A stretch of 64,000 nucleotides of DNA from Euglena gracilis (taxonomy: Eukaryota): NCBI GenBank assembly GCA_039621445.1, contig CP154954.1, positions 19,020,642-19,084,641 of the forward strand, in the 5' to 3' direction. The translations under genes were made by a program, and so were the position numbers. The notes under the pieces are model-generated. The model saw nothing but the letters and a program-made list of their open reading frames with translations. It did not search any database and had not been told where the DNA came from. How positions within the stretch are numbered: position 1 is the stretch's first letter; every line of letters starts with the position of its first letter. Below are positions 1-64,000 of the stretch, piece by piece.

Positions 1-560
1 CCGATCGAGCTCCCCAAAATAATAAAATCCCTTGTGTCTCCAAGTCGTTTTGGGGGGCAAGTCCCTTGTGTTTTCAAATCGTTTTGTGGGGCAAATCCCT
101 CGTGTTTCCAACTGATCGAGGGCCCCAAAATAATAAAATCCCTTGTGTCTCCAAGTCGTTTTGGGGGGCAAGTCCCTTGTGTTTTCAAATCGTTTTGGGG
201 GGCAAATCCCTTGTGTTGTCCAACTGATCGAGGGCCCGAAAATAGTAAAATACCTTGTGTCTCCAAGTCGGTTTGGGGGGCAAGTCCCTGGTGTTTCCAA
301 GTTGTTTTGGGGGGCAAATCCCTTGTGTTGTTCAACCGATCGAGCTCCCCAAAATAATAAAATCCCTTGTGTCTCCAAGTGCCTTGTGTTTTCAAGTCGT
401 TTTGGGGGGCAAATCCCTTGTGTTGTCCAACTGATCGAGGGCCCCAAAATAATAAAATCCCTTGTGTCTCCAAGTGGTTTTGGGGGGCAAATCCCTTGTG
501 TTTCCAAGTTGTTTTGGGGGGCAAATCCCTTGTGTTGTTCAACCGATCGAGGGCCCCAAA

Positions 561-2360
561 GGAGGCGGACGGACGGACGGACGGACGGCTGGTGAAAAAA
601 GCGAAGGTCCGGACGGACGGCTGACCTTGTGGGCTTGGTCCAGACGGCTGAAGAAAATGCACTTGGTCCAGCTAGCCGGCTAGCCGGCTGGCCGGCCCGA
701 GTCCTTGTAAGCGCAGGCGTCTCAGTGCACGCGACTCTGGAGCTGGGGTGCTGCTAGCCTGGCCACATCTGGCTAGCCGCGGCCAGCCGCGGCTGGCTGG
801 CAAAAAAAAGGAGGAGGTCTGGCCAGCCAAGATTTGGTGTTCTGTCCCGAAACTTTCTTCCGCTTCATTTTGTTGGACTAGTCCTTTTTTTCTTTTGATA
901 TTGAGAAGTGTATCGTGCACACAGTGTAGTTGGTGCAGCATGCAGTTCGGAACTGTCAGGTCGCGGGTTCAAACCCCGCTGTGTGCAACAAGTTTTCCTC
1001 ACTTGAAACCGCCATCTACTGTCATTTTTTTTGAAGAAATTATGAATCACCCTCACGCAAAAAAATGCTTGCATTCCCAATTCTTCTCCTTCAGTGTCAC
1101 AATGCCGTTTCGGGTGGAAGCGGTGTGGGATAGTTATGATGAAAGTACAGGGTACTGAAATGAAGTGAAAATACAGGAACTTATTGCTTTATGGAGGCCA
1201 CATCACCACATGCAGGCCACTCAGGCCTTTGCTCTGAACAAATCCACATTCGATCGAGCAGAGGCCTGCCTGCAACACGGTGACAGGCCCTTGGTGGGTC
1301 TACTTATTTTCTGCTACTTGCTACTTGCATCACAAGTTTCAAGTCTGAAGACAGATTTCACAGACATTTTGTCCTTAGATGCTGGTTTTCTTCTGAAACT
1401 TCAATTTTTATTTCTTGCGTTCTTTATTTGCTGTTCGACAAATGTTGTTGGAAACCAAAAAATTGGGGGAGAAGTTTTTCAATCTGGCAAACGGCCCAAA
1501 ATTTTGCATTTCACATTTTTTGCGATGTCATGGTTTTTTTTTTGGGCCGGATGTGGTGGCCAGTTTTGGGCCAGATGTTCTATCCAGTTTTGGGCTAGAT
1601 GTGGTGGCCAGTTTTGGGCCACAGGATTCTCTCAGGAAGGAGTTGTTTGGGTGCCATTCTCTTGGAAAGGGGGGGGGGCAGAAAAGCGTTTTGTTTCCGT
1701 TTTTTTTTTTGGCAAAATATGTGTTGTTCAACGAGAAAAATGTCAGTAAAATTTGACTGTGCCAAAAGTTTGTTTACTTTATTGACCTTCGTTTATTTCA
1801 CCTCCTCAAAAGTATGAGCTTTTAGGACGGAAAATTTTGAGGTTTTTTGTGAAAAAAGTTTTTTTCCATCAAAAATCACGTGTTTTTGGGTTTTATTTTC
1901 CAAAAAACTTTTCTGGGCAAAATCCCCGTTTTCCCGAAAACGGTGAAAATGTTGTGGTGGGTGTGGGGGGGGGGTCGACTTACCCCCCCTTCCGGTTCTT
2001 CCGGCGCAGTCTTTTGGTGCTGCCGTCATATGTTGAAGAAATGTTCATCCACCCGAAAAATAAATAGCATTGGACTCCCTGCAGGCGCACTCACGGCAAT
2101 GCTGGAGCGTGCACAACAGGAAAAACCGAAGGGCAGGGACAATTTCTTGATTTGACGCGACGAGTGGAGGGAAGACGTGACTGCTTTTCGGAAGGAAGGA
2201 AATTTTTTTTTGGTCCGGCCGGCTGGCAAGAAAAACATTGGTCCGGCTTGACGGACGGCTGGCGAAAAAATGCTTCGTCCGGACGGACGGCTGGGCGTCC
2301 ACCATTGGTCCGGCTGAAGAGGTCCGAACGGCTCGGACGGCTAGCCGGCCAACCGCCCCC
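561..2360. mobile_element. Non-autonomous TIR element (GGRGGCGG...CCGCCCCC, 3-bp TSD AAA; PIF/Harbinger-like), copy 1
   Basis: It interrupts a satellite unit (ccccaaa|...|aaaataat) and has GGAC/GACGG-rich subterminal repeats. The same ends recur at 3919-5735 and 10578-11675. The superfamily is inferred only from TSD length and G-rich TIR. Confidence 0.7.
916..987 (+). ncRNA. tRNA-like 72-nt cloverleaf (pseudo-tRNA or SINE-head-like; possible CGG anticodon)
   Basis: TGCACACA/TGTGTGCA acceptor stem, GCGGG-TTCAAAC-CCCGC T arm, CAG-TTCGGAA-CTG anticodon-like arm; the D arm is irregular. Confidence 0.55.
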
Positions 2361-2635
2361 AAAATAATAAAATCCCTTGTGTCTCCAAGTCGTTTTGGGG
2401 GGCAAGTCCCTTGTGTTTCCAAGTTGTTTTGGGGGGCAAATCCCTTGTGTTGTTCAACCGATTGAGGGCCCCAAAATAATAAAATCCCTTGTGTCTCCAA
2501 GTCGTTTTGGGGGGCAAGTCCCTGGTGTTTCCAAGTCGTTTTGGGGGGCAAATTGTTGTCCAACTGATCGAGGGCCCAAAAATAATAAAACCCCTTGTGT
2601 CTCCAAGTCGTTTTGGGGGGCAAATCCCTTGTGTT

Positions 2636-3309
2636 CAGGGTTGACGTTTTTTTTGTTTTTTTTTAAAAAAACAAAAAAACATGTTTTTTTAAAAAAAACG
2701 CAAAAAAAAACATGTTTTTTTTTGAAAAAGCAAAAATTGACCTTTTTCCTTTTGAAATGACCATTTTTTTGAAGGAAATGTTTTGCGGGTAGTTGGGGGC
2801 ATGGGGGGGGGGGCACGGGGGGGTCACAGGGGGGGGGGGTCACGAGGGGGGGTCACATTTTCGGTGGCCAGATTAGAAATCACCGAAAACGAATTTTTGG
2901 GGGAAAATCCTTTTTAGGCTCCAAAATAGGAATCCCCCAAACGAAAATTAGGAAATCTACCGGAATATTTTGGCATCACCGGCCAAGTTTTTCAGAAAAA
3001 ATTGCCGAACCGGGTCTTAGGTCGGGTGGGGGGGGGGGTGTGAAGGGGGGAACAGCCCCTGTGAAGTTTTTTTTTTCAAATGTGTGAAAGTATTTCCAAA
3101 TCTGTGTTTTCTGGTGCGAATAATCATGCTTTCAACCCAAAAAAATGAATGTTGTAGAGATAAAAAATGCACTTTTTCCCAAAAAAAACATTGCAAAATT
3201 TTTTCCCCCAAACCCTTCATTACGGTTTTTTTTGTTTTTTTTTAAAAAACATATTTTTTTTAAAGAAACATGTTTTTTTTGTTTCAAAAAAAACAAGCCG
3301 TCAACCTTG
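2636..3309. mobile_element. hAT-like MITE, TIR CAGGGTTGACG...CGTCAACCTTG, 8-bp TSD CTTGTGTT
   Basis: TSD at 2628-2635 and 3310-3317. A related left end is present at ~18810. Confidence 0.85.
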
Positions 3310-3918
3310 CTTGTGTTTCCAAGTTGTTTTGGGGGGCAAATCCCTTGTGTTGTTCAACCGATCCAAGGCCCCAAAATAATAAAATCCCTTGTGTCTCCAA
3401 GTCGTTTTGGGGGGCAAATCCCTTGTGGTTCCAAAACGTTTTGAGGGGTAAATCCGTTGTGTTGTTCAATTGATCGAGGGCCCAAAAATAATAAAATCCC
3501 TTGTGTCTCCAAGTCGTTTTGGGGGGCAAGTCCCTTGTGTTTTCAAATCGTTTTGGGGGGCAAATCCCTTGTGTTGTCCAACTGATCGAGGGCCCGAAAA
3601 TAGTAAAATCCCTTGTGTCTCCAAGTCGGTTTGGGGGGCAAGTCCCTGGTGTTTCCAAGTTGTTTTGGGGGGCAAATCCCTTGTGTTGTTCAACCGATCG
3701 AGCTCCCTAAAATAATAAAATCCCTTGTGTCTCCAAGTGCCTTGTGTTTTCAAGTCGTTTTGGGGGGCAAATCCCTTGTGTTGTCCAACTGATCGAGGGC
3801 TCCAAAATAATAAAATCCCTTATGTCTCCAAGTGGTTTTGGGGGGCAAATCCCTTGTGTTTCCAAGTTGTTTTGGGGGGGCAAATCCCTTGTGTTGTTCA
3901 ACCGATCGAGGGCCCCAA

Positions 3919-5735
3919 AGGAGGCGGACGGACGGACGGACGGACGGCTGGTGAAAAAAGCGAAGGTCCGGACGGACGGCTGACCTTGTGGGCTTGGTCT
4001 AGACGGCTGAAGAAAATGCACTTGGTCCAGCTAGCCGGCTAGCCGGCTGGCCGGCTGGCCGGCCCGAGTCTTTGTAAGCGCAGGCGTCTCAGTGCACGCG
4101 ACTCTGGAGCTGGGGTGCTGCTAGCCTGGCCACATCTGGCTAGCCGCGGCCAGCCGCGGCTGGCTGGCAAAAAAAAGGAGGAGGTCTGGCCAGCCAAGAT
4201 TTGGTGTTCTGTCCCGAAACTTTCTTCCGCTTCATTTTGTTGGACTAGTCCTTTTTTTCTTTTGATATTGAGAAGTGTATCGTGCACACAGTGTAGTTGG
4301 TGCAGCATGCAGTTCGGAACTGTCAGGTCGCGGGTTCAAACCCCGCTGTGTGCAACAAGTTTTCCTCACTTGAAACCGCCATCTACTGTCATTTTTTTGA
4401 AGAAATTATGAATCACCCTCACGCAAAAAAATGCTTGCATTCCCAATTCTTCTCCTTCAGTGTCACAATGCCGTTTCGGGTGGAAGCGGTGTGGGATAGT
4501 TATGATGAAAGTACAGGGTACTGAAATGAAGTGAAAATACAGGAACTTATTGCTTTATGGAAAGAGGGCCAACATCACCACATGCAGGCCACTCAGGCCT
4601 TTGCTCTGAACAAATCCACATTCGATCGAGCAGAGGCCTGCCTGCAACACGGTGACAGGCCCTTGGTGGGTCTACTTGTTTTCTGCTTGGTACTTGCTAC
4701 TTGCATCACAAGTTTCAAGTCTGAAGACAGATTTCACAGACATTTTGTCCTTAGATGCTGGTTTTCTTCTGAAACTTCAATTTTTATTTCTTGCGTTCTT
4801 TATTTGCTGTTCGACAAATGTTGTTGGAAACCAAAAAATTGGGGGAGAAGTTTTTCAATCTGGCAAACGGCCCAAAATTTTGCATTTCACATTTTTTGCG
4901 ATGTCATGGTTTTTTTTTTGGGCCGGATGTGGTGGCCAGTTTTGGGCCAGATGTTCTATCCAGTTTTGGGCTAGATGTGGTGGCCAGTTTTGGGCCACAG
5001 GATTCTCTCAGGAAGGAGTTGTTTGGGTGCCATTCTCTTGGAAAGGGGGGGCAGAAAAGCGTTTTGTTTCCGTTTTTTTTTTTTGGCAAAATATGTGTTG
5101 TTCAACGAGAAAAATGTCAGTAAAATTTGACTGTGCCAAAAGTTTGTTTACTTTATTGACCTTCGTTTATTTCACCTCCTCAAAAGTATGAGTTTTTAGG
5201 ACGGAAAATTTTGAGGTTTTTTGTGAAAAAAGTTTTTTTCCATCAAAAATCACGTGTTTTTGGGTTTTATTTTTCAAAAAACTTTTCTGGGCAAAATCCC
5301 CGTTTTCCCGAAAACGGTGAAAATGTTGTGGTGGGTGTGGGGGGGGGGTCGACTTACCCCCCCTTCCGGTTCTTCCGGCGCAGTCTTTTGGTGCTGCCGT
5401 CATATGTTGAAGAAATGTTCATCCACCCGAAAAATAAATAGCATTGGACTCCGTGCAGGCGCACTCACGGCAATGCTGGAGCGTGCACAACAGGAAAAAC
5501 CGAAGGGCAGGGACAATTTCTTGATTTGACGCGACGAGTGGAGGGAAGACGTGACTGCTTTTCGGGAAGGAAGGAAATTTTTTTTTTGGTCCGGCCGGCT
5601 GGCAAGAAAAACATTGGTCCGGCTTGACGGACGGCTGGCGAAAAAATGCTTCGTCCGGACGGACGGCTGGGCGTCCACCATTGGTCCGGCTGAAGAGGTC
5701 CGGACGGCTCGGACGGCTAGCCGGCCAGCCGCCCC
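3919..5735. mobile_element. 3-bp-TSD TIR element, copy 2 (product of the tandem duplication)
   Basis: Near-identical to 561-2360 and at the same insertion site in the satellite. Confidence 0.7.
4283..4354 (+). ncRNA. tRNA-like cloverleaf, duplicate of 916-987
   Basis: Same sequence as 916-987. Confidence 0.55.
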
Positions 5736-6011
5736 CAAAATAATAAAATCCCTTGTGTCTCCAAGTCGTTTTGGGGGGCAAGTCCCTTGTGTTTCCAAGT
5801 TGTTTTGGGGGGCAAATCCCTTGTGTTGTTCAACCGATTGAGGGCCCCAAAATAATAAAATCCCTTGTGTCTCCAAGTCGTTTTGGGGGGCAAGTCCCTG
5901 GTGTTTCCAAGTCGTTTTGGGGGGCAAATTGTTGTCCAACTGATCGAGGGCCCAAAAATAATAAAACCCCTTGTGTCTCCAAGTCGTTTTGGGGGGCAAA
6001 TCCCTTGTGTT

Positions 6012-6687
6012 CAGGGTTGACGTTTTTTTTGTTTTTTTTTAAAAAAAACAAAAAAACATGTTTTTTTAAAAAAAACGCAAAAAACATGTTTATTTTTGAA
6101 AAAGCAAAAATTGACCCTTTTCCTTGCGAAATGACCATTTTTTTGAAGAAAATTTTTCGCGGGTAGTTCGGGTCACGGGGGGGGTCACGGGGGGGTCACA
6201 GGGGGGGGGGGGGCAGGAGGGGGGGTCACATTTTCGGTGGCCAGATTAGAAATCACCGAAAACGAATTTTTGGGGGAAAATCCTTTTTAGGCTCCAAAAT
6301 AGGAATCCCCCAAACGAAAATTAGGATATCTACCGGAATATTTTGGCATCACCGGCCAAGTTTTTCAGAAAAAATGGCCGAAACGGGTCTTAGGTCGGGT
6401 TGGGGGAGGGGGGTCAAGGGGGGAACACCCCCTGTGAAGTTTTTTTTTTCAAATGTGTGAAAGTATTTCCAAATCTGTGTTTTCTGGTGCGAAAAATCAT
6501 GCTTTCAACCCAAAAAAATGAATGTTGTAGAGATAAAAAATGCACTTTTTCCCAAAAAAAAACATTGCAAAAAATTTTTCCCCCAAACCCTCCATGACGT
6601 TTTTTTTGTTTTTTTTTAAAAAAAACATAATTTTTTTAAAAAAAACATGTTTTTTTTGTTTCAAAAAAAAACAAGCCGTCAACCTTG
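6012..6687. mobile_element. hAT-like MITE, duplicate of 2636-3309, 8-bp TSD CTTGTGTT
   Basis: TSD at 6004-6011 and 6688-6695; same TIRs. Confidence 0.85.
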
Positions 6688-6989
6688 CTTGTGTTTCCAA
6701 GTTGTTTTGGGGGGCAAATCCCTTGTGTTGTTCAACCGATCCAAGGCCCCAAAATAATAAAATCCCTTGTGTCTCCAAGTCGTTTTGGGGGGCAAGTCCC
6801 TTGTGTTTTCAAATCGTTTTGGGGGGCAAATCCCTTGTGTTGCTCAACTGTTCAAGGGCCAAATCCCTTATGTCATGTAGTGATTTTGGGGTGTATTTTG
6901 GCATCAGTAATCAATATTAATTTTTCTTAGTTTTGTTTTCTTTGTATTTGAAGGCCTAAAACATCAAAAAAAAAATCGAATTTTTTTTG

Positions 6990-7195
6990 ATAGGGGGGCG
7001 AGGTAGTGGGGTGGGCCAACCCTAGGGTCGACCTAGGGTCGGCCCACGACCCTAGGATGGGCGACCCTGGGGTCGGCCCACTGCGACCCTAGCGACCTTA
7101 GCGACTTTAGCGACCTTAGCGACCCTAGGGCCGTATTGGGCCGACCCTGGGGTCGGCCCACTACCCCCCCCCCCCAGGCCAGATCTACCCCCCGG
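6990..7195. mobile_element. Palindrome-rich small repeat element (GGTCG/CGACC modules), related to ~10070-10385
   Basis: Multiple CCCTAGGG and GGTCGACC palindromes; shares the end CACTACCCCC...CAGGCCAGATC with 10350-10378. Confidence 0.5.
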
Positions 7196-8042
7196 ATTCG
7201 GCCATAATGCAGCGCTTATTTTCAGCGATTGTGTATTCCAAAATTTGACATCCTAATTTGTTAAATCCCACAGCTCAGGTTGCATATTGCATATCAAACG
7301 AAAGGTCTCACCAACACCTTTCGCTTGGTACCCACAGAACTCAGCCAGATTGCAGATTGCAAAGCGCCCTCAAAATCAGCGATCGCATTTTTCCGCATTT
7401 TTCGGACCCCATTTGCATATCTGAAATTCCACTTTTCAGCTGCCATGTTGCCCATCGATCGAAAGCTCTTCTCGAGGGCTTTCAGCAGATGGCCTTAGAT
7501 TTCTGCCATGCTTTGTGGTATTCTATTTCAGAAAGTCTCCAAAATTGGCCAAAAGGAAATTTTCCTCAAAAACCCCAAATTTTTGGGCCAAGTCCACCCA
7601 AAAACTGCTCAAATGTGATTCCCACCTATCCACGAACCCTTTTGGACACTTTTTGGCACTTTTTATTTTGGGTCCCCCAGACGCCGGTTTCACGCCCGAA
7701 CCGGCGTCTGGGACACCGGTTCGGCACAGAAATTTCCCGCCCGAACCGGCGTCCCAGACGCCGGTTCGGGCATGAAACCGGAGCCCCCAGACACGGTTTC
7801 AAGTGTTTATCAAGTGCATGTTATTATGTTATTGAGATCAAGTTTCAACTTAAACCGTTTTTGAACCCGGCGTTTGAGACGCCGGGTTCAGGACAGAACC
7901 GGCGTCCCCCCCCCCATGGGTTTTCCAGATGCTGGTTCTGTCCTAAAACCCGGCGTTATGAACGCCGGTTCTGTCCAAAACCCGGCGTCCGGTTTGGGAC
8001 TGTTTTTTGTGCAAAAAAGTGTGCCAATGTGACCCCAGAAAC

Positions 8043-9230
8043 CAGCGGTGTAGAAACAACTTTTTCTCGGGGGGGGCGAGATCCTGGGCCTGAAGCGAAG
8101 TTAGCGCCCGTCATAAACAGAAAAATTCCAAAAATAGCACCTTTTCAAAAATTTTCGGCGCCAAAGACGCCGAAAAGAATATCCCACTCCCCCTGGGGTG
8201 ACCCCCGGGGGGGGGGGGGGGGTTGGGGGGACCCCAATGTTACAATTTTTTTGTTTTAAAAAAAAGCAAAAAAACTTTCATGAATAAAAAAAACGGTTTA
8301 AAAACGTTTTTTTGTTTTAAAAAGGGTGTTTTTTTAAAAGTAAACACCACAAATAGGAAAAAAACCTGTTATAAACAACTTGTTTAAAAACAGCCCAGTA
8401 ACCTTGCAGGACCCACCCACCCCACCCCCCCTCCCCCTGGGGTCCACGACGGAAAAAAACCCTGTTACCAATGTTGTTTGAATGTGTTGTTTTCTTTTTG
8501 CCGCCCGAAGGGCGGCGAGACGGTAGCACTTTTTTGAAAGAAGGCATTGAACGTAACAAAAAAATGTGGCAATTTTTTGACATCATGCCAATTTGACATT
8601 TTGACACCATCACAATTTGAAAGCTTTCAAGCTGCCAGCGGGCGGAGACGGTGTTGCCTTTTGTGTTTTGGGATTTGAAACGAGTGCAAAATGCGAAAAA
8701 GAGCCCTCGGTCCATTTTGTATTGAACAAAAAAAACATATTGCCGGCCGAAGGGCGGCTGGACGGCAGTGCAATTTTCCAAGAACATTCCCCAAAAAGAG
8801 CCAAATTTATCAACAGAATGGTTTGCTCTTTTAAAAAATTAAACATTAGAAGCCAAGTCAAGTTACATGTGTTTCCTGTTGCCACCCAAAGGGCGAGACG
8901 GGAGTGGAGATATTCACAAACAACAACTTCAGATTGGAAAAAGGAAAACTTTTTTCCCCTCTCTGACCATGAGTTTTGGGCTTGTTTGGCCGCCCAAAGG
9001 GCGGCAAGACGGTAGCGATGTCCAACAACAAAAACACCCAAAAGTTCAATGAAAAGTTGGGTTCTTAATCTGAAAGAATTTTTTCACAAAGTGCAAAAAA
9101 TTTTTGGAGGGTAACTTTTTTCGGGGGGGGGGGCAAAAAAGTTTTGAGTCAAAAAATCCTCGGGGGGGGGGCGAAAAAATCTCGGGGGGGGGCGGCCGCC
9201 CCCCCCTGCCCCCCAGTTTCTACACCAATG
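8043..9230. mobile_element. hAT-like MITE, TIR CAGCGGTGTAGAAAC...GTTTCTACACCAATG, 8-bp TSD (CCAGAAAC/GCAGAAAC)
   Basis: 7/8 TSD match; same family as 14650-15431 (shared GCCGCCCGAAGGGCGGC internal hairpins). Confidence 0.8.
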
Positions 9231-9572
9231 GCAGAAACGAAAATCTCCTTGGCTGAAGGGGGATAAGAGGCACAATATCATGGCTGAGCGCAAAATATCA
9301 TGGATGTGGCGGCAAGTGTTTTGCAGTTTCTGAGGTGGGGGGAGGACTACTAGGCATACAGGGAGCCACAGCTGCAGCAATTATGGCCGAGCTCCTTGGC
9401 GATGAGGAGGGCACCGAGTTGTGCGGCGACTCCGGTGAACAGTGCCAAAGAGAGGCCCTGTTGTAGTCCATCAAGGAACACGCTCCGCGCCCCACCGGAG
9501 GCCATGGCCCCAAGGCGACGCCGGAGCTCATCCCATACGCCGTGACTGTCTCGCCGAAGGACCCCCAGACGC

Positions 9573-10027
9573 CATAGCCGGCACTTCGTTTAAAACGAAG
9601 TAAAGAAAAAAAACGTTTTCTTTAAAAAGAACATGTTTTTTTTAAAAAAAAACAAAAAACGCCATTAAGGGTCCAGGGCAAAATTTTTTTTGCCTTTAAT
9701 TTTAGCTTTTTTTGCCTATCCTCGGTCAGAGAAAGACACCAAATTTGGGATGTTTCAACCATAGTTGGCACTAGGACCTTGTTTGGAATGGTTTCAAGCC
9801 AAAATGGCGGAAAAATGCCCTATTTTGACCATTCTTGTTGAAGACAACCAAAAGTATTGGTTTTCAAGTCATTTGAGCTAAGATTGGTTCACCCTTGCGA
9901 TCAAAGGCAAAATTTGGACCATCATTTTCCCCTTTGTTTTTTCCGTTTTTTTTTGCCCGTTCTTTTTTTAATAAAAAAAAAAAAAAAAACGTTTTTTTTA
10001 AAAAAAACAAAAAAAACGCCAGCTATG
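9573..10027. mobile_element. hAT-like MITE with CAT...ATG termini, 8-bp TSD (CCAGACGC/CCAGACCC), inserted in the CRE element
   Basis: TIR CATAGCCGGC/GCCAGCTATG; same family as 25214-25636. Confidence 0.8.
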
Positions 10028-10955
10028 CCAGACCCGGAGGATAAATGGGGAGAAGCCCGGTGCCTGGAAAGGGGGGGTAGATTTATCCTGGGGGGGGGGG
10101 GGGATTAGGGGTCGACCATGGTCGCTTTCGGTCGCCCTCGGTCGCCCTCGGTCGTGGGGGGGGTCGATGTCAAAATGTGCGCTACATGCAAAATTTGCGC
10201 AACATACAAGCAAAAGGCGTTACACACACAAGGGATTTTGTTATTTTAGGGCCCTGGAACAGTTGCCTACGCCGCTACATGGCAAAAAAGGTGGAAAAAA
10301 AATCAGTAGGAATCACCCATAGCGACCGAGAGCGACCATGGTCGACCCCCACTACCCCCCCCCCCCCCAGGCCAGATCCGGGAGCCCTTGGCAACGGGCC
10401 CCATACTTAGCCGTCTTTTTCTGGGCCCGGCCGCGCAGGAGCTCCGATGAGGCGGGCAAGCTCCAAGCAGCACTGGGTGGTGAGGGGTGATTGATGCCCA
10501 CGTCGATGGCCCACGAGGCAGCCCCCGACCAATGTGGCAGAAAGGTATCCACATCACGCTTCTGATCTGCAGCCACAGGGGGCGGACGGACGGACGGACG
10601 GACGGCTGGTGAAAAAAGCGAAGGTCCGGACGGACGGTTGACCTTGTGGGCTTGGTCCAGACGGCTGAAGAAAATGCACTTGGTCCAGCTAGCCGGCCGG
10701 GTCTTTGGAACCGCAGGCGTAAACCACAATCGCGTAGATCGCCAACCGGAAGTAACGGTCCAGATCTGGGTTGCACACAACATGTCAGATCTACAGTACG
10801 ATGTCCGCTGAGCTGCCCCGTACTGCAAGGTTCGTATCAGAGGTGATTCACGGGCCTATTTTTGTGGTATTTATCATTCAACCTCAAGATGATTATTTCC
10901 AAGTGGCTACAGTGACCTCCTTGCGTACTCAACTCATCCTCCGAGAATGATATCA

Positions 10956-11027
10956 CCCCCCGTGGTATAGCGGTCGTGTGGTTAGCGTGTGACCGGTAGA
11001 TCGCGGGTTCGAATCCCGCCGGGGGGC
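10956..11027 (+). ncRNA. tRNA-like 72-nt cloverleaf with an atypical anticodon loop
   Basis: CCCCCCG/CGGGGGG acceptor stem, GCGGG-TTCGAAT-CCCGC T arm, A-box-like TGGTATAGCGG. Confidence 0.6.
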
Positions 11028-11211
11028 AGCTTCGTGTTTTTCCTGATTTGACGCGACGAGTAGAGGGAAGCTATGACTGCTTTTCGGAAAGGAAGGAAAT
11101 TTTTTTTTGGTCCGGCCGGCTGGCAAGACAGACATTGGTCCGGCTTGACGGACGGCTGGCGAAAAAATGCTTCGTCCGGACGGACGGCTGGGCGTCCAGC
11201 ATTGGTCCAGC

Positions 11212-11622
11212 TAGGGTTGTGCCAATTAATCGTTTCCGGCTGGACCCCGAATAATCGCGATTAATCGGGGTGTCTCGGGCGATTAACAATTAATTGGTCC
11301 CTTCCGATTTTTGAAAATGAAATCTGCTTGAAAATTCTAATATAGAACATTAGGAACTGCTGTATCTTAATCAGAATCGTGAGATGTTTCACGGGCACGT
11401 TCGGTGACTTGTTGGCACTTTTAACAACCGTTTTCACGGTGTACCATCAAGTCGTGTGCTATCTGTCTGACCAACCCACTAATTTTTGTTGATTTCAACC
11501 AATTTTGTGTTTGTTGGGTTTACATCCACACAATGAACGATTAACAGCCATGGGCCGAACGATTCGATTAATCGGCGATGACGAACGGTTAATCGATTAG
11601 TCGATTAATCGAAACAGCCCTA
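11212..11622. mobile_element. CGATTAA-rich MITE (TAGGG...CCCTA), 7-bp TSD GTCCAGC, nested in the 3-bp-TSD element
   Basis: The empty-site sequence is seen at ~2305-2320. An inverted fragment of the same family lies at ~13520-13636. Confidence 0.75.
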
Positions 11623-11890
11623 GTCCAGCTGAAGAGGTCCGGACGGCTCGGACGGCTAGCCGGCCAGCCGCCCCCACAGAAATCTCGAGAGCATGGCGGA
11701 TCCCCCGGGCCTGCAGCTGGGCACCCAGAAAGTGTTGAACCGGTGGTGGCGCTCCCACAACTTGTTCTTGTGGCAGCACAGAGCGTGATCCCCAAAGGGA
11801 TCCACCACCTGCCCGCAACCCAAGGGGCAGGGTGAACCTGCCAGGCTCAACGGGATGATGCAACCCCAGATGCCACTTCATCATCAGGCG

Positions 11891-12616
11891 CAGGGTTGGG
11901 CAATTAACCGTTATTATTGGGGTCAAGCGATTAACCATGGTTAACTGGGGGTCAACAAGCGATTAACCAATTTTCGATTAATTGTGCTTTCCCCTCGATT
12001 AATTTCGATTAACCGCCACAAAAAAATTCAAAATGTCCCTTCCCTTGAGTAGTGTTGTTGAGTGATGCTGCAACTTTTCTGCCTCCTCAAAATCCTCAAA
12101 ATGCGTCAAGACGCTTTCACCCAAACGACAAGCCTCATGCATTGGAGGTATGTTTTACAAATCTTTCATCAAAAGTTGAAGTGAGTGCGCAGCGCAACGC
12201 ACTTGAAAAGTCTATAAAAATAATTGTTAGCACGTGCCCAGCCACAGATGCCCTAATGAAAAATGTGTTCATGATCACAAATTTCAGGGCAAGCATTTGG
12301 CGGGCGGAACACGTTCTTAAACAGCCAACAAAATCAATGATTTCCTGCGACAATTCTTTCCTTGAAAAAGAGAAATGAAAACTTAAAATAATTTTGCACA
12401 AAGAACCTTCCAAACGGCCCACACAACTTTCCCCTTTCGGTCAACGCCGGCTCAATGACTGGCACAAACTTCAAAAAAAAAGTCGATTAACCAAGGGGGC
12501 CACAAGCGATTAACCGTTTTTCGATTAACCATGGTTAATTGTCTCCCCCACAAACGATCGATTAACTGGGGGGGTCACAAGCGATTAACCGTTTTTCGAT
12601 TAACCATCCAACCCTG
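11891..12616. mobile_element. CGATTAA-rich MITE (CAGGGTTGG...CCAACCCTG), 7-bp TSD TCAGGCG
   Basis: TSD at 11884-11890 and 12617-12623; many CGATTAA subterminal motifs. Confidence 0.8.
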
Positions 12617-14649
12617 TCAGGCGAAACGATGCACCGTCCACGGCAAACCCGGCAGCCAGAGGGGCGAGCCCCGATCCAGCTCGAGCACGGGGGTGGGCCG
12701 GGTCACGGGGGGGTCACGGGGGGGGGCACGGGGGGGGGGCCACGGGGGGGATATGGCCTCCTCTTCAATGTTTCCGGCTTCCGCGACATTTGAAAAAAAA
12801 TACTGAAAGCAGTTGTGATTGAAGCACGTGCGTTTGCGGACCCCAAAATCGGGGGGTGTTCAAATCCGGGTCACGGGGGGGTCACGGGGGGGGGGTCACG
12901 GGGGGTCACGGGGACGACACCCCCAATGGAAGAACTCTGATGCTCAAAGCGGACCCGGTCTCGGTCGTTCAAGGTCGCGAGGAATGCCGGACGTGCTGCT
13001 TGGCGCAGCTGATCGCTCCACCATGCCTGATCGTGGTGGGTGGTGTCGTCAGGGGTCAAGGCGCCGTTTCCTGCCCATCTCCGCACTGGCTCGAGGCATC
13101 CCCCAAGTGCTTTTGCAGCCCGGATAGTAGATCGTTTAATCCGTCAATGGGGGCGCGAGAAATGTTACTCAGGCCCAAGGAGTTGGGTGCATGGTGGATC
13201 CATGACAACAGTGGGGGGTCGGCACGCCGTGGCGAGGGGTCCGGCTAGGGGGGGGGGGGGGGAGGGGGGGTTTTTGGCGTTTTTTTTTGGCGTGGCGAGG
13301 GGGTCCCGGATGGGGGGGGTGAGGGGTGCGCGGGGGTTTTCCAAGAAAATTTTCTTTGGCGCGGCTGACGTGGCGTGGCGAGGGGGTCTGAAAAGGGGGG
13401 GGAGGGGGGGGGTAAAATGGCGTGGCGAGGGGGTCGGTGAGGGAGGGGGGGGAGGGGTGTGCCGACCCCCCAGTGCACTCAGACGTGCCGGCAGGACGGA
13501 GTCCAGTGCCAGCTTCTTAGGGAGATTTCATTGTCAAAAAACGGAAGGGACCAATTAATCGTTAATCGTCCGAGACACCCCGATTAATCGCGATTAATTG
13601 TTCGCCAGCCCGAAACGATTAATTGGCACAAGCCTACCAGCCGGATACCGAAACCACCCAAACGCAGAGGCAGGGCAGCCTGGGCCCATTGTGTGTCGGT
13701 GACAGAGCAATCCAAAATCTGCTGGAAAGTGGCCCGGAGGCATCCGTCCGCACGGGCCAGCAAGTGGGGAAAGGGGAGGCAGTGAGCACTACGCAACAAA
13801 GAACTGAACTTACAGGCGTCGAAACAGAAGTGGAGTAAGGACAGTTGGACTTGGGGGTCTTGCACGGAGCCCAGCAGTGCTGTTGCTTGCTCATGCTTGG
13901 AGATACCTCTAATTGCTGGCGAACAAAGGACACATCCGAAGGGTGATGGATCGGGACGCCCAACACCGAGACCCGGAGTCGAGGGTGAAGGGAACAACAA
14001 AGGCCCCACGCAAGACGGAATCATCATGCAGAGAGGGGATATGCCGAACCCCTGGGCCCCACACGGTAGTCTTGGTTAGATTCAGAGAACACCCCAGGCG
14101 GCCCAGGCCGATCTGGAGGTGTGCCAGGGCGCGATCAGCAGTTGGGACGTCTGACAAGATGGACCCGTCGTCCAAGTACCAGAAGGAATTGCCCCGTCCT
14201 GGTGCCGAAAGCAGGGTGTCGTGAATGGCTAGCGAGAACAGGAGAGGCACGAGGGGTGCTCCCTGCTGCCCACCTTCCGTGCTCTAGATCTCGTTGTCCC
14301 CAACGAACAAACGGGATGGCTGCAGGGAAAGGCGGCACCAGTGCAGCAAGTGCGGGGCCTGGCGCTTGACGGCATCAATGATGGCAGCCCGCTTTACAGA
14401 ATTGAAGGCATTCCGTATGTCGACCTGGAGTACACCCAGTCAGGGTCGTCCCTGCGCTCAGATGTTGCAGCGAGATCCCAATTTGCTCGCAGGCGCTTTT
14501 GCCTCCAAAGGCGGACTGTAACGGGCGCAGGTTGGCGCCCACGTCCTCTGTCTCGGGAAGAGCCATGAGGCATTTTTCCACAAAGGTCTCCCCGACGGCA
14601 ACCGGGCGTACCCCGTCGTCCTTCTTCCGCAAAGGGAAGAGGTTGGCCG

Positions 14650-15431
14650 CAGGGGTGTAGAAGTAATTTTTTCTCGGGGGGGGCGAGATCCTCGACAAGA
14701 CTGAAAATATCCATTTTTCCCTCGCCGCCCGAAGGGCGGCGAAATGGTGGTGCTTTTTTGAAAGATGGCATTGAATGTTACAAAAAAAATGTGGCAATTT
14801 TTGGCATTATGACACTGATCCATCACAACTTGGAAGCTTTTAAGTCACCCGAAGGGCGGCAAAACGGTAGTGCTTTTTTGAAAGATGGCATTGAATGTTA
14901 CAAAAAAAGCCGCCATTTTTACATTATGCCACCAATCCATCACAATTTGGAAGAGCCGCCCAACAAGCGGCAAGAGTGACGCCTTTTTGGGTTTCAGGAT
15001 TTGTGTCTTAGGATTTGCGTGGAACAAAAAAAATCTATTGCCGCCCGAAGGGCGGCTGACGGTAATGCAATTTTCCAAAACCTTCCCCAAAAAGACTTGT
15101 CAACTTGCCAAACTTGTCAACAAAAATTGTGTGCTCTTGAAAAAAAAGAGCTTTGGAAGCGTAGTCAAGATGCATGTTTTCCTGTTTGCCGAGATTTTCG
15201 CCCCCCCCGACCCATGAATTCAGCACGTCTTTGGCCGCACAAAGGGCGGCGAGACGGTAGCGATGTCCAACAGCAAAAACACCCTAAAGTTCAATGAAAA
15301 GTTGAATTCTCGGTGTGAGAAATTGAAAAAACCACAAACAATGTGAATCACACACTTTTCAAAAAAAATTTCTTCCCAAAATGTTAGGGGGGGGCGGCCG
15401 CCCCCCCCGACCCCCCACTTCTACACCTATG
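14650..15431. mobile_element. hAT-like MITE, TIR CAGGGGTGTAGAAGT...ACTTCTACACCTATG, perfect 8-bp TSD GTTGGCCG, inserted in the CRE RT
   Basis: TSD at 14642-14649 and 15432-15439. Removing it restores WLCSANLFPLRKK. Confidence 0.9.
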
Positions 15432-16353
15432 GTTGGCCGAGCATAGCCATTCCGCTGCCGTGGGGTGCAGAGACCCCTGGGTGCACTGTTGGACAAGGTC
15501 GTCCAAGGCCTACAGCAACGGAGTGGGTTCCCACTGTCACCGTCCCGTAACAGTTCGGCAAGGTATGCGGGTCGCAGGCCAGACGGCCCCGGTGCACTCC
15601 CCGGAGGGAACCCGAGGGCAACTTTACGAAGTGCTGCCAACCGGTCGTCGGCTGGGGAGTTGACGTAGCAATAGTGGGTGGAAGCTAACTGTTGGTCATT
15701 GTCGGACCAGGAGAAGCCCGCCCCGACGGGGTGTAGTCCGTGCAGGGCGGCAAGGACGTCCTCGGACCGGGAGTCATGGACCCCCTTACTCAGAAGGCAT
15801 TTGGCTGCCTTGGAAAAGGCACCGAGTTTTCCTCCCTCCCTCACCCTCCACGCCGAACCTCCGGACCAACACAAAAAACCGCTCCTCCCCCTCTCCCACA
15901 ACCTTGAGCTTTTCTCAAATGTCTTCTCGCGCATATTGTATACATACCCCTAACCACCACTAAACCTACCACCACTCATTTCACAGCTTCCTTGGGAGCC
16001 TTTCCCCAGACAGTAGAGGAGAAAGCCATGCGACTGACCTGTTTGGATCACGTGGGCAACAGTGGCCCTTGACACTCAAGGTGACATGTCTTCCAGTTTA
16101 GTAAGTTTAGTAAGGCGAACATGCATGCATTCGGCCCACCACCTTGTGAGGAGTGACCGGAGGTGGGATTGGCCAAAGAGGCAAGAGTTGTTATCCATGT
16201 TGCCAGTGGTTTGCTATCAAGTGCACAACCTTGAAAATTTCATGGCCACCGATGGATTTTTGTTGAAAAGAGCTTTCGATCGAGATTGGTACCCTCACCC
16301 CCCCCCTCAAAGTGGCCACCCTCCAGGCACCACAGGACCCCAAAACGGCCACT

Positions 16354-16387
<34 letters not shown>

Positions 16388-19300
16388 AATTTTTGGGCTT
16401 CGGCGCTTCGGCGCCAAAAGAAATGGCCACTTCAAGGGGGGTAAACCAAAGTTGCCAAAAATTATCCACACTGAGGGGGAGACACTTTGAGGGGGGTGAG
16501 GGTGCCCACAACGTTGCACACAACCAGTGAGAGATATGCTCGCGATCGTCGGATCAAACAGAAACAGAATCGAAATTTGTGGTCATTTCCGGCACTGCTT
16601 TATTTGAGAAACACAATGAACAATACAAAAGCGATTTTTTCCCTTCAAACCGACGACCAAAAGGTTCTTTGGGGCCAGACATGAGAAACCATTGAAAAAG
16701 TGCCCAAAATTTTTTGCACGTCCCAAAAATGACAAGGGAAAATCCTAACAATTTTTAAAAAAATTCACCAAACTCTCGCTGGCTTTTTCTGTTTCTTTCA
16801 AAAAGCTTTTTTTTGTTTTTGATTTTTTTAATGCGGCTTAGATTGCCATTACGATGCCCCCATGTTACCGCACGTTCCTGCCCTGTTTCTGCCCTCTCAG
16901 CCTACTTCCCCCTCACGACACTTAATTCTACCCTCTCTTCGCCCTTCCAGGTTTCCAGGTTTCCTGGGAACCGGATGACACCCTCTGCCTTATCCTCATC
17001 CATGGGGTCTCCCAATCGGTGCATAGCCTCCCCCCCGTACACTTCAAATCCAGTAGGCTGCGCCACTGGTCGGTGGATTCGGTTCGCCCCACCGCCGTTT
17101 CGTCCGGTGAAACCCCTGATATAATCGCGATAATTTTCGCGAAGTCGTGTCATCACCCGCCTGTGGATGAATTGAAATCCTGGAATTTGTGAGAGTTGTT
17201 CGAAAAAAATAGGGCACATTGGACATGAGAATCAGAGGCGGGTCTCACCACAGCCACCAAATGAAGCCAAAGCAAAGACGTCAATATTGATGTTAAATAA
17301 TGTGCAAGGTGGGATTGTGTGCTTTGGGGATTCTGAGGAAATCCTCATAAAGGCTTCTGGGAGTCATTTAAATCTTGTTTTTCAACGATCATGCACTTTA
17401 CATCCCAGCAGTGCATTTTCCAATTGACCATGCACTGGGCAAGGGCAGCTGTCCAGAAACCCGGGGAGGGGTCTGGGGAGGATGGTTGGTGGGTCCGCCC
17501 CCACCCCTTTTCCGCACAAATCCCAAAAAAATTTTGGACCCCAAAATGACTTCCCTTGACTTGAGTCCCCCCCCCAGATTCCCCCCCCCCAGATTGGCTG
17601 CTCGTTTTTCGAAATTCAGCGTGCCAAATTGGCCGTTATTGGGGGAAATAGGTTAGGGTTCGGAGTTTCATGAAGTTTTAGCCTTATTTTTGGATTTGGC
17701 AAAATCTTAAAGACCCCCCCCCTCAATAACCTGGCGGGGTGTCAGGTTATTGAACCAACTTTTGGCCCGCCCGCCGACCCTTCGGCCAAATTTGCCATCC
17801 TGGAGGGGGGGGGTCGGCACGCCGTGGCGAGGTGTCTGGCTAGGGGGGGGGAGGGGGGGGGTTTGGCGTGGCGAGGGGGTCCTGGAGGGGGGTGCGCGGG
17901 GGTTTGCCAAGAAAATTTTCTTTGGCGGGCCTGAATCTTTTTCCCCCTCTTCTGGTCTGCCGCCTTTGGAGCCCAGGTATTGGGGGCCCCCCCTGTTCAC
18001 TTCTGAACTGAACTGGACATGTTGACTTCCCGGAGGGGGGGGAGGGGGGGGGAGGGGGGGTCCGACACCGAAGGTGCCGAAAAAGCCCTTTTCGGTGTTC
18101 GCCTGCTGTTCCGGTTTTCGGTTTTTTCCCAAAGTGAACAGGTGCATCCAGGTACACAGTAGGGTGGCGACTGAAATTTCCGGCCCCTGAAATTTCACAA
18201 AATTTCACAATTTTTAACTTTTCTTTCAGACCACAAGCCAATAGCAGGGTGTTGACTGAAATTTCCGGCCCCTGAAATTTCACGAAATTTCACAATTTTT
18301 TACTTTTCTTTCCGACCACTTTTCACGAATGTCACCACCCTACTACACGGGGGGGGGACCCCCTGTTCACTTCCGAAGTGAACTGAACAAGGGGGGGAGG
18401 GGGGTCCCAGGGTCCCGAAGTGGACTACCTGGCCTCCTTTGGGGTTCCCTTGTGTGTATGTGCAAGGTTTGGCATGCCCAAATCCTGCCCCTGTCTCGTC
18501 AAAAGTAAACCCACCAAAATGGAGACAAGGCACAGGGGGGGAGGGGGGTCCGAGGGGGGGGGGTTGGAAGCTGTACAGGGGGGGGGGTCCCCAGAAAATC
18601 ACAACTGTACTGCCTACCCCCGAGACAGTTGCGACATTTTTCGTCCAATTGAGGTTGGCAATGATGGATTTTGCGAAATTCAGATGCATTTTGCAAAATA
18701 TTTGTGTCTTGTAAAAAGAGTGGTAGCCAGTATTTTCACTTTAAACACTTAGCAGAAAGGCAGGAAGCAGCTTCAATCACTCCCCCTTGGCACACCATGC
18801 GGAATTGAGCCAGGGTTGACGTTTTTTTGTTTTTCAACAAAGAACAAAAAATATGTTTTTTTTCCAAAAAAAACACACAAAAACATGTTTTCTTTTTTTA
18901 AAAAGCAAAATTTGACCTTTTTCCTTGCGAAATGGCCATTTTTTGAGGAAAAGGTTTTAAGGTCATTTTTTTGGTCATCAAAAGTGACGTATTTTTAGTT
19001 TTTCCAGCACCTTTAACAGACTACGAAGCTGCAGAGATGAAAAAAGACCTTTTTTCAAAAAAAAAAGTTTCAAAAAAAATTCCCCCAAACCCCCATGAGG
19101 TTTTTTTTGTTTTTTTAAAAAAACATATTTTTTCTTAGGGGGTACTACCCCCGTGGCCCCCCCCCCAGTTACACCCCCGTGACCCCCCCGTGACCCGAGA
19201 ATCGATCCTTCGCCATTCTTTTTTTAAAAGCATTTTTTTAAAAAAAACAATGAACTTTCATGTATCCTTGTCCGCCCAATGCACCTTCACACCCAAAAAT

Positions 19301-21049
19301 GGCCAAAAATCTTTTCCCCTGAAAGAAGTGCCAAAAACTGGTGCATTTCCCCACCCAAAACGGAATTTTGTCAAAAATGGCCCAAACTTCATCCCAAAAA
19401 CGTGTTGGTCAAGAAAATCCTAACAAAATTCCCTTTTCAAAAAATGACCAATTTTATCACGATGCCACGTCATGGATGTTGCCTCCCGGCTACCTTCAAA
19501 GTGGCATATTTCCCCCGTGACCCCCCCCCCACCCCGTGACCCCCCATGACCCCCCGCGACCCGCACCACCCCCTTAAAGAAGCATTTTTTTTGTTTCAAA
19601 AAACAAGCTTTTTTTAAAAAAAATTTCATCTGCCTCGGGGGGTTGGAAGTGGGGGGGGAGGGGGGGGGTCCCGGGGGGGGGGGGTTGGAACTGTACAGGG
19701 GGGGGGGAGGGGGGGGGGGGCAAAGGTTTGACCAACTGTACTGCCTTGTCCCCAATGGCCAGGACAGGACTGCAAAGTGCGTCGCAGGATTATCGAAAGG
19801 GGGTCCGTCGCAGGATAACATGTCAGTGCAAAATTTAACCCCCTCCCCAATTGGTCATTTTGGTCAAAAACAAGGTCCCCAGAGGCCGTCCAAGGGTTAG
19901 GCAGTACAGGGAGGGGGCTGCGGACCCCCCGGTGAACGTTCACCGGGGGGAAGGGCGGGGAACTTTCGGCGATGAAGTTCACGGGTGAAGTTCACTGGTG
20001 AACTTCACCGTTTTGATGGTTGGAGGTGAAATTTTGCTCCTTTTCCTCACAAAATGGTCATTTTGAGGTTGATGGTTCATGGAATTTTGTCGAAATTTCC
20101 GAAGGCTTGCCCAAAATGTCATTTTTGGCCATTTTTGGCCAAAACAGTGCTCTGGTGGTGAACTTCACCGGGGGGGGGGGGGGATGGGGTCCAAAATCCC
20201 AAAAGTTACCGCCTGATCTCCTGGGGGTGAGGGCATCCCTGGGCCCCCCTGGGGGGGGGCAGGCTGAGTCGGGCATTTTTGGGACTTGGGGGCCTATAAA
20301 ATTTGCTTAAATTTTAAGACCTTTGCACACATGATTGCATTGAGGAGTGTCCATTTTGACCAGGAAGAAGTGGGGGGGGGGGCTGTGGACCCCATGTGGA
20401 TGACGGCAACAGGTCTGGTTAGTTCACCGTTTTTAGGGCTGGGGGTTGAAATTTTGACCACGTTCTGTCAGACGAAGCCTGCCGGCCTCGAAGGGATTTG
20501 CCTTTAACCCCTCTCCCCCAAAGTGTCCCCCCCCCATTGGCCATTGGCCAGTGGCCATTTTGGATTCCCATAGTTCCTGGAGGGTGCTCACTTTGAGGGA
20601 GTGAGGTTCTTTTTTTTGTCCTTGCCACCTGTCGTCATGACCTATGGAGTCCCAGATTGGGGGGATTATTTGGTACTTGTTCGCTATCGACCCTCCCTTT
20701 TCTGCACACAAATCGTGGCTGAGCCCAGATTTCAGCTTGAAAACGTGTTCCGCAGGGCCCCCTGAACACGTTTTCAGGCTGAAATCTGGGCTCAGCCACA
20801 ATTTGGTTAAAAACGTGTTCAGAGCCCGCCAAATGCCTGCCTTGAAATTCTGATCATGATTCACGCCAAGGGAAAAAAAACGCGAAAATGTGAAATTCGG
20901 ACCGAAAAAAGAGCGCCATAATGGAAAACATGCCTTGCCACAGATGCCTACCATGCCCCCCCCCATATAAGACCAGGTTTTGAATAGTGCTTCGCTCTTA
21001 ATAAGCGCTCACCCACCCTTGACACCCCCATATAAACCGGCCCACTCCA

Positions 21050-23260
21050 TGGAGCTCTGTCGACTGAAATGCAAAGGTTTTGTGCCCGAAACAGGGCGCC
21101 GGGGGGGGGGGTGAAGAAACACTCATTTTTGGCTCAAAATACACCTTTTCCGGGTCTGGGGAGCCAAAAAAACAGCGTTTTGTTGTGTTTTTTTTTTTTG
21201 ACCCGAAAATGACCGAAAGTGAGTGAGTGGGTTGACAGCCCAGAACGGGGCGCTGGCGGGTCGAAAAACGCTCATTTTTCGGCCCAAAAACAGTTTTTCT
21301 GGGTCCGGTAGACCAAGAAAAAACATCGTTTCGGGCCAAAAAAAATTTCTCGATTTTTTTTCGACTTTTTTTGACCCGGTTTTGACCCAAAGTCAATGGG
21401 TTGGCAGCCCAAAACGGGGCGGCGGGTCGAAAAACGCTCATTTTCGGCTCAAAAACAGTTTTTCTGGGTTCAGGAGGCCAAAAAACACCGTTCTGGGCAA
21501 AATTTTTTTCGATTTTTTTTCGACTTTTTTGACCCATGATGCCCTTCCTGGGTCATGATGCGCATCATAGGTCATGATGGGCATCATGGCCATCACGGGT
21601 CATGATGGCCATGATGGTCGAAAAACGCCCATTTTCGGCTCGAAAACCCTTTTTCCGGGTCCGGGAGGCCAAAAAGCATGGTTTTGGGTAAAATTTTTTT
21701 CGATATTTTTCGCCTTTTTTGGCTGAAAGTCCACCAGTGGAAAAAGTGTACAAAATGGCCAAAATCGGCCGAAAAACGGCCGTATCTCGGGCTACGCGAA
21801 CAGTTGTGGGAAAATCAAAATACCAGTGGATGGGGCGTTCCAACAAGGGCTTCAAATTTGGTCTCTGGACATTTCCTTTGATTTTGCTTCATTTTGGAGA
21901 TATTTTAAAAACGTGTTCAGCCCGCCAAATGCCTGCCCTGAAATTCGTGGTCATGAACACGTTTTCCATGAGGGCATCTGTGGCAATGACACGTTTTCCA
22001 TTAAGGCATCTGTGGTCAGGCACGTTTTCCATTAAGGCATCTGTGGCAATGACACGTTTTCCATTAGGGCATCTGTGGCAATGGCATGTTTTCCATTAGG
22101 GCATCTGTGGCAACGGCACGTTTTCCATTAGGGCATCTGTGGCAATCACGTGTCTGGCGGGGTGCGAAAAAACGCTCCATTTTTTCGGCCGCAAAAACAG
22201 TTTTTTTTTTTCTGGGTCCGGTCAGACCAAGAAAAAACTCGTTCGGGCAAAAAATTTTCTCCTCCGATTTTTTCCGCTTGTTTGAACCGAAAATGACCCA
22301 AAGTCAATGTGTTGTCCAGCCGCAAACAGGGCGCTGGGCGGGTCGAAAACCGCCCTTTTCGGGCCCAAAAAACAAGTTTTTTTTCTTCTGGTTCAGGAGG
22401 CAAAAAAAACATCGTTTCGGGCCAACAAAAATTTCTTCTCTCGATTTTTTTTCGACTTTTTTGACCCGGTTTTGGACCCAAAGTCAATGGGTTGGCCAAG
22501 CCCAAAACCCGAGCGGCGGGTCGAAAAAACGCTCATTTTTGGCTCAACAAAAAACAGTTTTTTCTTGGGTTCAGGAGGCCAAAAACAAACACCCGTTCTG
22601 GGCAAAATTTTTTTTTTTTCGATTTTTTTTCGACTTTTTTGACCCATGATGCCCTTCCTGGGTCATGATGCGCATCATAGGTCATGATGGGCATCATGGC
22701 CATCACGGGTCATGATGGCCATGATGGTCGAAAAACGCCCATTTTCGGCTCGAAAACCCTTTTTCCGGGTCCGGGAGGCCCAAAAGCATGGTTTTGGGTA
22801 AAATTTTTTTCGATATTTTTCGCCTTTTTTGGCCGAAAGTCCACCAGTGGAAAAAGTGTACAAAATGGCCAAAATCGGCCGAAAAACGGCCGTATCTCGG
22901 GCTACGCGAACAGTTGCGGGAAAATCAAAATACCAGTGGATGGGGCGTTCCAACAAGGGCTTCAAATTTGGTCTCTGGACATTTCCTTTGATTTTGCTTC
23001 ATTTTGGAGATATTTTAAAAACGTGTTCAGCCCGCCAAATGCCTGCCCTGAAATTCGTGGTCATGAACACATTTTCCATGAGGGCATCTGTGGCAATGAC
23101 ACGTTTTCCATTAAGGCATCTGTGGTCAGGCACGTTTTCCATTAAGGCATCTGTGGCATGACACGTTTTCCATTAGGGCATCTGTGGCAATGGCATGTTT
23201 TCCATTAGGGCATCTGTGGCAACGGCACGTTTTCCATTAGGGCATCTGTGGCAATCACGT
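21050..23260. repeat. ~1.11-kb tandem duplication, including a ~32-bp minisatellite (GGCATCTGTGGCAATGACACGTTTTCCATTA)
   Basis: 21535-22150 recurs at 22645-23260 (offset 1110). The satellite also occurs at 25085-25210 and 26950-27015. Confidence 0.9.
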
Positions 23261-25213
23261 GTCGTCCGAAATCGTCCGAAAATGCATTTTGCGAAATCGA
23301 TCGACGATCGCGAGCGGATCTCTGGCTGTGAAAGTTGTTCAGGAACAAACTCACCCCTCGATCGAAAACTCTTTTCATCAGACGACTAGTGGTGACGACC
23401 AAATTCAGCCACGCCGCTTGGTTCTTTTACCCTCCCCCCCCCCCCCCGAGCTGTTCCCCCCCCCCCCGAGCTATTCCCATAGGGGGGACGGGAATAGCTC
23501 ACTGTCATAGCACTTTTTATAAAGAACTTCCCAAAAAAGTGCTCAAAAATCGACGTTTTTGGGACAGCCATAGAAAAGGAAAGGTCTCCCCCCTTAGTTC
23601 TTAGTCTATGTCCTTAGTCCAAAGAGGACACAAATTGTTTGGTTTCAGCAAATCCATTCAGAAGGGGGAAAATACACAAGGCAATGCATTTTAGGTCCAC
23701 ATTGAGGGGAAACGGGCTGGCCCAGCAGTCCAACTGCAAAGAAACATCGGACACTTTTTCAGATTTGGGGAGTTGGATCCAATGTGCACAACGTAAAGCT
23801 ATCTAACCGGTATAAAATGAACTCTGGAACGGTTCAAGAATCGAGGGGTGGTACCTTTGCCGGCCTGGAACCCTTGTGTTATCGTTGGTGCCGGCCATCG
23901 TCATATGGGTGGTGTTCATGGATCTAATGACGTCGTCCGTGGACCTGCTGCGCAGCACCACCCACGACTCGATGGACGTCATGGCACAAAATATTCAGCA
24001 GTTGCTGATGTCCAGGTTGAGGTCTTTTTGCTCTTTGCAACTTTTGGTGCATGGCTTGATCCCCCCGCGGGGGGGGGGGGTTGGTTTGTACTCTGGAGCA
24101 GTGGTTTACCCCTTTTTTTGATGTTTAATTTGCCAAATGATGGAGGAAGGGAAGGAAGGGAGGAAGGGAATGAAGTGAATGCCAAAATGTCATTTTGGAG
24201 GAATTTGGGGGGCTTTGTACCTCTTGATAACCAACCACCCAAGTTGCGGTGTTCAAGAGTGAATTTGAATTTGAACCCACAGCAGTGCGGGAAAAAAAGA
24301 ACTTCCCCAAATTTTGTGCAACATTGGAGAAAGGGGGTTGAGCGAAAAGCTGGGGAACCCCCAACTCATACATTTACTTCCAACCCCTTTCCCACCCCCT
24401 CCCCCAATGGATTTCATTCTTGAGGTTCTGGAGGAATTTGACTGCTTGGCATCCAGATTCTGAAATGGAAATCATTCAAGCAAAAAGACAATTGGAACCT
24501 GAAACCTGTTGGTGTATCAAGCGATTGAAAAGTTTGACACCCACATCACGGAGGGCGAGAGGGAGTTTTCAAAAATCACTTTTTGACAAATGTGCTTAAA
24601 AATGACCATTTTTTGCGAACATCCAAAAAAAGTTGCCAAAAATGACCCCCTTGGGGTTGCCCGAGGGTCGGGTATGGGAATAGCTCGGGGGGGGGGACCT
24701 AGGTCCCCCCCCCCCAAGCTGTTCCGGGGACGGGAGTAGCTCGGGGGGGGGGGTATGGTATTTCCTGTCACTGGGAAATCCTAATTTCACAATTCTTGTA
24801 CCTCCCTGGACCCCAGATGCCCTCGATTCGAAGACAAAAATCGTTTCTGTATGGTTTGTTAAGCATTTTAAACCAAGCAGCACCAAAAACCACCACAAAT
24901 TTCGACTAAGATTCTGGCCGATCCGACGATTGTGAGCGTATCTCGGGCTTCGTGCAACGTTAGGGTACCAAGTTACCCCTCGATCGAAAGCTCTTTTCAA
25001 CAGACGGCCAGCGGTGGTCATCAGATTTTTCCACGCTTCACGGTGCTCACAAAGTTTGCCGTGCGTTTAGGTATGGGGGGAGGGGTAACACGTTTTCCAT
25101 TAGGGCATCTGTGGCAATGACACGTTTTCCATTAAGGCATCTGTGGTCAGGCACGTTTTCCATTAAGGCATCTGTGGCAATGACACATCTTCCATTAAGG
25201 CATCTGTGGTCAG

Positions 25214-25636
25214 CATAGCTGGCACTTCGTTTAAAACGAAGTCAAAAAAAACACGTTTTTTTTAAAAAAACATGTTTTTTTAAAAAAAACAAAAAAAAAC
25301 GCCATTGAGGGTCCAGGGCAAAAAAATTTTTGCCTTTAATTTTAGCTTTTTTTTGCCCATCCTCAGGCAGAGAAAGACACCAAATTTGGGATGTTTCAAG
25401 TTGAAACATCCCAAAATGGGAGAAAAATGCCCTATTTTGACCATTCTTGTTGAAGACAACCAAAAGTATTGGTTTTCAAGTCATTTGAGCAAAGATTGGT
25501 TCACCCTTGCGATCAAAGGCAAAATTTGGACCATCATTTTCCCCTTTGTTTTTTTTGCCGTTTTTTTTGCCCGTTTTTTTTAATAAAAAACAAAAAAAAC
25601 GTTTTTTTTAAAAAAAACAAAAAAACGCCAGCTATG
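25214..25636. mobile_element. hAT-like MITE (CATAGCTGGC...GCCAGCTATG), perfect 8-bp TSD GTGGTCAG
   Basis: TSD at 25206-25213 and 25637-25644. Confidence 0.9.
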
Positions 25637-27497
25637 GTGGTCAGGCACGTTTTCCATTAGGGCGCCGTTTTTTGGGTCTGAATTTCATATTTTCGCGTTT
25701 TTGACCCCTTGCGTGACTCATGACCATGAATTTCAGGGCAGGCATTTGGCGGGCTCTGAACACGTTTTTAAACAAATTGTGGTTGAGCCCAGATTTCAGC
25801 CTGAAAACGTGTTCAGGGGGCCCCCTTCAGGAGCCCCCTCCTGAACACGTTTTCAGGCTGAAATCTGGGCTCAGCCACAATTTGTGTGTAGAAAATTGAC
25901 ATTTTTTGGCCGAAATGGCAGAGTCCAAAGGGGGGGGGGGGCTTATCCAGGGGGGGGGGGGGGGGCCAATCCTACCCAGTTTGGACCCCTTCGCGCGTGA
26001 ATAACTCGGGCCTGGCGGGGAGTTGGGGGTCAAACCCAGGTTTTCAGAAAATTCAGAAACTAGAAATCCAGTCGCTTGCGACTGAAATTTTTTTTTCCGG
26101 AACGGGGCCGGGATCATGGTGATAATCCGCCGGTTCCCGAGGTGGCCCCGAGGGGGGGGGGGTCGGGGGGGGGTTCCCCCGGTGGTAAGCTTCGCTCTTA
26201 CCCTAAAGGGATAAGAGCTCAGCGACCCCCCATATAAGACCCCCTGGGATTTTGGCTCCCGAGGGAGGGTCAACCTTCGGCTTCTCAGCATCTTGCTGGT
26301 ACACCGCAAGAGCAGCCAGGAACACTTCCGTCTTAGGGGGAGGTGGCAAAAGGCCATTCACAAAGTTTGCCGTGCGTTTGGCCATGGGGGGAGGGCTGTG
26401 CGGGAAAAAAGGGGGGTAACACGTTTTCCATTGGAGATCAGGCGGTGAACTTTGGGTTTTTCGGGCGGGACCCCCCACCCCCCCCTTCATTGGAAATACA
26501 TGGACGAACTTCACCGGTGGAGCTTTGGCAGGGGGGGGGGAGGGGGGGTCCCGAGGACAGTTTTTTTTTTTTCATTTTTTGGCACTTTTTGCTGTACTGT
26601 CTCAACACAGGGGGGGGGGTCCTGGTAAACTGCCAACCCCCCCCTCAAAAATTGGCCAAAAACCGGCGCCGGAAAAAATTTTTAGGGCCTTTTTTTGGTC
26701 TAAAAAGGCCATTTTTGGTGACAAAATGTTCATCTGTCTCGGGGGGGTCGGCACTAGGACTAGGGGGGGGGGGGGCCAAAAATGCCAAAAGGAAAGGGGG
26801 GGGGGGGGGGGGGGTCCCGCAAAAAACCCAACTGGACTGCCGTCGCCCCGGTGAACTTCATCGTTGAAGTTACCCGGTGAGGTTACTCCATGAAATTCCT
26901 TTAGGGGCGGGGCCCCCACCCCCCCCCCCCCACCCCTGCCTAACCTCGATTAGGGCATCTGTGGCAATGACACGTTTTCCATCAGGGCATCTGTGGCAAT
27001 GACATGTTTTCCATTACCATGGAGGTTAGGCAGGGGTGGGGGGGGGGGCTGTGGACCCCCCCGGTGAGAGTTCACCGGTGAACATTCACCGGGGGGGAGG
27101 GGGGGGTACTTTCGGCGGTGAAGTTCACCGGTGAAGTTCACCGGTGAACTTCACCGTTTTGATGGTTGGGGGTGAAATTTTCACTGGTACAATTTTGCTC
27201 CTTTCCTCTCAAAATGGTCATTTTGAGGTTGATGCTTCATGGAATTTTATCGAAATTTCCGAAAACTTGCCCAAAGTGCCATTTTTGGCCATTTTTGGCC
27301 AAAAAAGTACTCTCTTGGTGAACTTCACTGGTGAAATTCACCGATGGGTTAGGCAGGGGGGGGGGGAGGGGGTCCGGGACCCCCCCGGTGAACTTTCAAA
27401 CGGTGAACTTCACCATAGGGGGGGGGGGGGGGGGGTCAAAATGACCAAAGTCTACTGCCTGATCTCCCATGCCCCCCCCCCCATATAAGACCGCACC

Positions 27498-27715
27498 TTG
27501 CTGGCACAGGGCAACACGAAGAAAAAGTCTGGCTCCGTAGGTGCAGAGCTTGCTGTTGCCAACTGTTTGGAGTTCGCCAAACTGTGTCAACATCGGCAAG
27601 CATCTTATCCTGAGCTGGATGATTTCTTTGTTGCCTTGACGAGATGGGAGCTGGAACCCAGCCTGTTGTTCGATGAGGCGAGCGTCATTGAACAATGTGT
27701 GGCTCAATGTGAGCA
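27498..27715 (+). CDS. Possible upstream exon of the host gene (boundaries unresolved)
   Basis: Non-repetitive, protein-like stretch (ELAVANCLEFAKLCQ...LDDFFVALTRWELEPSLLFDE) on the same strand. No junction could be fixed. Confidence 0.45.
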
Positions 27716-28483
27716 GCAGTCGGGAACTATGTTCGTTTCAGGGAATCGTTCACAACCTCTTTTCCCCTAATGAATGCCCCCCCCCTAATTGACCAAAACG
27801 CCCCGAGGGAAAATTTTTTCGACCCCCCCCTAATTGAAAACTGCCCGGGGGATTCTGTGCTGAACACCCCCTAATTGACGGTACCCCACCCCCCCCCTAA
27901 TTGACGCCCCCCCCCCCTAATTGAACCCCCCCCCCTAATTGACCAAAAGGGGGGTCCCGTGGAGAGGTCCCACGGTCAATTAGGGGGGGGGGATGGTGGT
28001 ATGTTCGTTTCAGGGAATCGTTCACAACCTCTTTTCATACATACGTGAATGTCGGGATGGCGCTGTATTGCTGTCTGTTTTCCCCGTTCAGGGTGGCATT
28101 TCCTGTCCTTTCTTGACCCCTGAAACCGTGTATGGGGGCTCCACCCAAACCGGTGTCCCAGACACCGGTTCGGGTGGGGCGAGGTACGCGGGGGACGTCC
28201 AGGCGATTGGCTTCTCTGTGATCGTTGCGGCTGTGGCACAACAGTGCTTGCCTAGCATTTCCTCCACTCATTCATGCATTCATGTCCCTGTTCTTTGGAA
28301 ATGACTCCCAGCCAGGGACACAGACCCGGGCGGGAAATTTCTGCTCGAGTCTGTGCCCCAGACACAGGCTCGGGCGTGAGTCTAGAGACTCAAAAAATGT
28401 GTCCCAGACGCTGGTTCAGGTGTGAAGGCGTGGACACATTAATTGATCAATTGGGTTGATTGATTCATTGATTAACTGATTGA

Positions 28484-28688
28484 GTTTCACCTTCTCAGGG
28501 CATCAAATATTTATTGAGCAGCAAGCTCACATTGCCATGGCACGGGGTCCCTTGTGGGCTGAGTTCTCAGAGAAGTTGGAAGACTTCAAAAATGCCGAAA
28601 AGAACGCAAGGGTGTTGTTGCTGCAAGGGCAGAGATGTGCCTTCTTTGCTCTGAAGTTGGCTGTGCCGCAAACTTTGACTTTCACAGC
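28484..28688 (+). CDS. Host gene exon (5' boundary uncertain)
   Basis: Reads EQQAHIAMARGPLWAEFSEKLEDFKNAEKNARVLL...TFTA. Joins 30848 in phase 2 via ACC-CAGTATCCAAGA / TTTTGGACCCTG-CCAGT|G. Confidence 0.55.
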
Positions 28689-30847
28689 ACCCAGTATCCA
28701 AGAACGAAGATTGATGGATCTTTTTTGCAATGCTGCACTGGACACTAAAATGAGATACTGTGCGCGTGTGCGTGTGCGTGTGTCTGTGGTGCGCTGTGTG
28801 CAAATCCTTGGTATGACCCACTTGGGCGATCCTGCCCCTTGGGGAAGGGGGTTTTGTTCCTCAGGGGAAGGGGATTTTGTTCTTCATTTCAAAACATTGT
28901 TAGTTCAAGGTTTGATTTTCCCTCGCCTCACAAAGTTTTTTTAACCCCCAAAGACTCCATCCATTGGCCTTTGCATTCGAAGCAGCGCACAATGCAATGA
29001 AATCCCGACATGCGGCATTTGAAGCACGCCTTGAAGCTAAACAGGCAACAGACCATCGATTGCATCTGGACATGAGCTTTGCAGCCAGTGGTCAAAAGCC
29101 CTTCATTTGTGGACTGGAGTGAGAATGTGTTCGCAGTCACATCCATATCAACAACATATTTCCCTCCATTGTTGTGGTCAGGGGTCCGGTGAGAAAGGTT
29201 GGCCGGAAATAAAGGGGGGGGGAGTTTGTTGACTCTCTGTTGAAACGTGGTAAATTTGATGGAGTTTTTGGAACCTCCACACAAACTTACCAAACTCTAA
29301 GCACAATTTGAGCTCGGGCATAACAGATTTTCAATATTTTTTTTACCAAACCTCACAATTCAAAAGCGGGTCAAACACCTGAAAAAACTCAGAAATGAAA
29401 AACCTGGGGGGTAAGGAAAGTGGTATTTACCCCCCAGTTTTCAAGAAATTTCCAAAAAAAATGGCCAAAAAATGAGGCATAAACCCAGACTCATGCCCGA
29501 GCCGGGGTCTTGGACCCGTACTCGGGCGGGAATTTCTCACCCAAGTCCGGGTCCTAGATCCCGGCTCTGGCGTGAGTCTGGGGTTGAGGGAATTCCTTCC
29601 AAATGTGTCCGAGGACAGTTTCAAAAATACCAAAAATGCCACATTTTGTTTACAAAAGTGCCAAAATCCCAAGAGCCAACCCCAAAATTCATTGTGCCCC
29701 AAATGCCAAAGTTTATTTTCCCTTACTTCGGCAAGGCGTTGATGTAGGCTGCATCCCAAGAGCGAAGAGACAAACCAGCTTCCTGTGTTCATGTGTCAAC
29801 GAGAATGTTGTTTGTCAATGAAATGTTTTCCTGCAATCTATTGTGCAAATACCAAAAGAAATGCCATTAGCAAACGTCGCCGGTCCCCATGCCGACGGGA
29901 AAAAAGCCACATCCCCTTTCGGTAAAACCCCTCTCCCCTAACCGACACTAACTTATCTCGCTAACTAACACTAACACACCTAACCCTACCGAACCCCAAC
30001 AACTTAACACTGACCATTCAAATCTTGAAACGGAACTTATTCCTAATTCCAGTGACTTTTCTGGTTGACATATCGCAGATGCCATTTTTGTTCTCCTACA
30101 AAAAACTCTCCACTCTCCATTGCACATGAGCCACACCCAACCACCAACACAACACACCAACGAAGGCAACAAGAGGCACACACCCCTCCCCCCAAAGTGC
30201 CAAAAAAAAGCTAAATGTTGGTTACTAAAGTGCCATCAATGCCGAACTTTGGTTGCCATTGCTAAAAATGCAAAATGTTGGTTGTGAAAGTGCTGGAAAT
30301 GCAAATACCAAAGAGATTTTTGGTTACCAAAGTGTCCAAACCGGCACTTTGTTCACGACAAAATGCCAAGATTATTTCCCCAAAGTGCCAAAAATGACAA
30401 ACTTGGTCATTTTCCATTTCCAGCTTGCTCACAAATTTTGAGTCCGTTCCAATTTCGCGACCTGAAGGGTCTTAACTCTTTGCCCTAAACAGGGACTCAG
30501 ACCAGAACAGTGCCTAGGCCAAGGTTTTAGGGGGCACGGCGCTTTCGGCTTCTCAGGGGAGCGCTCCCCTAACTCTTGACCTAAACACAGTTCTTGGCAT
30601 AAAGACCTCTGCCAATTTTACCAAACTCACAACCTTGAGATCCCACAGCCCCCTCCCCTCCCCTGGGGGGGGTTGGCGACAAAAAAATGTGATGAATTTT
30701 TCTCCACTGACCACAATCCCCCTGAAAAACAAAGGGACAAAAAACTCGCCAGGACATCCTAAACAACCCCTCTCCCCAAGTTTTGGACACACTGCATTTT
30801 GGGTGCATGCAAACTTGCCACGACCCCAAGTTTTGGACCCTGCCAGT

Positions 30848-30954
30848 GGCGGAAACACTGGTGGAAGCTGTTGTTACGGAGGCTTTTCAGGCAGTCTGGT
30901 CTGAAGCTTTGCAGCGCGATCTCTGGCAGTTGAAGGAGGTGGAGGACCAGGAGA
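30848..30954 (+). CDS. Host gene exon
   Basis: Reads AETLVEAVVTEAFQAVWSEALQRDLWQLKEVEDQE. Intron 30955-32538 is GTT-CAGGGTT / AACCCTG-AGGGT|G, in frame. Confidence 0.75.
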
Positions 30955-32538
30955 GTTCAGGGTTGCTTGGGACGCCTTCTTCCTTCATCCCCCCAGGGAG
31001 GCATTTGTTGGGGAGGGGGCAGTTGGCCCTCCCCCCCACTCACAAGAAAGAGTGGACCCCCCGATTCCCAGGCTCCATCACGTTTGATGTCAGAATTGGG
31101 TTTGGGTCAGGGTTGGGATTAGCGATCAGGGTTCTGGGGTTTAGGCCCAATTTAGGCCTAATTTGGTCCAAATGGTGCCCCAAAATGAAAATGGATTCCA
31201 AACCCTACCTCCTGGAATTAACCCGAATCTTACCCGAAACAGGTGAACTTGCCCCACACAAGTGGCCCCACCCTGGCAGCACACCACCTACTCTCCCCCC
31301 CAGGTTACCCAGAGGCAGGGGCTGCTGAAAAAAGCTTGCCCCTGGTGCCCCCACCAGATTGGCCGCCCCTTGGGCGGCCTCGGACCCCCAAATGGCCAAT
31401 CTGGGGGGGGGGACAATCTTGCACGTTCACCATTTTTGACCAAAATGGCCGATTTGGGAAGTACACCAGATTGTCCCCCCCCTCGAGATTGGCCTTTTGG
31501 GTTTTGTAAGATACCCAGGCCAAATTGGCCGTTTGGTATTCGGAAATTTACCGTGCCAAATTGGCCGTTTTTTGTCATTTTTATACCCGTGAATTGGCCA
31601 AAAATTGGGGGGGAAAACTTGGAAAAAGTTTTACCCCCCCCCCATTGTCCATTTATTTTCTTTCAAGCATTGGCGACCAATGAATTGCCATTCCTTCTTT
31701 TCCAGGGCCAGTGGACAGTTGATGGCAAAGAATGAGCTGACAATTTTGCCACGTGACTTTTTTGGACAAAGGTTGGGCATGGCAGTTCTTTTCTGACCTG
31801 AAATGCTGAAATAGTAAGGGGGGACGCCAGTAACATCGAGTTCCTGTTCAGCTTCTCTTTTTTTCAGCAAGCTCACACCCTGCAGCATCCCCTGGTTTTA
31901 TGGGCACACAGGGTGGGGGTGGTATTTCAAACCCCCAGGGTGGGATTTTGGATTTTTTTTGTGTTTTTGGGTGTTTGGCAAAATTTGTCTTCTTTTGTGT
32001 TCATTTGTGTGTTTTTGTGTTTCCCCCCCCCCCGGCAATTTCTCCGTTTCTGCAAGGATTTTTTTTTTACTCAGAAAATTCTGCATTTTTATTCCGCCCC
32101 GATTTTCCCTCAGGCGAAAACGGGTTCTCATTTTTTGTTTTTATCGTATTTTTTGAAGTATGTGAGCAAAATCGAATTAACATTCATCTTAAAAATAGAA
32201 TTCTTGTTTCAAAAAAAGCAAAAAGAATTTGTTTTTTGGATGTTTTACATTTTTTTTGCTGTTTTGATCATGCCTTTTCTTTTTTGGAGGAAGAAGAAGA
32301 GTGTCCAAAACATGCCACTATGCATAACAATGTTTTTGAAAACATTTCAACAACTCTGTCAAAAAAGCTCCAAAAACCTTGTTCGTTGGAGTTTTATTCA
32401 AAGTATCAATCCGTTTCAAAAACAGGGGCATTTGATGTATTTGGCTATAATCGCCAGATGTTTCATATGCAAGTAGCCCAAGTATTTCCCCTCTCTTCCT
32501 CCCCCCCCAGAATTTCCCTCCCATGAAACCCTGAGGGT

Positions 32539-32583
32539 GGCAAGCATTGGTGGATGAGGAGGAGTCGATGCGCAGGCTCAATG
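32539..32583 (+). CDS. Host gene exon (3' boundary unresolved)
   Basis: Reads RQALVDEEESMRRL, continuing the previous exon. The link to the 35.1-kb exon was not solved. Confidence 0.65.
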
Positions 32584-35105
32584 GTTTGCCATTGCCATTG
32601 CTTTATTTTGTTTCCAAAGTCTTCAAGACCAGGCCAAAAAGACACTTTGACAACGAGCACCATCTCATTTCTCTGTGTTTTCTCCGATTGTTTTTCATAG
32701 GAGGGGTGATTGTGCACCACTTCCTGCTTGATCAGCTTGAGTTTTGTGAGTCTGAATGACATCGCTCTTGCAGAGTTTTTATTACCGAATTTAATTCAAC
32801 TTCATTGAATTATTTTTCTTTTGGCCACGAGCAACACCACACACACACGCACAGCCACCCACACCCAACACACAACCATACATGTTCAAGCCGGCACTTT
32901 GAGGAGACCAGAAAAGATCTGCCAGGGTGGACACCACCCATACCCCCCCCCCCCCATAAAGCGACCCCCAACCCGGACATTGGTCCAAAAAAGGCCAAAT
33001 TTTGACGGAGCCTTCAAAATAACCCAATTTCAGATTCTTTTCCGATCTGTTCACAAAGAGCTCTCTGAGATCTTTCTAAAAATGCATAAGAAGTTGGCCC
33101 AAAACTACTAGGTATCTTCCTACCACCATACCCCCCTGATTGACCAGGTTTGCAGAAGTGCTGAGCTCTTTGCATAGAATGGCAATCTGGGGTGATGATG
33201 CCTGCAGGCTCTTGCTTGAGCGTTCGCGGTACCCCACCCCCGGGGGGCACTGAGCTGCAGCTAGTCCGAATTTGGTCAGTGGAATTCCTAGTGGACCCTC
33301 CGGGGGGTATGTTAATGGAATTACACCAGAGTTAATTACACCAATTTACTCACCTGGCCAGGCGGAGCAACAACAAACAAAGCACTGGTGTGAGGGGCAC
33401 TCACTGGGCACCAGGCCACTCACCACACAGCAAACTGGGCCAGAAGTGAAGCTAGCACCGGCCATAAACAGACAAGAAGCCTTAGTGCAACTAAGGGTCT
33501 CTAAAATTTTGACTCCCAAAACTTGCCGAAAATGCCCATTTTTGGCCATTTTTGGTATTTTTTTTTTGGAGCAGAATCATCCAAAAAATAAATAGTAAAA
33601 ATCTCATTTTCCCACTGCCGGAGGAATTGTTTTTCCCAGTTGGGGGATCCCTGGACCCCTCCCCCTGGGGGGGGGGTCCGGAGTGTAGAGGGGGGGGGTT
33701 CAGCACAAGTGGTTGGTTTTCGCGTTAAGTGAGATATTTTGGGGCATTTTGGTGGCAGTTTCTGGATCAAAAATTGATCTTTCCCAAGAATCTGGAAAAT
33801 GAAGCAGAACCAAAGGAAATGTCCGGCAAATGAGGCCATTGGAACGCCCATCTAACCGTATTTTTACTTTCCCGTAACTCCGTACCAAGCCGGAGTGATG
33901 GCCATATTTATGCATTTGTTTATTTTATTTTTTTGTTTCTTTTATGGTCACGCGGCCCACCTTTTTTTGCCTGTTTTGAATTAGCCGTTCATCAGCCATT
34001 TTAGGACAAAAAAATCGCCCCCCCCCAAATGTCTCGAAAATGATGGAATCACTGGAGACCTAAAATATAGCCCTGGAGACCCTTTATCACCCCGCCGTGT
34101 AGGCCTCCAGGGCCAGCTGCACACTTTGTTTTTCTTTGTTAGTTGTTGTTTATTTGAGATTAATTTTTTTTGTATTCTTTATATTTTTAACACACAATTT
34201 TATTATTGAACCTTTTTCATTTATTTTTTTTGCTTTTTTCCCCTGATGTTTTTATTTTGCATTTTTTTGCTTCAATTTGTCTGCCATTCTTTGTATCAGT
34301 TTTGATTTTCCTCCTTTTTTTTCAAATTTCAGGGTTTGAATTGTGGTTGTGCTTTTGACACGTATCTGTTGCCCCCCACTGAGACACTGCACAACCCAAC
34401 GACCTCATTGTCTAACACCCAGGCGTTTGTCAAGGGCCCCGGGGAGTCACTGGCTAGCCACTAGAAGTGACTAGACACTGGCAAAAAGCCACTGACACCA
34501 AGCATTGAATTCTCACAAAGGAAAAATTTGGGGCATTGTTTCAAGCTGTTTCTCACCTCCCCAAACCTTTGCAGTAACATCCCAGGTTGACAAGGCAGAA
34601 GTTGAAAGCAGGGGGGTTTTTTTTAAAGCCGTGGACCCCCCGGGGGGGGTAGGGTGGGTGGGTTCGGCCGGATATACTATTTTTTTGGCATTTTTTTTGT
34701 GATTTTTGGTCATTTTTTGTGGAAAAGTGGTTGCCCCCCGGGACCCCCCCCCCCCCAAGAGGATGGGTGGGTCGGGGGGACCCCCCCTTCCCCCGGTCTT
34801 AAAAAAAACCCTGGAAGGTCTCAAACACGAATTCTGGGGGTTATGAATCCTGTATGTTGTGGTGACACATCTTAGGCACCCCAACTGACATCCCTGCTCG
34901 TCCTGGGGCACTGGATCACACCCTGATTGCATTATTTGGGTTTCGGGAGCCTGGTATTGCAATTTTCCCAAAAAATTGACGATGTCCGCATTTGCGCACA
35001 CGGACAAATCCTTAATCCTTAAGTGCGAGTGACACCGTCTAAGATTTAGGAATAGCCCGAGCTGATCACAAAGTGAGTGATAGTCTGTCCAGTGCCACTG
35101 CAATG

Positions 35106-35227
35106 GTCTTGCAGAGGCAGTGGGGGGTACCGCTGCTCGCCGAGCGCTGCATCTCCACCGAGCGGAACTGAGCCGCAAATATGCACAGCGCGCCATGCAA
35201 GCAGAAAGGGAGGAGCGGTTGTCCAAA
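35106..35227 (+). CDS. Host gene exon (5' boundary approximate)
   Basis: Reads AARRALHLHRAELSRKYAQRAMQAEREERLSK. Intron 35228-36019 is GTT-CAGAGCCAAG / CCTGGCTCTG-CATCA|G. Confidence 0.7.
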
Positions 35228-36019
35228 GTTCAGAGCCAAGCCTCTCTGATTCCTGAAGGAAAGGGAGAATGAAGACGGTCCAGTCTTACAGCCCTGAAGA
35301 AATTTGGTCTTCTGTTTGCAATTTTGAAATGCTGAACTGCGTTTCATGGGGTCAGATGGTTTAGGTGCGCCTGAGTGGGGGGGGGGCGAGTGGTTGGGTT
35401 TTCCAGTCCCTCTGCCCCGGGGGGGGGCACCACAGGCGAGAAGTGCAGCGAGAAGTGATGACAAAATGATGACAGGCCATAAGCTGACAAGAAGCCTTAG
35501 TGCAACTAAAGGGGTGGGGAATTACAAAAACCCCAGAAGCATCAAAAATATATTTACTCCCTCCTCATTTGGGCATCGGACCACATTTGCTTGCCCATGC
35601 GGGCCAGCTATATTTTTTCAAATTGAAATTTGAAATGCTTTTATGTCAGTATTTGAATGAGAAACAAGCAGGGTTGGGTTCAAGGATTTTCCCCACATGG
35701 GAAGGTGCTCCGACACATTTTGTCATTATTTGGGAATTTGGGACATAACTTTTGTACGCATTCCATTAGGAATGTATGGATTTGCTCTTTGAGGTCAAAA
35801 TCAAATGGGTGGTTTGCATCTGAAAGGGATGAAATGCAATTATTTCCTTTGGAGCTGAGAACAAAGCCAAAAAAATAGTCTATATTTTTATTCTGATTGT
35901 GCTCTCACAATTGCTTGCTTGTATGTTTATCTGGTGAATCTTTTTTTTTTCATGAAGTGATGGTGTACATGATGTATGCTCCTGATCTTTTGCAAAAAAT
36001 GCAACCTGGCTCTGCATCA

Positions 36020-36040
36020 GACTTTGCTATTCAAATGTGG
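36020..36040 (+). CDS. 21-nt micro-exon (DFAIQMW)
   Basis: Paired nonconventional junctions on both sides, both phase 0. Intron 36041-37589 is AAC-CAGGCTTTTCCA / TGGCGAAGCCTG-CTGGT|G. Confidence 0.7.
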
Positions 36041-37589
36041 AACCAGGCTTTTCCATTGGGAGCCAAGCAATGATGTATTTGCTCAAGTCTCGTAGTGCAA
36101 CTTTGTATTCTTCTGCTTGGTGAAGGCCATTCTTTTTGCATTTCATGGCTTTTACGAAATTTTACCTCAGTTTCTGCAAATTTTTATCATTTTCCCCATT
36201 TCAGCACATTTTTCTGTGCAGTTTTTGGACCCCCCATATCTGCCCTTGGGCGTCCACTGCATCTTGACAGCAGGTTCAGACGTTAGGTCAAGGAATTCCA
36301 CAGATGGACGGATTGTGACCTAACCCCCCCAAATAACCCCCCAAAAAGCACCCCCCCCCCTCAGGGGCCAATTTCAATTGCGCCCAAATAACACCCCCTG
36401 TTTTCCTTTGGTTTTCAATGTAAAAATACCCCCCCCCCCCAATAACACCCCCCCCTGGCACCCCAGTTCGGGTGCCCAAATAACACACTGGGGGTGTTAT
36501 TTGGGTGGGGGGGGGGTTACGTTGTTCAGGCCACCAACAGATGTTGCTCCTGTTGTTCAGGAGTGTGGCCTTGAAAAAGGCTACAGCATGAGCAATCCCG
36601 GGGTTCTAAATATCTGGTGTTCGATGATTTTCGGCAACTTGCAGGTTCGAAAACTTCCGGAACGCAGTGTGTGTGTGCATACGCGTACATTAACACATAC
36701 ATTCTAAACATACATCCACACATCATCATCATCATCATCATCATCACAACCGCATCCACACACCATCAGCAATCGCATTACCCCCCTTCTTTGAAATTTA
36801 TGCTCCCCCCAATTTGATTCAGTAAATTTGACTCAAAATGCATGGAAACACTTTGGAATGACCTTGAAACTGTCAAAAAACGTCACATATTCAAAAAATT
36901 TTCACCCCCGCCCAAAATACCATACCCCCCCCCTCAGTTAGTCACCCCTTGGGAGGGGAATTTGGCCAAGGGTGACTAATAGGGGAGGGTGACTAATTCG
37001 GGGGGGGGGGGCAATTTATGCCCAAATTTTGCCCCCTGCCCCAAGTCTTGGGGTTTCAAGGTTGTTTTTGGGCATTCCAGGGCACTTTTCATGGATGGCA
37101 ACCAGCAAAAAATTCTGACGACCAAATTCGGCTTTTTTTTAAGAAAAATATTTTCCTTCGGAAAAAATTGTTTTTGCCTGGGGGCCCAAAGATGACTTAT
37201 AGGGGGGGGGGCGACTAACTGAGGGGGGGGGAGGGCATGATAACCAAATCCCCTTGTGTGTGCCAGGCAAGGATGGCCACAGGTAAACGTCTAATGAACT
37301 CAGTGGGCCTACGGGGGGGGTGCTGCCCCCGGACCCCCCCGCCCAAAATAACAAAATCTTTTTGTGCGTGCAAGGCATGGATGGCCACGGGTAACCGTTC
37401 TAATGAACTTAGTCGGCCTACGGCCTCCTCCGAGGGGGGGGCAGCTCCCCCCCGCCGTACCCCCCGCCCAAAATAATCCGCAGCAGCTGTGTCAACACGT
37501 ACCCGCACACCAAGGTGCGCGCAGACAGGTGCGTCCAGTGCCAATTTGACATGAATCTGTCCGCGTCGTTTGTGGCGAAGCCTGCTGGT

Positions 37590-37693
37590 GACTTGAATGC
37601 TGAAGAGGCCGCAGCCCGGCGCCAGATAATGGCGGAGGAGCGGCTGGCCATGGCTAAGGCGCGCCACTCCGAGCTGCAGGCGTTCAAGGCACA
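37590..37693 (+). CDS. Host gene exon
   Basis: Reads DLNAEEAAARRQIMAEERLAMAKARHSELQAFKA. Intron 37694-37898 uses AAC-CAC / GTG-GAGGT|G. Confidence 0.75.
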
Positions 37694-37898
37694 AACCACC
37701 CGGCCATCAGCGATTCGGCAACCAGAACCGACGTTTAACAGCGTGGCGTTCACACGTGTACCTTTGCCAGATTGCAGGTGAAGTATTCTCCCTTCCCAAA
37801 AGGTCAACTGCATTATAGACTAAACCCTGCTGTCTTGAGTTGCCAGGCACACAAAGGGCCACGCCCCATCAGTGACATGGTGGGGGCGCGGTGGAGGT

Positions 37899-37979
37899 GT
37901 TCACTGCCCAGCGGCAGCAGCAGTCCCGCTTGCTGGCAAACCGGCTCAAGGCGGAGGAGGCTGCAAAGCGCCAGTTGCA
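37899..37979 (+). CDS. Host gene exon
   Basis: Reads FTAQRQQQSRLLANRLKAEEAAKRQL. Intron 37980-40336 is AAC-CAGGCTGAAT / AATTGGCCTG-TTGCT|G. Confidence 0.75.
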
Positions 37980-40336
37980 AACCAGGCTGAATACAAGGAT
38001 GCCCCCCCCTAGTCTGACTCCCCGGGGTGTGTGGGGAAGGACACAAGGCCCAGCTGACTCAGTGCCAATGGCACCGGAAGCCCGGAAAAGACCCATTTCC
38101 TGCAAATTCTGTTCATTTTCCCCCATAATGGGCCATTTTTCAATTCTGTGCATTTTCTTGTGTTTCTTCGGCTTTTTTGGTTCATATATGACGTTTGTAT
38201 TTCTTCCCTCTGATTTGGGCACCTTCATGCCATTCACTTCAGGCGGCAAAATCACTTATTTCCACTGATTTTTCTGCTTTTTTGGAGTTTATTCTCACTT
38301 ATTTTGCCGCTTATTTTGGGGAGATTTTTGCGCTTATCCCCCCCCCCCCTCAGGTGGAATTCCTCTTGCCAGGGTGGTCCGTAAGGGACGGGATATATAT
38401 GTATATATATTTTTATTTAAGGACCGCCCCCTTAAAGACCGCCCCCCCCAATACACAAAAACCCGAAAAATTGGACCCGAAAATTTTTTTCCGGCGCCTT
38501 CAACGCCGGCTTTTTTTGACCCATTTTGGGACCCATATGGGAGGTAAAACTAAAAACCCCTCAAAATCCCATTTTTTTCACACCTTTCAAAAGTTCAACA
38601 TTTTCTCAAAAATTTAATTTTGAGAGTTTTTTGAAGCAAAAAAAGCCATTGAAAATTTCCAAGAGAAAAAATGGTACACTTTTTTTTCGACCTTCGTTAT
38701 TTTCCACCCCCCTCCAAAAAATTACCAAATTTAACCCTGAAATCTTTGAGATTTTTTGTGAAAAAAATGTGGGATTCCATCAAAAAATCATTCACTTTTC
38801 AAAAAATATTTCAAAATTTTTTTCGGCCCAAATCCCCTTTTTCCCGAATTTGGTTTTTTCTTGAAATTTTGAAATTTTGTTGAAATTGAAGTTTGCCAAA
38901 AATCTTTTGGCCACTTTGGGGGGGGTTGCCCTTTGAGGGGGGGTGAGGGTATTTCAATGTCCAAAATTCAAAAAGTTGAACTCACAAAAAGCATCGATTG
39001 GACGATCCTCTCTTGTAAAATTTCCTCGAAGGCACGTTTGGAAGGTTTATGTCAATTTACAACACACCTGGGTTGTAAACGAGAAAAAAAAGTGTGTGGG
39101 TTGATGATTTAAAGCTTGAGATAAACAACCAATTGCCCAATTTTTGAAAATGACCCATCAACCTCAAAATGATCATTTTGAGAGGAAAAAGAGCACGGGG
39201 GGGGGGAGAAAGTTGCGCCGTGCAATTTTTGCAATTTTGTGCAATTTTCGATTTTCCTGAAATGTGCAATTTTTTTTTGCAATTTTGTGCAATTAATTGC
39301 ACATGGCCGCTGGATGATGAACAAATTCAGGATGAATGGCGTAAGCATTGCCATCGCATATTGCCACGGCTGATTGTGTTGCAACTTTTTGGGCGAACCG
39401 ACCAGGTAAATTGGCAGAATATGCAGCTTTTCTGGTTTCTGGTATCTCTTTTCTGGTATGTGCAATTTTGTGCAATTTTGTGAATTTTGTGCAATTTCAC
39501 CTCTAACCATCAAAACGGTGAAGTTCCCGGTGGTCCAAAAAATTGGTGCCACCAAAACAACGGGAAGAGGGTGGTGGTGGGGGGGGGTCGACCCCCCCAC
39601 CCACCTGCACACGGGCCGGTGAAAAACTGCACTGGGAATATCTTGCAAATAAGAAAACCCTTCTTGCTCTTTGAAGCCTTTGGCTTGTGTGACATTTGGC
39701 CACAATGCTTGGGGCAAGGCCCAATCTTCTTCAGGCACTTGTGCTCCTTTGCGGCACCACGAATTTCGAAATCCTCAACTCCAACTTCAACCAAAATTTG
39801 CAACAAAAAAACAACAGTTTTTGTATTTTGTCCCTAGGAATCCCAACATAAATAGTTGAATCTGCTCATCCTCAGGAGGGGCGACCCTTGGCCGGTGAAC
39901 CGGTGAAGTTCCAAAAATTTTCCCCAGCGTCTTCGGCAATGGGTGTATTTTAGACCCATTTTGGGACCCATATAGGAGGTCCCACAAACCCCCCCCCCAA
40001 AAATGCTATTGAAAATCCATCAGATTTCCAAAGAGAAAAAATCTAAGTAAATTTGAATGTTCCAAAATTTGGTCCCATTTTTTTGATCTGATTTTTTGAC
40101 CCCCCTCCTAAGAACTAACAATTTTCAACCCTTAATTTTTGGATATTTTTTGGGGGAAAATGTGGTTTTCCATCAAAAAATCATGTATTTTGGGATCATT
40201 TTTCAAAATAATTTTCAAGAATTTTCCCCGGCCAAAATCCCCGTTTTCCCAAAATTGTGTGTTGGGACAGAATTTTTTTTTTAGTTAGGGACCCTCCTGC
40301 AAGAGGCTGGGATTTCGCCGAAATTGGCCTGTTGCT

Positions 40337-40385
40337 GATGCAAAGGTTTGCGTCGGAACGGTCCGCAATGCTGAAGCAGATGCTC
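40337..40385 (+). CDS. Host gene exon
   Basis: Reads MQRFASERSAMLKQML. Intron 40386-41509 is GGT-CATGGGTTT / GGACCCATG-GGGAC|G. Confidence 0.75.
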
Positions 40386-41509
40386 GGTCATGGGTTTCTT
40401 CAGGCTGTTGTGTACCCCTTTCAAGAGGCAGCAACCAGGTCTCTACTATTCAGCCTCTAAATTTCTTTGCTTGCGGAGGGTTTTACTCTTCCTCCTCAAA
40501 GTTTCAAAAAGGAGCATTTCATGTTCCTTTGTCTGAAGATTTTTCAAAAAAACAGAACTAGGGCGTCACTTAAGCCGAAGGGCACCCCATCCCCTGGGGG
40601 GGTCGAGCCAACCATTTTTTGACAAAGGGTTAAAAAACCCCGATTTTTTGGATGGTTAATTGGCTGTTTTTTTTTTTTTGCGTAATTGGCTGCTTTTGTT
40701 GACATTTTTGCAGTTTCGATTTTTTTGGCACCCGGTTCGACCCCCGGTCAGACCCAGTTCCAGTAAGGGGGACCCCTTTGGCGGAGGCAGCCTTTTCCCG
40801 CCAGCCCAAATTTCCAACCTCGAAGCTGGACCTCCCCTGGGGGGTTGCCATGCGACGCCATGTTTGAAACAAAACCCCTTTGACCCTGTGTTCCTGCAGC
40901 GACCCTCTATTTTGGGACCTCGTCATTTTCCACTGTTGAGACTCAGGGAACAGACCCAACCTTGGTGTTTTTTGGCCTGTGCGCCTTTTCGGGCAACAGA
41001 AATGGCCCGAGTTGTGGCCATTTTACAGTGGCTTGCCTCCAAGTGCTGCACACTTGGGATGGTTTGACTTTGCGTTTTTTGGGACCATTTTGGGGGTCAA
41101 GGAATCAGATTTTTCAATTTCTGTGTGCATTTGTGTTTTGGTGGTGACTTTTTTTGCTCACTGCTGGCAATAGCTTGATCCGAAAATTGTTTTTCAGATT
41201 TATTTTATTTTGTGATTAATGTTTTGTTTTGTTTTGACATTTTTGTGTTCTTTTTGGGACCAGGAAGTTCAAAAAGTGCAAATGCTGTTGTTCGGATATT
41301 CGATCACCCAGGTACCGAAAATGGATTTAATTGAACTTGTGCTTTTTTCTCTTGCACTATTTCCATGTATTTCTGATTTTTTTTGCATTTTTTTCATGTC
41401 GCATTTTGGAGAGTCCCTTATCGCGTCCCTGATGAGAACGCTAAACAGGATGAGGAATGAAATAATCATGATGATGACAGTGACCATCGATGGAGGGACC
41501 CATGGGGAC

Positions 41510-41535
41510 GTTGCCGAGGCTAAGTTGTTGGATGC
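41510..41535 (+). CDS. 26-nt micro-exon (VAEAKLLDA)
   Basis: Intron 41536-42242 is AGA-CAGAGCTG / CGGCTCTG-GCCCC|G, phase 2. Confidence 0.7.
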
Positions 41536-42242
41536 AGACAGAGCTGTGACGTTTTTCTGGATGTTTGGGTTGTTTCTCACTTCTGTCAAGCCAGTGGTAG
41601 CAGCAGTGCGTGACTGACTGAACCTTTTCGACTTTTTGATTTACCCCCCCCCCATTTAGTACGACCAATGAAATTTTTTGAAAATGACCCCCCCATTTCT
41701 TACGACCACCTTTGGATTTTCCACCAACTCAAAAAGGTAAACAATTTTTTCCTTACAGCGTGCTTGTTGTTTTTTGAACCCTCGGGTTTTTTTTTTTGCT
41801 GCCTAGGGAGAGGGGGGATAAGCAGGGCTATGGGAATCTTGGAAACACGGCTGAATTACGCACCCATATCTGGTGACAGCCCAGCTCCCCTGGGGGGCGC
41901 TGCCAGCCCTGAAAACCAGCCCCCTTTTGGGGGGTCCAGGCAAAAATTTTGTTGAGGTCAAAAAATGGCCAAAAATAATGTTTTGGGCGTGCCCTTTTTT
42001 TGGAGGGGGGTGTGGGTGTTACGGGGGTCGGGTGGGGGGGAAGGCATTCCAGGGTTGAAAGGCCTTCTCTAGAGAGGTTTCAACGTGTTCCGGGGGGGGG
42101 GAGCGCACAGACAAAAGGGCCAGAGGCGAACAACAGCACCAGGCCAGAAGAAGGGATAAAAGGCACCAAAAAACAGCCACAGTGCACACAGGGGGGGGGA
42201 GCGCTGGGGCACCCACCGTGCAGTCCGGCCGGCTCTGGCCCC

Positions 42243-42392
42243 GTGCGCCGCCCACCGGGTCGCCGCGGCGCACCGCGCGGCCGCGCTGGAGCGGGCCACT
42301 GCCCAGCTCGTCCACGCCGCGCTGCGGCAGGCGGTGGCGGAGGCGGCGGCGGAGGCGCGGGCCCGGGACATGAGCCCGCCGAAGCGCGGCAC
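42243..42392 (+). CDS. Host gene exon
   Basis: GC3-rich; reads CAAHRVAAAHRAAALERATAQLVHAALRQAVAEAAAEARARDMSPPKRG. Intron 42393-43228 is AGC-CAGCCGCCTTTGG / CCATGGGCCGCTG-TGGCC|G. Confidence 0.8.
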
Positions 42393-43228
42393 AGCCAGCC
42401 GCCTTTGGCTGCCCACCAACGCCTGTCAGTGGATCTTCTGTTGGTGAGTGGGGGAAGGGTTCGGCAGTGTTGGTAATGAACCAAATGCCACAGCAATTTT
42501 TCTTTGCTTGCTGGTCTTTGGTGGCTTGAATTATTTGTATCTGAAACCACACCAACCTCACCTGCCAGGACCATGGACTCTCTGGCATAAATCTAAATTT
42601 TCTAAATAATCCAAATTTTCTTTTGGTGTTTTGCACCAGTTTATCATATTGTTCCCCAGAAAAAAAGTTAGGAAAGTGCCAGCAAGCACACTTTCTGGTT
42701 GATCCGGGGCGGGAAAATTCTGGCCTTGGGCGAAAACCAGTCTTCATCCCCATTTGAAAACGCTTTCTGGACCAGCAGTAGTCTGGATCGGGAACAAATT
42801 CTGTTGCGCTGTCAATGTGATGAGCGTCAAAGAGAAGGATTGGCTGCCCCTTCTTGGGCAACAGAAAATCACTGTACTGTGGTGGAGTTGTGTGGGCGTT
42901 GCTGCTGCTCCCGGTTGACCCTCTCCATCGTCGACTGCAGGTCCTTGTCCTTCCCCGTCACATGCAAACTTGGCCCCCCTACAGTTGGCCTTCAGCCTTA
43001 ACTTTCAGCCTTGACCCTATTATTCGGCTTACCTTGACCACTTTGTGCATGGCCCGCTGAAAGTTGGTTGGCCACCTGGCCTGGCCTTACCTTGACTCGT
43101 GGCCCAGCCAAGCGCCCCCGGGAGGGGGAGGTCAGCTGCTTCTCGATGGGGGCGGCCATAAGATCGCCTTAATCAGTTATGTTCTCCGGGCAGTTTGAGC
43201 GCCCATCCGTCCATGGGCCGCTGTGGCC

Positions 43229-43394
43229 GTCCTTGCGCCTGCGGCCGGAGGTGGTTCGGGAGGTGGCGGAGCAGCACGCCGTCACGGTGTCGCCGGTGAA
43301 GGCGGCCCCGCCCGCCCCGCCCCCCCAGGCGGTGCGGCCGGGGGAGGCCCGGCCGGAAAAGACGGGCCGCCGGGTTTTCATCCGCCGGCAGGGC
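43229..43394 (+). CDS. Host gene exon
   Basis: GC3-rich; reads SLRLRPEVVREVAEQHAV...RRVFIRRQG. Intron 43395-45037 is GCA-CAGGAGC / GCTCCTG-CGGCC|G. Confidence 0.8.
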
Positions 43395-45037
43395 GCACAG
43401 GAGCCGCTGGTTTTTTTTTGGAGTGAAGGCGTATTCCAAAATCACGTAGAATCACGTAACCCCCCCCCCCCCCAACTAACCCCCCCCCCCCTCGGGGGTA
43501 GCAAACCCCCCTGTTTTCCTTTAGTTTTCCATGTATCAATAACACACCCTTATGGCTAGGATTCTAGGCCTGACGTTTGGCATAGACGCGGGGCTGAAGT
43601 GGGGCTTAAAGTGGCCTTCGCTTAAAGACCCCCGGGGCAGGGCAGAACGGGAAGCGGCCAAACAGCCAGGGTGGTGGGTGGGGGGGTCGACCCCCACCTC
43701 TTCCCGTATTTCCGGAAGGACCAATTTTTGGACCCGAAAATTTTTTTCCTTCAACGCCGGGTGTTTTTTTGAGCCATTTCGGGACCCATATAGGAGGTCC
43801 CCCCAAAAAACCCCCAAACCCCATTTTTTTCACACCTTCCAAATTTGAGCATTTTCTCAAAATTTTGCTTTTGAGAGTTTTTGAAGCAAACAGTGCCATT
43901 GAAAATGCAAAAAAATTCAAAGAAAGAAAATGTCAGTAAAATTTGACTGTGCCAAAATTTGGTCCATTTTTTGACCTTTGTTTTTTCACCCTCCTCCTAA
44001 AAACTACCAATTTATAAACCTGAAAATTTTGAGATTTTAAATAAAAAAAAAAATGTGTTTTTCCATCAAAAAATCATTCATTTGAGTTCAATTTTTTAAA
44101 AAAAATTCAAAAAACTTCCCCGGCCAACATCCGTTTTCCCAAAATTGGTGACAATGCTGTGGTGGGTGGGGGGGGGTCGACCCCACCCCCCTCCTCCCAG
44201 GTGGGGGGGCGACCCCCCCCCCAACCAGTCCTTCCCATTCTGCCCCTGGGGGGTTCCACTGGACTGAACTTTCCACTGGCTGGGGAAAAAGCCACCAGCT
44301 ATCCCCCCCGGGAGGGGGGGTCCCAGCGTCCACCCACCAGGCCTTCCCTTTTTCAGGTCAAATTATCCTTCGGCGCCGAAGGAATTTTCTTTGCGCCGGT
44401 GCCAATGGTGGGAGGGGGAGGTCGACCCCCTGGACCTCCCGGGTGGGGACCCCCCCCCCCCACCAGACCTTCCCATACAGCCCTGCCAATCGCCCCCAAA
44501 ATTGACCCCCGGGGGATATGGTTGCTGTGGGGGGCACCCATACGCAAAGCACCCCTTGGGACAAAGAAGCTGGCTCCCACCTCATGTTCTCCAGAGCCCC
44601 AACAGAACAGCTTTGGGGAGCGTTGCATTTCCATCTGGACGGAGCAACCCTGCCCCCCCCCAGTTCGACATGTGTGGCCACCCGATGGGAAAAGCGTCCC
44701 CAGCAGGGGTTTTTTTTTTAGTGTTGGACCCGGGGGGGGGGGAGGGGGGGGGGGTGTGGCCGGACACACCCACCGGCGGGTACCTCTTTTTGGCTGGTGG
44801 GTGCCCGGCACCGAAGGCGCCGGATTTTTTTTTTTTGACCAGCGCCAAAGGCGCCGATTGCATGCATTTTCTTTGTCGCGCCTCTCGACCCCCCCCCCCC
44901 TAAAAGTGGGTCGGGACACCCCCGGGGGGGGGTCCCGACCACTTTTAGGTCCGACCGTCAGGGGGTGGGTGGGGGGGGGACCCCTCCCCCGGTCTGTTTT
45001 AAAAAAATGCCTGTCCCCAACACCAGCTCCTGCGGCC

Positions 45038-45166
45038 GAGCGGCTCCGGAAGCAGCGGGAGGAGGCGGCCGGGGGCCTGTGGTCCGCCAAAGACCTGTCC
45101 CTGCTGCGGAAACAGCAGGCCGTGGGCCGAACGATGGTAAACCCGAATGCGCTGACGTTGCCGCCT
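45038..45166 (+). CDS. Host gene exon
   Basis: Reads ERLRKQREEAAGGLWSAKDLSLLRKQQAVGRTMVNPNALTLPP. Intron 45167-46798 is TCC-CAGAGATGGGCT / GGCCCACCTCTG-CCTGC|A. Confidence 0.7.
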
Positions 45167-45695
45167 TCCCAGAGATGGGCTCGCAACCCCCGAGGGAATG
45201 GGGCGTGGGCGTGCTCTAAGCCCCCTTCCTATTCATGTCTGGTTCCATGGGTGAACCCTAATTTAACCATCACCTTAAGCTCGCCCTAAACCTTCCCCAA
45301 ACCCTATTTTGGCAGCGAGCACCCTGTGTTGGACGAATGGTGGACACCACAGTTCTGGTGTTGTCTCTTTGGTGATGGGGATGTAGGGGGATCAAAAGTT
45401 TTAAGGGGAGGTTCATATTTGGTTGGAGGGGGGATTGAGTTTCATGAAACCCACATTATGTTGCTGAGCTTGCACCTTAGTTTTTGTTCTGTAAGTGCTG
45501 GTTTCAGGAAAAGACGCTCATTTTGCAATAAATGCACATTCAAGGGGTCAAAATTTTGGGATATGCTGGTGCAGATCTGAGGGGAGGTCTTATTTAGGTT
45601 TTTTCTGTATGCTGCATTGTGTGTTGCCGGTGGTGGGAAAGTTTAGTCGCAAATGGCAGAACTTTTTTTGTTGGCCATTTATGAAAGAACTGCTT

Positions 45696-46128
45696 TAACC
45701 CCCCCCCCAAATACCTACCCCCCCCCCCCCCGGGAAACTGTTACCTGACAGGTTGGCCAGTACCCGGGACCCTGACAACTTCCTATCATGACAGGTTGGC
45801 CGGTACCAGGGACCCTGACAGTTTCCCGGGCGGGACCCTGACAGTTTCCCGGGTAGGACATTTCAAGGGAAAGTCAATAAAAAAATGACCCTGACAGGTT
45901 GGCCGGTACCGGGGACCCTGACAACTTCCTATACTGACAGGTTGGCCGGTACCGGGGACCCTATACTGACAGGTTGGCCGGTACCGGGGACCCTGACAGT
46001 TTCCCGGGCGGGACCCTGACAGGTTCTCAGGCATGACAGTTTCCCCGGGGGGGGGGTAGGTAATACCCCCCCGGGGTATTATTTTTTCGCCCAAAGTCCC
46101 GGCCCGAGGGTGTTATTTGGGGGGGTAA
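45696..46128. mobile_element. Nested small TIR elements with an internal CTGACAGGTTGGCCGGTACCGGGGACC tandem array
   Basis: Outer ends TAACCCCC..AAATA / TATTTGGGGGGGTAA; inner ends TACCTACCCC..GGAAACTGT / ACAGTTTCCCC..GGTAGGTA. Confidence 0.6.
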
Positions 46129-46798
46129 CAGCACCCCAGAATTTTCGAAATTTTTCGAAGTCCCGTGGGACCCAAAATAGCACCCAAACCCTGGGGTCGT
46201 TTTTTTGTCCTTTCTGTTCTTTTTGGAGGCCAGATGATCAATTTTTTCGTAATTTGTTGTCAGAGATTGTTATTTTCCCCCACATTTTCAGGTCAAAATC
46301 CGGGTCGTCAGCCCGAGATTGGGGGGGGGGGGGTATTAACTCGGTGGCCGAAGTCGGACCCCGAGGGGGGGGTATGATTTTGGGGGAGGGTTTACTGAAG
46401 GATGTTCTTTGGGGTTCGGATCATTTTTTTTTGGTTGAGAATTTTATGTGCAGAAACATTTTTTTTCACTTGAGAGAGAGAGAGAGAGAGATATATATAT
46501 ATATGTATATATATTCTCTTTTTTTTGTACATCCAATTAACTCTCCGCCTTCTTCAGTCTTCAGTCTCCTCACCCGCATTTTCTAAGAGGTGAGAGGTTG
46601 ATAACCCAGGGTATGTCGCCAAACGTGTTGCCACCGACCCCGACCCCGACATTGCTGCCTTTATTGGCTGCTTTGTCATTATGGCAGATCTAATGCCTTT
46701 TACCGGATGACTTTTCCTGCTGGGGGGGAGCAATCAGATGCATTGGCTTTGTTCATTAGTTCAAATGCCTGGAAGGTGCCTGGCCCACCTCTGCCTGC

Positions 46799-46809
46799 AT
46801 TGTTTCACC
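46799..46809 (+). CDS. Putative 4-11-nt micro-exon
   Basis: Followed by TCACCATTCAA, which pairs with TTGAGTGGTGA (46939-46949). Several registers keep the frame. Confidence 0.4.
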
Positions 46810-46946
46810 ATTCAATGTCCAAGCCCCACTTCTAACCTGACTTTCCACCTGGCCTTTGCTTTCCATGTCCTGGGTGAGGCTTCTGAGCCGTTGACCGCCT
46901 CCGATTAACGCACTTCCCGGTGCGTCGTTTTTTTTTTTTTGAGTGG

Positions 46947-46998
46947 TGACGATGAAGCTGTGAAGTGGAATGAAACACTGAGGAAGAAACTTGGCGGA
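46947..46998 (+). CDS. Host gene exon (5' boundary uncertain by ~7 nt)
   Basis: Reads (DD)EAVKWNETLRKKLGG. Unspliced read-through hits TAA after 5 codons; the spliced product stays open. Confidence 0.6.
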
Positions 46999-47001
46999 GA
47001 C

Positions 47002-47201
47002 CAGGCTTTTGCTTAAGGGATTGCAGGGCCCCCCCCCCCCGCGGGGGGGGGGGGGCTGGACTGCGGCTAGTCCAAATTTGGCTAGTGGGTTTTCTAGCAG
47101 ACCCCCCCCGGGGGGGTCTAGCTAGTCCACTTTTTCCAGTGTCCAGCCGATTGGCTAGTCAGTGTCCCCTACCCCCCCCCGGGATCTTAAACAAAAGCCT
47201 G
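47002..47201. mobile_element. hAT-like MITE with perfect 8-bp TSD GCGGAGAC, coinciding with predicted nonconventional intron 46999-47206
   Basis: TIR CAGGCTTTTGCTTAAG / CTTAAACAAAAGCCTG; TSD at 46994-47001 and 47202-47209. A relative starts at ~33205. Confidence 0.9.
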
Positions 47202-47206
47202 GCGGA

Positions 47207-47338
47207 GACGCCACTTTCCTCAGAGTTCTGGCCGGGGCGTTTCTTTCGCCAGAGGGGAGCCCACTGACCCAGGGCCGCCCTCAGACGTCCTCCTTTTTTC
47301 CATTGAGGACCGTCCCTTGCGGACAGTCCTTGGGCTGA
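47207..47338 (+). CDS. Probable last (or near-last) exon of the host gene
   Basis: Reads DATFLRVLAGAFLSPEGSPLTQGRPQTSS..., open for 43 codons to TGA at 47336-47338. Confidence 0.55.
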   Translation, partial: DATFLRVLAGAFLSPEGSPLTQGRPQTSSFFPLRTVPCGQSLG

Positions 47339-47945
47339 GGGGCTGGCCAACGGCCAGCCTGAGGCTCGAACGGGGCAAAAATCAAAAGTCGAAGAACGCA
47401 TTTTTGACGTTTTGGGTGGATGGGCGATGGTCCAAGGCTGCAGAAATCACTTTTCTGTGTTGTTGGAAAGGCCTGCAAGCCCTGGGGGGCAAGTTATGGT
47501 CTGATGCCAACAGAGGAAGCTTTAATCTTCAATGGGCCATGTTGTACCTCGATACCCGGATACCCCTTTTCTAATTTCTCACCCAAATGAGGTCGAGTTT
47601 CCATCATTTCCTTTCCATCACTTTCTGTTCAAAGGAGCCTCAGCGACTTCTTTATGCATTCTGTCACATGTTCCGCTCCCCCTTTCCCATCTGTCCATCA
47701 CACACCCAGGTGATGGAAGTGCTCATGGCCTGCCATTTCTGCAATCTGTCGCCACATGGGTGATATGGGTGACTTGGGCAGCGTGGCTTGGGTGTCACCC
47801 GCGCCAGCCAAGAGTCCGGCACGCTTCGTCCCAAGCATTTTCATACGTTCACAAAGTAGAAAGTTTTCTTTTTGTTAACGTTGCTCACTCTCAACTCGGT
47901 GGAATTGGATGGCATGCCCCGGAGAGGCACTCCAAGAATCCAGAC

Positions 47946-48298
47946 CAGGCAATTGCTTAAGCACTGACCAACCCCCCCCCCCCCCCGGGGGGGGGGGGGG
48001 GACTGGTTTTTTCAGAGTGACTGACTGGTTTTTGGCCCGGACCCCTCCCCCCCCGGGGGGGTTGGCCAGGAGTGGGCAAAAGTGGCTTGAGTGACCCCGG
48101 CGCCGAAGGCGCCGGAAAAATTCTTTGGGCCTAAAATGGCCTAAAGTGACTGGAAAGTGGCCGTTTTTCTGAGTGGCCGACCCCCCCCCGGGGGTAGTGA
48201 CTGGCTGGTTTTTTGAAAATGAGTGACTGACTGGTTTTTAAAAAAAGTGGAGTGACCCCCCCTCCCCCCCCCCCGGGGGGTCGGTAAGCAATTGTATG
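47946..48298. mobile_element. hAT-like MITE (CAGGCAATTGCTTA...TAAGCAATTGTATG), perfect 8-bp TSD ATCCAGAC
   Basis: TSD at 47938-47945 and 48299-48306; GTGACTGG subterminal motifs. Confidence 0.88.
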
Positions 48299-51118
48299 AT
48301 CCAGACCATCCCCAATGCTTAAGGTGTGTCCGACTCCACCCAGGCGGGGGGTGACTGTCTGGTTTTTTCTTCTTCGGAGTACTGGTGGGGTTCTTGCTCT
48401 GAACCTCTGGGGGGGGTTGGCATGTTAGCCGAAGGTGGCCGCCCGGCGCCAAAAGCGGCAAATTTTTTTTGGGTGTTTTGGGCAAAATCTATTGATTTTG
48501 AGCCATTTTGCCGAGTGGCCAGACTGACCACACCCTACGGGGGGGGGGGGAGGAAGTGAATGACTGGTTTTCGAAAAGTGACTGAATGATTTTTGAAAGT
48601 GGAAAGTGCTCCCCCCGGGGGGGGGTCAGAAATGGTGTGGGATTATGTGCAATTATTTGCACATGCCGTTCTATTCTGCATAAAAATATAAAACACAGGC
48701 ATCCCCCTGGGGGGAATGTCCTCCCAGGAAACTGTCGCCCGTGCACTCGCTGACCTGTCCTCATTGGGACCTTCCCACCAGGAAAGTGCCGTTGACACAG
48801 GGGGGTCAACAGCAGGGTGTCATAATAATAATAAAAACAGACCGCTCCAGCAACAATTGGCCTCCACAATTTCACCATTGGCTCTCATATGGCACCAAAC
48901 ACCAACACCAAGTTCATAGTGAATTTGAAGCCATGGCTGGCAAGGAGATCCAACACAATCTTGAAGCGTCTTGGCTGAATTTCCTCAGAAACTGTGTGTG
49001 TCCAACGCAAAGAAAAAACTTCTCTTCCAGAAAAGTCCCGTTGGCACGGGAGGTATGGCAATGACACGCTGTGTCAATGACAAGGGGGGGGGGGAGGTAG
49101 CTCGCCCCCCATGAGGGGGGGGGGAACCTGAGCTGGGCCGGGTTGGGCCAAAACCGGACAATTGCCCAACAAAATGACGTACAAAAAGCACCTTGGAATA
49201 AATGAGCATCTGACAACCACCCAAAAATAAACACCCAAAGATCCCCCCAAAACACCATTTTTTTACCATCTCTGGACACTTTTGGGCTTGACCCAGCACA
49301 AAGAGGCTGGCTAGCTGGGTTAGCCCCCCCCCCCCCCCCCCGAGTGGTGCTGCTGCGGTTGGGCTGGACCGGATTTGGACTGGCTGCAGCGCCCCCCCCC
49401 CCCCCGGATGCGGGGTCTGCAGGGCCTTGAAGGGAGGTATGGTCAGGGTCATTTGCTTGGATAGGGTTTGGGTTATGGTTTGGAATTGGAGCCGGAGTGC
49501 CCAGGCCAAGCGTGTTCCCAGTTGGGTCTGGATCATCGAAAACGTCCATCGAATTGTACAACAAATAATGTTGTACAATGAGAATTTTTGTCAGAGGTGA
49601 CAATTTTCTAGGCCCTTTCCAGCAGGTGAGTTCCTAAAGGACTTTACATGCAGTTTTGCATTTTTTTTTGCATTTTTTTTGCATTCACATTGCATATTTG
49701 GAGGTTTCTCTTTGTACATCTCCCTGTGCATATTTGTATTTTATTGCACCTCACTTTTTTTTGTCAACCTTTTTGTCAACACAGCGAAACAACACATCAA
49801 CCATCATTTTTTTTGAATTTATTCCACAAATCACAAAAAACAACACATCAACCATCATCGCACAGATATTTCTGAGACGGGGATTCAGGAACAATGATCA
49901 AAAATCTACAGGGATTCACAAAAAAAACCTGTGCAAACATTAAAAAAAGGTACCAATTGGAGCCGATTACTGGTTTCACCTGAATGTTTTGAAAAAACCT
50001 GTCCCATCAAGGGTGAAATGTTCTGAAAGTGGCAGATAAACCAAGGCTCATGTTGTCAATAGCAAGGATGCTCAGTGCATCTTGTGTGCATTCCTGGGCA
50101 CCTGGTTTGTTGGGAGAACTCCATGAGAGGATCAAATGTTGGATTTGTTCTCGAAAGCACAACATTTGAGCCTTCCCCTCCTCTAACTTTTGTGCTATTG
50201 CTCACCGATGTTGATTTCACTCTTGTGTGTTGCAGTGCTCAGCGTCCGTTTGTTTGCGAAGCCTCTTTTGCCCCGTCCCAGAAAACCAAGATGGTGGATG
50301 GGGGACCCGGAGCCCGACTGTTCCTGTTCATGGGCGATGTCCCCCCCGGACAACTGGCATTTTCCATTTTCTGGCGTGGCGCACCGCTTTTAGAGAGTTT
50401 CTGGCCAGGAAATCGCCCGTGCTCTCACGCATCTCCCAAGATTCGTACTCCCTCGAGAAAACCGACAAGGGAGAAAGGGACACAGTGCACCCCGGGGACC
50501 TTTAGGGAACCAGGAGGAAATGACCAGGAGGGCGAAGCACAAGGGCAGGGCGAGATCCTGCTTGTTTGTGCCGGCTGTTTGTTCATGGTGTGGTCTTTGG
50601 TGTGGTGCTTCTTACTGCGTGTTTGTTGCCGGAGGTGGCGGTCTCGTACTCCCTCGAGGAAAACCGACAAGGGAGGAAGGGACACCGAGGGCGAAGCACA
50701 AAGACCTTGTGAGTCTGGTGCGGCTTTTTGGACTCGAATCGTCTTTTCCCCTCGGGCGGGCGGGCGGACTCACACTGCCCTTATGCTTCGCCCTCCTGGC
50801 CATTTCCTCCAGGCTCCCTAAAGGTCCCCGGAGCGCACGACCACTCGGGCGGCGCACTTTTTGGGTGAGATTTTGTGCACTAGATTGTCGATTTTTTCTG
50901 CCGCCTTTTTTGGGGCGTTGATGCGCAAATAATGGGATGTAAAACTTTTTAGATCTTTCCACTTACCAATTTGGCACACTTCCTCTGAGTCCAAGCCAAA
51001 AGACTAAAAGAAAGAGACCCCTGCACCTCTTTTGCTGTGTGCCCCATACAGGGCAGGGACCCCCTGCTGCAACAAAATTTTTTTTGTGAGGCCATTGATG
51101 GAATTTGGCTTCAAAGCG

Positions 51119-52123
51119 TTAAAGGGCGGTTGAAGTGAAAGGAAAACCGGTTTTTCCTTTGTGAGCCGGACGTCTAACATACTCCACCAAAAGTGTACTT
51201 GACTGATGTGCACTTGTGAATTCAGAGAAATTGGGCAATTGCTCCCACCGATGGAGTTTCAAACCCTTTCTCCTGACTTGTATAAAGAATTTGTCATGAA
51301 GTCTGGAACAGGTTCTAAGGAGAGAAGCCAAATCCCCACCTCGAAAAAAGGAGAATAAACGCAGAATCACAATGAGACGTAACCGCAGTTCAGGAAAGGG
51401 CAAAGTATGCAGGGGGGCATCATCAGCAGCCAGTCTTTGCACAATTGGGGTGGCATCCCAAAAATTAGCATACTTTTGCACAGATGATGACCATTTTTTC
51501 CTCAGAGGTTGTATAATTGCAGCCATTTTTCGACAAGTTAGGTGACTTGCAACCAAAACTTTTCCGATTTCCTTTCTCAGGGTTTTTAGCTTTTGAAGTG
51601 GGACCTGAAGGTTTCCTTCTGCCAGGTTTATCACTGCTCCTAAGTAGGGGATCACGTGACTGGGGAGTAACACACTTCTGGGGATGTTGATTTTGAAACC
51701 TGCTTGTACCAGCTGGGAGGATTTTGCCAAAAACAGTATATCGTCGAGATATACAAAGGATAGGATGCCCCCTGTCTGCCACAGTTTTTCCAGAGGCTTC
51801 ATAAATTGCATGAACAGGAACAGTAATTTGCTGATTCCAAAACTGGCTGACTGAAATTCCCACACCGTTTCCCTCACATGGAGATGTAAATATTTCTGAA
51901 GAAATGGGTGAAGGGGGAGATGGAAGTATGCATCCTTGAGGTCCAACTTCCCCCCCACCAACCCTGCTGCAGGTAGGGGAAGATCCCTGACAGGGTGGTC
52001 AGTTTGAATGGGGGGGGTTGTTAAAAATGTGTTTAATTCCTTGCAATTTGTGATCAAACGATGTTTGATGGTGTCCTTTTCCATTTTTGAAATGATGAAC
52101 CAAGGCACCAAGTGCTTGGACAC
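51119..52123 (-). pseudogene. RT-YR fusion remnant of DIRS element A
   Basis: RT motifs run straight into the YR segment (CRKMAAI|IQPLRKKWSSSVQKYANFWD); RNase H and MT are absent. Confidence 0.85.
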
Positions 52124-52599
52124 AGCTCCTGGAGGTAGCTTTCTGACTGCACCTGAGGACTCCTAATCCCTCAAAATCCTGTTTGCCAAACCAATTTCTT
52201 CTCTCCCATAGAATCTTGTGTTTTTTTTGACAGGTTTAGGGGTAATGGGAAATCTGGTAGAATGCCTTCTTGCAGAATTTGACAGAGAAAAGTGTTTCCA
52301 TGTTTTCTCCACCTGGACAGAGTTTTCAAAAGTCTTTGGGGCAAGGGTGTCCCCCCACTGTTTTTCCCTGCATTGAATCATGTGCTGTAGGGGGCATTCT
52401 TGATAAGAAAGCTGCTGAGTTTTGGGACCCACCCTGGGTCGTTGTTCTTGCCTGGAGACTGGCTGGCCAGATGGAAGCTCCTCCACGTCCACGACCTTTG
52501 AATCCATAGATTCTGCCTTTGTCCAGGCTCTTCCCCCGCCATGGTGATGGGTATGAGCTGCCATAGCTCCTGTTGAGGGGCCGACTGCCCTTGCCACCT

Positions 52600-53140
52600 T
52601 CTCTTCACCAATGTCCCCAACCTGTGCGGATGGGAAAATACGACTTGGAGCGCTTGGGAGTAAGGGGAGCCTTACCTCCTCCATTGATGTTCTGGACCGT
52701 TCTGTCCACCTGCAAATCTGCTGAAGTGAATAGAACGTTGATGGACTCCATCACAGCTCCCAGGATGCTCCTGCGCTTTCTCTCCCGCAGGAGTTGCACT
52801 TCTGAGCCAAATAGTAAAACAGTTGTTGACACAGCTGGTGATAAGACGTGTCCTGCTGCAGCACAATGGGGTGCAATGCCAGCAGCCTTATGGCGTTCAG
52901 CATACGTTGTTGCACTCCCGTCATAAATTTGGCAACGATTGAACGACCATCGGCTTGGTGATTGTTGTCTTCTGCCCTCTGTTTCATTCCAGTAAACACT
53001 GATACGTCTTGCAAGACATGCCTCATGTCCAGTCTTTCTCCTTGCTGTGCCTTTTTGACACAGAGCGCCAGGTCCCCTGGCACTGTAGACGCTCTCGTCT
53101 GTTGACGACAAACTCTCGGATGTGATTGATGTCGACATGA
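52600..53140 (-). pseudogene. gag-like ORF remnant of DIRS element A
   Basis: Homologous to 58316-59086 (MKQRAEDNNH..GVQQR versus LKMRAEDNNH..GVQQR). Confidence 0.8.
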
Positions 53141-53377
53141 TTGCTTGTAGTCCAAAGGGCGATTAGGATCGCAAATTCCGGCAACAAAAAGCAGTAAGAA
53201 GCACCCCACCAAAGAGCACACCATGAACAAACAGCCGGCACAAACAAGCAGGATCTCACCCAACCGAAGTGCGAGTCCGGAGTGGTAAAGACCTTTGTGA
53301 AGCCATGCCTTCCTTGCCGGCGGCAGCTGCTTCATGCTCGTGGCAGGGGCTAATGCCCATGGCAATCGATAACAACA

Positions 53378-53522
53378 TCGTACTCCCTCGAGGAAAACCC
53401 GCAATGAAGGGAGGAACACCGAGGACGAAGCACAAAGTCCTTATGCGTACCCTTCCCCCCCCCCCCCGCCGGCGGGCAAGGCATGGTCTCACAAGGGCAA
53501 AGCGTGGAGGCCGAGAGGTGTC
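53378..53522 (-). mobile_element. Miniature DIRS-B-family derivative (termini only)
   Basis: Right-end sequence TACTCCCTCGAGG...GAAGCACAAAG joined by a short spacer to left-end sequence CACAAGGGCAAAG..GAGGTGTC. Confidence 0.6.
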
Positions 53523-53608
53523 CGCATGGCCTCAGAAGGTCGTTGCGCTTTGCCCAAGACGCACCTATCGATACCTATAGATGCACCAAGATACACCACC
53601 GCGTCTCT

Positions 53609-53731
53609 TACTCCCGCGAGGCAAACCGACAAGGGAGGAAGGGGCACCGACCGCGAAGGGCAAAGGCCTTGCGAGGCCATGCCTTTGCAAGGCATGGCTA
53701 CACAAGGGCAAAGTGCGGAGCCCGAGGTGTC
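53609..53731 (-). mobile_element. Miniature DIRS-B-family derivative (termini only, ITRs head-to-head)
   Basis: Right end + hairpin GCCATGCCTT-TGC-AAGGCATGGC + left end CACAAGGGCAAAGTGCGGAGCCCGAGGTGTC. Confidence 0.7.
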
Positions 53732-53914
53732 GCCAAGAAGTGCCAGCCTCCCACGGCACCGGAGGGGGGAGAGGAAGGGACTGCCTGTCCCTCTTCCGAA
53801 AAAGCGCTCGTTGATGACTGGCGAACATTTCAATGAAATTTGAATTTGTGCGCCCCAAGACCGTTGGCACAAGTTTGGTCAAAGTACTTAAATTTTTCCG
53901 AGGGCAATTAGGAG

Positions 53915-56900
53915 CCAGGCAAACAGACAAGGGAGGAAGGGACACCAAGGCGATGCACAAAGACCTTGTGAGGCCATTCCCTGCTCGCCGGCGGTGCTTT
54001 TCGGGTTGTGTTTGGTGTGTTGGGTTAGGAGGTCCCGCTTAGTGCCGCCTCGCCGGAGTTGGCTGACGACGCTGCTCCGTCTTGGCGATGTGGCTTCCTG
54101 CCCCTGGGACCCCTCTTCCCCGCCTGGACACCCACTGCTGACCGAGTGCTTTTAAAGACAAAAAACTGTTTTACGGATGGGGGGGGTCTGGCTCACAAGG
54201 TCTTTGTGCTTCGCCCTCGGTGTCCCTTCCTCCCTTTTCGGTCTGCCTCAAGGAAGTGCGAGACACCTCGGGCTCCGCACTTTGCCATTGTGAGGCCTGA
54301 ATGTGCACAAAAATTAGGGGGGCCGGGGCATTATACAAGGCACCTTGGGCACCAAGTCTTTGATAATGGGCTGTGAATGCTTCCACCCCCCTCCGCTGGC
54401 CAATTTCACAATCTTCTCGGGCAGAAAGGCCCAATTTTTTGAGTAAAAAAACTCCTGCTCCTCTGGGGGAATGGGCCTCCCACACCTGTGGGGTCACCCC
54501 ATGCTTGGCCAAAAATTCTTTTATGACAGAAGCAATGGTATCTGCACTTATGGCCCTGAAGGGGGACCTTAATGAAATCAGCCGGGGGCCCCAGGTCTGA
54601 CGAATGAACGTGTGGCAGCCACATAAGACATCATTAATTGCAAGGGGCTTGTTTGTGGACATTGGGGAATTGACACAACCCTCTCACACTTGTGAAACTT
54701 CTGAACTTTACGCTTGGTTTTTATGTAGAGTTCCGCACCCAACACACTGGTGGTTCGTTTGACCTGTGCCAAGACTGAGGACCTGTATGTACAGAGGATT
54801 CGTGAGCAAGAAATAAGCTGTTTATGCAGTGTACCAATATCAGTGGGCATTGTGGCACTGGCCAGCCCCAGGAGGATTGGGAATGGGTCCCAACATGCCT
54901 ACTTCTCCAGATTTTGGTTCCAAAGCCTCTTTTCAGGGGTGAACAGGGTGTGTAATCTTAGCCCACCAAACCCAGGAATCAAAGCACAGCACTGTATGCA
55001 TTACGGGGTTGGGCCTTGTAAAATTGGAATAATTGTATTAAAGCGTCAGCTACTTGGTCTGTTGTGGCTTAATGGGGAGGTACCCCCATTTGCTCCAAAA
55101 TTACCCCCAGAAGTGCAAAAGCACTCTGATAACGTTTTAAACCGGGGCTTATCCCAGGAAATCGTTAATGGATCTAACCTGAATTTGTTTCCCCTCCAAA
55201 ATTTGCCTGAGCAAATCATGCAAAACAGGGGCCACCTGGGGGGTGGTGGCATTTGTTGCCTCCTTCAATTGGTGAACATACCCCCGTAGGGGAGGATTTT
55301 CAGGCAGGGGGTCCCTGGAACTTTCATTTTTATTAGTTGGGGCCACCAGGTGGCTGAATCCCAGTAGGGGTGACCATCAAAACTTTGGTCTGGGGAAAAA
55401 AACTTCAACCTGGGCAGTAATTTTCGAATTGTTGACCAGGGAGGTTTGCATAAAGTCCCCAATGTCTGCTGGGAATTCTTTTGAAGGCACCCAGTTTACT
55501 TGGAGGTTTACTTGTTTTTACATGCACCGTTTGACAAATGAGTCTTATCATTTTGTTGAAGGGGTCCTTTCTGCCCCCCTTTGTCAGGTAATAGTAAATT
55601 ACCTGGTTGTCTACGGACAAAGAAACTGTTTCCGCAGGGTTGCTCAAACGTTTCACAGTGCTGATTGCTGCACTGAGCTCCTTTACATTTATGTGAAAAA
55701 TGGAGTCTTTTCTCCAAAATTCCTGCACAAGTTCTCCTGTGTGGATGTCCAGCGCCCCCCCCCAGGCATGGGTGCCGCTGTCTGAGTGTAACTCCTTGGT
55801 TGCATTTTGGGGGAAAAGGTCTGCCCCCTCCCCAGGTGTCCAGTAGAATTTATATTTCCTATATGGGCGTTGAATTCCTGGAAAATTAGGTGTTTTGAGT
55901 CACAGGGGGGTGTGGACTTTGCCGCCAAAAAAATGCCAGGGTGTCCGTAAAAGCCTTTAAAAGCCTTTAAAAGGGCACGGCCATTAGGTTTCATCTTCTT
56001 TGACCCAAAATTGCAGCCAACTGCCTTTTTGCCACGTAATATTTTTTCACAATTTTTACTCTCTCCTTTTTTATGGTTTTGACTTTCTGGGGAGGCACCT
56101 GTAACTTTGGTTCCTGGAAATTTAGTTGAAAACCCAGATGTTTTATTACTTGGGTGGGCTGGAGGGTGGGCTTTTTCACATTGATTTTGAACCCTGATTC
56201 AGCAAATCTTTGACGACTCCGTTCATGTGACTGTGCAACATGTTTTGGGTGGGGGCCACCAGCAAAATGTCCTCCAGATAAATAAACACCTGGATGCGCC
56301 TTTTTCGCCGCAGCTTTTCGAAAGTTTTCGTCACTGAGATGAAAATCTGGGACATAACATTTAGCCCAAAGCAGCCTGTTTGAAATTACCGGGCCTGCCA
56401 CCCTACCCGATGCCTTAAAAAAGGCCTTAGGCCTGGACTTAATGGAATATGAAAATGGGCATCCTTTAGGTCTATTTTTGCTGCCCAGTGGCCATTTTCC
56501 GAAAATGGAAAAATGTACTTGATATGATGCAGTTTGAAAGGTTTTACTTGAAACTGCTGATTTATTTCTCTGCAGTCACTGATCATTCTCCAGTTGGTTG
56601 TTCCTCCTTCTGGTTTTGAAATTGAAACCATGGGATCAAGTGCTGGGTTTATGAATCCCAAAATCGTTTCACTGACCCAGTTTTTTGGTAATGCAGCAGA
56701 TTTTTTTTTCTGCCAGGTTCAGGTCCAAGTTGGCTCTGGGTTTTGGGTGGGTGGACATTTTTGGGGGATTTACCCAGGGGGGTTGAACTCTATTTTTTTT
56801 ATCAATTGACATGTTGCTGGGGGGCATTTTTTGTTCACCATTTCGGATATTTCTGAAGTCTCTGGTACAGGGGGGTGTTTCCCCATTTTTCCTCCATGGA

Positions 56901-58117
56901 ATGTATTTTCCCAACAAGATGTTTTTCTGGTGGCTGGGTGGGGGGTGTTGGACATTTCACATCCCACAGAGCCCCTAGGGTTTGAGCCCTTGGAAGAAGA
57001 AAGTGTCCCTCTCTGCTCACACTCTACTCTCTCTGGAGGATATTGTCGTTGGAGCACATGCCATAGGGCTTACTGGCCCTGTTTTTCCTATCTGGTTTTC
57101 TTGATGTTTGTGGGGTTGGTAGCCATACCACAGGGGGGCCTCTGTGCCCCCCCACCTGTTGATGGAATAGGAATATATGCTGGTGGGGAGCCTCCCCCTT
57201 CCTGTTCCTCCTGGCTGGCCTTTGGGGAGCCATCTTTCTCCTGGGGCTGGACAGGGGGCTGCCAATTTAAATACAAAGCCCTTGCAAGGCTGCCCCTTAG
57301 CTTCTGGGGGGCCTGTGAAGGATCCCCCTGTGGTATTGTTGTAATTGTTGATCTTCTTGTTGATATTTCTGGCCCCAATGGCCTTGATGATAAGTTGAAA
57401 GGCCCCAATGGCCTGATTGGTTTCTGGGTCGCCATGCCCATTTGAAATCTTGAGGGGTTCTTGGGGCCCCACCCCTGACCCCCCGAGGGGTGGTGTGATT
57501 GAGAAATGGTGGGGATGTGGTGTTTGACCTTGTCTGCCCCTGCCATGCCCTGTGGGGCCGTTGTGCTTGTGACCACCTTGGACGTTGTTCCAGCGACTTT
57601 TGTAAATGCACATGCCTTCATGGCCGTTTGTGCCGTCATTGCCTTAGTTGCCTTCATGGCCTGTGAGGTTTTGGCTGCCATAGCCCCGCTTTGATGCACA
57701 CTGTTTTGTGGAACGTTGGCCCACACGTCCCTGGTTTCAATGGCCGTAGTGGCCTGCTGGGTGTTCCTTCTGCCCCTTGCGGGGCGCTGTCTGCCGGGGT
57801 CCGTGGCCATCACTTTGAGGGGTTTGGGTTGTGGAAGTTTTTTTTTGGGAAATTTCTTTCGGGGAATGGGCAGCCACGGTTCGCCACAGTCGATCCGTGC
57901 CGTCAGGTTGCCCAGCTGCTCTTCTTCTGCTGCTTTCTCTTGAAGTTCTCCAGCGCTGTTCGTCTTAGAAATTGCATCTTTCATTAAAATATTTCAGATA
58001 CTTCAACTATTTCTGCTTCTAGGTTCTGAACCAGCGTCTTTTTTTGGATAAATTGAACTCCACGAAAAAACGCACTAAGCGGGACCTCCTAACCAAACGC
58101 ACCAAAAACAACCCGAG
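53915..58117 (-). mobile_element. DIRS-type retrotransposon B, degenerate near-full-length; left terminus split by element C
   Basis: rITR ~53965-54060 matches the reverse complement of 58058-58117; ICR ~54190-54296. YR (AHSPRGAG...AHYQRLG), MT (YAN/KPPWS), RNase H (HINVKEL..VDN) and RT (AAKIDLKDAHFH) remnants, with many frameshifts. Confidence 0.9.
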
Positions 58118-58259
58118 CAGACCATTCGGGCTGCGCACACTCTGGGGGTGAGGTCCTGCTTCTTTTGCCGGCTTGTTGTGTGGTTGTTTTTGGCGAGGTC
58201 TTTCTTACTGCTTTTTGTTGCCGGAGTTGGCGGATCATAATCGTCCTTCGATCGAAAAA

Positions 58260-59086
58260 ATGAGTTTCACAACGCTGGATTTACTATCCGAAGACGAAGC
58301 AAAGTACAACAGTGCGTGGGGCACTTTCTTTTTGAACACAGACCTGGTGGGAGCATTTCTGCCAGACACCTCTGGGGAAGATGTTCAAAGAGTCTTAGCG
58401 GCAGGCTTACGCTGGCAAGGAGGAGGCTGGAATACAGTGAGGGCAGCGAAGGAGCTAAGAGGTATCAGCGGCATATCTACCTCATGAGCTTCCACTTCTC
58501 CATCGCCTTGGTACGTGGGATCGAAGTGCTGCAGTTAGAGCTGAGCGAGCGGGCAGGAGAGTGTGCCTTCAGACTGGCCGAGACGTGGAAAACGATGCTG
58601 GACGGCGCCACAGCAGAGAAGAAAGGGAAACAGATGGTCGCGGCGAGCTCCGCGATGGCGGAGGACGACGAGGAGGACGAGGACGATGCGGCGGCGGAGG
58701 CGGCAGCGGAGAGGCTCCCCTGGCAGGCAGACACGACCCCCCTCCCTCAAGGGCTGTCGGCCTGCCTCAAGCAGGCGGCGGCAGGTACAAGGTCACCCTG
58801 GAAACAAGTCCTCCACGAGCTGCCACTCTTCCAGGACCTGAAAATGCGCGCCGAGGACAACAACCACAACCAGGATGCCAAAGCACCCATGGACAAGATG
58901 CTGAAAGGTGTTCAACAAAGGGTCATACACTTGATGAGGATGATGGCCACCATCTACAGTCAAGTGGATACTTTGCCAGAGGACTACAGAGTCCTCTTCC
59001 AGCAGCTCTTCTTCGCCATGGCGGAATTAGAACAAGGCCTTCTACGAGAACGGAAACCTCGAAGTGTTCCAGGATCCATACCTTAA
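58260..59086 (+). pseudogene. gag-like ORF of DIRS element C (one frameshift near 58480)
   Basis: ORFs 58173-58487 and 58316-59086; position after the lITR; homologue in element A. Confidence 0.75.
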
Positions 59087-59150
59087 ACATCAAACGGTCT
59101 ATTTTCAAAAGAAGATCTTCGGGTGGAGAGGACTCAGCAACAGCTGAACA

Positions 59151-61551
59151 TTGCTGGTATGCACACACCAGTGGGTCGGGTGGAATGGTGGCATTTTCCC
59201 ACCCCCACAGGCAGCCGAGGCTGGAAATTTTAAGCAGGATTCAAGGGTTTCAAAGGAGGATTCAAGGGTGGCAGGGGAGGCTATGGCAGCCCAGTATGGA
59301 GAAGTCCCTGGACCTCCAAAGGGTATGGCACCCAATCAAATCTCATTCTTCCCTACATTTCCACTGCAGGAGAAAGGGCAGAGGGAAGCCCTGACACCCA
59401 GGCCCCTGGAGAGGGCACCAGACAGACCCCAGATTGGGGTGAACAGGAGTCAAGCCATCAGGATCTGGAAGGAGCAAGATGCCCCACAACCATTACCTTG
59501 TCCCACAACCTCATGTTCCATATCAGCCAGCCCCAACCAGGGGGCCCAGAGCCCCAATCTGCAGCAGCAGCCAGGGGAGTGGGAAGAGGGGGTTGTAAGG
59601 ATAATCCTAAGTCAGGAGGAAAGATGGAAAGATTCCCCTGTCTTTCAGAGGTTGAGAGAATGTCTCCCCTGGTTGAAAACCCACGCTCACACCAAAGTGG
59701 TGCGAATGATCCGACAAGGGGTGGGACCAGATCGACCCCTTCCAGAAAAGCTTTCCACCTGTCCACATCAAAAGAACAAGCCAAAAACTTTACTGGCCAC
59801 AGAAATTTTGAAGGATTACAAAAAATCAGGAGCTGTCAAAGTGGTTACATATCCGCAAAACACCAGGCATCTGGTTCCCTGGTTTTTGTTGAGCAGACCA
59901 GAAGGGGAGGGGGTAAAACATCGTCTCATTGCAGACTGCAGGCAACTCAATCTTTACTGTTCCCCAAAAAAATTCACCTTGGAAAACATCTCCACCATTT
60001 TTCCTCTCCTAAAGCAAGGCTGGTATGCTGCAAAGCTGGATCTCAAAGATGCCTACTTTCACCTGGCCCTTCAAGAAATTTTCAAAAAAATTGTAAGGAT
60101 GGAAGTAGGGGGAAGGCTGTGGGAGTTTCAAGGTGCTTGTTTTGGTCTAAGCACTCTTCCAAAAATTTTCATGTCCCTCATGAAAGTGCTCCAAAAACTC
60201 TGGATATCAAATCGGCTCATGGCATTCGTTTATTTGGACGACATCATTCTAATTGGTTCCTCAGAAAATTTGGTAAAAGAGCAACTGGCCATGATGATCA
60301 ACAATCTGTGCTCTGCAGGTTTCAAAATAAACCTGAAAAAATCCATTTTCTCCCCCACTGAAAAGCTGCAGCACCTGGGGTTCATCATCCACCTGCAGGA
60401 GTGGCTGCTGGAGGTGCCAGCTGGAAAATTAAAAATCATCAGAAAGGAACTGGGGAAAGTGGTCTTAGCTCAAAGCCTTTCTTGCAGAAAAATTGCCAGC
60501 ATCCTAGGGCAAATACGTTCGCACCTCCCTGCCCTTCCATTCCTAAGGCTGGTCACACAGGAATGTCAAAAAATTCAGCCAGTTAAACGATACCATGGGC
60601 TGGGATTTTGCAGTACCAATACCCCCCCAGTTGAAACTGGAAATCAAACATCTCAAAGAGTTCCTGGTGCCAGGGGCAGGTCGACCCTTCTTAAAAACAC
60701 CCAAACATGTGCTGCACTCCGACTCATCCACCTGGGCCTGGGGGGGGGTTGACAGCACAAAAAATTTGTTCATCCAGGATTTTTGGGTGGAGCAAAGTTT
60801 GCTCCACATAATTGTGAAGGAATTAGCTGCAGCAGTAAACACTGTGAAAGCCTTTGCAAAGCCAGGAGAAACTGTCCTTCTGAATGTGGACAATCACGTA
60901 GCCGTAAGCTATCTACAAAAATGGGGGGGAAGGAAAGAAAACCTAAGCAGAATTTTACACCCCCTTTTCAAGTGGTGCTGGCAAAACAAAGTTCAGCTCC
61001 ATGTCCAGTGGGTACCCTCCGAAAAGGTGGTGGCAGACCCCCTAACAAGGTGGTCACAGGACAGGGGGGATTATACCCTAAACCCCATCATGTTTCAAAA
61101 AATTTTCAGATTTTTTCAAGGGCACATCACCCCATCAGTGGACATGTTTGCATTCCCAGGGAACACGAAGTTCCCAAAATTTTGTTCCAGATGGCTTCAC
61201 CACCAAGCTTTTCTGGTGGATGCTCTGAACTGCAGTCTGGATGGCGTGGTGGAAGTGTATGCCAACCCCCCGGAAAGTCATAATGCCCTGGCTCATCAAA
61301 CTTTCTATGAACAAACAGGTAAAATGCCTTTTAGTAACCCCCATGTGGCTTTCAAGTGCATGGTGGCCCCTGTTAACAACATGTCCAAACCTGGGGCGAA
61401 AATGTTAGTGATTCCCCCCTGCCAAGGGATGTTCAAAAACTCTTGGGGGGAATCAATGCCCAGGCGAAAATGGCCCCTAGCCTGCAGCATTGTTTCAGGT
61501 TCCTTTTGGAACAGCAAACAGTGTCAGCTTCACAAATTGACATTATCTTAA
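59151..61551 (+). pseudogene. pol of DIRS element C: reverse transcriptase, RNase H, DNA N6-adenine methyltransferase-like domain (frameshifts near 60590 and 61270)
   Basis: KLDLKDAYFH, CFGLSTLP, VYLDD; HSDSS..WG, KELAA, VDN, VADPLTR; VDMFA, VDAL, YANPP. Confidence 0.92.
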
Positions 61552-62870
61552 AACGTGCCTCCACTCTGATGAGATACAACAGGGCCTTCAGAAAATTGTA
61601 TGTGCTGCTGCAAGGCAAGGGTCTGGACCCCCTGCAGGCAACCACCTTGGACATTGTGCACAGCATCCTGGAGCTGCACAGAATGACGAGTGCTGACGCC
61701 AGAAACGCTTTATTTGCAGTCACATCACTCCCTGGTTTCCAACGTGTCTCTTTTCACCCTTTGTTGAAGGATGTTAAATCCTGTTGGAATAAAAATGTTC
61801 AGAAATATGCAACCTTTTGGGATCCCCTGCCCATCTTACAGAAACTGGGGGAGGGGGGTCCACTGGACATCATGGCCACCAGTGAGTTGAGACTCAGAAT
61901 CATTTTGTTGTTCAGACTCTTTGCCTTACACAGGGGTATTGATTTGGCCAGAACACAGAGATCTCTCTCTGTGGTTGGTGAAAAGATTTTCGTTTTGTTC
62001 CAGAGAAAGGGCTGGAAAGTGCCAAAGTGGGAACAACTCTTGAAAAATGATTCCAACCCCCTTTTACCCCCTTATCATGTCATGTTAGAGTATGTGAAAC
62101 GTACATCCTTTTTGCCCCTGGGGGACCATTACTCTGGAGTTTGGATGGGAAAAAACCCCTCACCTCCAATACCATTAATTCTTTGGCAAAAGATCTCATG
62201 GAAAAATTTGGATTCCCCGTGTCTCACTGGACTGCTCATTCTACAAGGGGTGCTGGAGTGCTGATGTACAAAACCTTGGGGTTTTCAAGTGAAGAAGTGT
62301 GTGAACTTGGCCAATGGAAAAATTCACAAGTCTTTTCAGCACACTAACCCCCCCCCCCAAAATAAGACCCGGGTCTTATTTTTGGGTCCGTTGCTGGAAA
62401 CCTCCAGGGGGGGGGTCTTATTTTTGGGGGGGTCTTATTTTTCGTTTTTTTCTTGACCGACCCGGGCCCGAAAAAAACATCATTTTTGAGGTTCCCAAAA
62501 ACACTTGAAATTTTCCTTCGGCGCTTCGCGCCATGTGTACATTTGTGTAAGTTGACATTCGGCATGTTTTTTTTGCACTTCAGGAATCTGAAATTTTTTG
62601 AAATTTCATCATTTTTGTGTGTGAAATTTGGGTTTTTGGCAATTTCTCAGGGAAAATTTTCACCGTCCCCGGCGCTTCGCGCCGTCAGGGGGGGTCTTAT
62701 TTATGGGGGGGGTCTTATTTTTGGATTTTTGCTCGATCGGCCCAGAGGGGGTCTTATTTTTTTTGGGGGGGTCTTATTTTTTGGGGGGGTCTTATTTTTT
62801 TGGGGGTTTATTTAAGATTGGGTGCAGTGGAAAAGGCGGAAAAATATTCATTAAGGCAAGGGGCGCGCAC
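61443..62870 (+). pseudogene. Tyrosine recombinase of DIRS element C, interrupted
   Basis: HRGIDL, AHSTRGAG, GQW, FSAH|YLRLG. Frameshift near 62125 and a MITE insertion at 62347-62808. Confidence 0.9.
62347..62808. mobile_element. TA-TSD MITE (Tc1/mariner-like) with GGGGGTCTTATTTT repeats
   Basis: TA at 62345-62346 and 62809-62810; ends ACCCC..AAAATAAGACC / GGTCTTATTTT..GGGGT. Similar ends at 36321-36520. Confidence 0.85.
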
Positions 62871-63249
62871 AACACCTCACCCCCAGAGTGTGCGCAGCCC
62901 GAATGGTCTGGCACTCCCAGTGAGGATGACCTGGGGGGAACGGATCATGAGGGCGAAGCACAAGAGGGGGTGATCCCACCCATCCCAACCCCAAAAAACG
63001 CCCACCCCCCGTCCCCCCCCACTGGGGGGGAAGCGAGCCCGCAAGCCAGAGAAAGGGCCCCTCCGGTTCACCTTCACCAGGACGTTGTCGGAGACATCAG
63101 GAACGCCAACTCCGGCAACAAAAAGCAGTAAGAAAGTCCTCGCCAAAAAACAATCACACAGCAAGCCGGCAAAAGAAGCAGGACCTCACCCCCCTTTTTT
63201 GCTTCGCCCTCATGTTCCGGTACTCCCAGGTCATCCTCCCTGGGAGTGC

Positions 63250-63292
63250 CCGCAATATGGCTTCGCAAGGGAAAAGTGCGGAGCCCGAGGTC
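63250..63292 (-). mobile_element. Displaced left terminus of DIRS element B
   Basis: GCAAGGGAAAAGTGCGGAGCCCGAGGT is complementary to B's ICR (ACCTCGGGCTCCGCACTTT at ~54265). Confidence 0.75.
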
Positions 63293-63570
63293 CCTGGTTC
63301 TGTTCTCCTAGTTCGCACCTCGCCGTCCGAGAAAGCCTTGCGCTTTTAAGACGGGGCGTGAAATGGGCGCGAAATCACTCTCACCCCAAAGGCTGATGGA
63401 AATTGACGATGGGCAAATATCCACCGTGGAAGTTGAAAGCACAATGCCTCAAACGTGTCAGCGACCAACAATCCAACAGCCAGCATTTTGACACTAAGAA
63501 ACACAACAATAATGCTTGACTCCCGTGCATTAAATGAACTTTGGCCGATAGAATAATAATGTGGCTGTCA

Positions 63571-63810
63571 CTAAAGCTGGAGGAAGAGGAGGAGGAGGAG
63601 GACGCTCGCGGCCAAAACCCAGACGGAAGCGGTGCGGGTGACGGCATGGGACTCGAACACAGCGAACTCGCCAGTGTGGTACAGCCCGAACGTGACCGTG
63701 CGGGCCTCCTCGTCCACCCCCACAAGGGAGGAGGCGTTGGAGGAGGACGCGCGCGCCGCCGCGGTGGGCTCTAGCCATTGCCCTCCGTCCCACCACAGCA
63801 CCATCAACTT
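63571..63810 (-). CDS. Probable exon of a second host gene (membrane protein; hydrophobic helix after an H-x-x-x-F-A-V-F motif)
   Basis: GC3-rich ORF reading WWDGGQW...TVTFGLYHTGEFAVF...VWVLAASVLLLLLFL. Boundaries not fixed. Confidence 0.55.
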   Translation of the reverse strand, partial: KLMVLWWDGGQWLEPTAAARASSSNASSLVGVDEEARTVTFGLYHTGEFAVFESHAVTRTASVWVLAASVLLLLLFLQL

Positions 63811-64000
63811 CTGGAGGTTGAGAGCAGGATGCTGCTTCCATTATTGCGATTCACGAGGGCAAGTCATGGGGTGAGAAGGGCAAACCATAGCCAGCCACTC
63901 GGTTCCCAAAGAAGAAAATAATAAACACCAACCCAGATATCACACGCCAATACTGGCAATGTTGTCAAAAATGCGGTGTACGATCCAGCGCCTGCACCCT

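Follow-up and report, generated by a model that had tools for sequence, protein, structure and literature searches.

An expressed Euglena gracilis gene with fifteen nonconventional, end-paired introns, a public transcript and a protein conserved among euglenids

More than half of the introns catalogued in Euglena gracilis (16,151 of 28,337, or 57%) belong to the nonconventional class, the termini of which pair with one another (PMC11170887). For the nonconventional introns of E. agilis a splicing code has been formulated, N3-CDG...CH'G-N5-6 followed by a purine (R) at the start of the next exon, which covers 61.2% of them, and knock-in tests in the same study demonstrated that point mutations in CAG/CTG, as well as 1-nt changes to the 5' spacer, abolish splicing (PMC12501133). 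Conventional E. gracilis introns, in contrast, possess GT/GC-AG borders, a GTGTG 5' consensus and a C-rich polypyrimidine tract (PMC11170887), and the intermediate introns of euglenids combine canonical borders with end pairing (PMC4770533). The gene described here lies within a window of 64,000 nt of E. gracilis DNA, and resembles the nonconventional systems (PMC11170887; PMC12501133; PMC3935182) in the lack of GT/GC-AG borders, in complementary intron ends, in junctions that can be slid (10 of the 15) and in residing in a spliced-leader (SL) trans-spliced nuclear gene of Euglena. It differs from what is generally described for such introns in that every intron of the gene is nonconventional, two of them are situated in the 3' UTR, and two exons measure only 21 and 26 nt.

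Alignment of transcripts to window positions 27800-47799 identifies one expressed E. gracilis nuclear gene on the + strand, extending from 28499 to at least about 50212 (a span of ~21.7 kb) and composed of 16 exons and 15 cis-introns (Table 1). We assign a probability of roughly 0.95 to our best explanation taken as a whole, that is, the gene, its spliced leader, its 15 nonconventional introns and a helical protein confined to euglenids. The introns range from 116 to 2528 nt and sum to ~20.0 kb, as compared to an mRNA of at least 1.7 kb; introns 14 and 15 are those within the 3' UTR. Rfam and tRNA scans returned no match inside the gene, and comparison of the window with itself by BLAST left 11 of the 15 introns free of intra-window repeats.

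Table 1. Features of the gene in window coordinates. On code and off code refer to the published nonconventional splicing code; slide denotes the shift of a junction allowed by the RNA alignment.
Feature	Position	Strand	Description	Evidence
AG acceptor	28497..28498	+	spliced-leader trans-splicing; preceded by C-rich pyrimidine tract	SL tail before 28498
Exon 1	28499..28701	+	5' UTR and codons 1-55	transcripts; 100% identity to P0002
Start codon	28537..28539	+	463-aa ORF	translation through joints = P0002
Intron 1	28702..28978	+	277 nt; slide 0-3 nt; off code	97 X21 reads, 3 contigs
Exon 2	28979..29082	+	104 nt	transcripts
Intron 2	29083..30847	+	1765 nt; on code, N3-CAG...CTG-N5 then G	60 reads, 3 contigs
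Exon 3	30848..30954	+		transcripts
Intron 3	30955..32538	+	1584 nt; on code	57 reads, 3 contigs
Exon 4	32539..32587	+	49 nt	transcripts
Intron 4	32588..35115	+	2528 nt; slide 0-1 nt; off code	82 reads, 3 contigs
Exon 5	35116..35227	+		transcripts
Intron 5	35228..36019	+	792 nt; on code	61 reads, 3 contigs
Exon 6	36020..36040	+	21-nt micro-exon	transcripts
Intron 6	36041..37589	+	1549 nt; on code	57 reads, 3 contigs
Exon 7	37590..37750	+	161 nt	transcripts
Intron 7	37751..37866	+	116 nt; slide 0-2 nt; off code	23 reads, 3 contigs
Exon 8	37867..37979	+	extra CG in window at 37887-37888	transcripts
Intron 8	37980..40336	+	2357 nt; on code	18 reads, 3 contigs
Exon 9	40337..40385	+	49 nt	transcripts
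Intron 9	40386..41509	+	1124 nt; off code	15 reads, 3 contigs
Exon 10	41510..41535	+	26-nt micro-exon	transcripts
Intron 10	41536..42242	+	707 nt; on code	8 reads, 3 contigs
Exon 11	42243..42392	+		transcripts
Intron 11	42393..43228	+	836 nt; on code	3 reads, 3 contigs
Exon 12	43229..43394	+		transcripts
Intron 12	43395..45037	+	1643 nt; on code	9 reads, 3 contigs
Exon 13	45038..45166	+		transcripts
Intron 13	45167..46798	+	1632 nt; on code (then A)	76 reads, 3 contigs
Exon 14	46799..46869	+	final 13 codons, TGA 46838-46840, 29 nt 3' UTR	transcripts
Intron 14	46870..47646	+	777 nt; 3' UTR; slide 0-2 nt; off code	11 reads, 3 contigs
Nested cassette	46999..47206	+	208 nt, within intron 14; on code, 10 contiguous terminal pairs	
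Exon 15	47647..47726	+	80 nt; 3' UTR	transcripts
Intron 15	47727..50042	+	2316 nt; 3' UTR; off code	loose ends after 47726: 24 X21 reads, 3 contigs
Exon 16	50043..50212	+	3' UTR; extent inferred	170-nt loose end of X14 contig; first 30 nt checked

The transcript data consist of one contig from each of the runs X6, X11 and X14 (1504-1720 nt) together with raw reads of the RNA-seq run X21; these four runs were aligned out of 24, and the 20 left out include X20, which is probably DNA. That X6, X11 and X14 are RNA runs is our guess; their contigs are intron-less, and those of X6 and X14 carry the SL tail. Fourteen joints come directly from the alignment, each being present in all three contigs and in 3-97 X21 reads, and the fifteenth (47726/50043) we infer from loose-end sequence matched downstream, the 30-nt consensus of the ends that hang over 47726 matching solely 50043-50072. 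At the 5' end, 38 X21 reads as well as the contigs of X6 and X14 bear the tail ATTTTTTTTC ahead of 28498, and this tail agrees with the E. gracilis SL as quoted in PMC6242988 and PMC4778363. The last G of the leader coincides with G28498, such that the body of the mature mRNA begins at 28499, and the acceptor is like those of the conventional outrons, in which AG follows a C-rich pyrimidine stretch (PMC11170887). The SL tail and the presence of the protein in a public transcriptome both mark this as a nuclear gene of a euglenid with an SL-trans-spliced mRNA.

Translation through the joints gives an ORF of 463 codons that is identical at 463 of 463 positions to the EukProt protein EG_transcript_9235 (P0002). 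Some contigs keep intron 1, and P0001 is the product of that retention. The window as written does not encode the full protein, however, as the two extra nucleotides in exon 8 bring the frame to a stop at codon 290. It is conceivable that the mRNA derives from another, intact copy and that the one in the window represents an allele or paralogue that is frameshifted and non-functional; none of the three contigs contains the CG, 19 of 25 X21 reads lack it as well, and the X21 reads are mixed at exon positions 35123, 40363 and 43310, which indicates the expression of more than one allele. Against this stand the agreement of the listed contig pieces with the window exons, which differ in no other letter, and the mapping of all junctions to the window. 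Furthermore, the site (a G-run and then CGCG) is a typical spot for an assembly indel, and the six gap-free reads may merely terminate near it. On balance we regard a non-functional window copy as unlikely, and treat the window as the source of the transcript.

However the junctions are slid within the limits of the RNA alignment, none of the 15 introns displays GT/GC-AG borders, and no AT..AC pair occurs among the listed introns. Intron 5 can be given either a GT start or an AG end, but never both in one register; intron 4 can take an AG end and not a GT start. As such, the combination of canonical borders with terminal pairing that defines the intermediate introns is found in none of the 15, despite the pairing itself. 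The pairing of the real ends is well above random: duplexes between the first and last 25 nt average -17.3 kcal/mol, as compared to -8.8 kcal/mol for random pairs of the same length (n=3000) and -11.4 kcal/mol for mismatched 5' and 3' ends drawn from these same introns (n=210), and in 10,000 resamplings of 15 pairs the mean never reached the observed value. Considered one by one, seven of the 15 introns have energies below the 5% tail of the control.

Nine introns fit the published code, all of them showing CAG at +4 to +6 after an N3 spacer, CTG at -8 to -6 before an N5 spacer, and a purine at the start of the next exon. The other six (introns 1, 4, 7, 9, 14 and 15) lie outside it, as do 38.8% of the nonconventional introns of E. 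agilis (PMC12501133). In introns 1, 4 and 7 the spacing between helix and junctions departs from that of the code: that of intron 1 is farther away, and that of intron 4, CCATTGC/GCAATGG, leaves a 3' spacer of 9-10 nt. Intron 9 retains the geometry of the code (N3, and N5 before G), but CAT...ATG replaces CAG...CTG, the third position of the motif having changed in a compensatory manner. In intron 14 the motif pair is replaced by TGA-TCA within a TGAGGCT/AGCCTCA helix, and in intron 15 the ends read N3-CTG...CAG with a 7-nt 3' spacer before A.

Could the ordinary spliceosome be acting here on degenerate non-GT-AG sites, with pairing as an accessory, as for non-canonical introns in some other eukaryotes? 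According to PMC11170887, spliceosome dependence has yet to be put to experimental test in E. gracilis, and the AG to which intron 4 can be slid stands behind a pyrimidine-rich stretch. Nonetheless, the absence of canonical borders from the entire set, the strength of the pairing and its specificity to cognate ends, and the loss of splicing in the knock-in mutants all speak against it, as does the removal of nonconventional introns after conventional ones, reported in PMC6221363. We consider this explanation quite improbable.

The original prediction, made by eye from the letters of the window, held that short protein-like islands join in frame into a ~19-kb gene through 12 non-GT-AG, end-paired introns, and its core is borne out: the islands are real exons joined in RNA contigs and reads, the junctions found by transcript alignment are indeed non-GT-AG, and both of the peptides it offered for searching occur in P0002. 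Nine of its introns (introns 3, 5, 6 and 8-13) are reproduced exactly or within an ambiguity of 1-2 nt; three were wrong, and three real ones were missed. The proposed intron 28689-30847 has a correct 3' end, the remainder being in fact intron 1, exon 2 and intron 2; 37694-37898 ended exon 7 57 nt too early and corresponds to intron 7; and 46999-47206 falls within intron 14. The frame stayed open through the first two errors because they were off by 117 nt and 87 nt, multiples of three. Accordingly, seven of the eight consecutive junctions claimed between 35227 and 45038 stand and one does not, and the purine asserted to open every downstream exon is present, at some allowed slide, after all but one of the 15 real introns: intron 14 is followed by an exon that is pyrimidine-initial at all slides. 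The two points it had left open, the link across 32.6-35.1 kb and the start codon, are settled by exon 4 and intron 4 and by the ATG at 28537, respectively.

The motif and the pairing alone are not specific. Candidates with the code motif and at least 7 Watson-Crick pairs number 50 on the + strand and 47 on the - strand, and only four are real; with the signal at background level, the success of the by-eye reading must be ascribed to the motif in combination with frame continuity. That the whole is a chance product of by-eye pairing, with no gene behind it, might be argued from these equal counts on the coding and non-coding strands and from the three false picks in 12, yet it is already refuted by the transcripts of four runs, which are spliced and bear the SL, and by a public protein of identical sequence that has homologues in euglenids, and we give it practically no credence. 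The cassette at 46999-47206 was likewise rejected as a separate mRNA junction, lying as it does inside a transcript-defined intron; it overlaps a high-copy repeat (22 X6 contigs at 47065), a code-perfect cassette on a dispersed repeat being nested in an off-code intron.

On the preferred reading, that of nonconventional euglenid introns, events run as follows. The pre-mRNA receives the spliced leader at the AG of 28497-28498, and all 15 cis-introns are of the nonconventional euglenid type and not GT-AG spliceosomal introns. In introns of this type, complementary stretches just within the two ends pair, typically the CAG with the CTG, thereby bringing the junctions together; the 5' cut lies 3 nt ahead of the helix and the 3' cut 5-6 nt past it, mostly before a purine, and the introns would presumably be released as circles, a mechanism of excision that we take from the literature, where a helix-and-circle model is presented in the discussion of PMC12501133. 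The six off-code introns were cleanly removed in four independent RNA data sets. We would only tentatively entertain, as a possible but rather doubtful extension, that the machinery reads the geometry of the helix as opposed to the identity of CAG/CTG, or that a second nonconventional pathway exists, and that new introns arise through MITE-like cassettes landing even inside older introns. Pure intron definition would accommodate the two micro-exons (21 and 26 nt).

As to the product, a low-confidence AF2 model (pTM 0.21, mean pLDDT 62.6) predicts four long helices at residues 6-42, 51-139, 148-217 and 238-344, and the protein is probably all-helical and coiled coil. Judged by sequence searches, it is conserved in euglenids only and is without a recognised domain: Pfam yielded no family in P0002 or in four homologues, a sequence profile search of the PDB gave no match at E up to 1, and the ESM Atlas provided no usable match. 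A profile search of 1.84 billion representatives matched seven proteins. Those homologues that are named are all euglenid (Eutreptiella and Jenningsia), and three matching records are unnamed (the GGOE01 transcriptome, the metagenome cluster P0006 and the Logan fragment P0009). A Haliotis protein of 2118 aa (P0008) was set aside, being repetitive and matched in 24 short stretches that we read as composition. The UniRef entry A0A7S1NEP2 of Eutreptiella gymnastica is 35% identical over 97% of the window product, and forms a family with EG_transcript_9235 and a Jenningsia fusiforme transcript, in which a C-terminal LPPIxSPFNV and a basic TGRR motif are common to all. The C-terminus encoded by exon 14 is conserved among homologues. 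No member of this family has a named domain or known function, and a literature search for EG_transcript_9235, which did not extend to supplementary tables (e.g. PMC6366073), found no paper; a structural or scaffolding role seems the most likely.

The gene would be hidden only from gene finders that look for GT-AG borders; its transcript and protein are already public. Introns of its class have been published and abound in Euglena. As the class, its code and its abundance have all been described, the gene opens no new kind of biology, and instead adds one more well-documented case to a class of introns already known: a fully transcript-verified gene model in which all introns are nonconventional, with micro-exons and two 3'-UTR introns. 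A literature search for an intron-aware annotation of the E. gracilis genome found no relevant paper. Given that motif and pairing cannot alone predict introns of this kind, annotation of Euglena genomes must rest on transcripts. With nine on-code and six off-code introns, this single transcript supplies a natural test set, which could serve to refine both the noncanonical splicing code of Euglena and intron-aware gene finders.

The gene proposed at 28484-47338, about 19 kb long and assembled through twelve introns of non-GT-AG type with pairing ends, is real, and the original prediction is supported with corrections; the kind of intron that it described is one already known. A run search returned 24 sequencing runs, all under one species label, and four were aligned to window positions 27800-47799: contig sets from three studies (X6, X11 and X14), taken as RNA by guess, and raw RNA-seq reads from a run recorded as RNA (X21, of which about 5% was read). 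In each contig set a single contig of 1504-1720 nt spans the whole region, and the contigs of all three sets skip 14 identical segments, the joints being carried, from 5' to 3', by 97, 60, 57, 82, 61, 57, 23, 18, 15, 8, 3, 9, 76 and 11 X21 reads. Past 47726, 24 X21 reads and three contigs share a common loose end, whose 30-nt consensus has a single match in the window, at 50043-50072, and a fifteenth intron is therefore placed at 47727-50042. We infer the extent of exon 16 from the 170 nt of this loose end, the first 30 of which were checked, and the gene extends to at least about 50212. At the 5' end, 38 reads bear ATTTTTTTTC ahead of 28498. Taken with G28498, these letters reproduce the 3' terminus of the spliced leader that PMC6242988 and PMC4778363 quote for E. 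gracilis; in the genome the AG at 28497-28498 is preceded by a C-rich tract, in agreement with the description of outrons in PMC11170887.

Junction support falls to 3-9 reads around exons 11-13 (42243-45166) and is back to 76 at the next junction; the stretch from 42 to 46 kb is the G+C-richest of the gene region (0.56-0.57). This low support is more probably due to coverage bias than to alternative splicing. Exonic single-base variants occur at intermediate fractions in the raw RNA reads at 35123 (48/117), 40363 and 43310, which suggests two expressed alleles or copies.

Judged by the RNA junctions, nine of the twelve proposed introns are right, exactly or within an alignment ambiguity of 1-2 nt, and three are wrong. 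That at 28689-30847 is correct in its 3' end alone and skips a 104-nt exon (28979-29082); the true counterpart of 37694-37898 is 37751-37866; and 46999-47206 sits within a true 3'-UTR intron, 46870-47646. The first two are off by 117 and 87 nt, each a multiple of three, and for this reason the predicted frame stayed open; the proposed exons, when joined, do yield a long open frame rich in Ala, Glu and Arg. The link left unspecified between 32.6 and 35.1 kb consists of an exon (32539-32587), an intron (32588-35115) and a further exon (35116-35227), and the start codon, also left open, is at 28537. The stop codon is the TGA at 46838-46840, which leaves the final two introns in the 3' UTR, with junctions 29 and 109 nt beyond the stop; NMD is described as suspected in this organism (PMC12501133).

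Exon 1 as sole query retrieves a 463-aa EukProt protein, EG_transcript_9235, at 100% identity, together with the 133-aa product of a contig retaining intron 1 (28702-28978). Both peptides offered as a test of the prediction are present in the EukProt protein. Intron 1 is kept in some assembled transcripts, its retention product (P0001, on six contigs) running into the intron, and the GT/CA-type microsatellite that it contains (28754-28792) is of a different length there than in the window. The coding sequence drawn from the RNA junctions equals EG_transcript_9235 (463/463) if two nucleotides at 37887-37888 are omitted. At this site, in exon 8, the genome has CGCG whereas the RNA has a single CG, the additional pair being absent from all three RNA contigs and from 19 of 25 X21 reads; the window sequence as written shifts the frame and meets a stop at codon 290. 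A real null allele carrying the extra nucleotides is less favoured than an indel of the assembly, because CGCG here comes after a G-run.

Homologues comprise two proteins (64% and 62% identity) of the GGOE01 transcriptome, presumably that of Euglena longa, one in Eutreptiella gymnastica (35%), and others in Jenningsia fusiforme and one metagenome cluster (P0006); a profile search of 1.84 billion representatives returned seven proteins in total. The sole match outside euglenids, a repetitive Haliotis protein, looks compositional and was rejected. For the product, searches of Pfam, the PDB and the Atlas gave no family, relative or neighbour. The AlphaFold model has four long helices and lacks a compact fold (pLDDT 62.6, pTM 0.21), and conservation covers the helical core, a basic TGRR motif and a C-terminal LPPIxSPFNV motif. 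The product is read as a euglenid-restricted, putative coiled-coil protein with a predicted scaffold function.

None of the 15 introns has a GT-AG or GC-AG reading at any slide. Their termini form duplexes averaging -17.3 kcal/mol, against -8.8 kcal/mol for random pairs of the same length, and mismatched 5' and 3' ends of the same introns (mean -11.4 kcal/mol) pair more weakly than the cognate ends. The predicted pattern, N3-CA(G/T/C)...(C/A/G)TG-N5|R, is indeed present at the ends of the proposed introns, with visible complementarity. The genetically defined code of Nomura et al. 2025 (PMC12501133), 5'-N3-CDG...CH'G-N5-6|R, is fitted by nine of the 15, all CAG/CTG with N5; this share of 60% is near the 61.2% given there for E. 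agilis. Intron 9 (40386-41509) keeps the geometry of the code with CAT/ATG instead, intron 15 has CTG/CAG and a 7-nt spacer, and introns 1, 4, 7 and 14 lie outside the code, the exon after intron 14 starting with a pyrimidine at every slide. When 28.4-50.3 kb was scanned for the code plus at least 7 contiguous Watson-Crick pairs, 50 candidates appeared on the gene strand, four of them real, versus 47 on the opposite strand; of the nine on-code introns, five fall short of 7 contiguous pairs. By itself the motif is therefore not predictive, and the success of the prediction came from adding frame continuity to it.

Repeat-related and tRNA features in the window
Feature	Position	Strand	Evidence
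208-nt cassette	46999-47206		nested in intron 14; perfect code fit, 10 contiguous terminal pairs
Reverse transcriptase ORF	51119-52162	-	Pfam RVT_1, E 6.6e-07
Reverse transcriptase ORF	59148-60752	+	Pfam RVT_1, E 4.1e-16
tRNA-Thr(TGT) gene	10956-11027		ARAGORN and Rfam agree

The cassette belongs to a dispersed repeat, since numerous distinct RNA contigs overlie its interior (about 47040-47130), 22 of them from X6 at position 47065; a MITE origin of nonconventional introns would fit this. In the RNA assemblies, very high summed contig depth and numerous base differences mark the intron segments 33440-33500, 38470-40470, 42100-42170, 43640-44480 and 45740-46050, which are transcribed dispersed repeats outside this mRNA; a 176-nt piece (39307-39482) was assembled on the minus strand. 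The two reverse transcriptase ORFs, with more long ORFs in 58.2-62.3 kb, are retroelement copies just 3' of the gene. Positions 1-6900 hold two copies of a repeated unit some 3.4 kb long, each with a weak tRNA-like Rfam match (915-987; 4282-4354) and short high-copy internal repeats.

Terminal inverted repeats are held in the literature to draw the ends of nonconventional introns together; their excision is reported to be later than conventional splicing (PMC6221363), and they are probably released as circles, with trans-acting factors described as unknown (PMC12501133). Of 28,337 introns catalogued in E. gracilis, 16,151 are nonconventional (PMC11170887), and in E. agilis the share is 71.8% (PMC12501133); the draft-genome paper gives far lower figures, 8.5% non-conventional and 11.1% intermediate among 271 introns (PMC6366073). 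By our own arithmetic, assuming a 57% share and independence, 15 out of 15 would be expected in about 2 per 10,000 genes of this size, which suggests that nonconventional introns are somewhat clustered; one such gene is unremarkable genome-wide. What is worth keeping from this locus is the six off-code introns, the micro-exons of 21 nt (36020-36040) and 26 nt (41510-41535), and the two introns of the 3' UTR.

Follow-up and report, generated by a model that had tools for sequence, protein, structure and literature searches.

A 200-bp element in the 64,000-nucleotide stretch of Euglena gracilis DNA that we analysed as a whole (the window) is in our view most probably a young, non-autonomous MITE of a very high-copy, hAT-like family, inserted 3' of the stop codon of the P0001 gene, where it would have rebuilt the signal of a nonconventional intron and where its splicing is predicted. 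Seen by itself, this is no more than an ordinary young MITE in the 3' region of a gene. That this kind of MITE and its 8-bp scar together form a ready-made nonconventional intron is well founded, agrees with independent published data and appears to be new in print. The element, its target-site duplication (TSD) and the intron that they would make up are as follows.

46994..47001, no strand assigned: TSD copy 1, GCGGAGAC, exact repeat
47002..47201, + strand: 200-bp MITE with TIRs and internal C(n)G(n) palindromes
47202..47209, no strand assigned: TSD copy 2, GCGGAGAC, exact repeat
46999..47206, + strand: predicted nonconventional intron of 208 nt, by code only (GAC/CAG...CTG/GCGGA, then G)

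Both the 200-bp element with 16-bp TIRs and the exact 8-bp flanking duplication had been proposed before our analysis, and both were borne out. The TIRs (47002-47017 and 47186-47201, 16 nt each) read CAGGCTTTTGCTTAAG and CTTAAACAAAAGCCTG, start with CAGG and end with CCTG, and agree at 15/16 positions; with C47001 and G47202 included, the inverted repeat becomes 17 nt at 94%. The direct repeat, too, is longer than the TSD, namely 10 nt (TGGCGGAGAC, 46992-47001 and 47200-47209), the 2 nt beyond it being there by chance because the flank, like the element, happens to end in TG. Inside the element lie three C(n)G(n) palindromes spaced 69-70 nt. An RNA fold of 46985-47220 pairs both ends of the element in one stem, in the minimum-energy as well as the centroid fold (dG -128.4 kcal/mol, z -5.1; 0 of 200 shuffles equalled it). 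The exact TSD and the 15/16 match of the TIRs argue that the insertion is probably young, and since a contig of DNA run X3 covers 46532-47023 without difference, the insertion is also present in that run. An Rfam search of 45000-49000 found no match at E <= 0.1, and a tandem-repeat finder run on 46900-48400 returned nothing relevant to the element.

Knock-ins in E. gracilis (Nomura et al., PMC12501133) define the nonconventional splicing code as 5'-N3CDG-/-CH'GN5-6/R, in which the slash before R is the exon junction; exactly 3 nt are needed in the 5' spacer, the 3' spacer of 5 nt can also have 6, and the bases following CAG must pair with those preceding CTG; earlier descriptions of euglenid nonconventional introns are found in PMC3935182 and PMC4770533. 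The original prediction had named a CAG/CTG offset for these introns, and its 3 and 5 nt are indeed the spacers of the code as PMC12501133 gives it. At our locus, the + strand has GAC CAG at 46999-47004 (the N3-CDG term), CTG GCGGA followed by G at 47207 (CH'G-N5 and the purine) and a TIR stem that pairs after CAG and before CTG. To judge by its letters, then, the element with its TSD on the + strand agrees with the published code in every sequence term; on the - strand, it is C that follows the 5-nt spacer in place of the purine. The predicted intron amounts to exactly the element plus 8 nt (46999-47206, 208 nt), just as had been claimed. Its 3/5 register is not fixable at this site because the 10-nt repeat lets 11 registers (cuts 46991/47200 through 47001/47210) yield one identical product.

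The scenario we envisage starts with a MITE with CAGG...CCTG inverted ends and an 8-bp TSD, presumably made by its transposase, which would have landed 161 nt past the stop codon of P0001. Such an insertion would recreate the full signal (N3-CAG, paired arms, CTG-N5, purine) because it brings CAG at the start of the element, CTG at its end, arms that pair with each other and an 8-bp TSD whose position 6 is a purine. Given + strand transcription, the host machinery would then be expected to excise the element together with 8 nt, giving back the RNA as it was before the insertion.

The neighbouring gene provides both the position of the insertion and a set of introns for comparison.

28537..46840, + strand: coding part of the P0001 gene, 14 exons and 13 introns
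35228..36019, + strand: RNA-verified intron, GTT CAG ... CTG CATCA, X22 consensus
36041..37589, + strand: RNA-verified nonconventional intron, AAC CAGGCTTTTCC ... GAAGCCTG CTGGT

P0001 (463 aa; source name eukprot:EG_transcript_9235) was found via the exon starting at 37590, for which it is the sole protein match (100% identity, E 2.9e-23), and maps to 28537-46837 at 100% identity; a Pfam search with it gave no match. Its last coding exon (46799-46837) is directly followed by the stop codon TGA (46838-46840). The element begins 161 nt further downstream and sits in the 3' UTR or the immediate flank of the gene, outside its coding exons. RNA evidence comes from three raw-read RNA runs with the same species label, used along with DNA run X3 over 37001-57000. 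In RNA run X22, 48 reads with loose ends at 37590 have a consensus that gives an exon end at 35227, a micro-exon at 36020-36040 and an exon start at 37590. The register of intron 36041-37589 is unique, and the first bases of this intron resemble the TIR of our MITE. As for the gene itself, the 21-nt micro-exon encodes P0001 residues 180-186 and lies between two nonconventional introns according to the X22 RNA consensus. Relative to the P0001 reading frame, the genome has two extra bases at 37885-37892 (CG in a G/C run), so that exon 8 is split between two alignment diagonals offset by 2 nt; the cause could be allelic or strain variation, a paralogue or an error in the assembly.

According to the original prediction, 11 other introns have CAG at +4..+6 and CTG at -8..-6. 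Of the 13 mapped P0001 coding introns, 9 have a register for which this holds; another one (40386-41509) has CAT/ATG where CAG/CTG would stand, and the claim fails for three introns (after residues 56, 142 and 240), which match neither the CAG/CTG geometry nor GT-AG. These three, at 28702-28978, 32588-35116 and 37752-37867, have neither GT/GC-AG nor CAG/CTG in any register the protein allows. In all 10 geometry-fitting introns a purine starts the next exon, and the arms adjacent to the motifs pair for 3-14 positions, in agreement with the code of Nomura et al.

Strand-specific RNA run X24, counted in bins 667 nt wide with repeats included, has first mates on the - strand only in the unique exon-bearing bins, as expected for a gene on the + strand. 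Gene-strand (+) RNA stands at 2.37 in bin 46339-47005 (0.06 for the other strand) and at 3.38 in bin 47006-47672 (0.92 for the other strand); exon-bearing bins range from 2.4 to 5.9 and intron-only bins mostly from 0.6 to 1.7, with two repeat-rich ones at 2.7-2.9. This gives a hint that + strand RNA extends past the element. Among the 15 joints listed first, ahead of 720 more, all are carried by DNA contigs and none crosses 46998/47207, which weighs neither for nor against the predicted splicing. The best-surviving alternative sees the element in an untranscribed flank, with its fit to the code being of no consequence at this locus. We take this to be possible, if rather unlikely. In its favour, RNA depth is low and most placed reads are repeat-derived (in run X21, 88% of them continue into unlike sequence); moreover, at position 47065 in the element, 23 of 26 RNA reads have the family's A and not the G of this copy, so RNA over the interior comes mostly from other copies. 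Arguing against it, the value of 3.38 vs 0.92 for X24 in 47006-47672 is at an exon-like level and above most intron bins, and here again we have a hint only. Further downstream, the window holds reverse-transcriptase ORFs at 51122-52162 (- strand) and 59148-60749 (+ strand) with Pfam RVT_1 matches (E 6.6e-07 and 4.1e-16, respectively), hence retroelement copies downstream of the P0001 gene. A unique stretch about 3 kb past the P0001 stop (49674-50340) has + strand RNA at 3.57 vs 0 in run X24; this RNA might come from another exon, from an extended 3' UTR or from an adjacent transcript.

As for the family of the element, its TIR motif has five matches in the window if as many as 3 mismatches are allowed, where 0.87 were expected, and 0 of 100 shuffles gave five. 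Two relatives can be placed.

47938..48306, + strand: second family member with its TSDs, same TIR family, exact 8-bp TSD
33205..33307, + strand: partial, decayed older relative, 70% over 114 nt

The second member proper (47946-48298, 353 bp) has the ends CAGGCAATTGCTTAAG ... TAAGCAATTGTATG, the 3' one decayed to ATG, and an exact TSD, ATCCAGAC, at 47938-47945 and 48299-48306. The older relative is nested in intron 4 of the P0001 gene, and its 3' end was not found. The TSDs of the two members, GCGGAGAC and ATCCAGAC, share a final AGAC, which may be a target preference. Summed word depth in X3 is 2,313,374 at position 47065 compared to 146-219 in nearby single-copy contigs, and this ratio of about 10^4, although a depth and not a copy number, goes with a family that is clearly very abundant. 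A degenerate motif from the interior of the family's elements gave 0 matches in a metagenome scan. C(6+)G(6+) palindromes occur at 12 sites in the window (e.g. 47029-47055, 47972-48001, 48264-48280, 24061-24080); they are internal modules of both MITEs of this family, and RNA reads with poly-C loose ends pile up at several of them.

Duplications of exactly this length are a wider feature of the window. In a relaxed scan for TIR pairs (CA start, TG end, at least 10/12 match, 40-3000 bp apart), we obtained 1040 pairs, whose 8-nt flanks are identical at 0/1/2/3/4/5/6/7/8 of 8 positions in 119/246/315/208/95/38/9/3/7 cases; by our own arithmetic, chance would give about 0.02 rather than the 7 of 1040 pairs with full identity. 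Beyond the two members above, the scan singled out the following.

2636-3309, with a copy at 6012-6687: 8/8-TSD pair, flanks shared, one event
14650-15431: 8/8-TSD pair
25214-25636: 8/8-TSD pair
26420-29406: doubtful 8/8-TSD pair, TSD GGGGGTAA, TIR 10/12
8043-9230: 7/8-TSD element of the same family as 14650-15431

The first of these is a CAGGG...CCTTG element of 674/676 bp; both copies have the same TSD, CTTGTGTT, and identical flanks, and they lie in a segment of about 3.4 kb that is tandemly duplicated at the start of the window, so the shared flanks make them one event inside a segmental duplication. The family of 8043-9230 and 14650-15431 begins CAG[C/G]GGTGTAGAA... (TSD identity 7/8 and 8/8, respectively), and the element at 25214-25636 reads CATAGCTGGC...GCCAGCTATG with a TSD of 8/8. 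Pair 26420-29406 covers the first exons of the P0001 gene and is treated as doubtful. A strict scan (CAG..CTG, TIR at least 12/14) left 31 pairs after low-complexity filtering, with 8/8 flanks in our element alone. Altogether, 8-bp duplications are generated in this one 64-kb window by elements of at least three families, all with CA(G/T)...(C/A)TG ends, and exact 8-bp TSDs are found at both members of our family and at least three other CA..TG elements.

With its TIRs, a TSD of 8 bp across copies, a length of 200 bp and a high word depth, the element has the features of a MITE. Its superfamily is a different matter as no transposase was noticed by eye among window ORFs of at least 130 aa, so that a hAT affinity of the family is inferred here, not proven. 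Other superfamilies able to make 8-bp TSDs are P, Merlin and some Mutator-like elements, and the terminal consensus of hAT elements is YARNG. CAGGC, the start of our element, fits that consensus at 4/5 positions and departs from it at position 5, and other window elements begin with CAGGG. Our element shares the 8-bp TSD with hAT elements and, as the original prediction had assumed of hAT elements in general, both Hermes (preference nTnnnnAn; PMC10368747) and Ac/Ds (11-bp TIRs starting C/TAGGG; PMC3260210) are described as making TSDs of that length. Set against nTnnnnAn, GCGGAGAC has A at position 7 and no T at position 2; over seven window elements (the duplicate counted once, the doubtful pair and the 7/8 element included), T stands at TSD position 2 in four and A at position 7 in five. 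A MITE from one of the other superfamilies with 8-bp TSDs is thus an alternative for which the imperfect hAT end (CAGGC) and the report of Merlin elements in Euglenozoa (PMC8101967) may speak. We nonetheless find it improbable, given that hAT best matches the CAG start, the short TIRs, the strictly 8-bp TSD and its A at position 7, seen in 5/7 elements.

A different origin of the 8-nt repeat, as the scar of double-strand-break repair during intron gain and not a transposase-made TSD, has been proposed for gapC intron 4 of E. agilis strain ACOI 323, which PMC4770533 describes as a strain-specific, newly gained nonconventional intron with eight-nucleotide direct repeats. For our locus this is very unlikely: the TIRs of the element are long, its family has a very high copy number, and at least five independent TIR elements in the 64-kb window have exactly 8-bp repeats abutting their CA..TG ends, the hallmark of a single kind of transposase making staggered cuts. 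The gapC intron resembles our element in the 8-nt direct repeats at its junctions and differs from it in being a proven intron in a coding exon, with repeats that its authors read as break-repair scars (PMC4770533). To our minds, its 8-nt repeats lend independent published support to the original prediction (PMC4770533).

The original prediction had placed the element inside a protein-like frame that its removal restores (KKLGG/DATFLRVL). Neither part of this claim could be upheld. Excising 46999-47206 (208 nt) does leave the joined frame open for 73 codons, but the window has 442 stretches that run for 73 codons or more without a stop, which take up 41% of all frame-codons, and a frame of this length across the joint is unremarkable. 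Nor does its restoration carry any weight, because excising an element plus one copy of its TSD always regenerates the old sequence. The right-hand part of the frame, beyond the element, had no relative among proteins of 23-76 residues; among those of 77-2000 residues there were 13 candidates, none significant; and Pfam gave no match for either of the two flanking frame pieces. Insertion into a protein-coding exon, with splicing of the MITE as an intron and restoration of the reading frame, can therefore be set aside as the least credible alternative: the fit to the splicing code and the 73 codons opened by the 208-nt removal agree with it, but the gene map contradicts it (the P0001 stop lies 161 nt upstream in a frame other than the quoted one), such open stretches are commonplace and the frame is without relatives.

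Among the known systems closest to our preferred reading of a MITE inserted 3' of the P0001 stop are the euglenid nonconventional introns themselves. The element is like them in having CAG at +4..+6, CTG at -8..-6, paired arms and a purine as the first exon base, and it shares the CAG/CTG form with 9-10 of the 13 P0001 introns. Unlike the latter, it is recognisable as a repeat of high copy number, its 16-nt TIRs are near-perfect and its 8-bp TSD is intact; and unlike established nonconventional introns, it lies in non-coding 3' sequence and its splicing is predicted. With hAT MITEs (Hermes, PMC10368747; the Ds1 type of Ac/Ds, PMC3260210) it has in common an 8-bp TSD, short TIRs starting with CAG, small size, the lack of coding sequence and high copy number; it departs from them by C as the fifth terminal base and by an interior of C(n)G(n) palindromes, and it is known here without an autonomous partner. 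The third system is that of introners, in which a DNA transposon plus its TSD gives exact removal from RNA such that genic insertions are tolerated at birth, an idea that would apply to our element as well. Introners, reportedly described by Huff et al. in 2016 (cited in PMC11170887) and reviewed in PMC11282704, are transposon-derived spliceosomal introns of Micromonas, Aureococcus, dinoflagellates and others. They use the GT-AG signals of the spliceosome, whereas our element would present a CAG/CTG stem offset by 3 nt and 5 nt, a signal of non-spliceosomal type.

Going beyond this one locus, the 3- and 5-nt spacers of the code may be the two parts of an 8-bp TSD, with hAT-like CAG...CTG MITEs generating most nonconventional introns, a proposal whose chances we judge to be evenly balanced. 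The link 3 + 5 = 8 is plausible and weakly supported; the sum is correct, and the offsets in it have been published and tested. In line with it, the junction 8-mers of the 10 geometry-fitting P0001 introns are identical at 31/80 positions, compared to about 23.6 expected when 8-mers of different introns are paired (689 of 20000 permutations gave at least this identity; p about 0.03, for 10 introns). What counts against it is that none of the window's elements with an intact TSD is at the same time a P0001 intron and that the terminal 100 nt at either end of the 13 P0001 introns, compared with the window by BLAST under a low-complexity filter, have no other copy there at E <= 1e-4.

A MITE origin of nonconventional introns has been proposed from their inverted ends in PMC3935182 and in the discussion of PMC12501133, so the original prediction was right that it had already been suggested in general terms. 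The review PMC11282704 calls CAG/CTG a TIR and speaks of TSD-like repeats at the junctions. For E. agilis, PMC12501133 gives nonconventional introns as 71.8% of all introns, and 84.4% of introns as slidable owing to short direct repeats. Our search of the literature, which covered running text, found no statement that the spacers sum to an 8-bp duplication, nor any naming of hAT.

These considerations bear on the origin of euglenid nonconventional introns, for which a MITE source has so far been suggested from inverted ends only. The element downstream of P0001 offers a concrete candidate, namely a high-copy MITE family whose ends and 8-bp TSD add up exactly to the tested code. If the link between spacers and TSD is true, it would account for most Euglena introns being 'slidable' and for the 8-nt repeats at the new gapC intron, and any insertion of such a MITE into transcribed DNA with a purine at position 6 of the TSD would be removed exactly from the RNA and thus be neutral upon landing.
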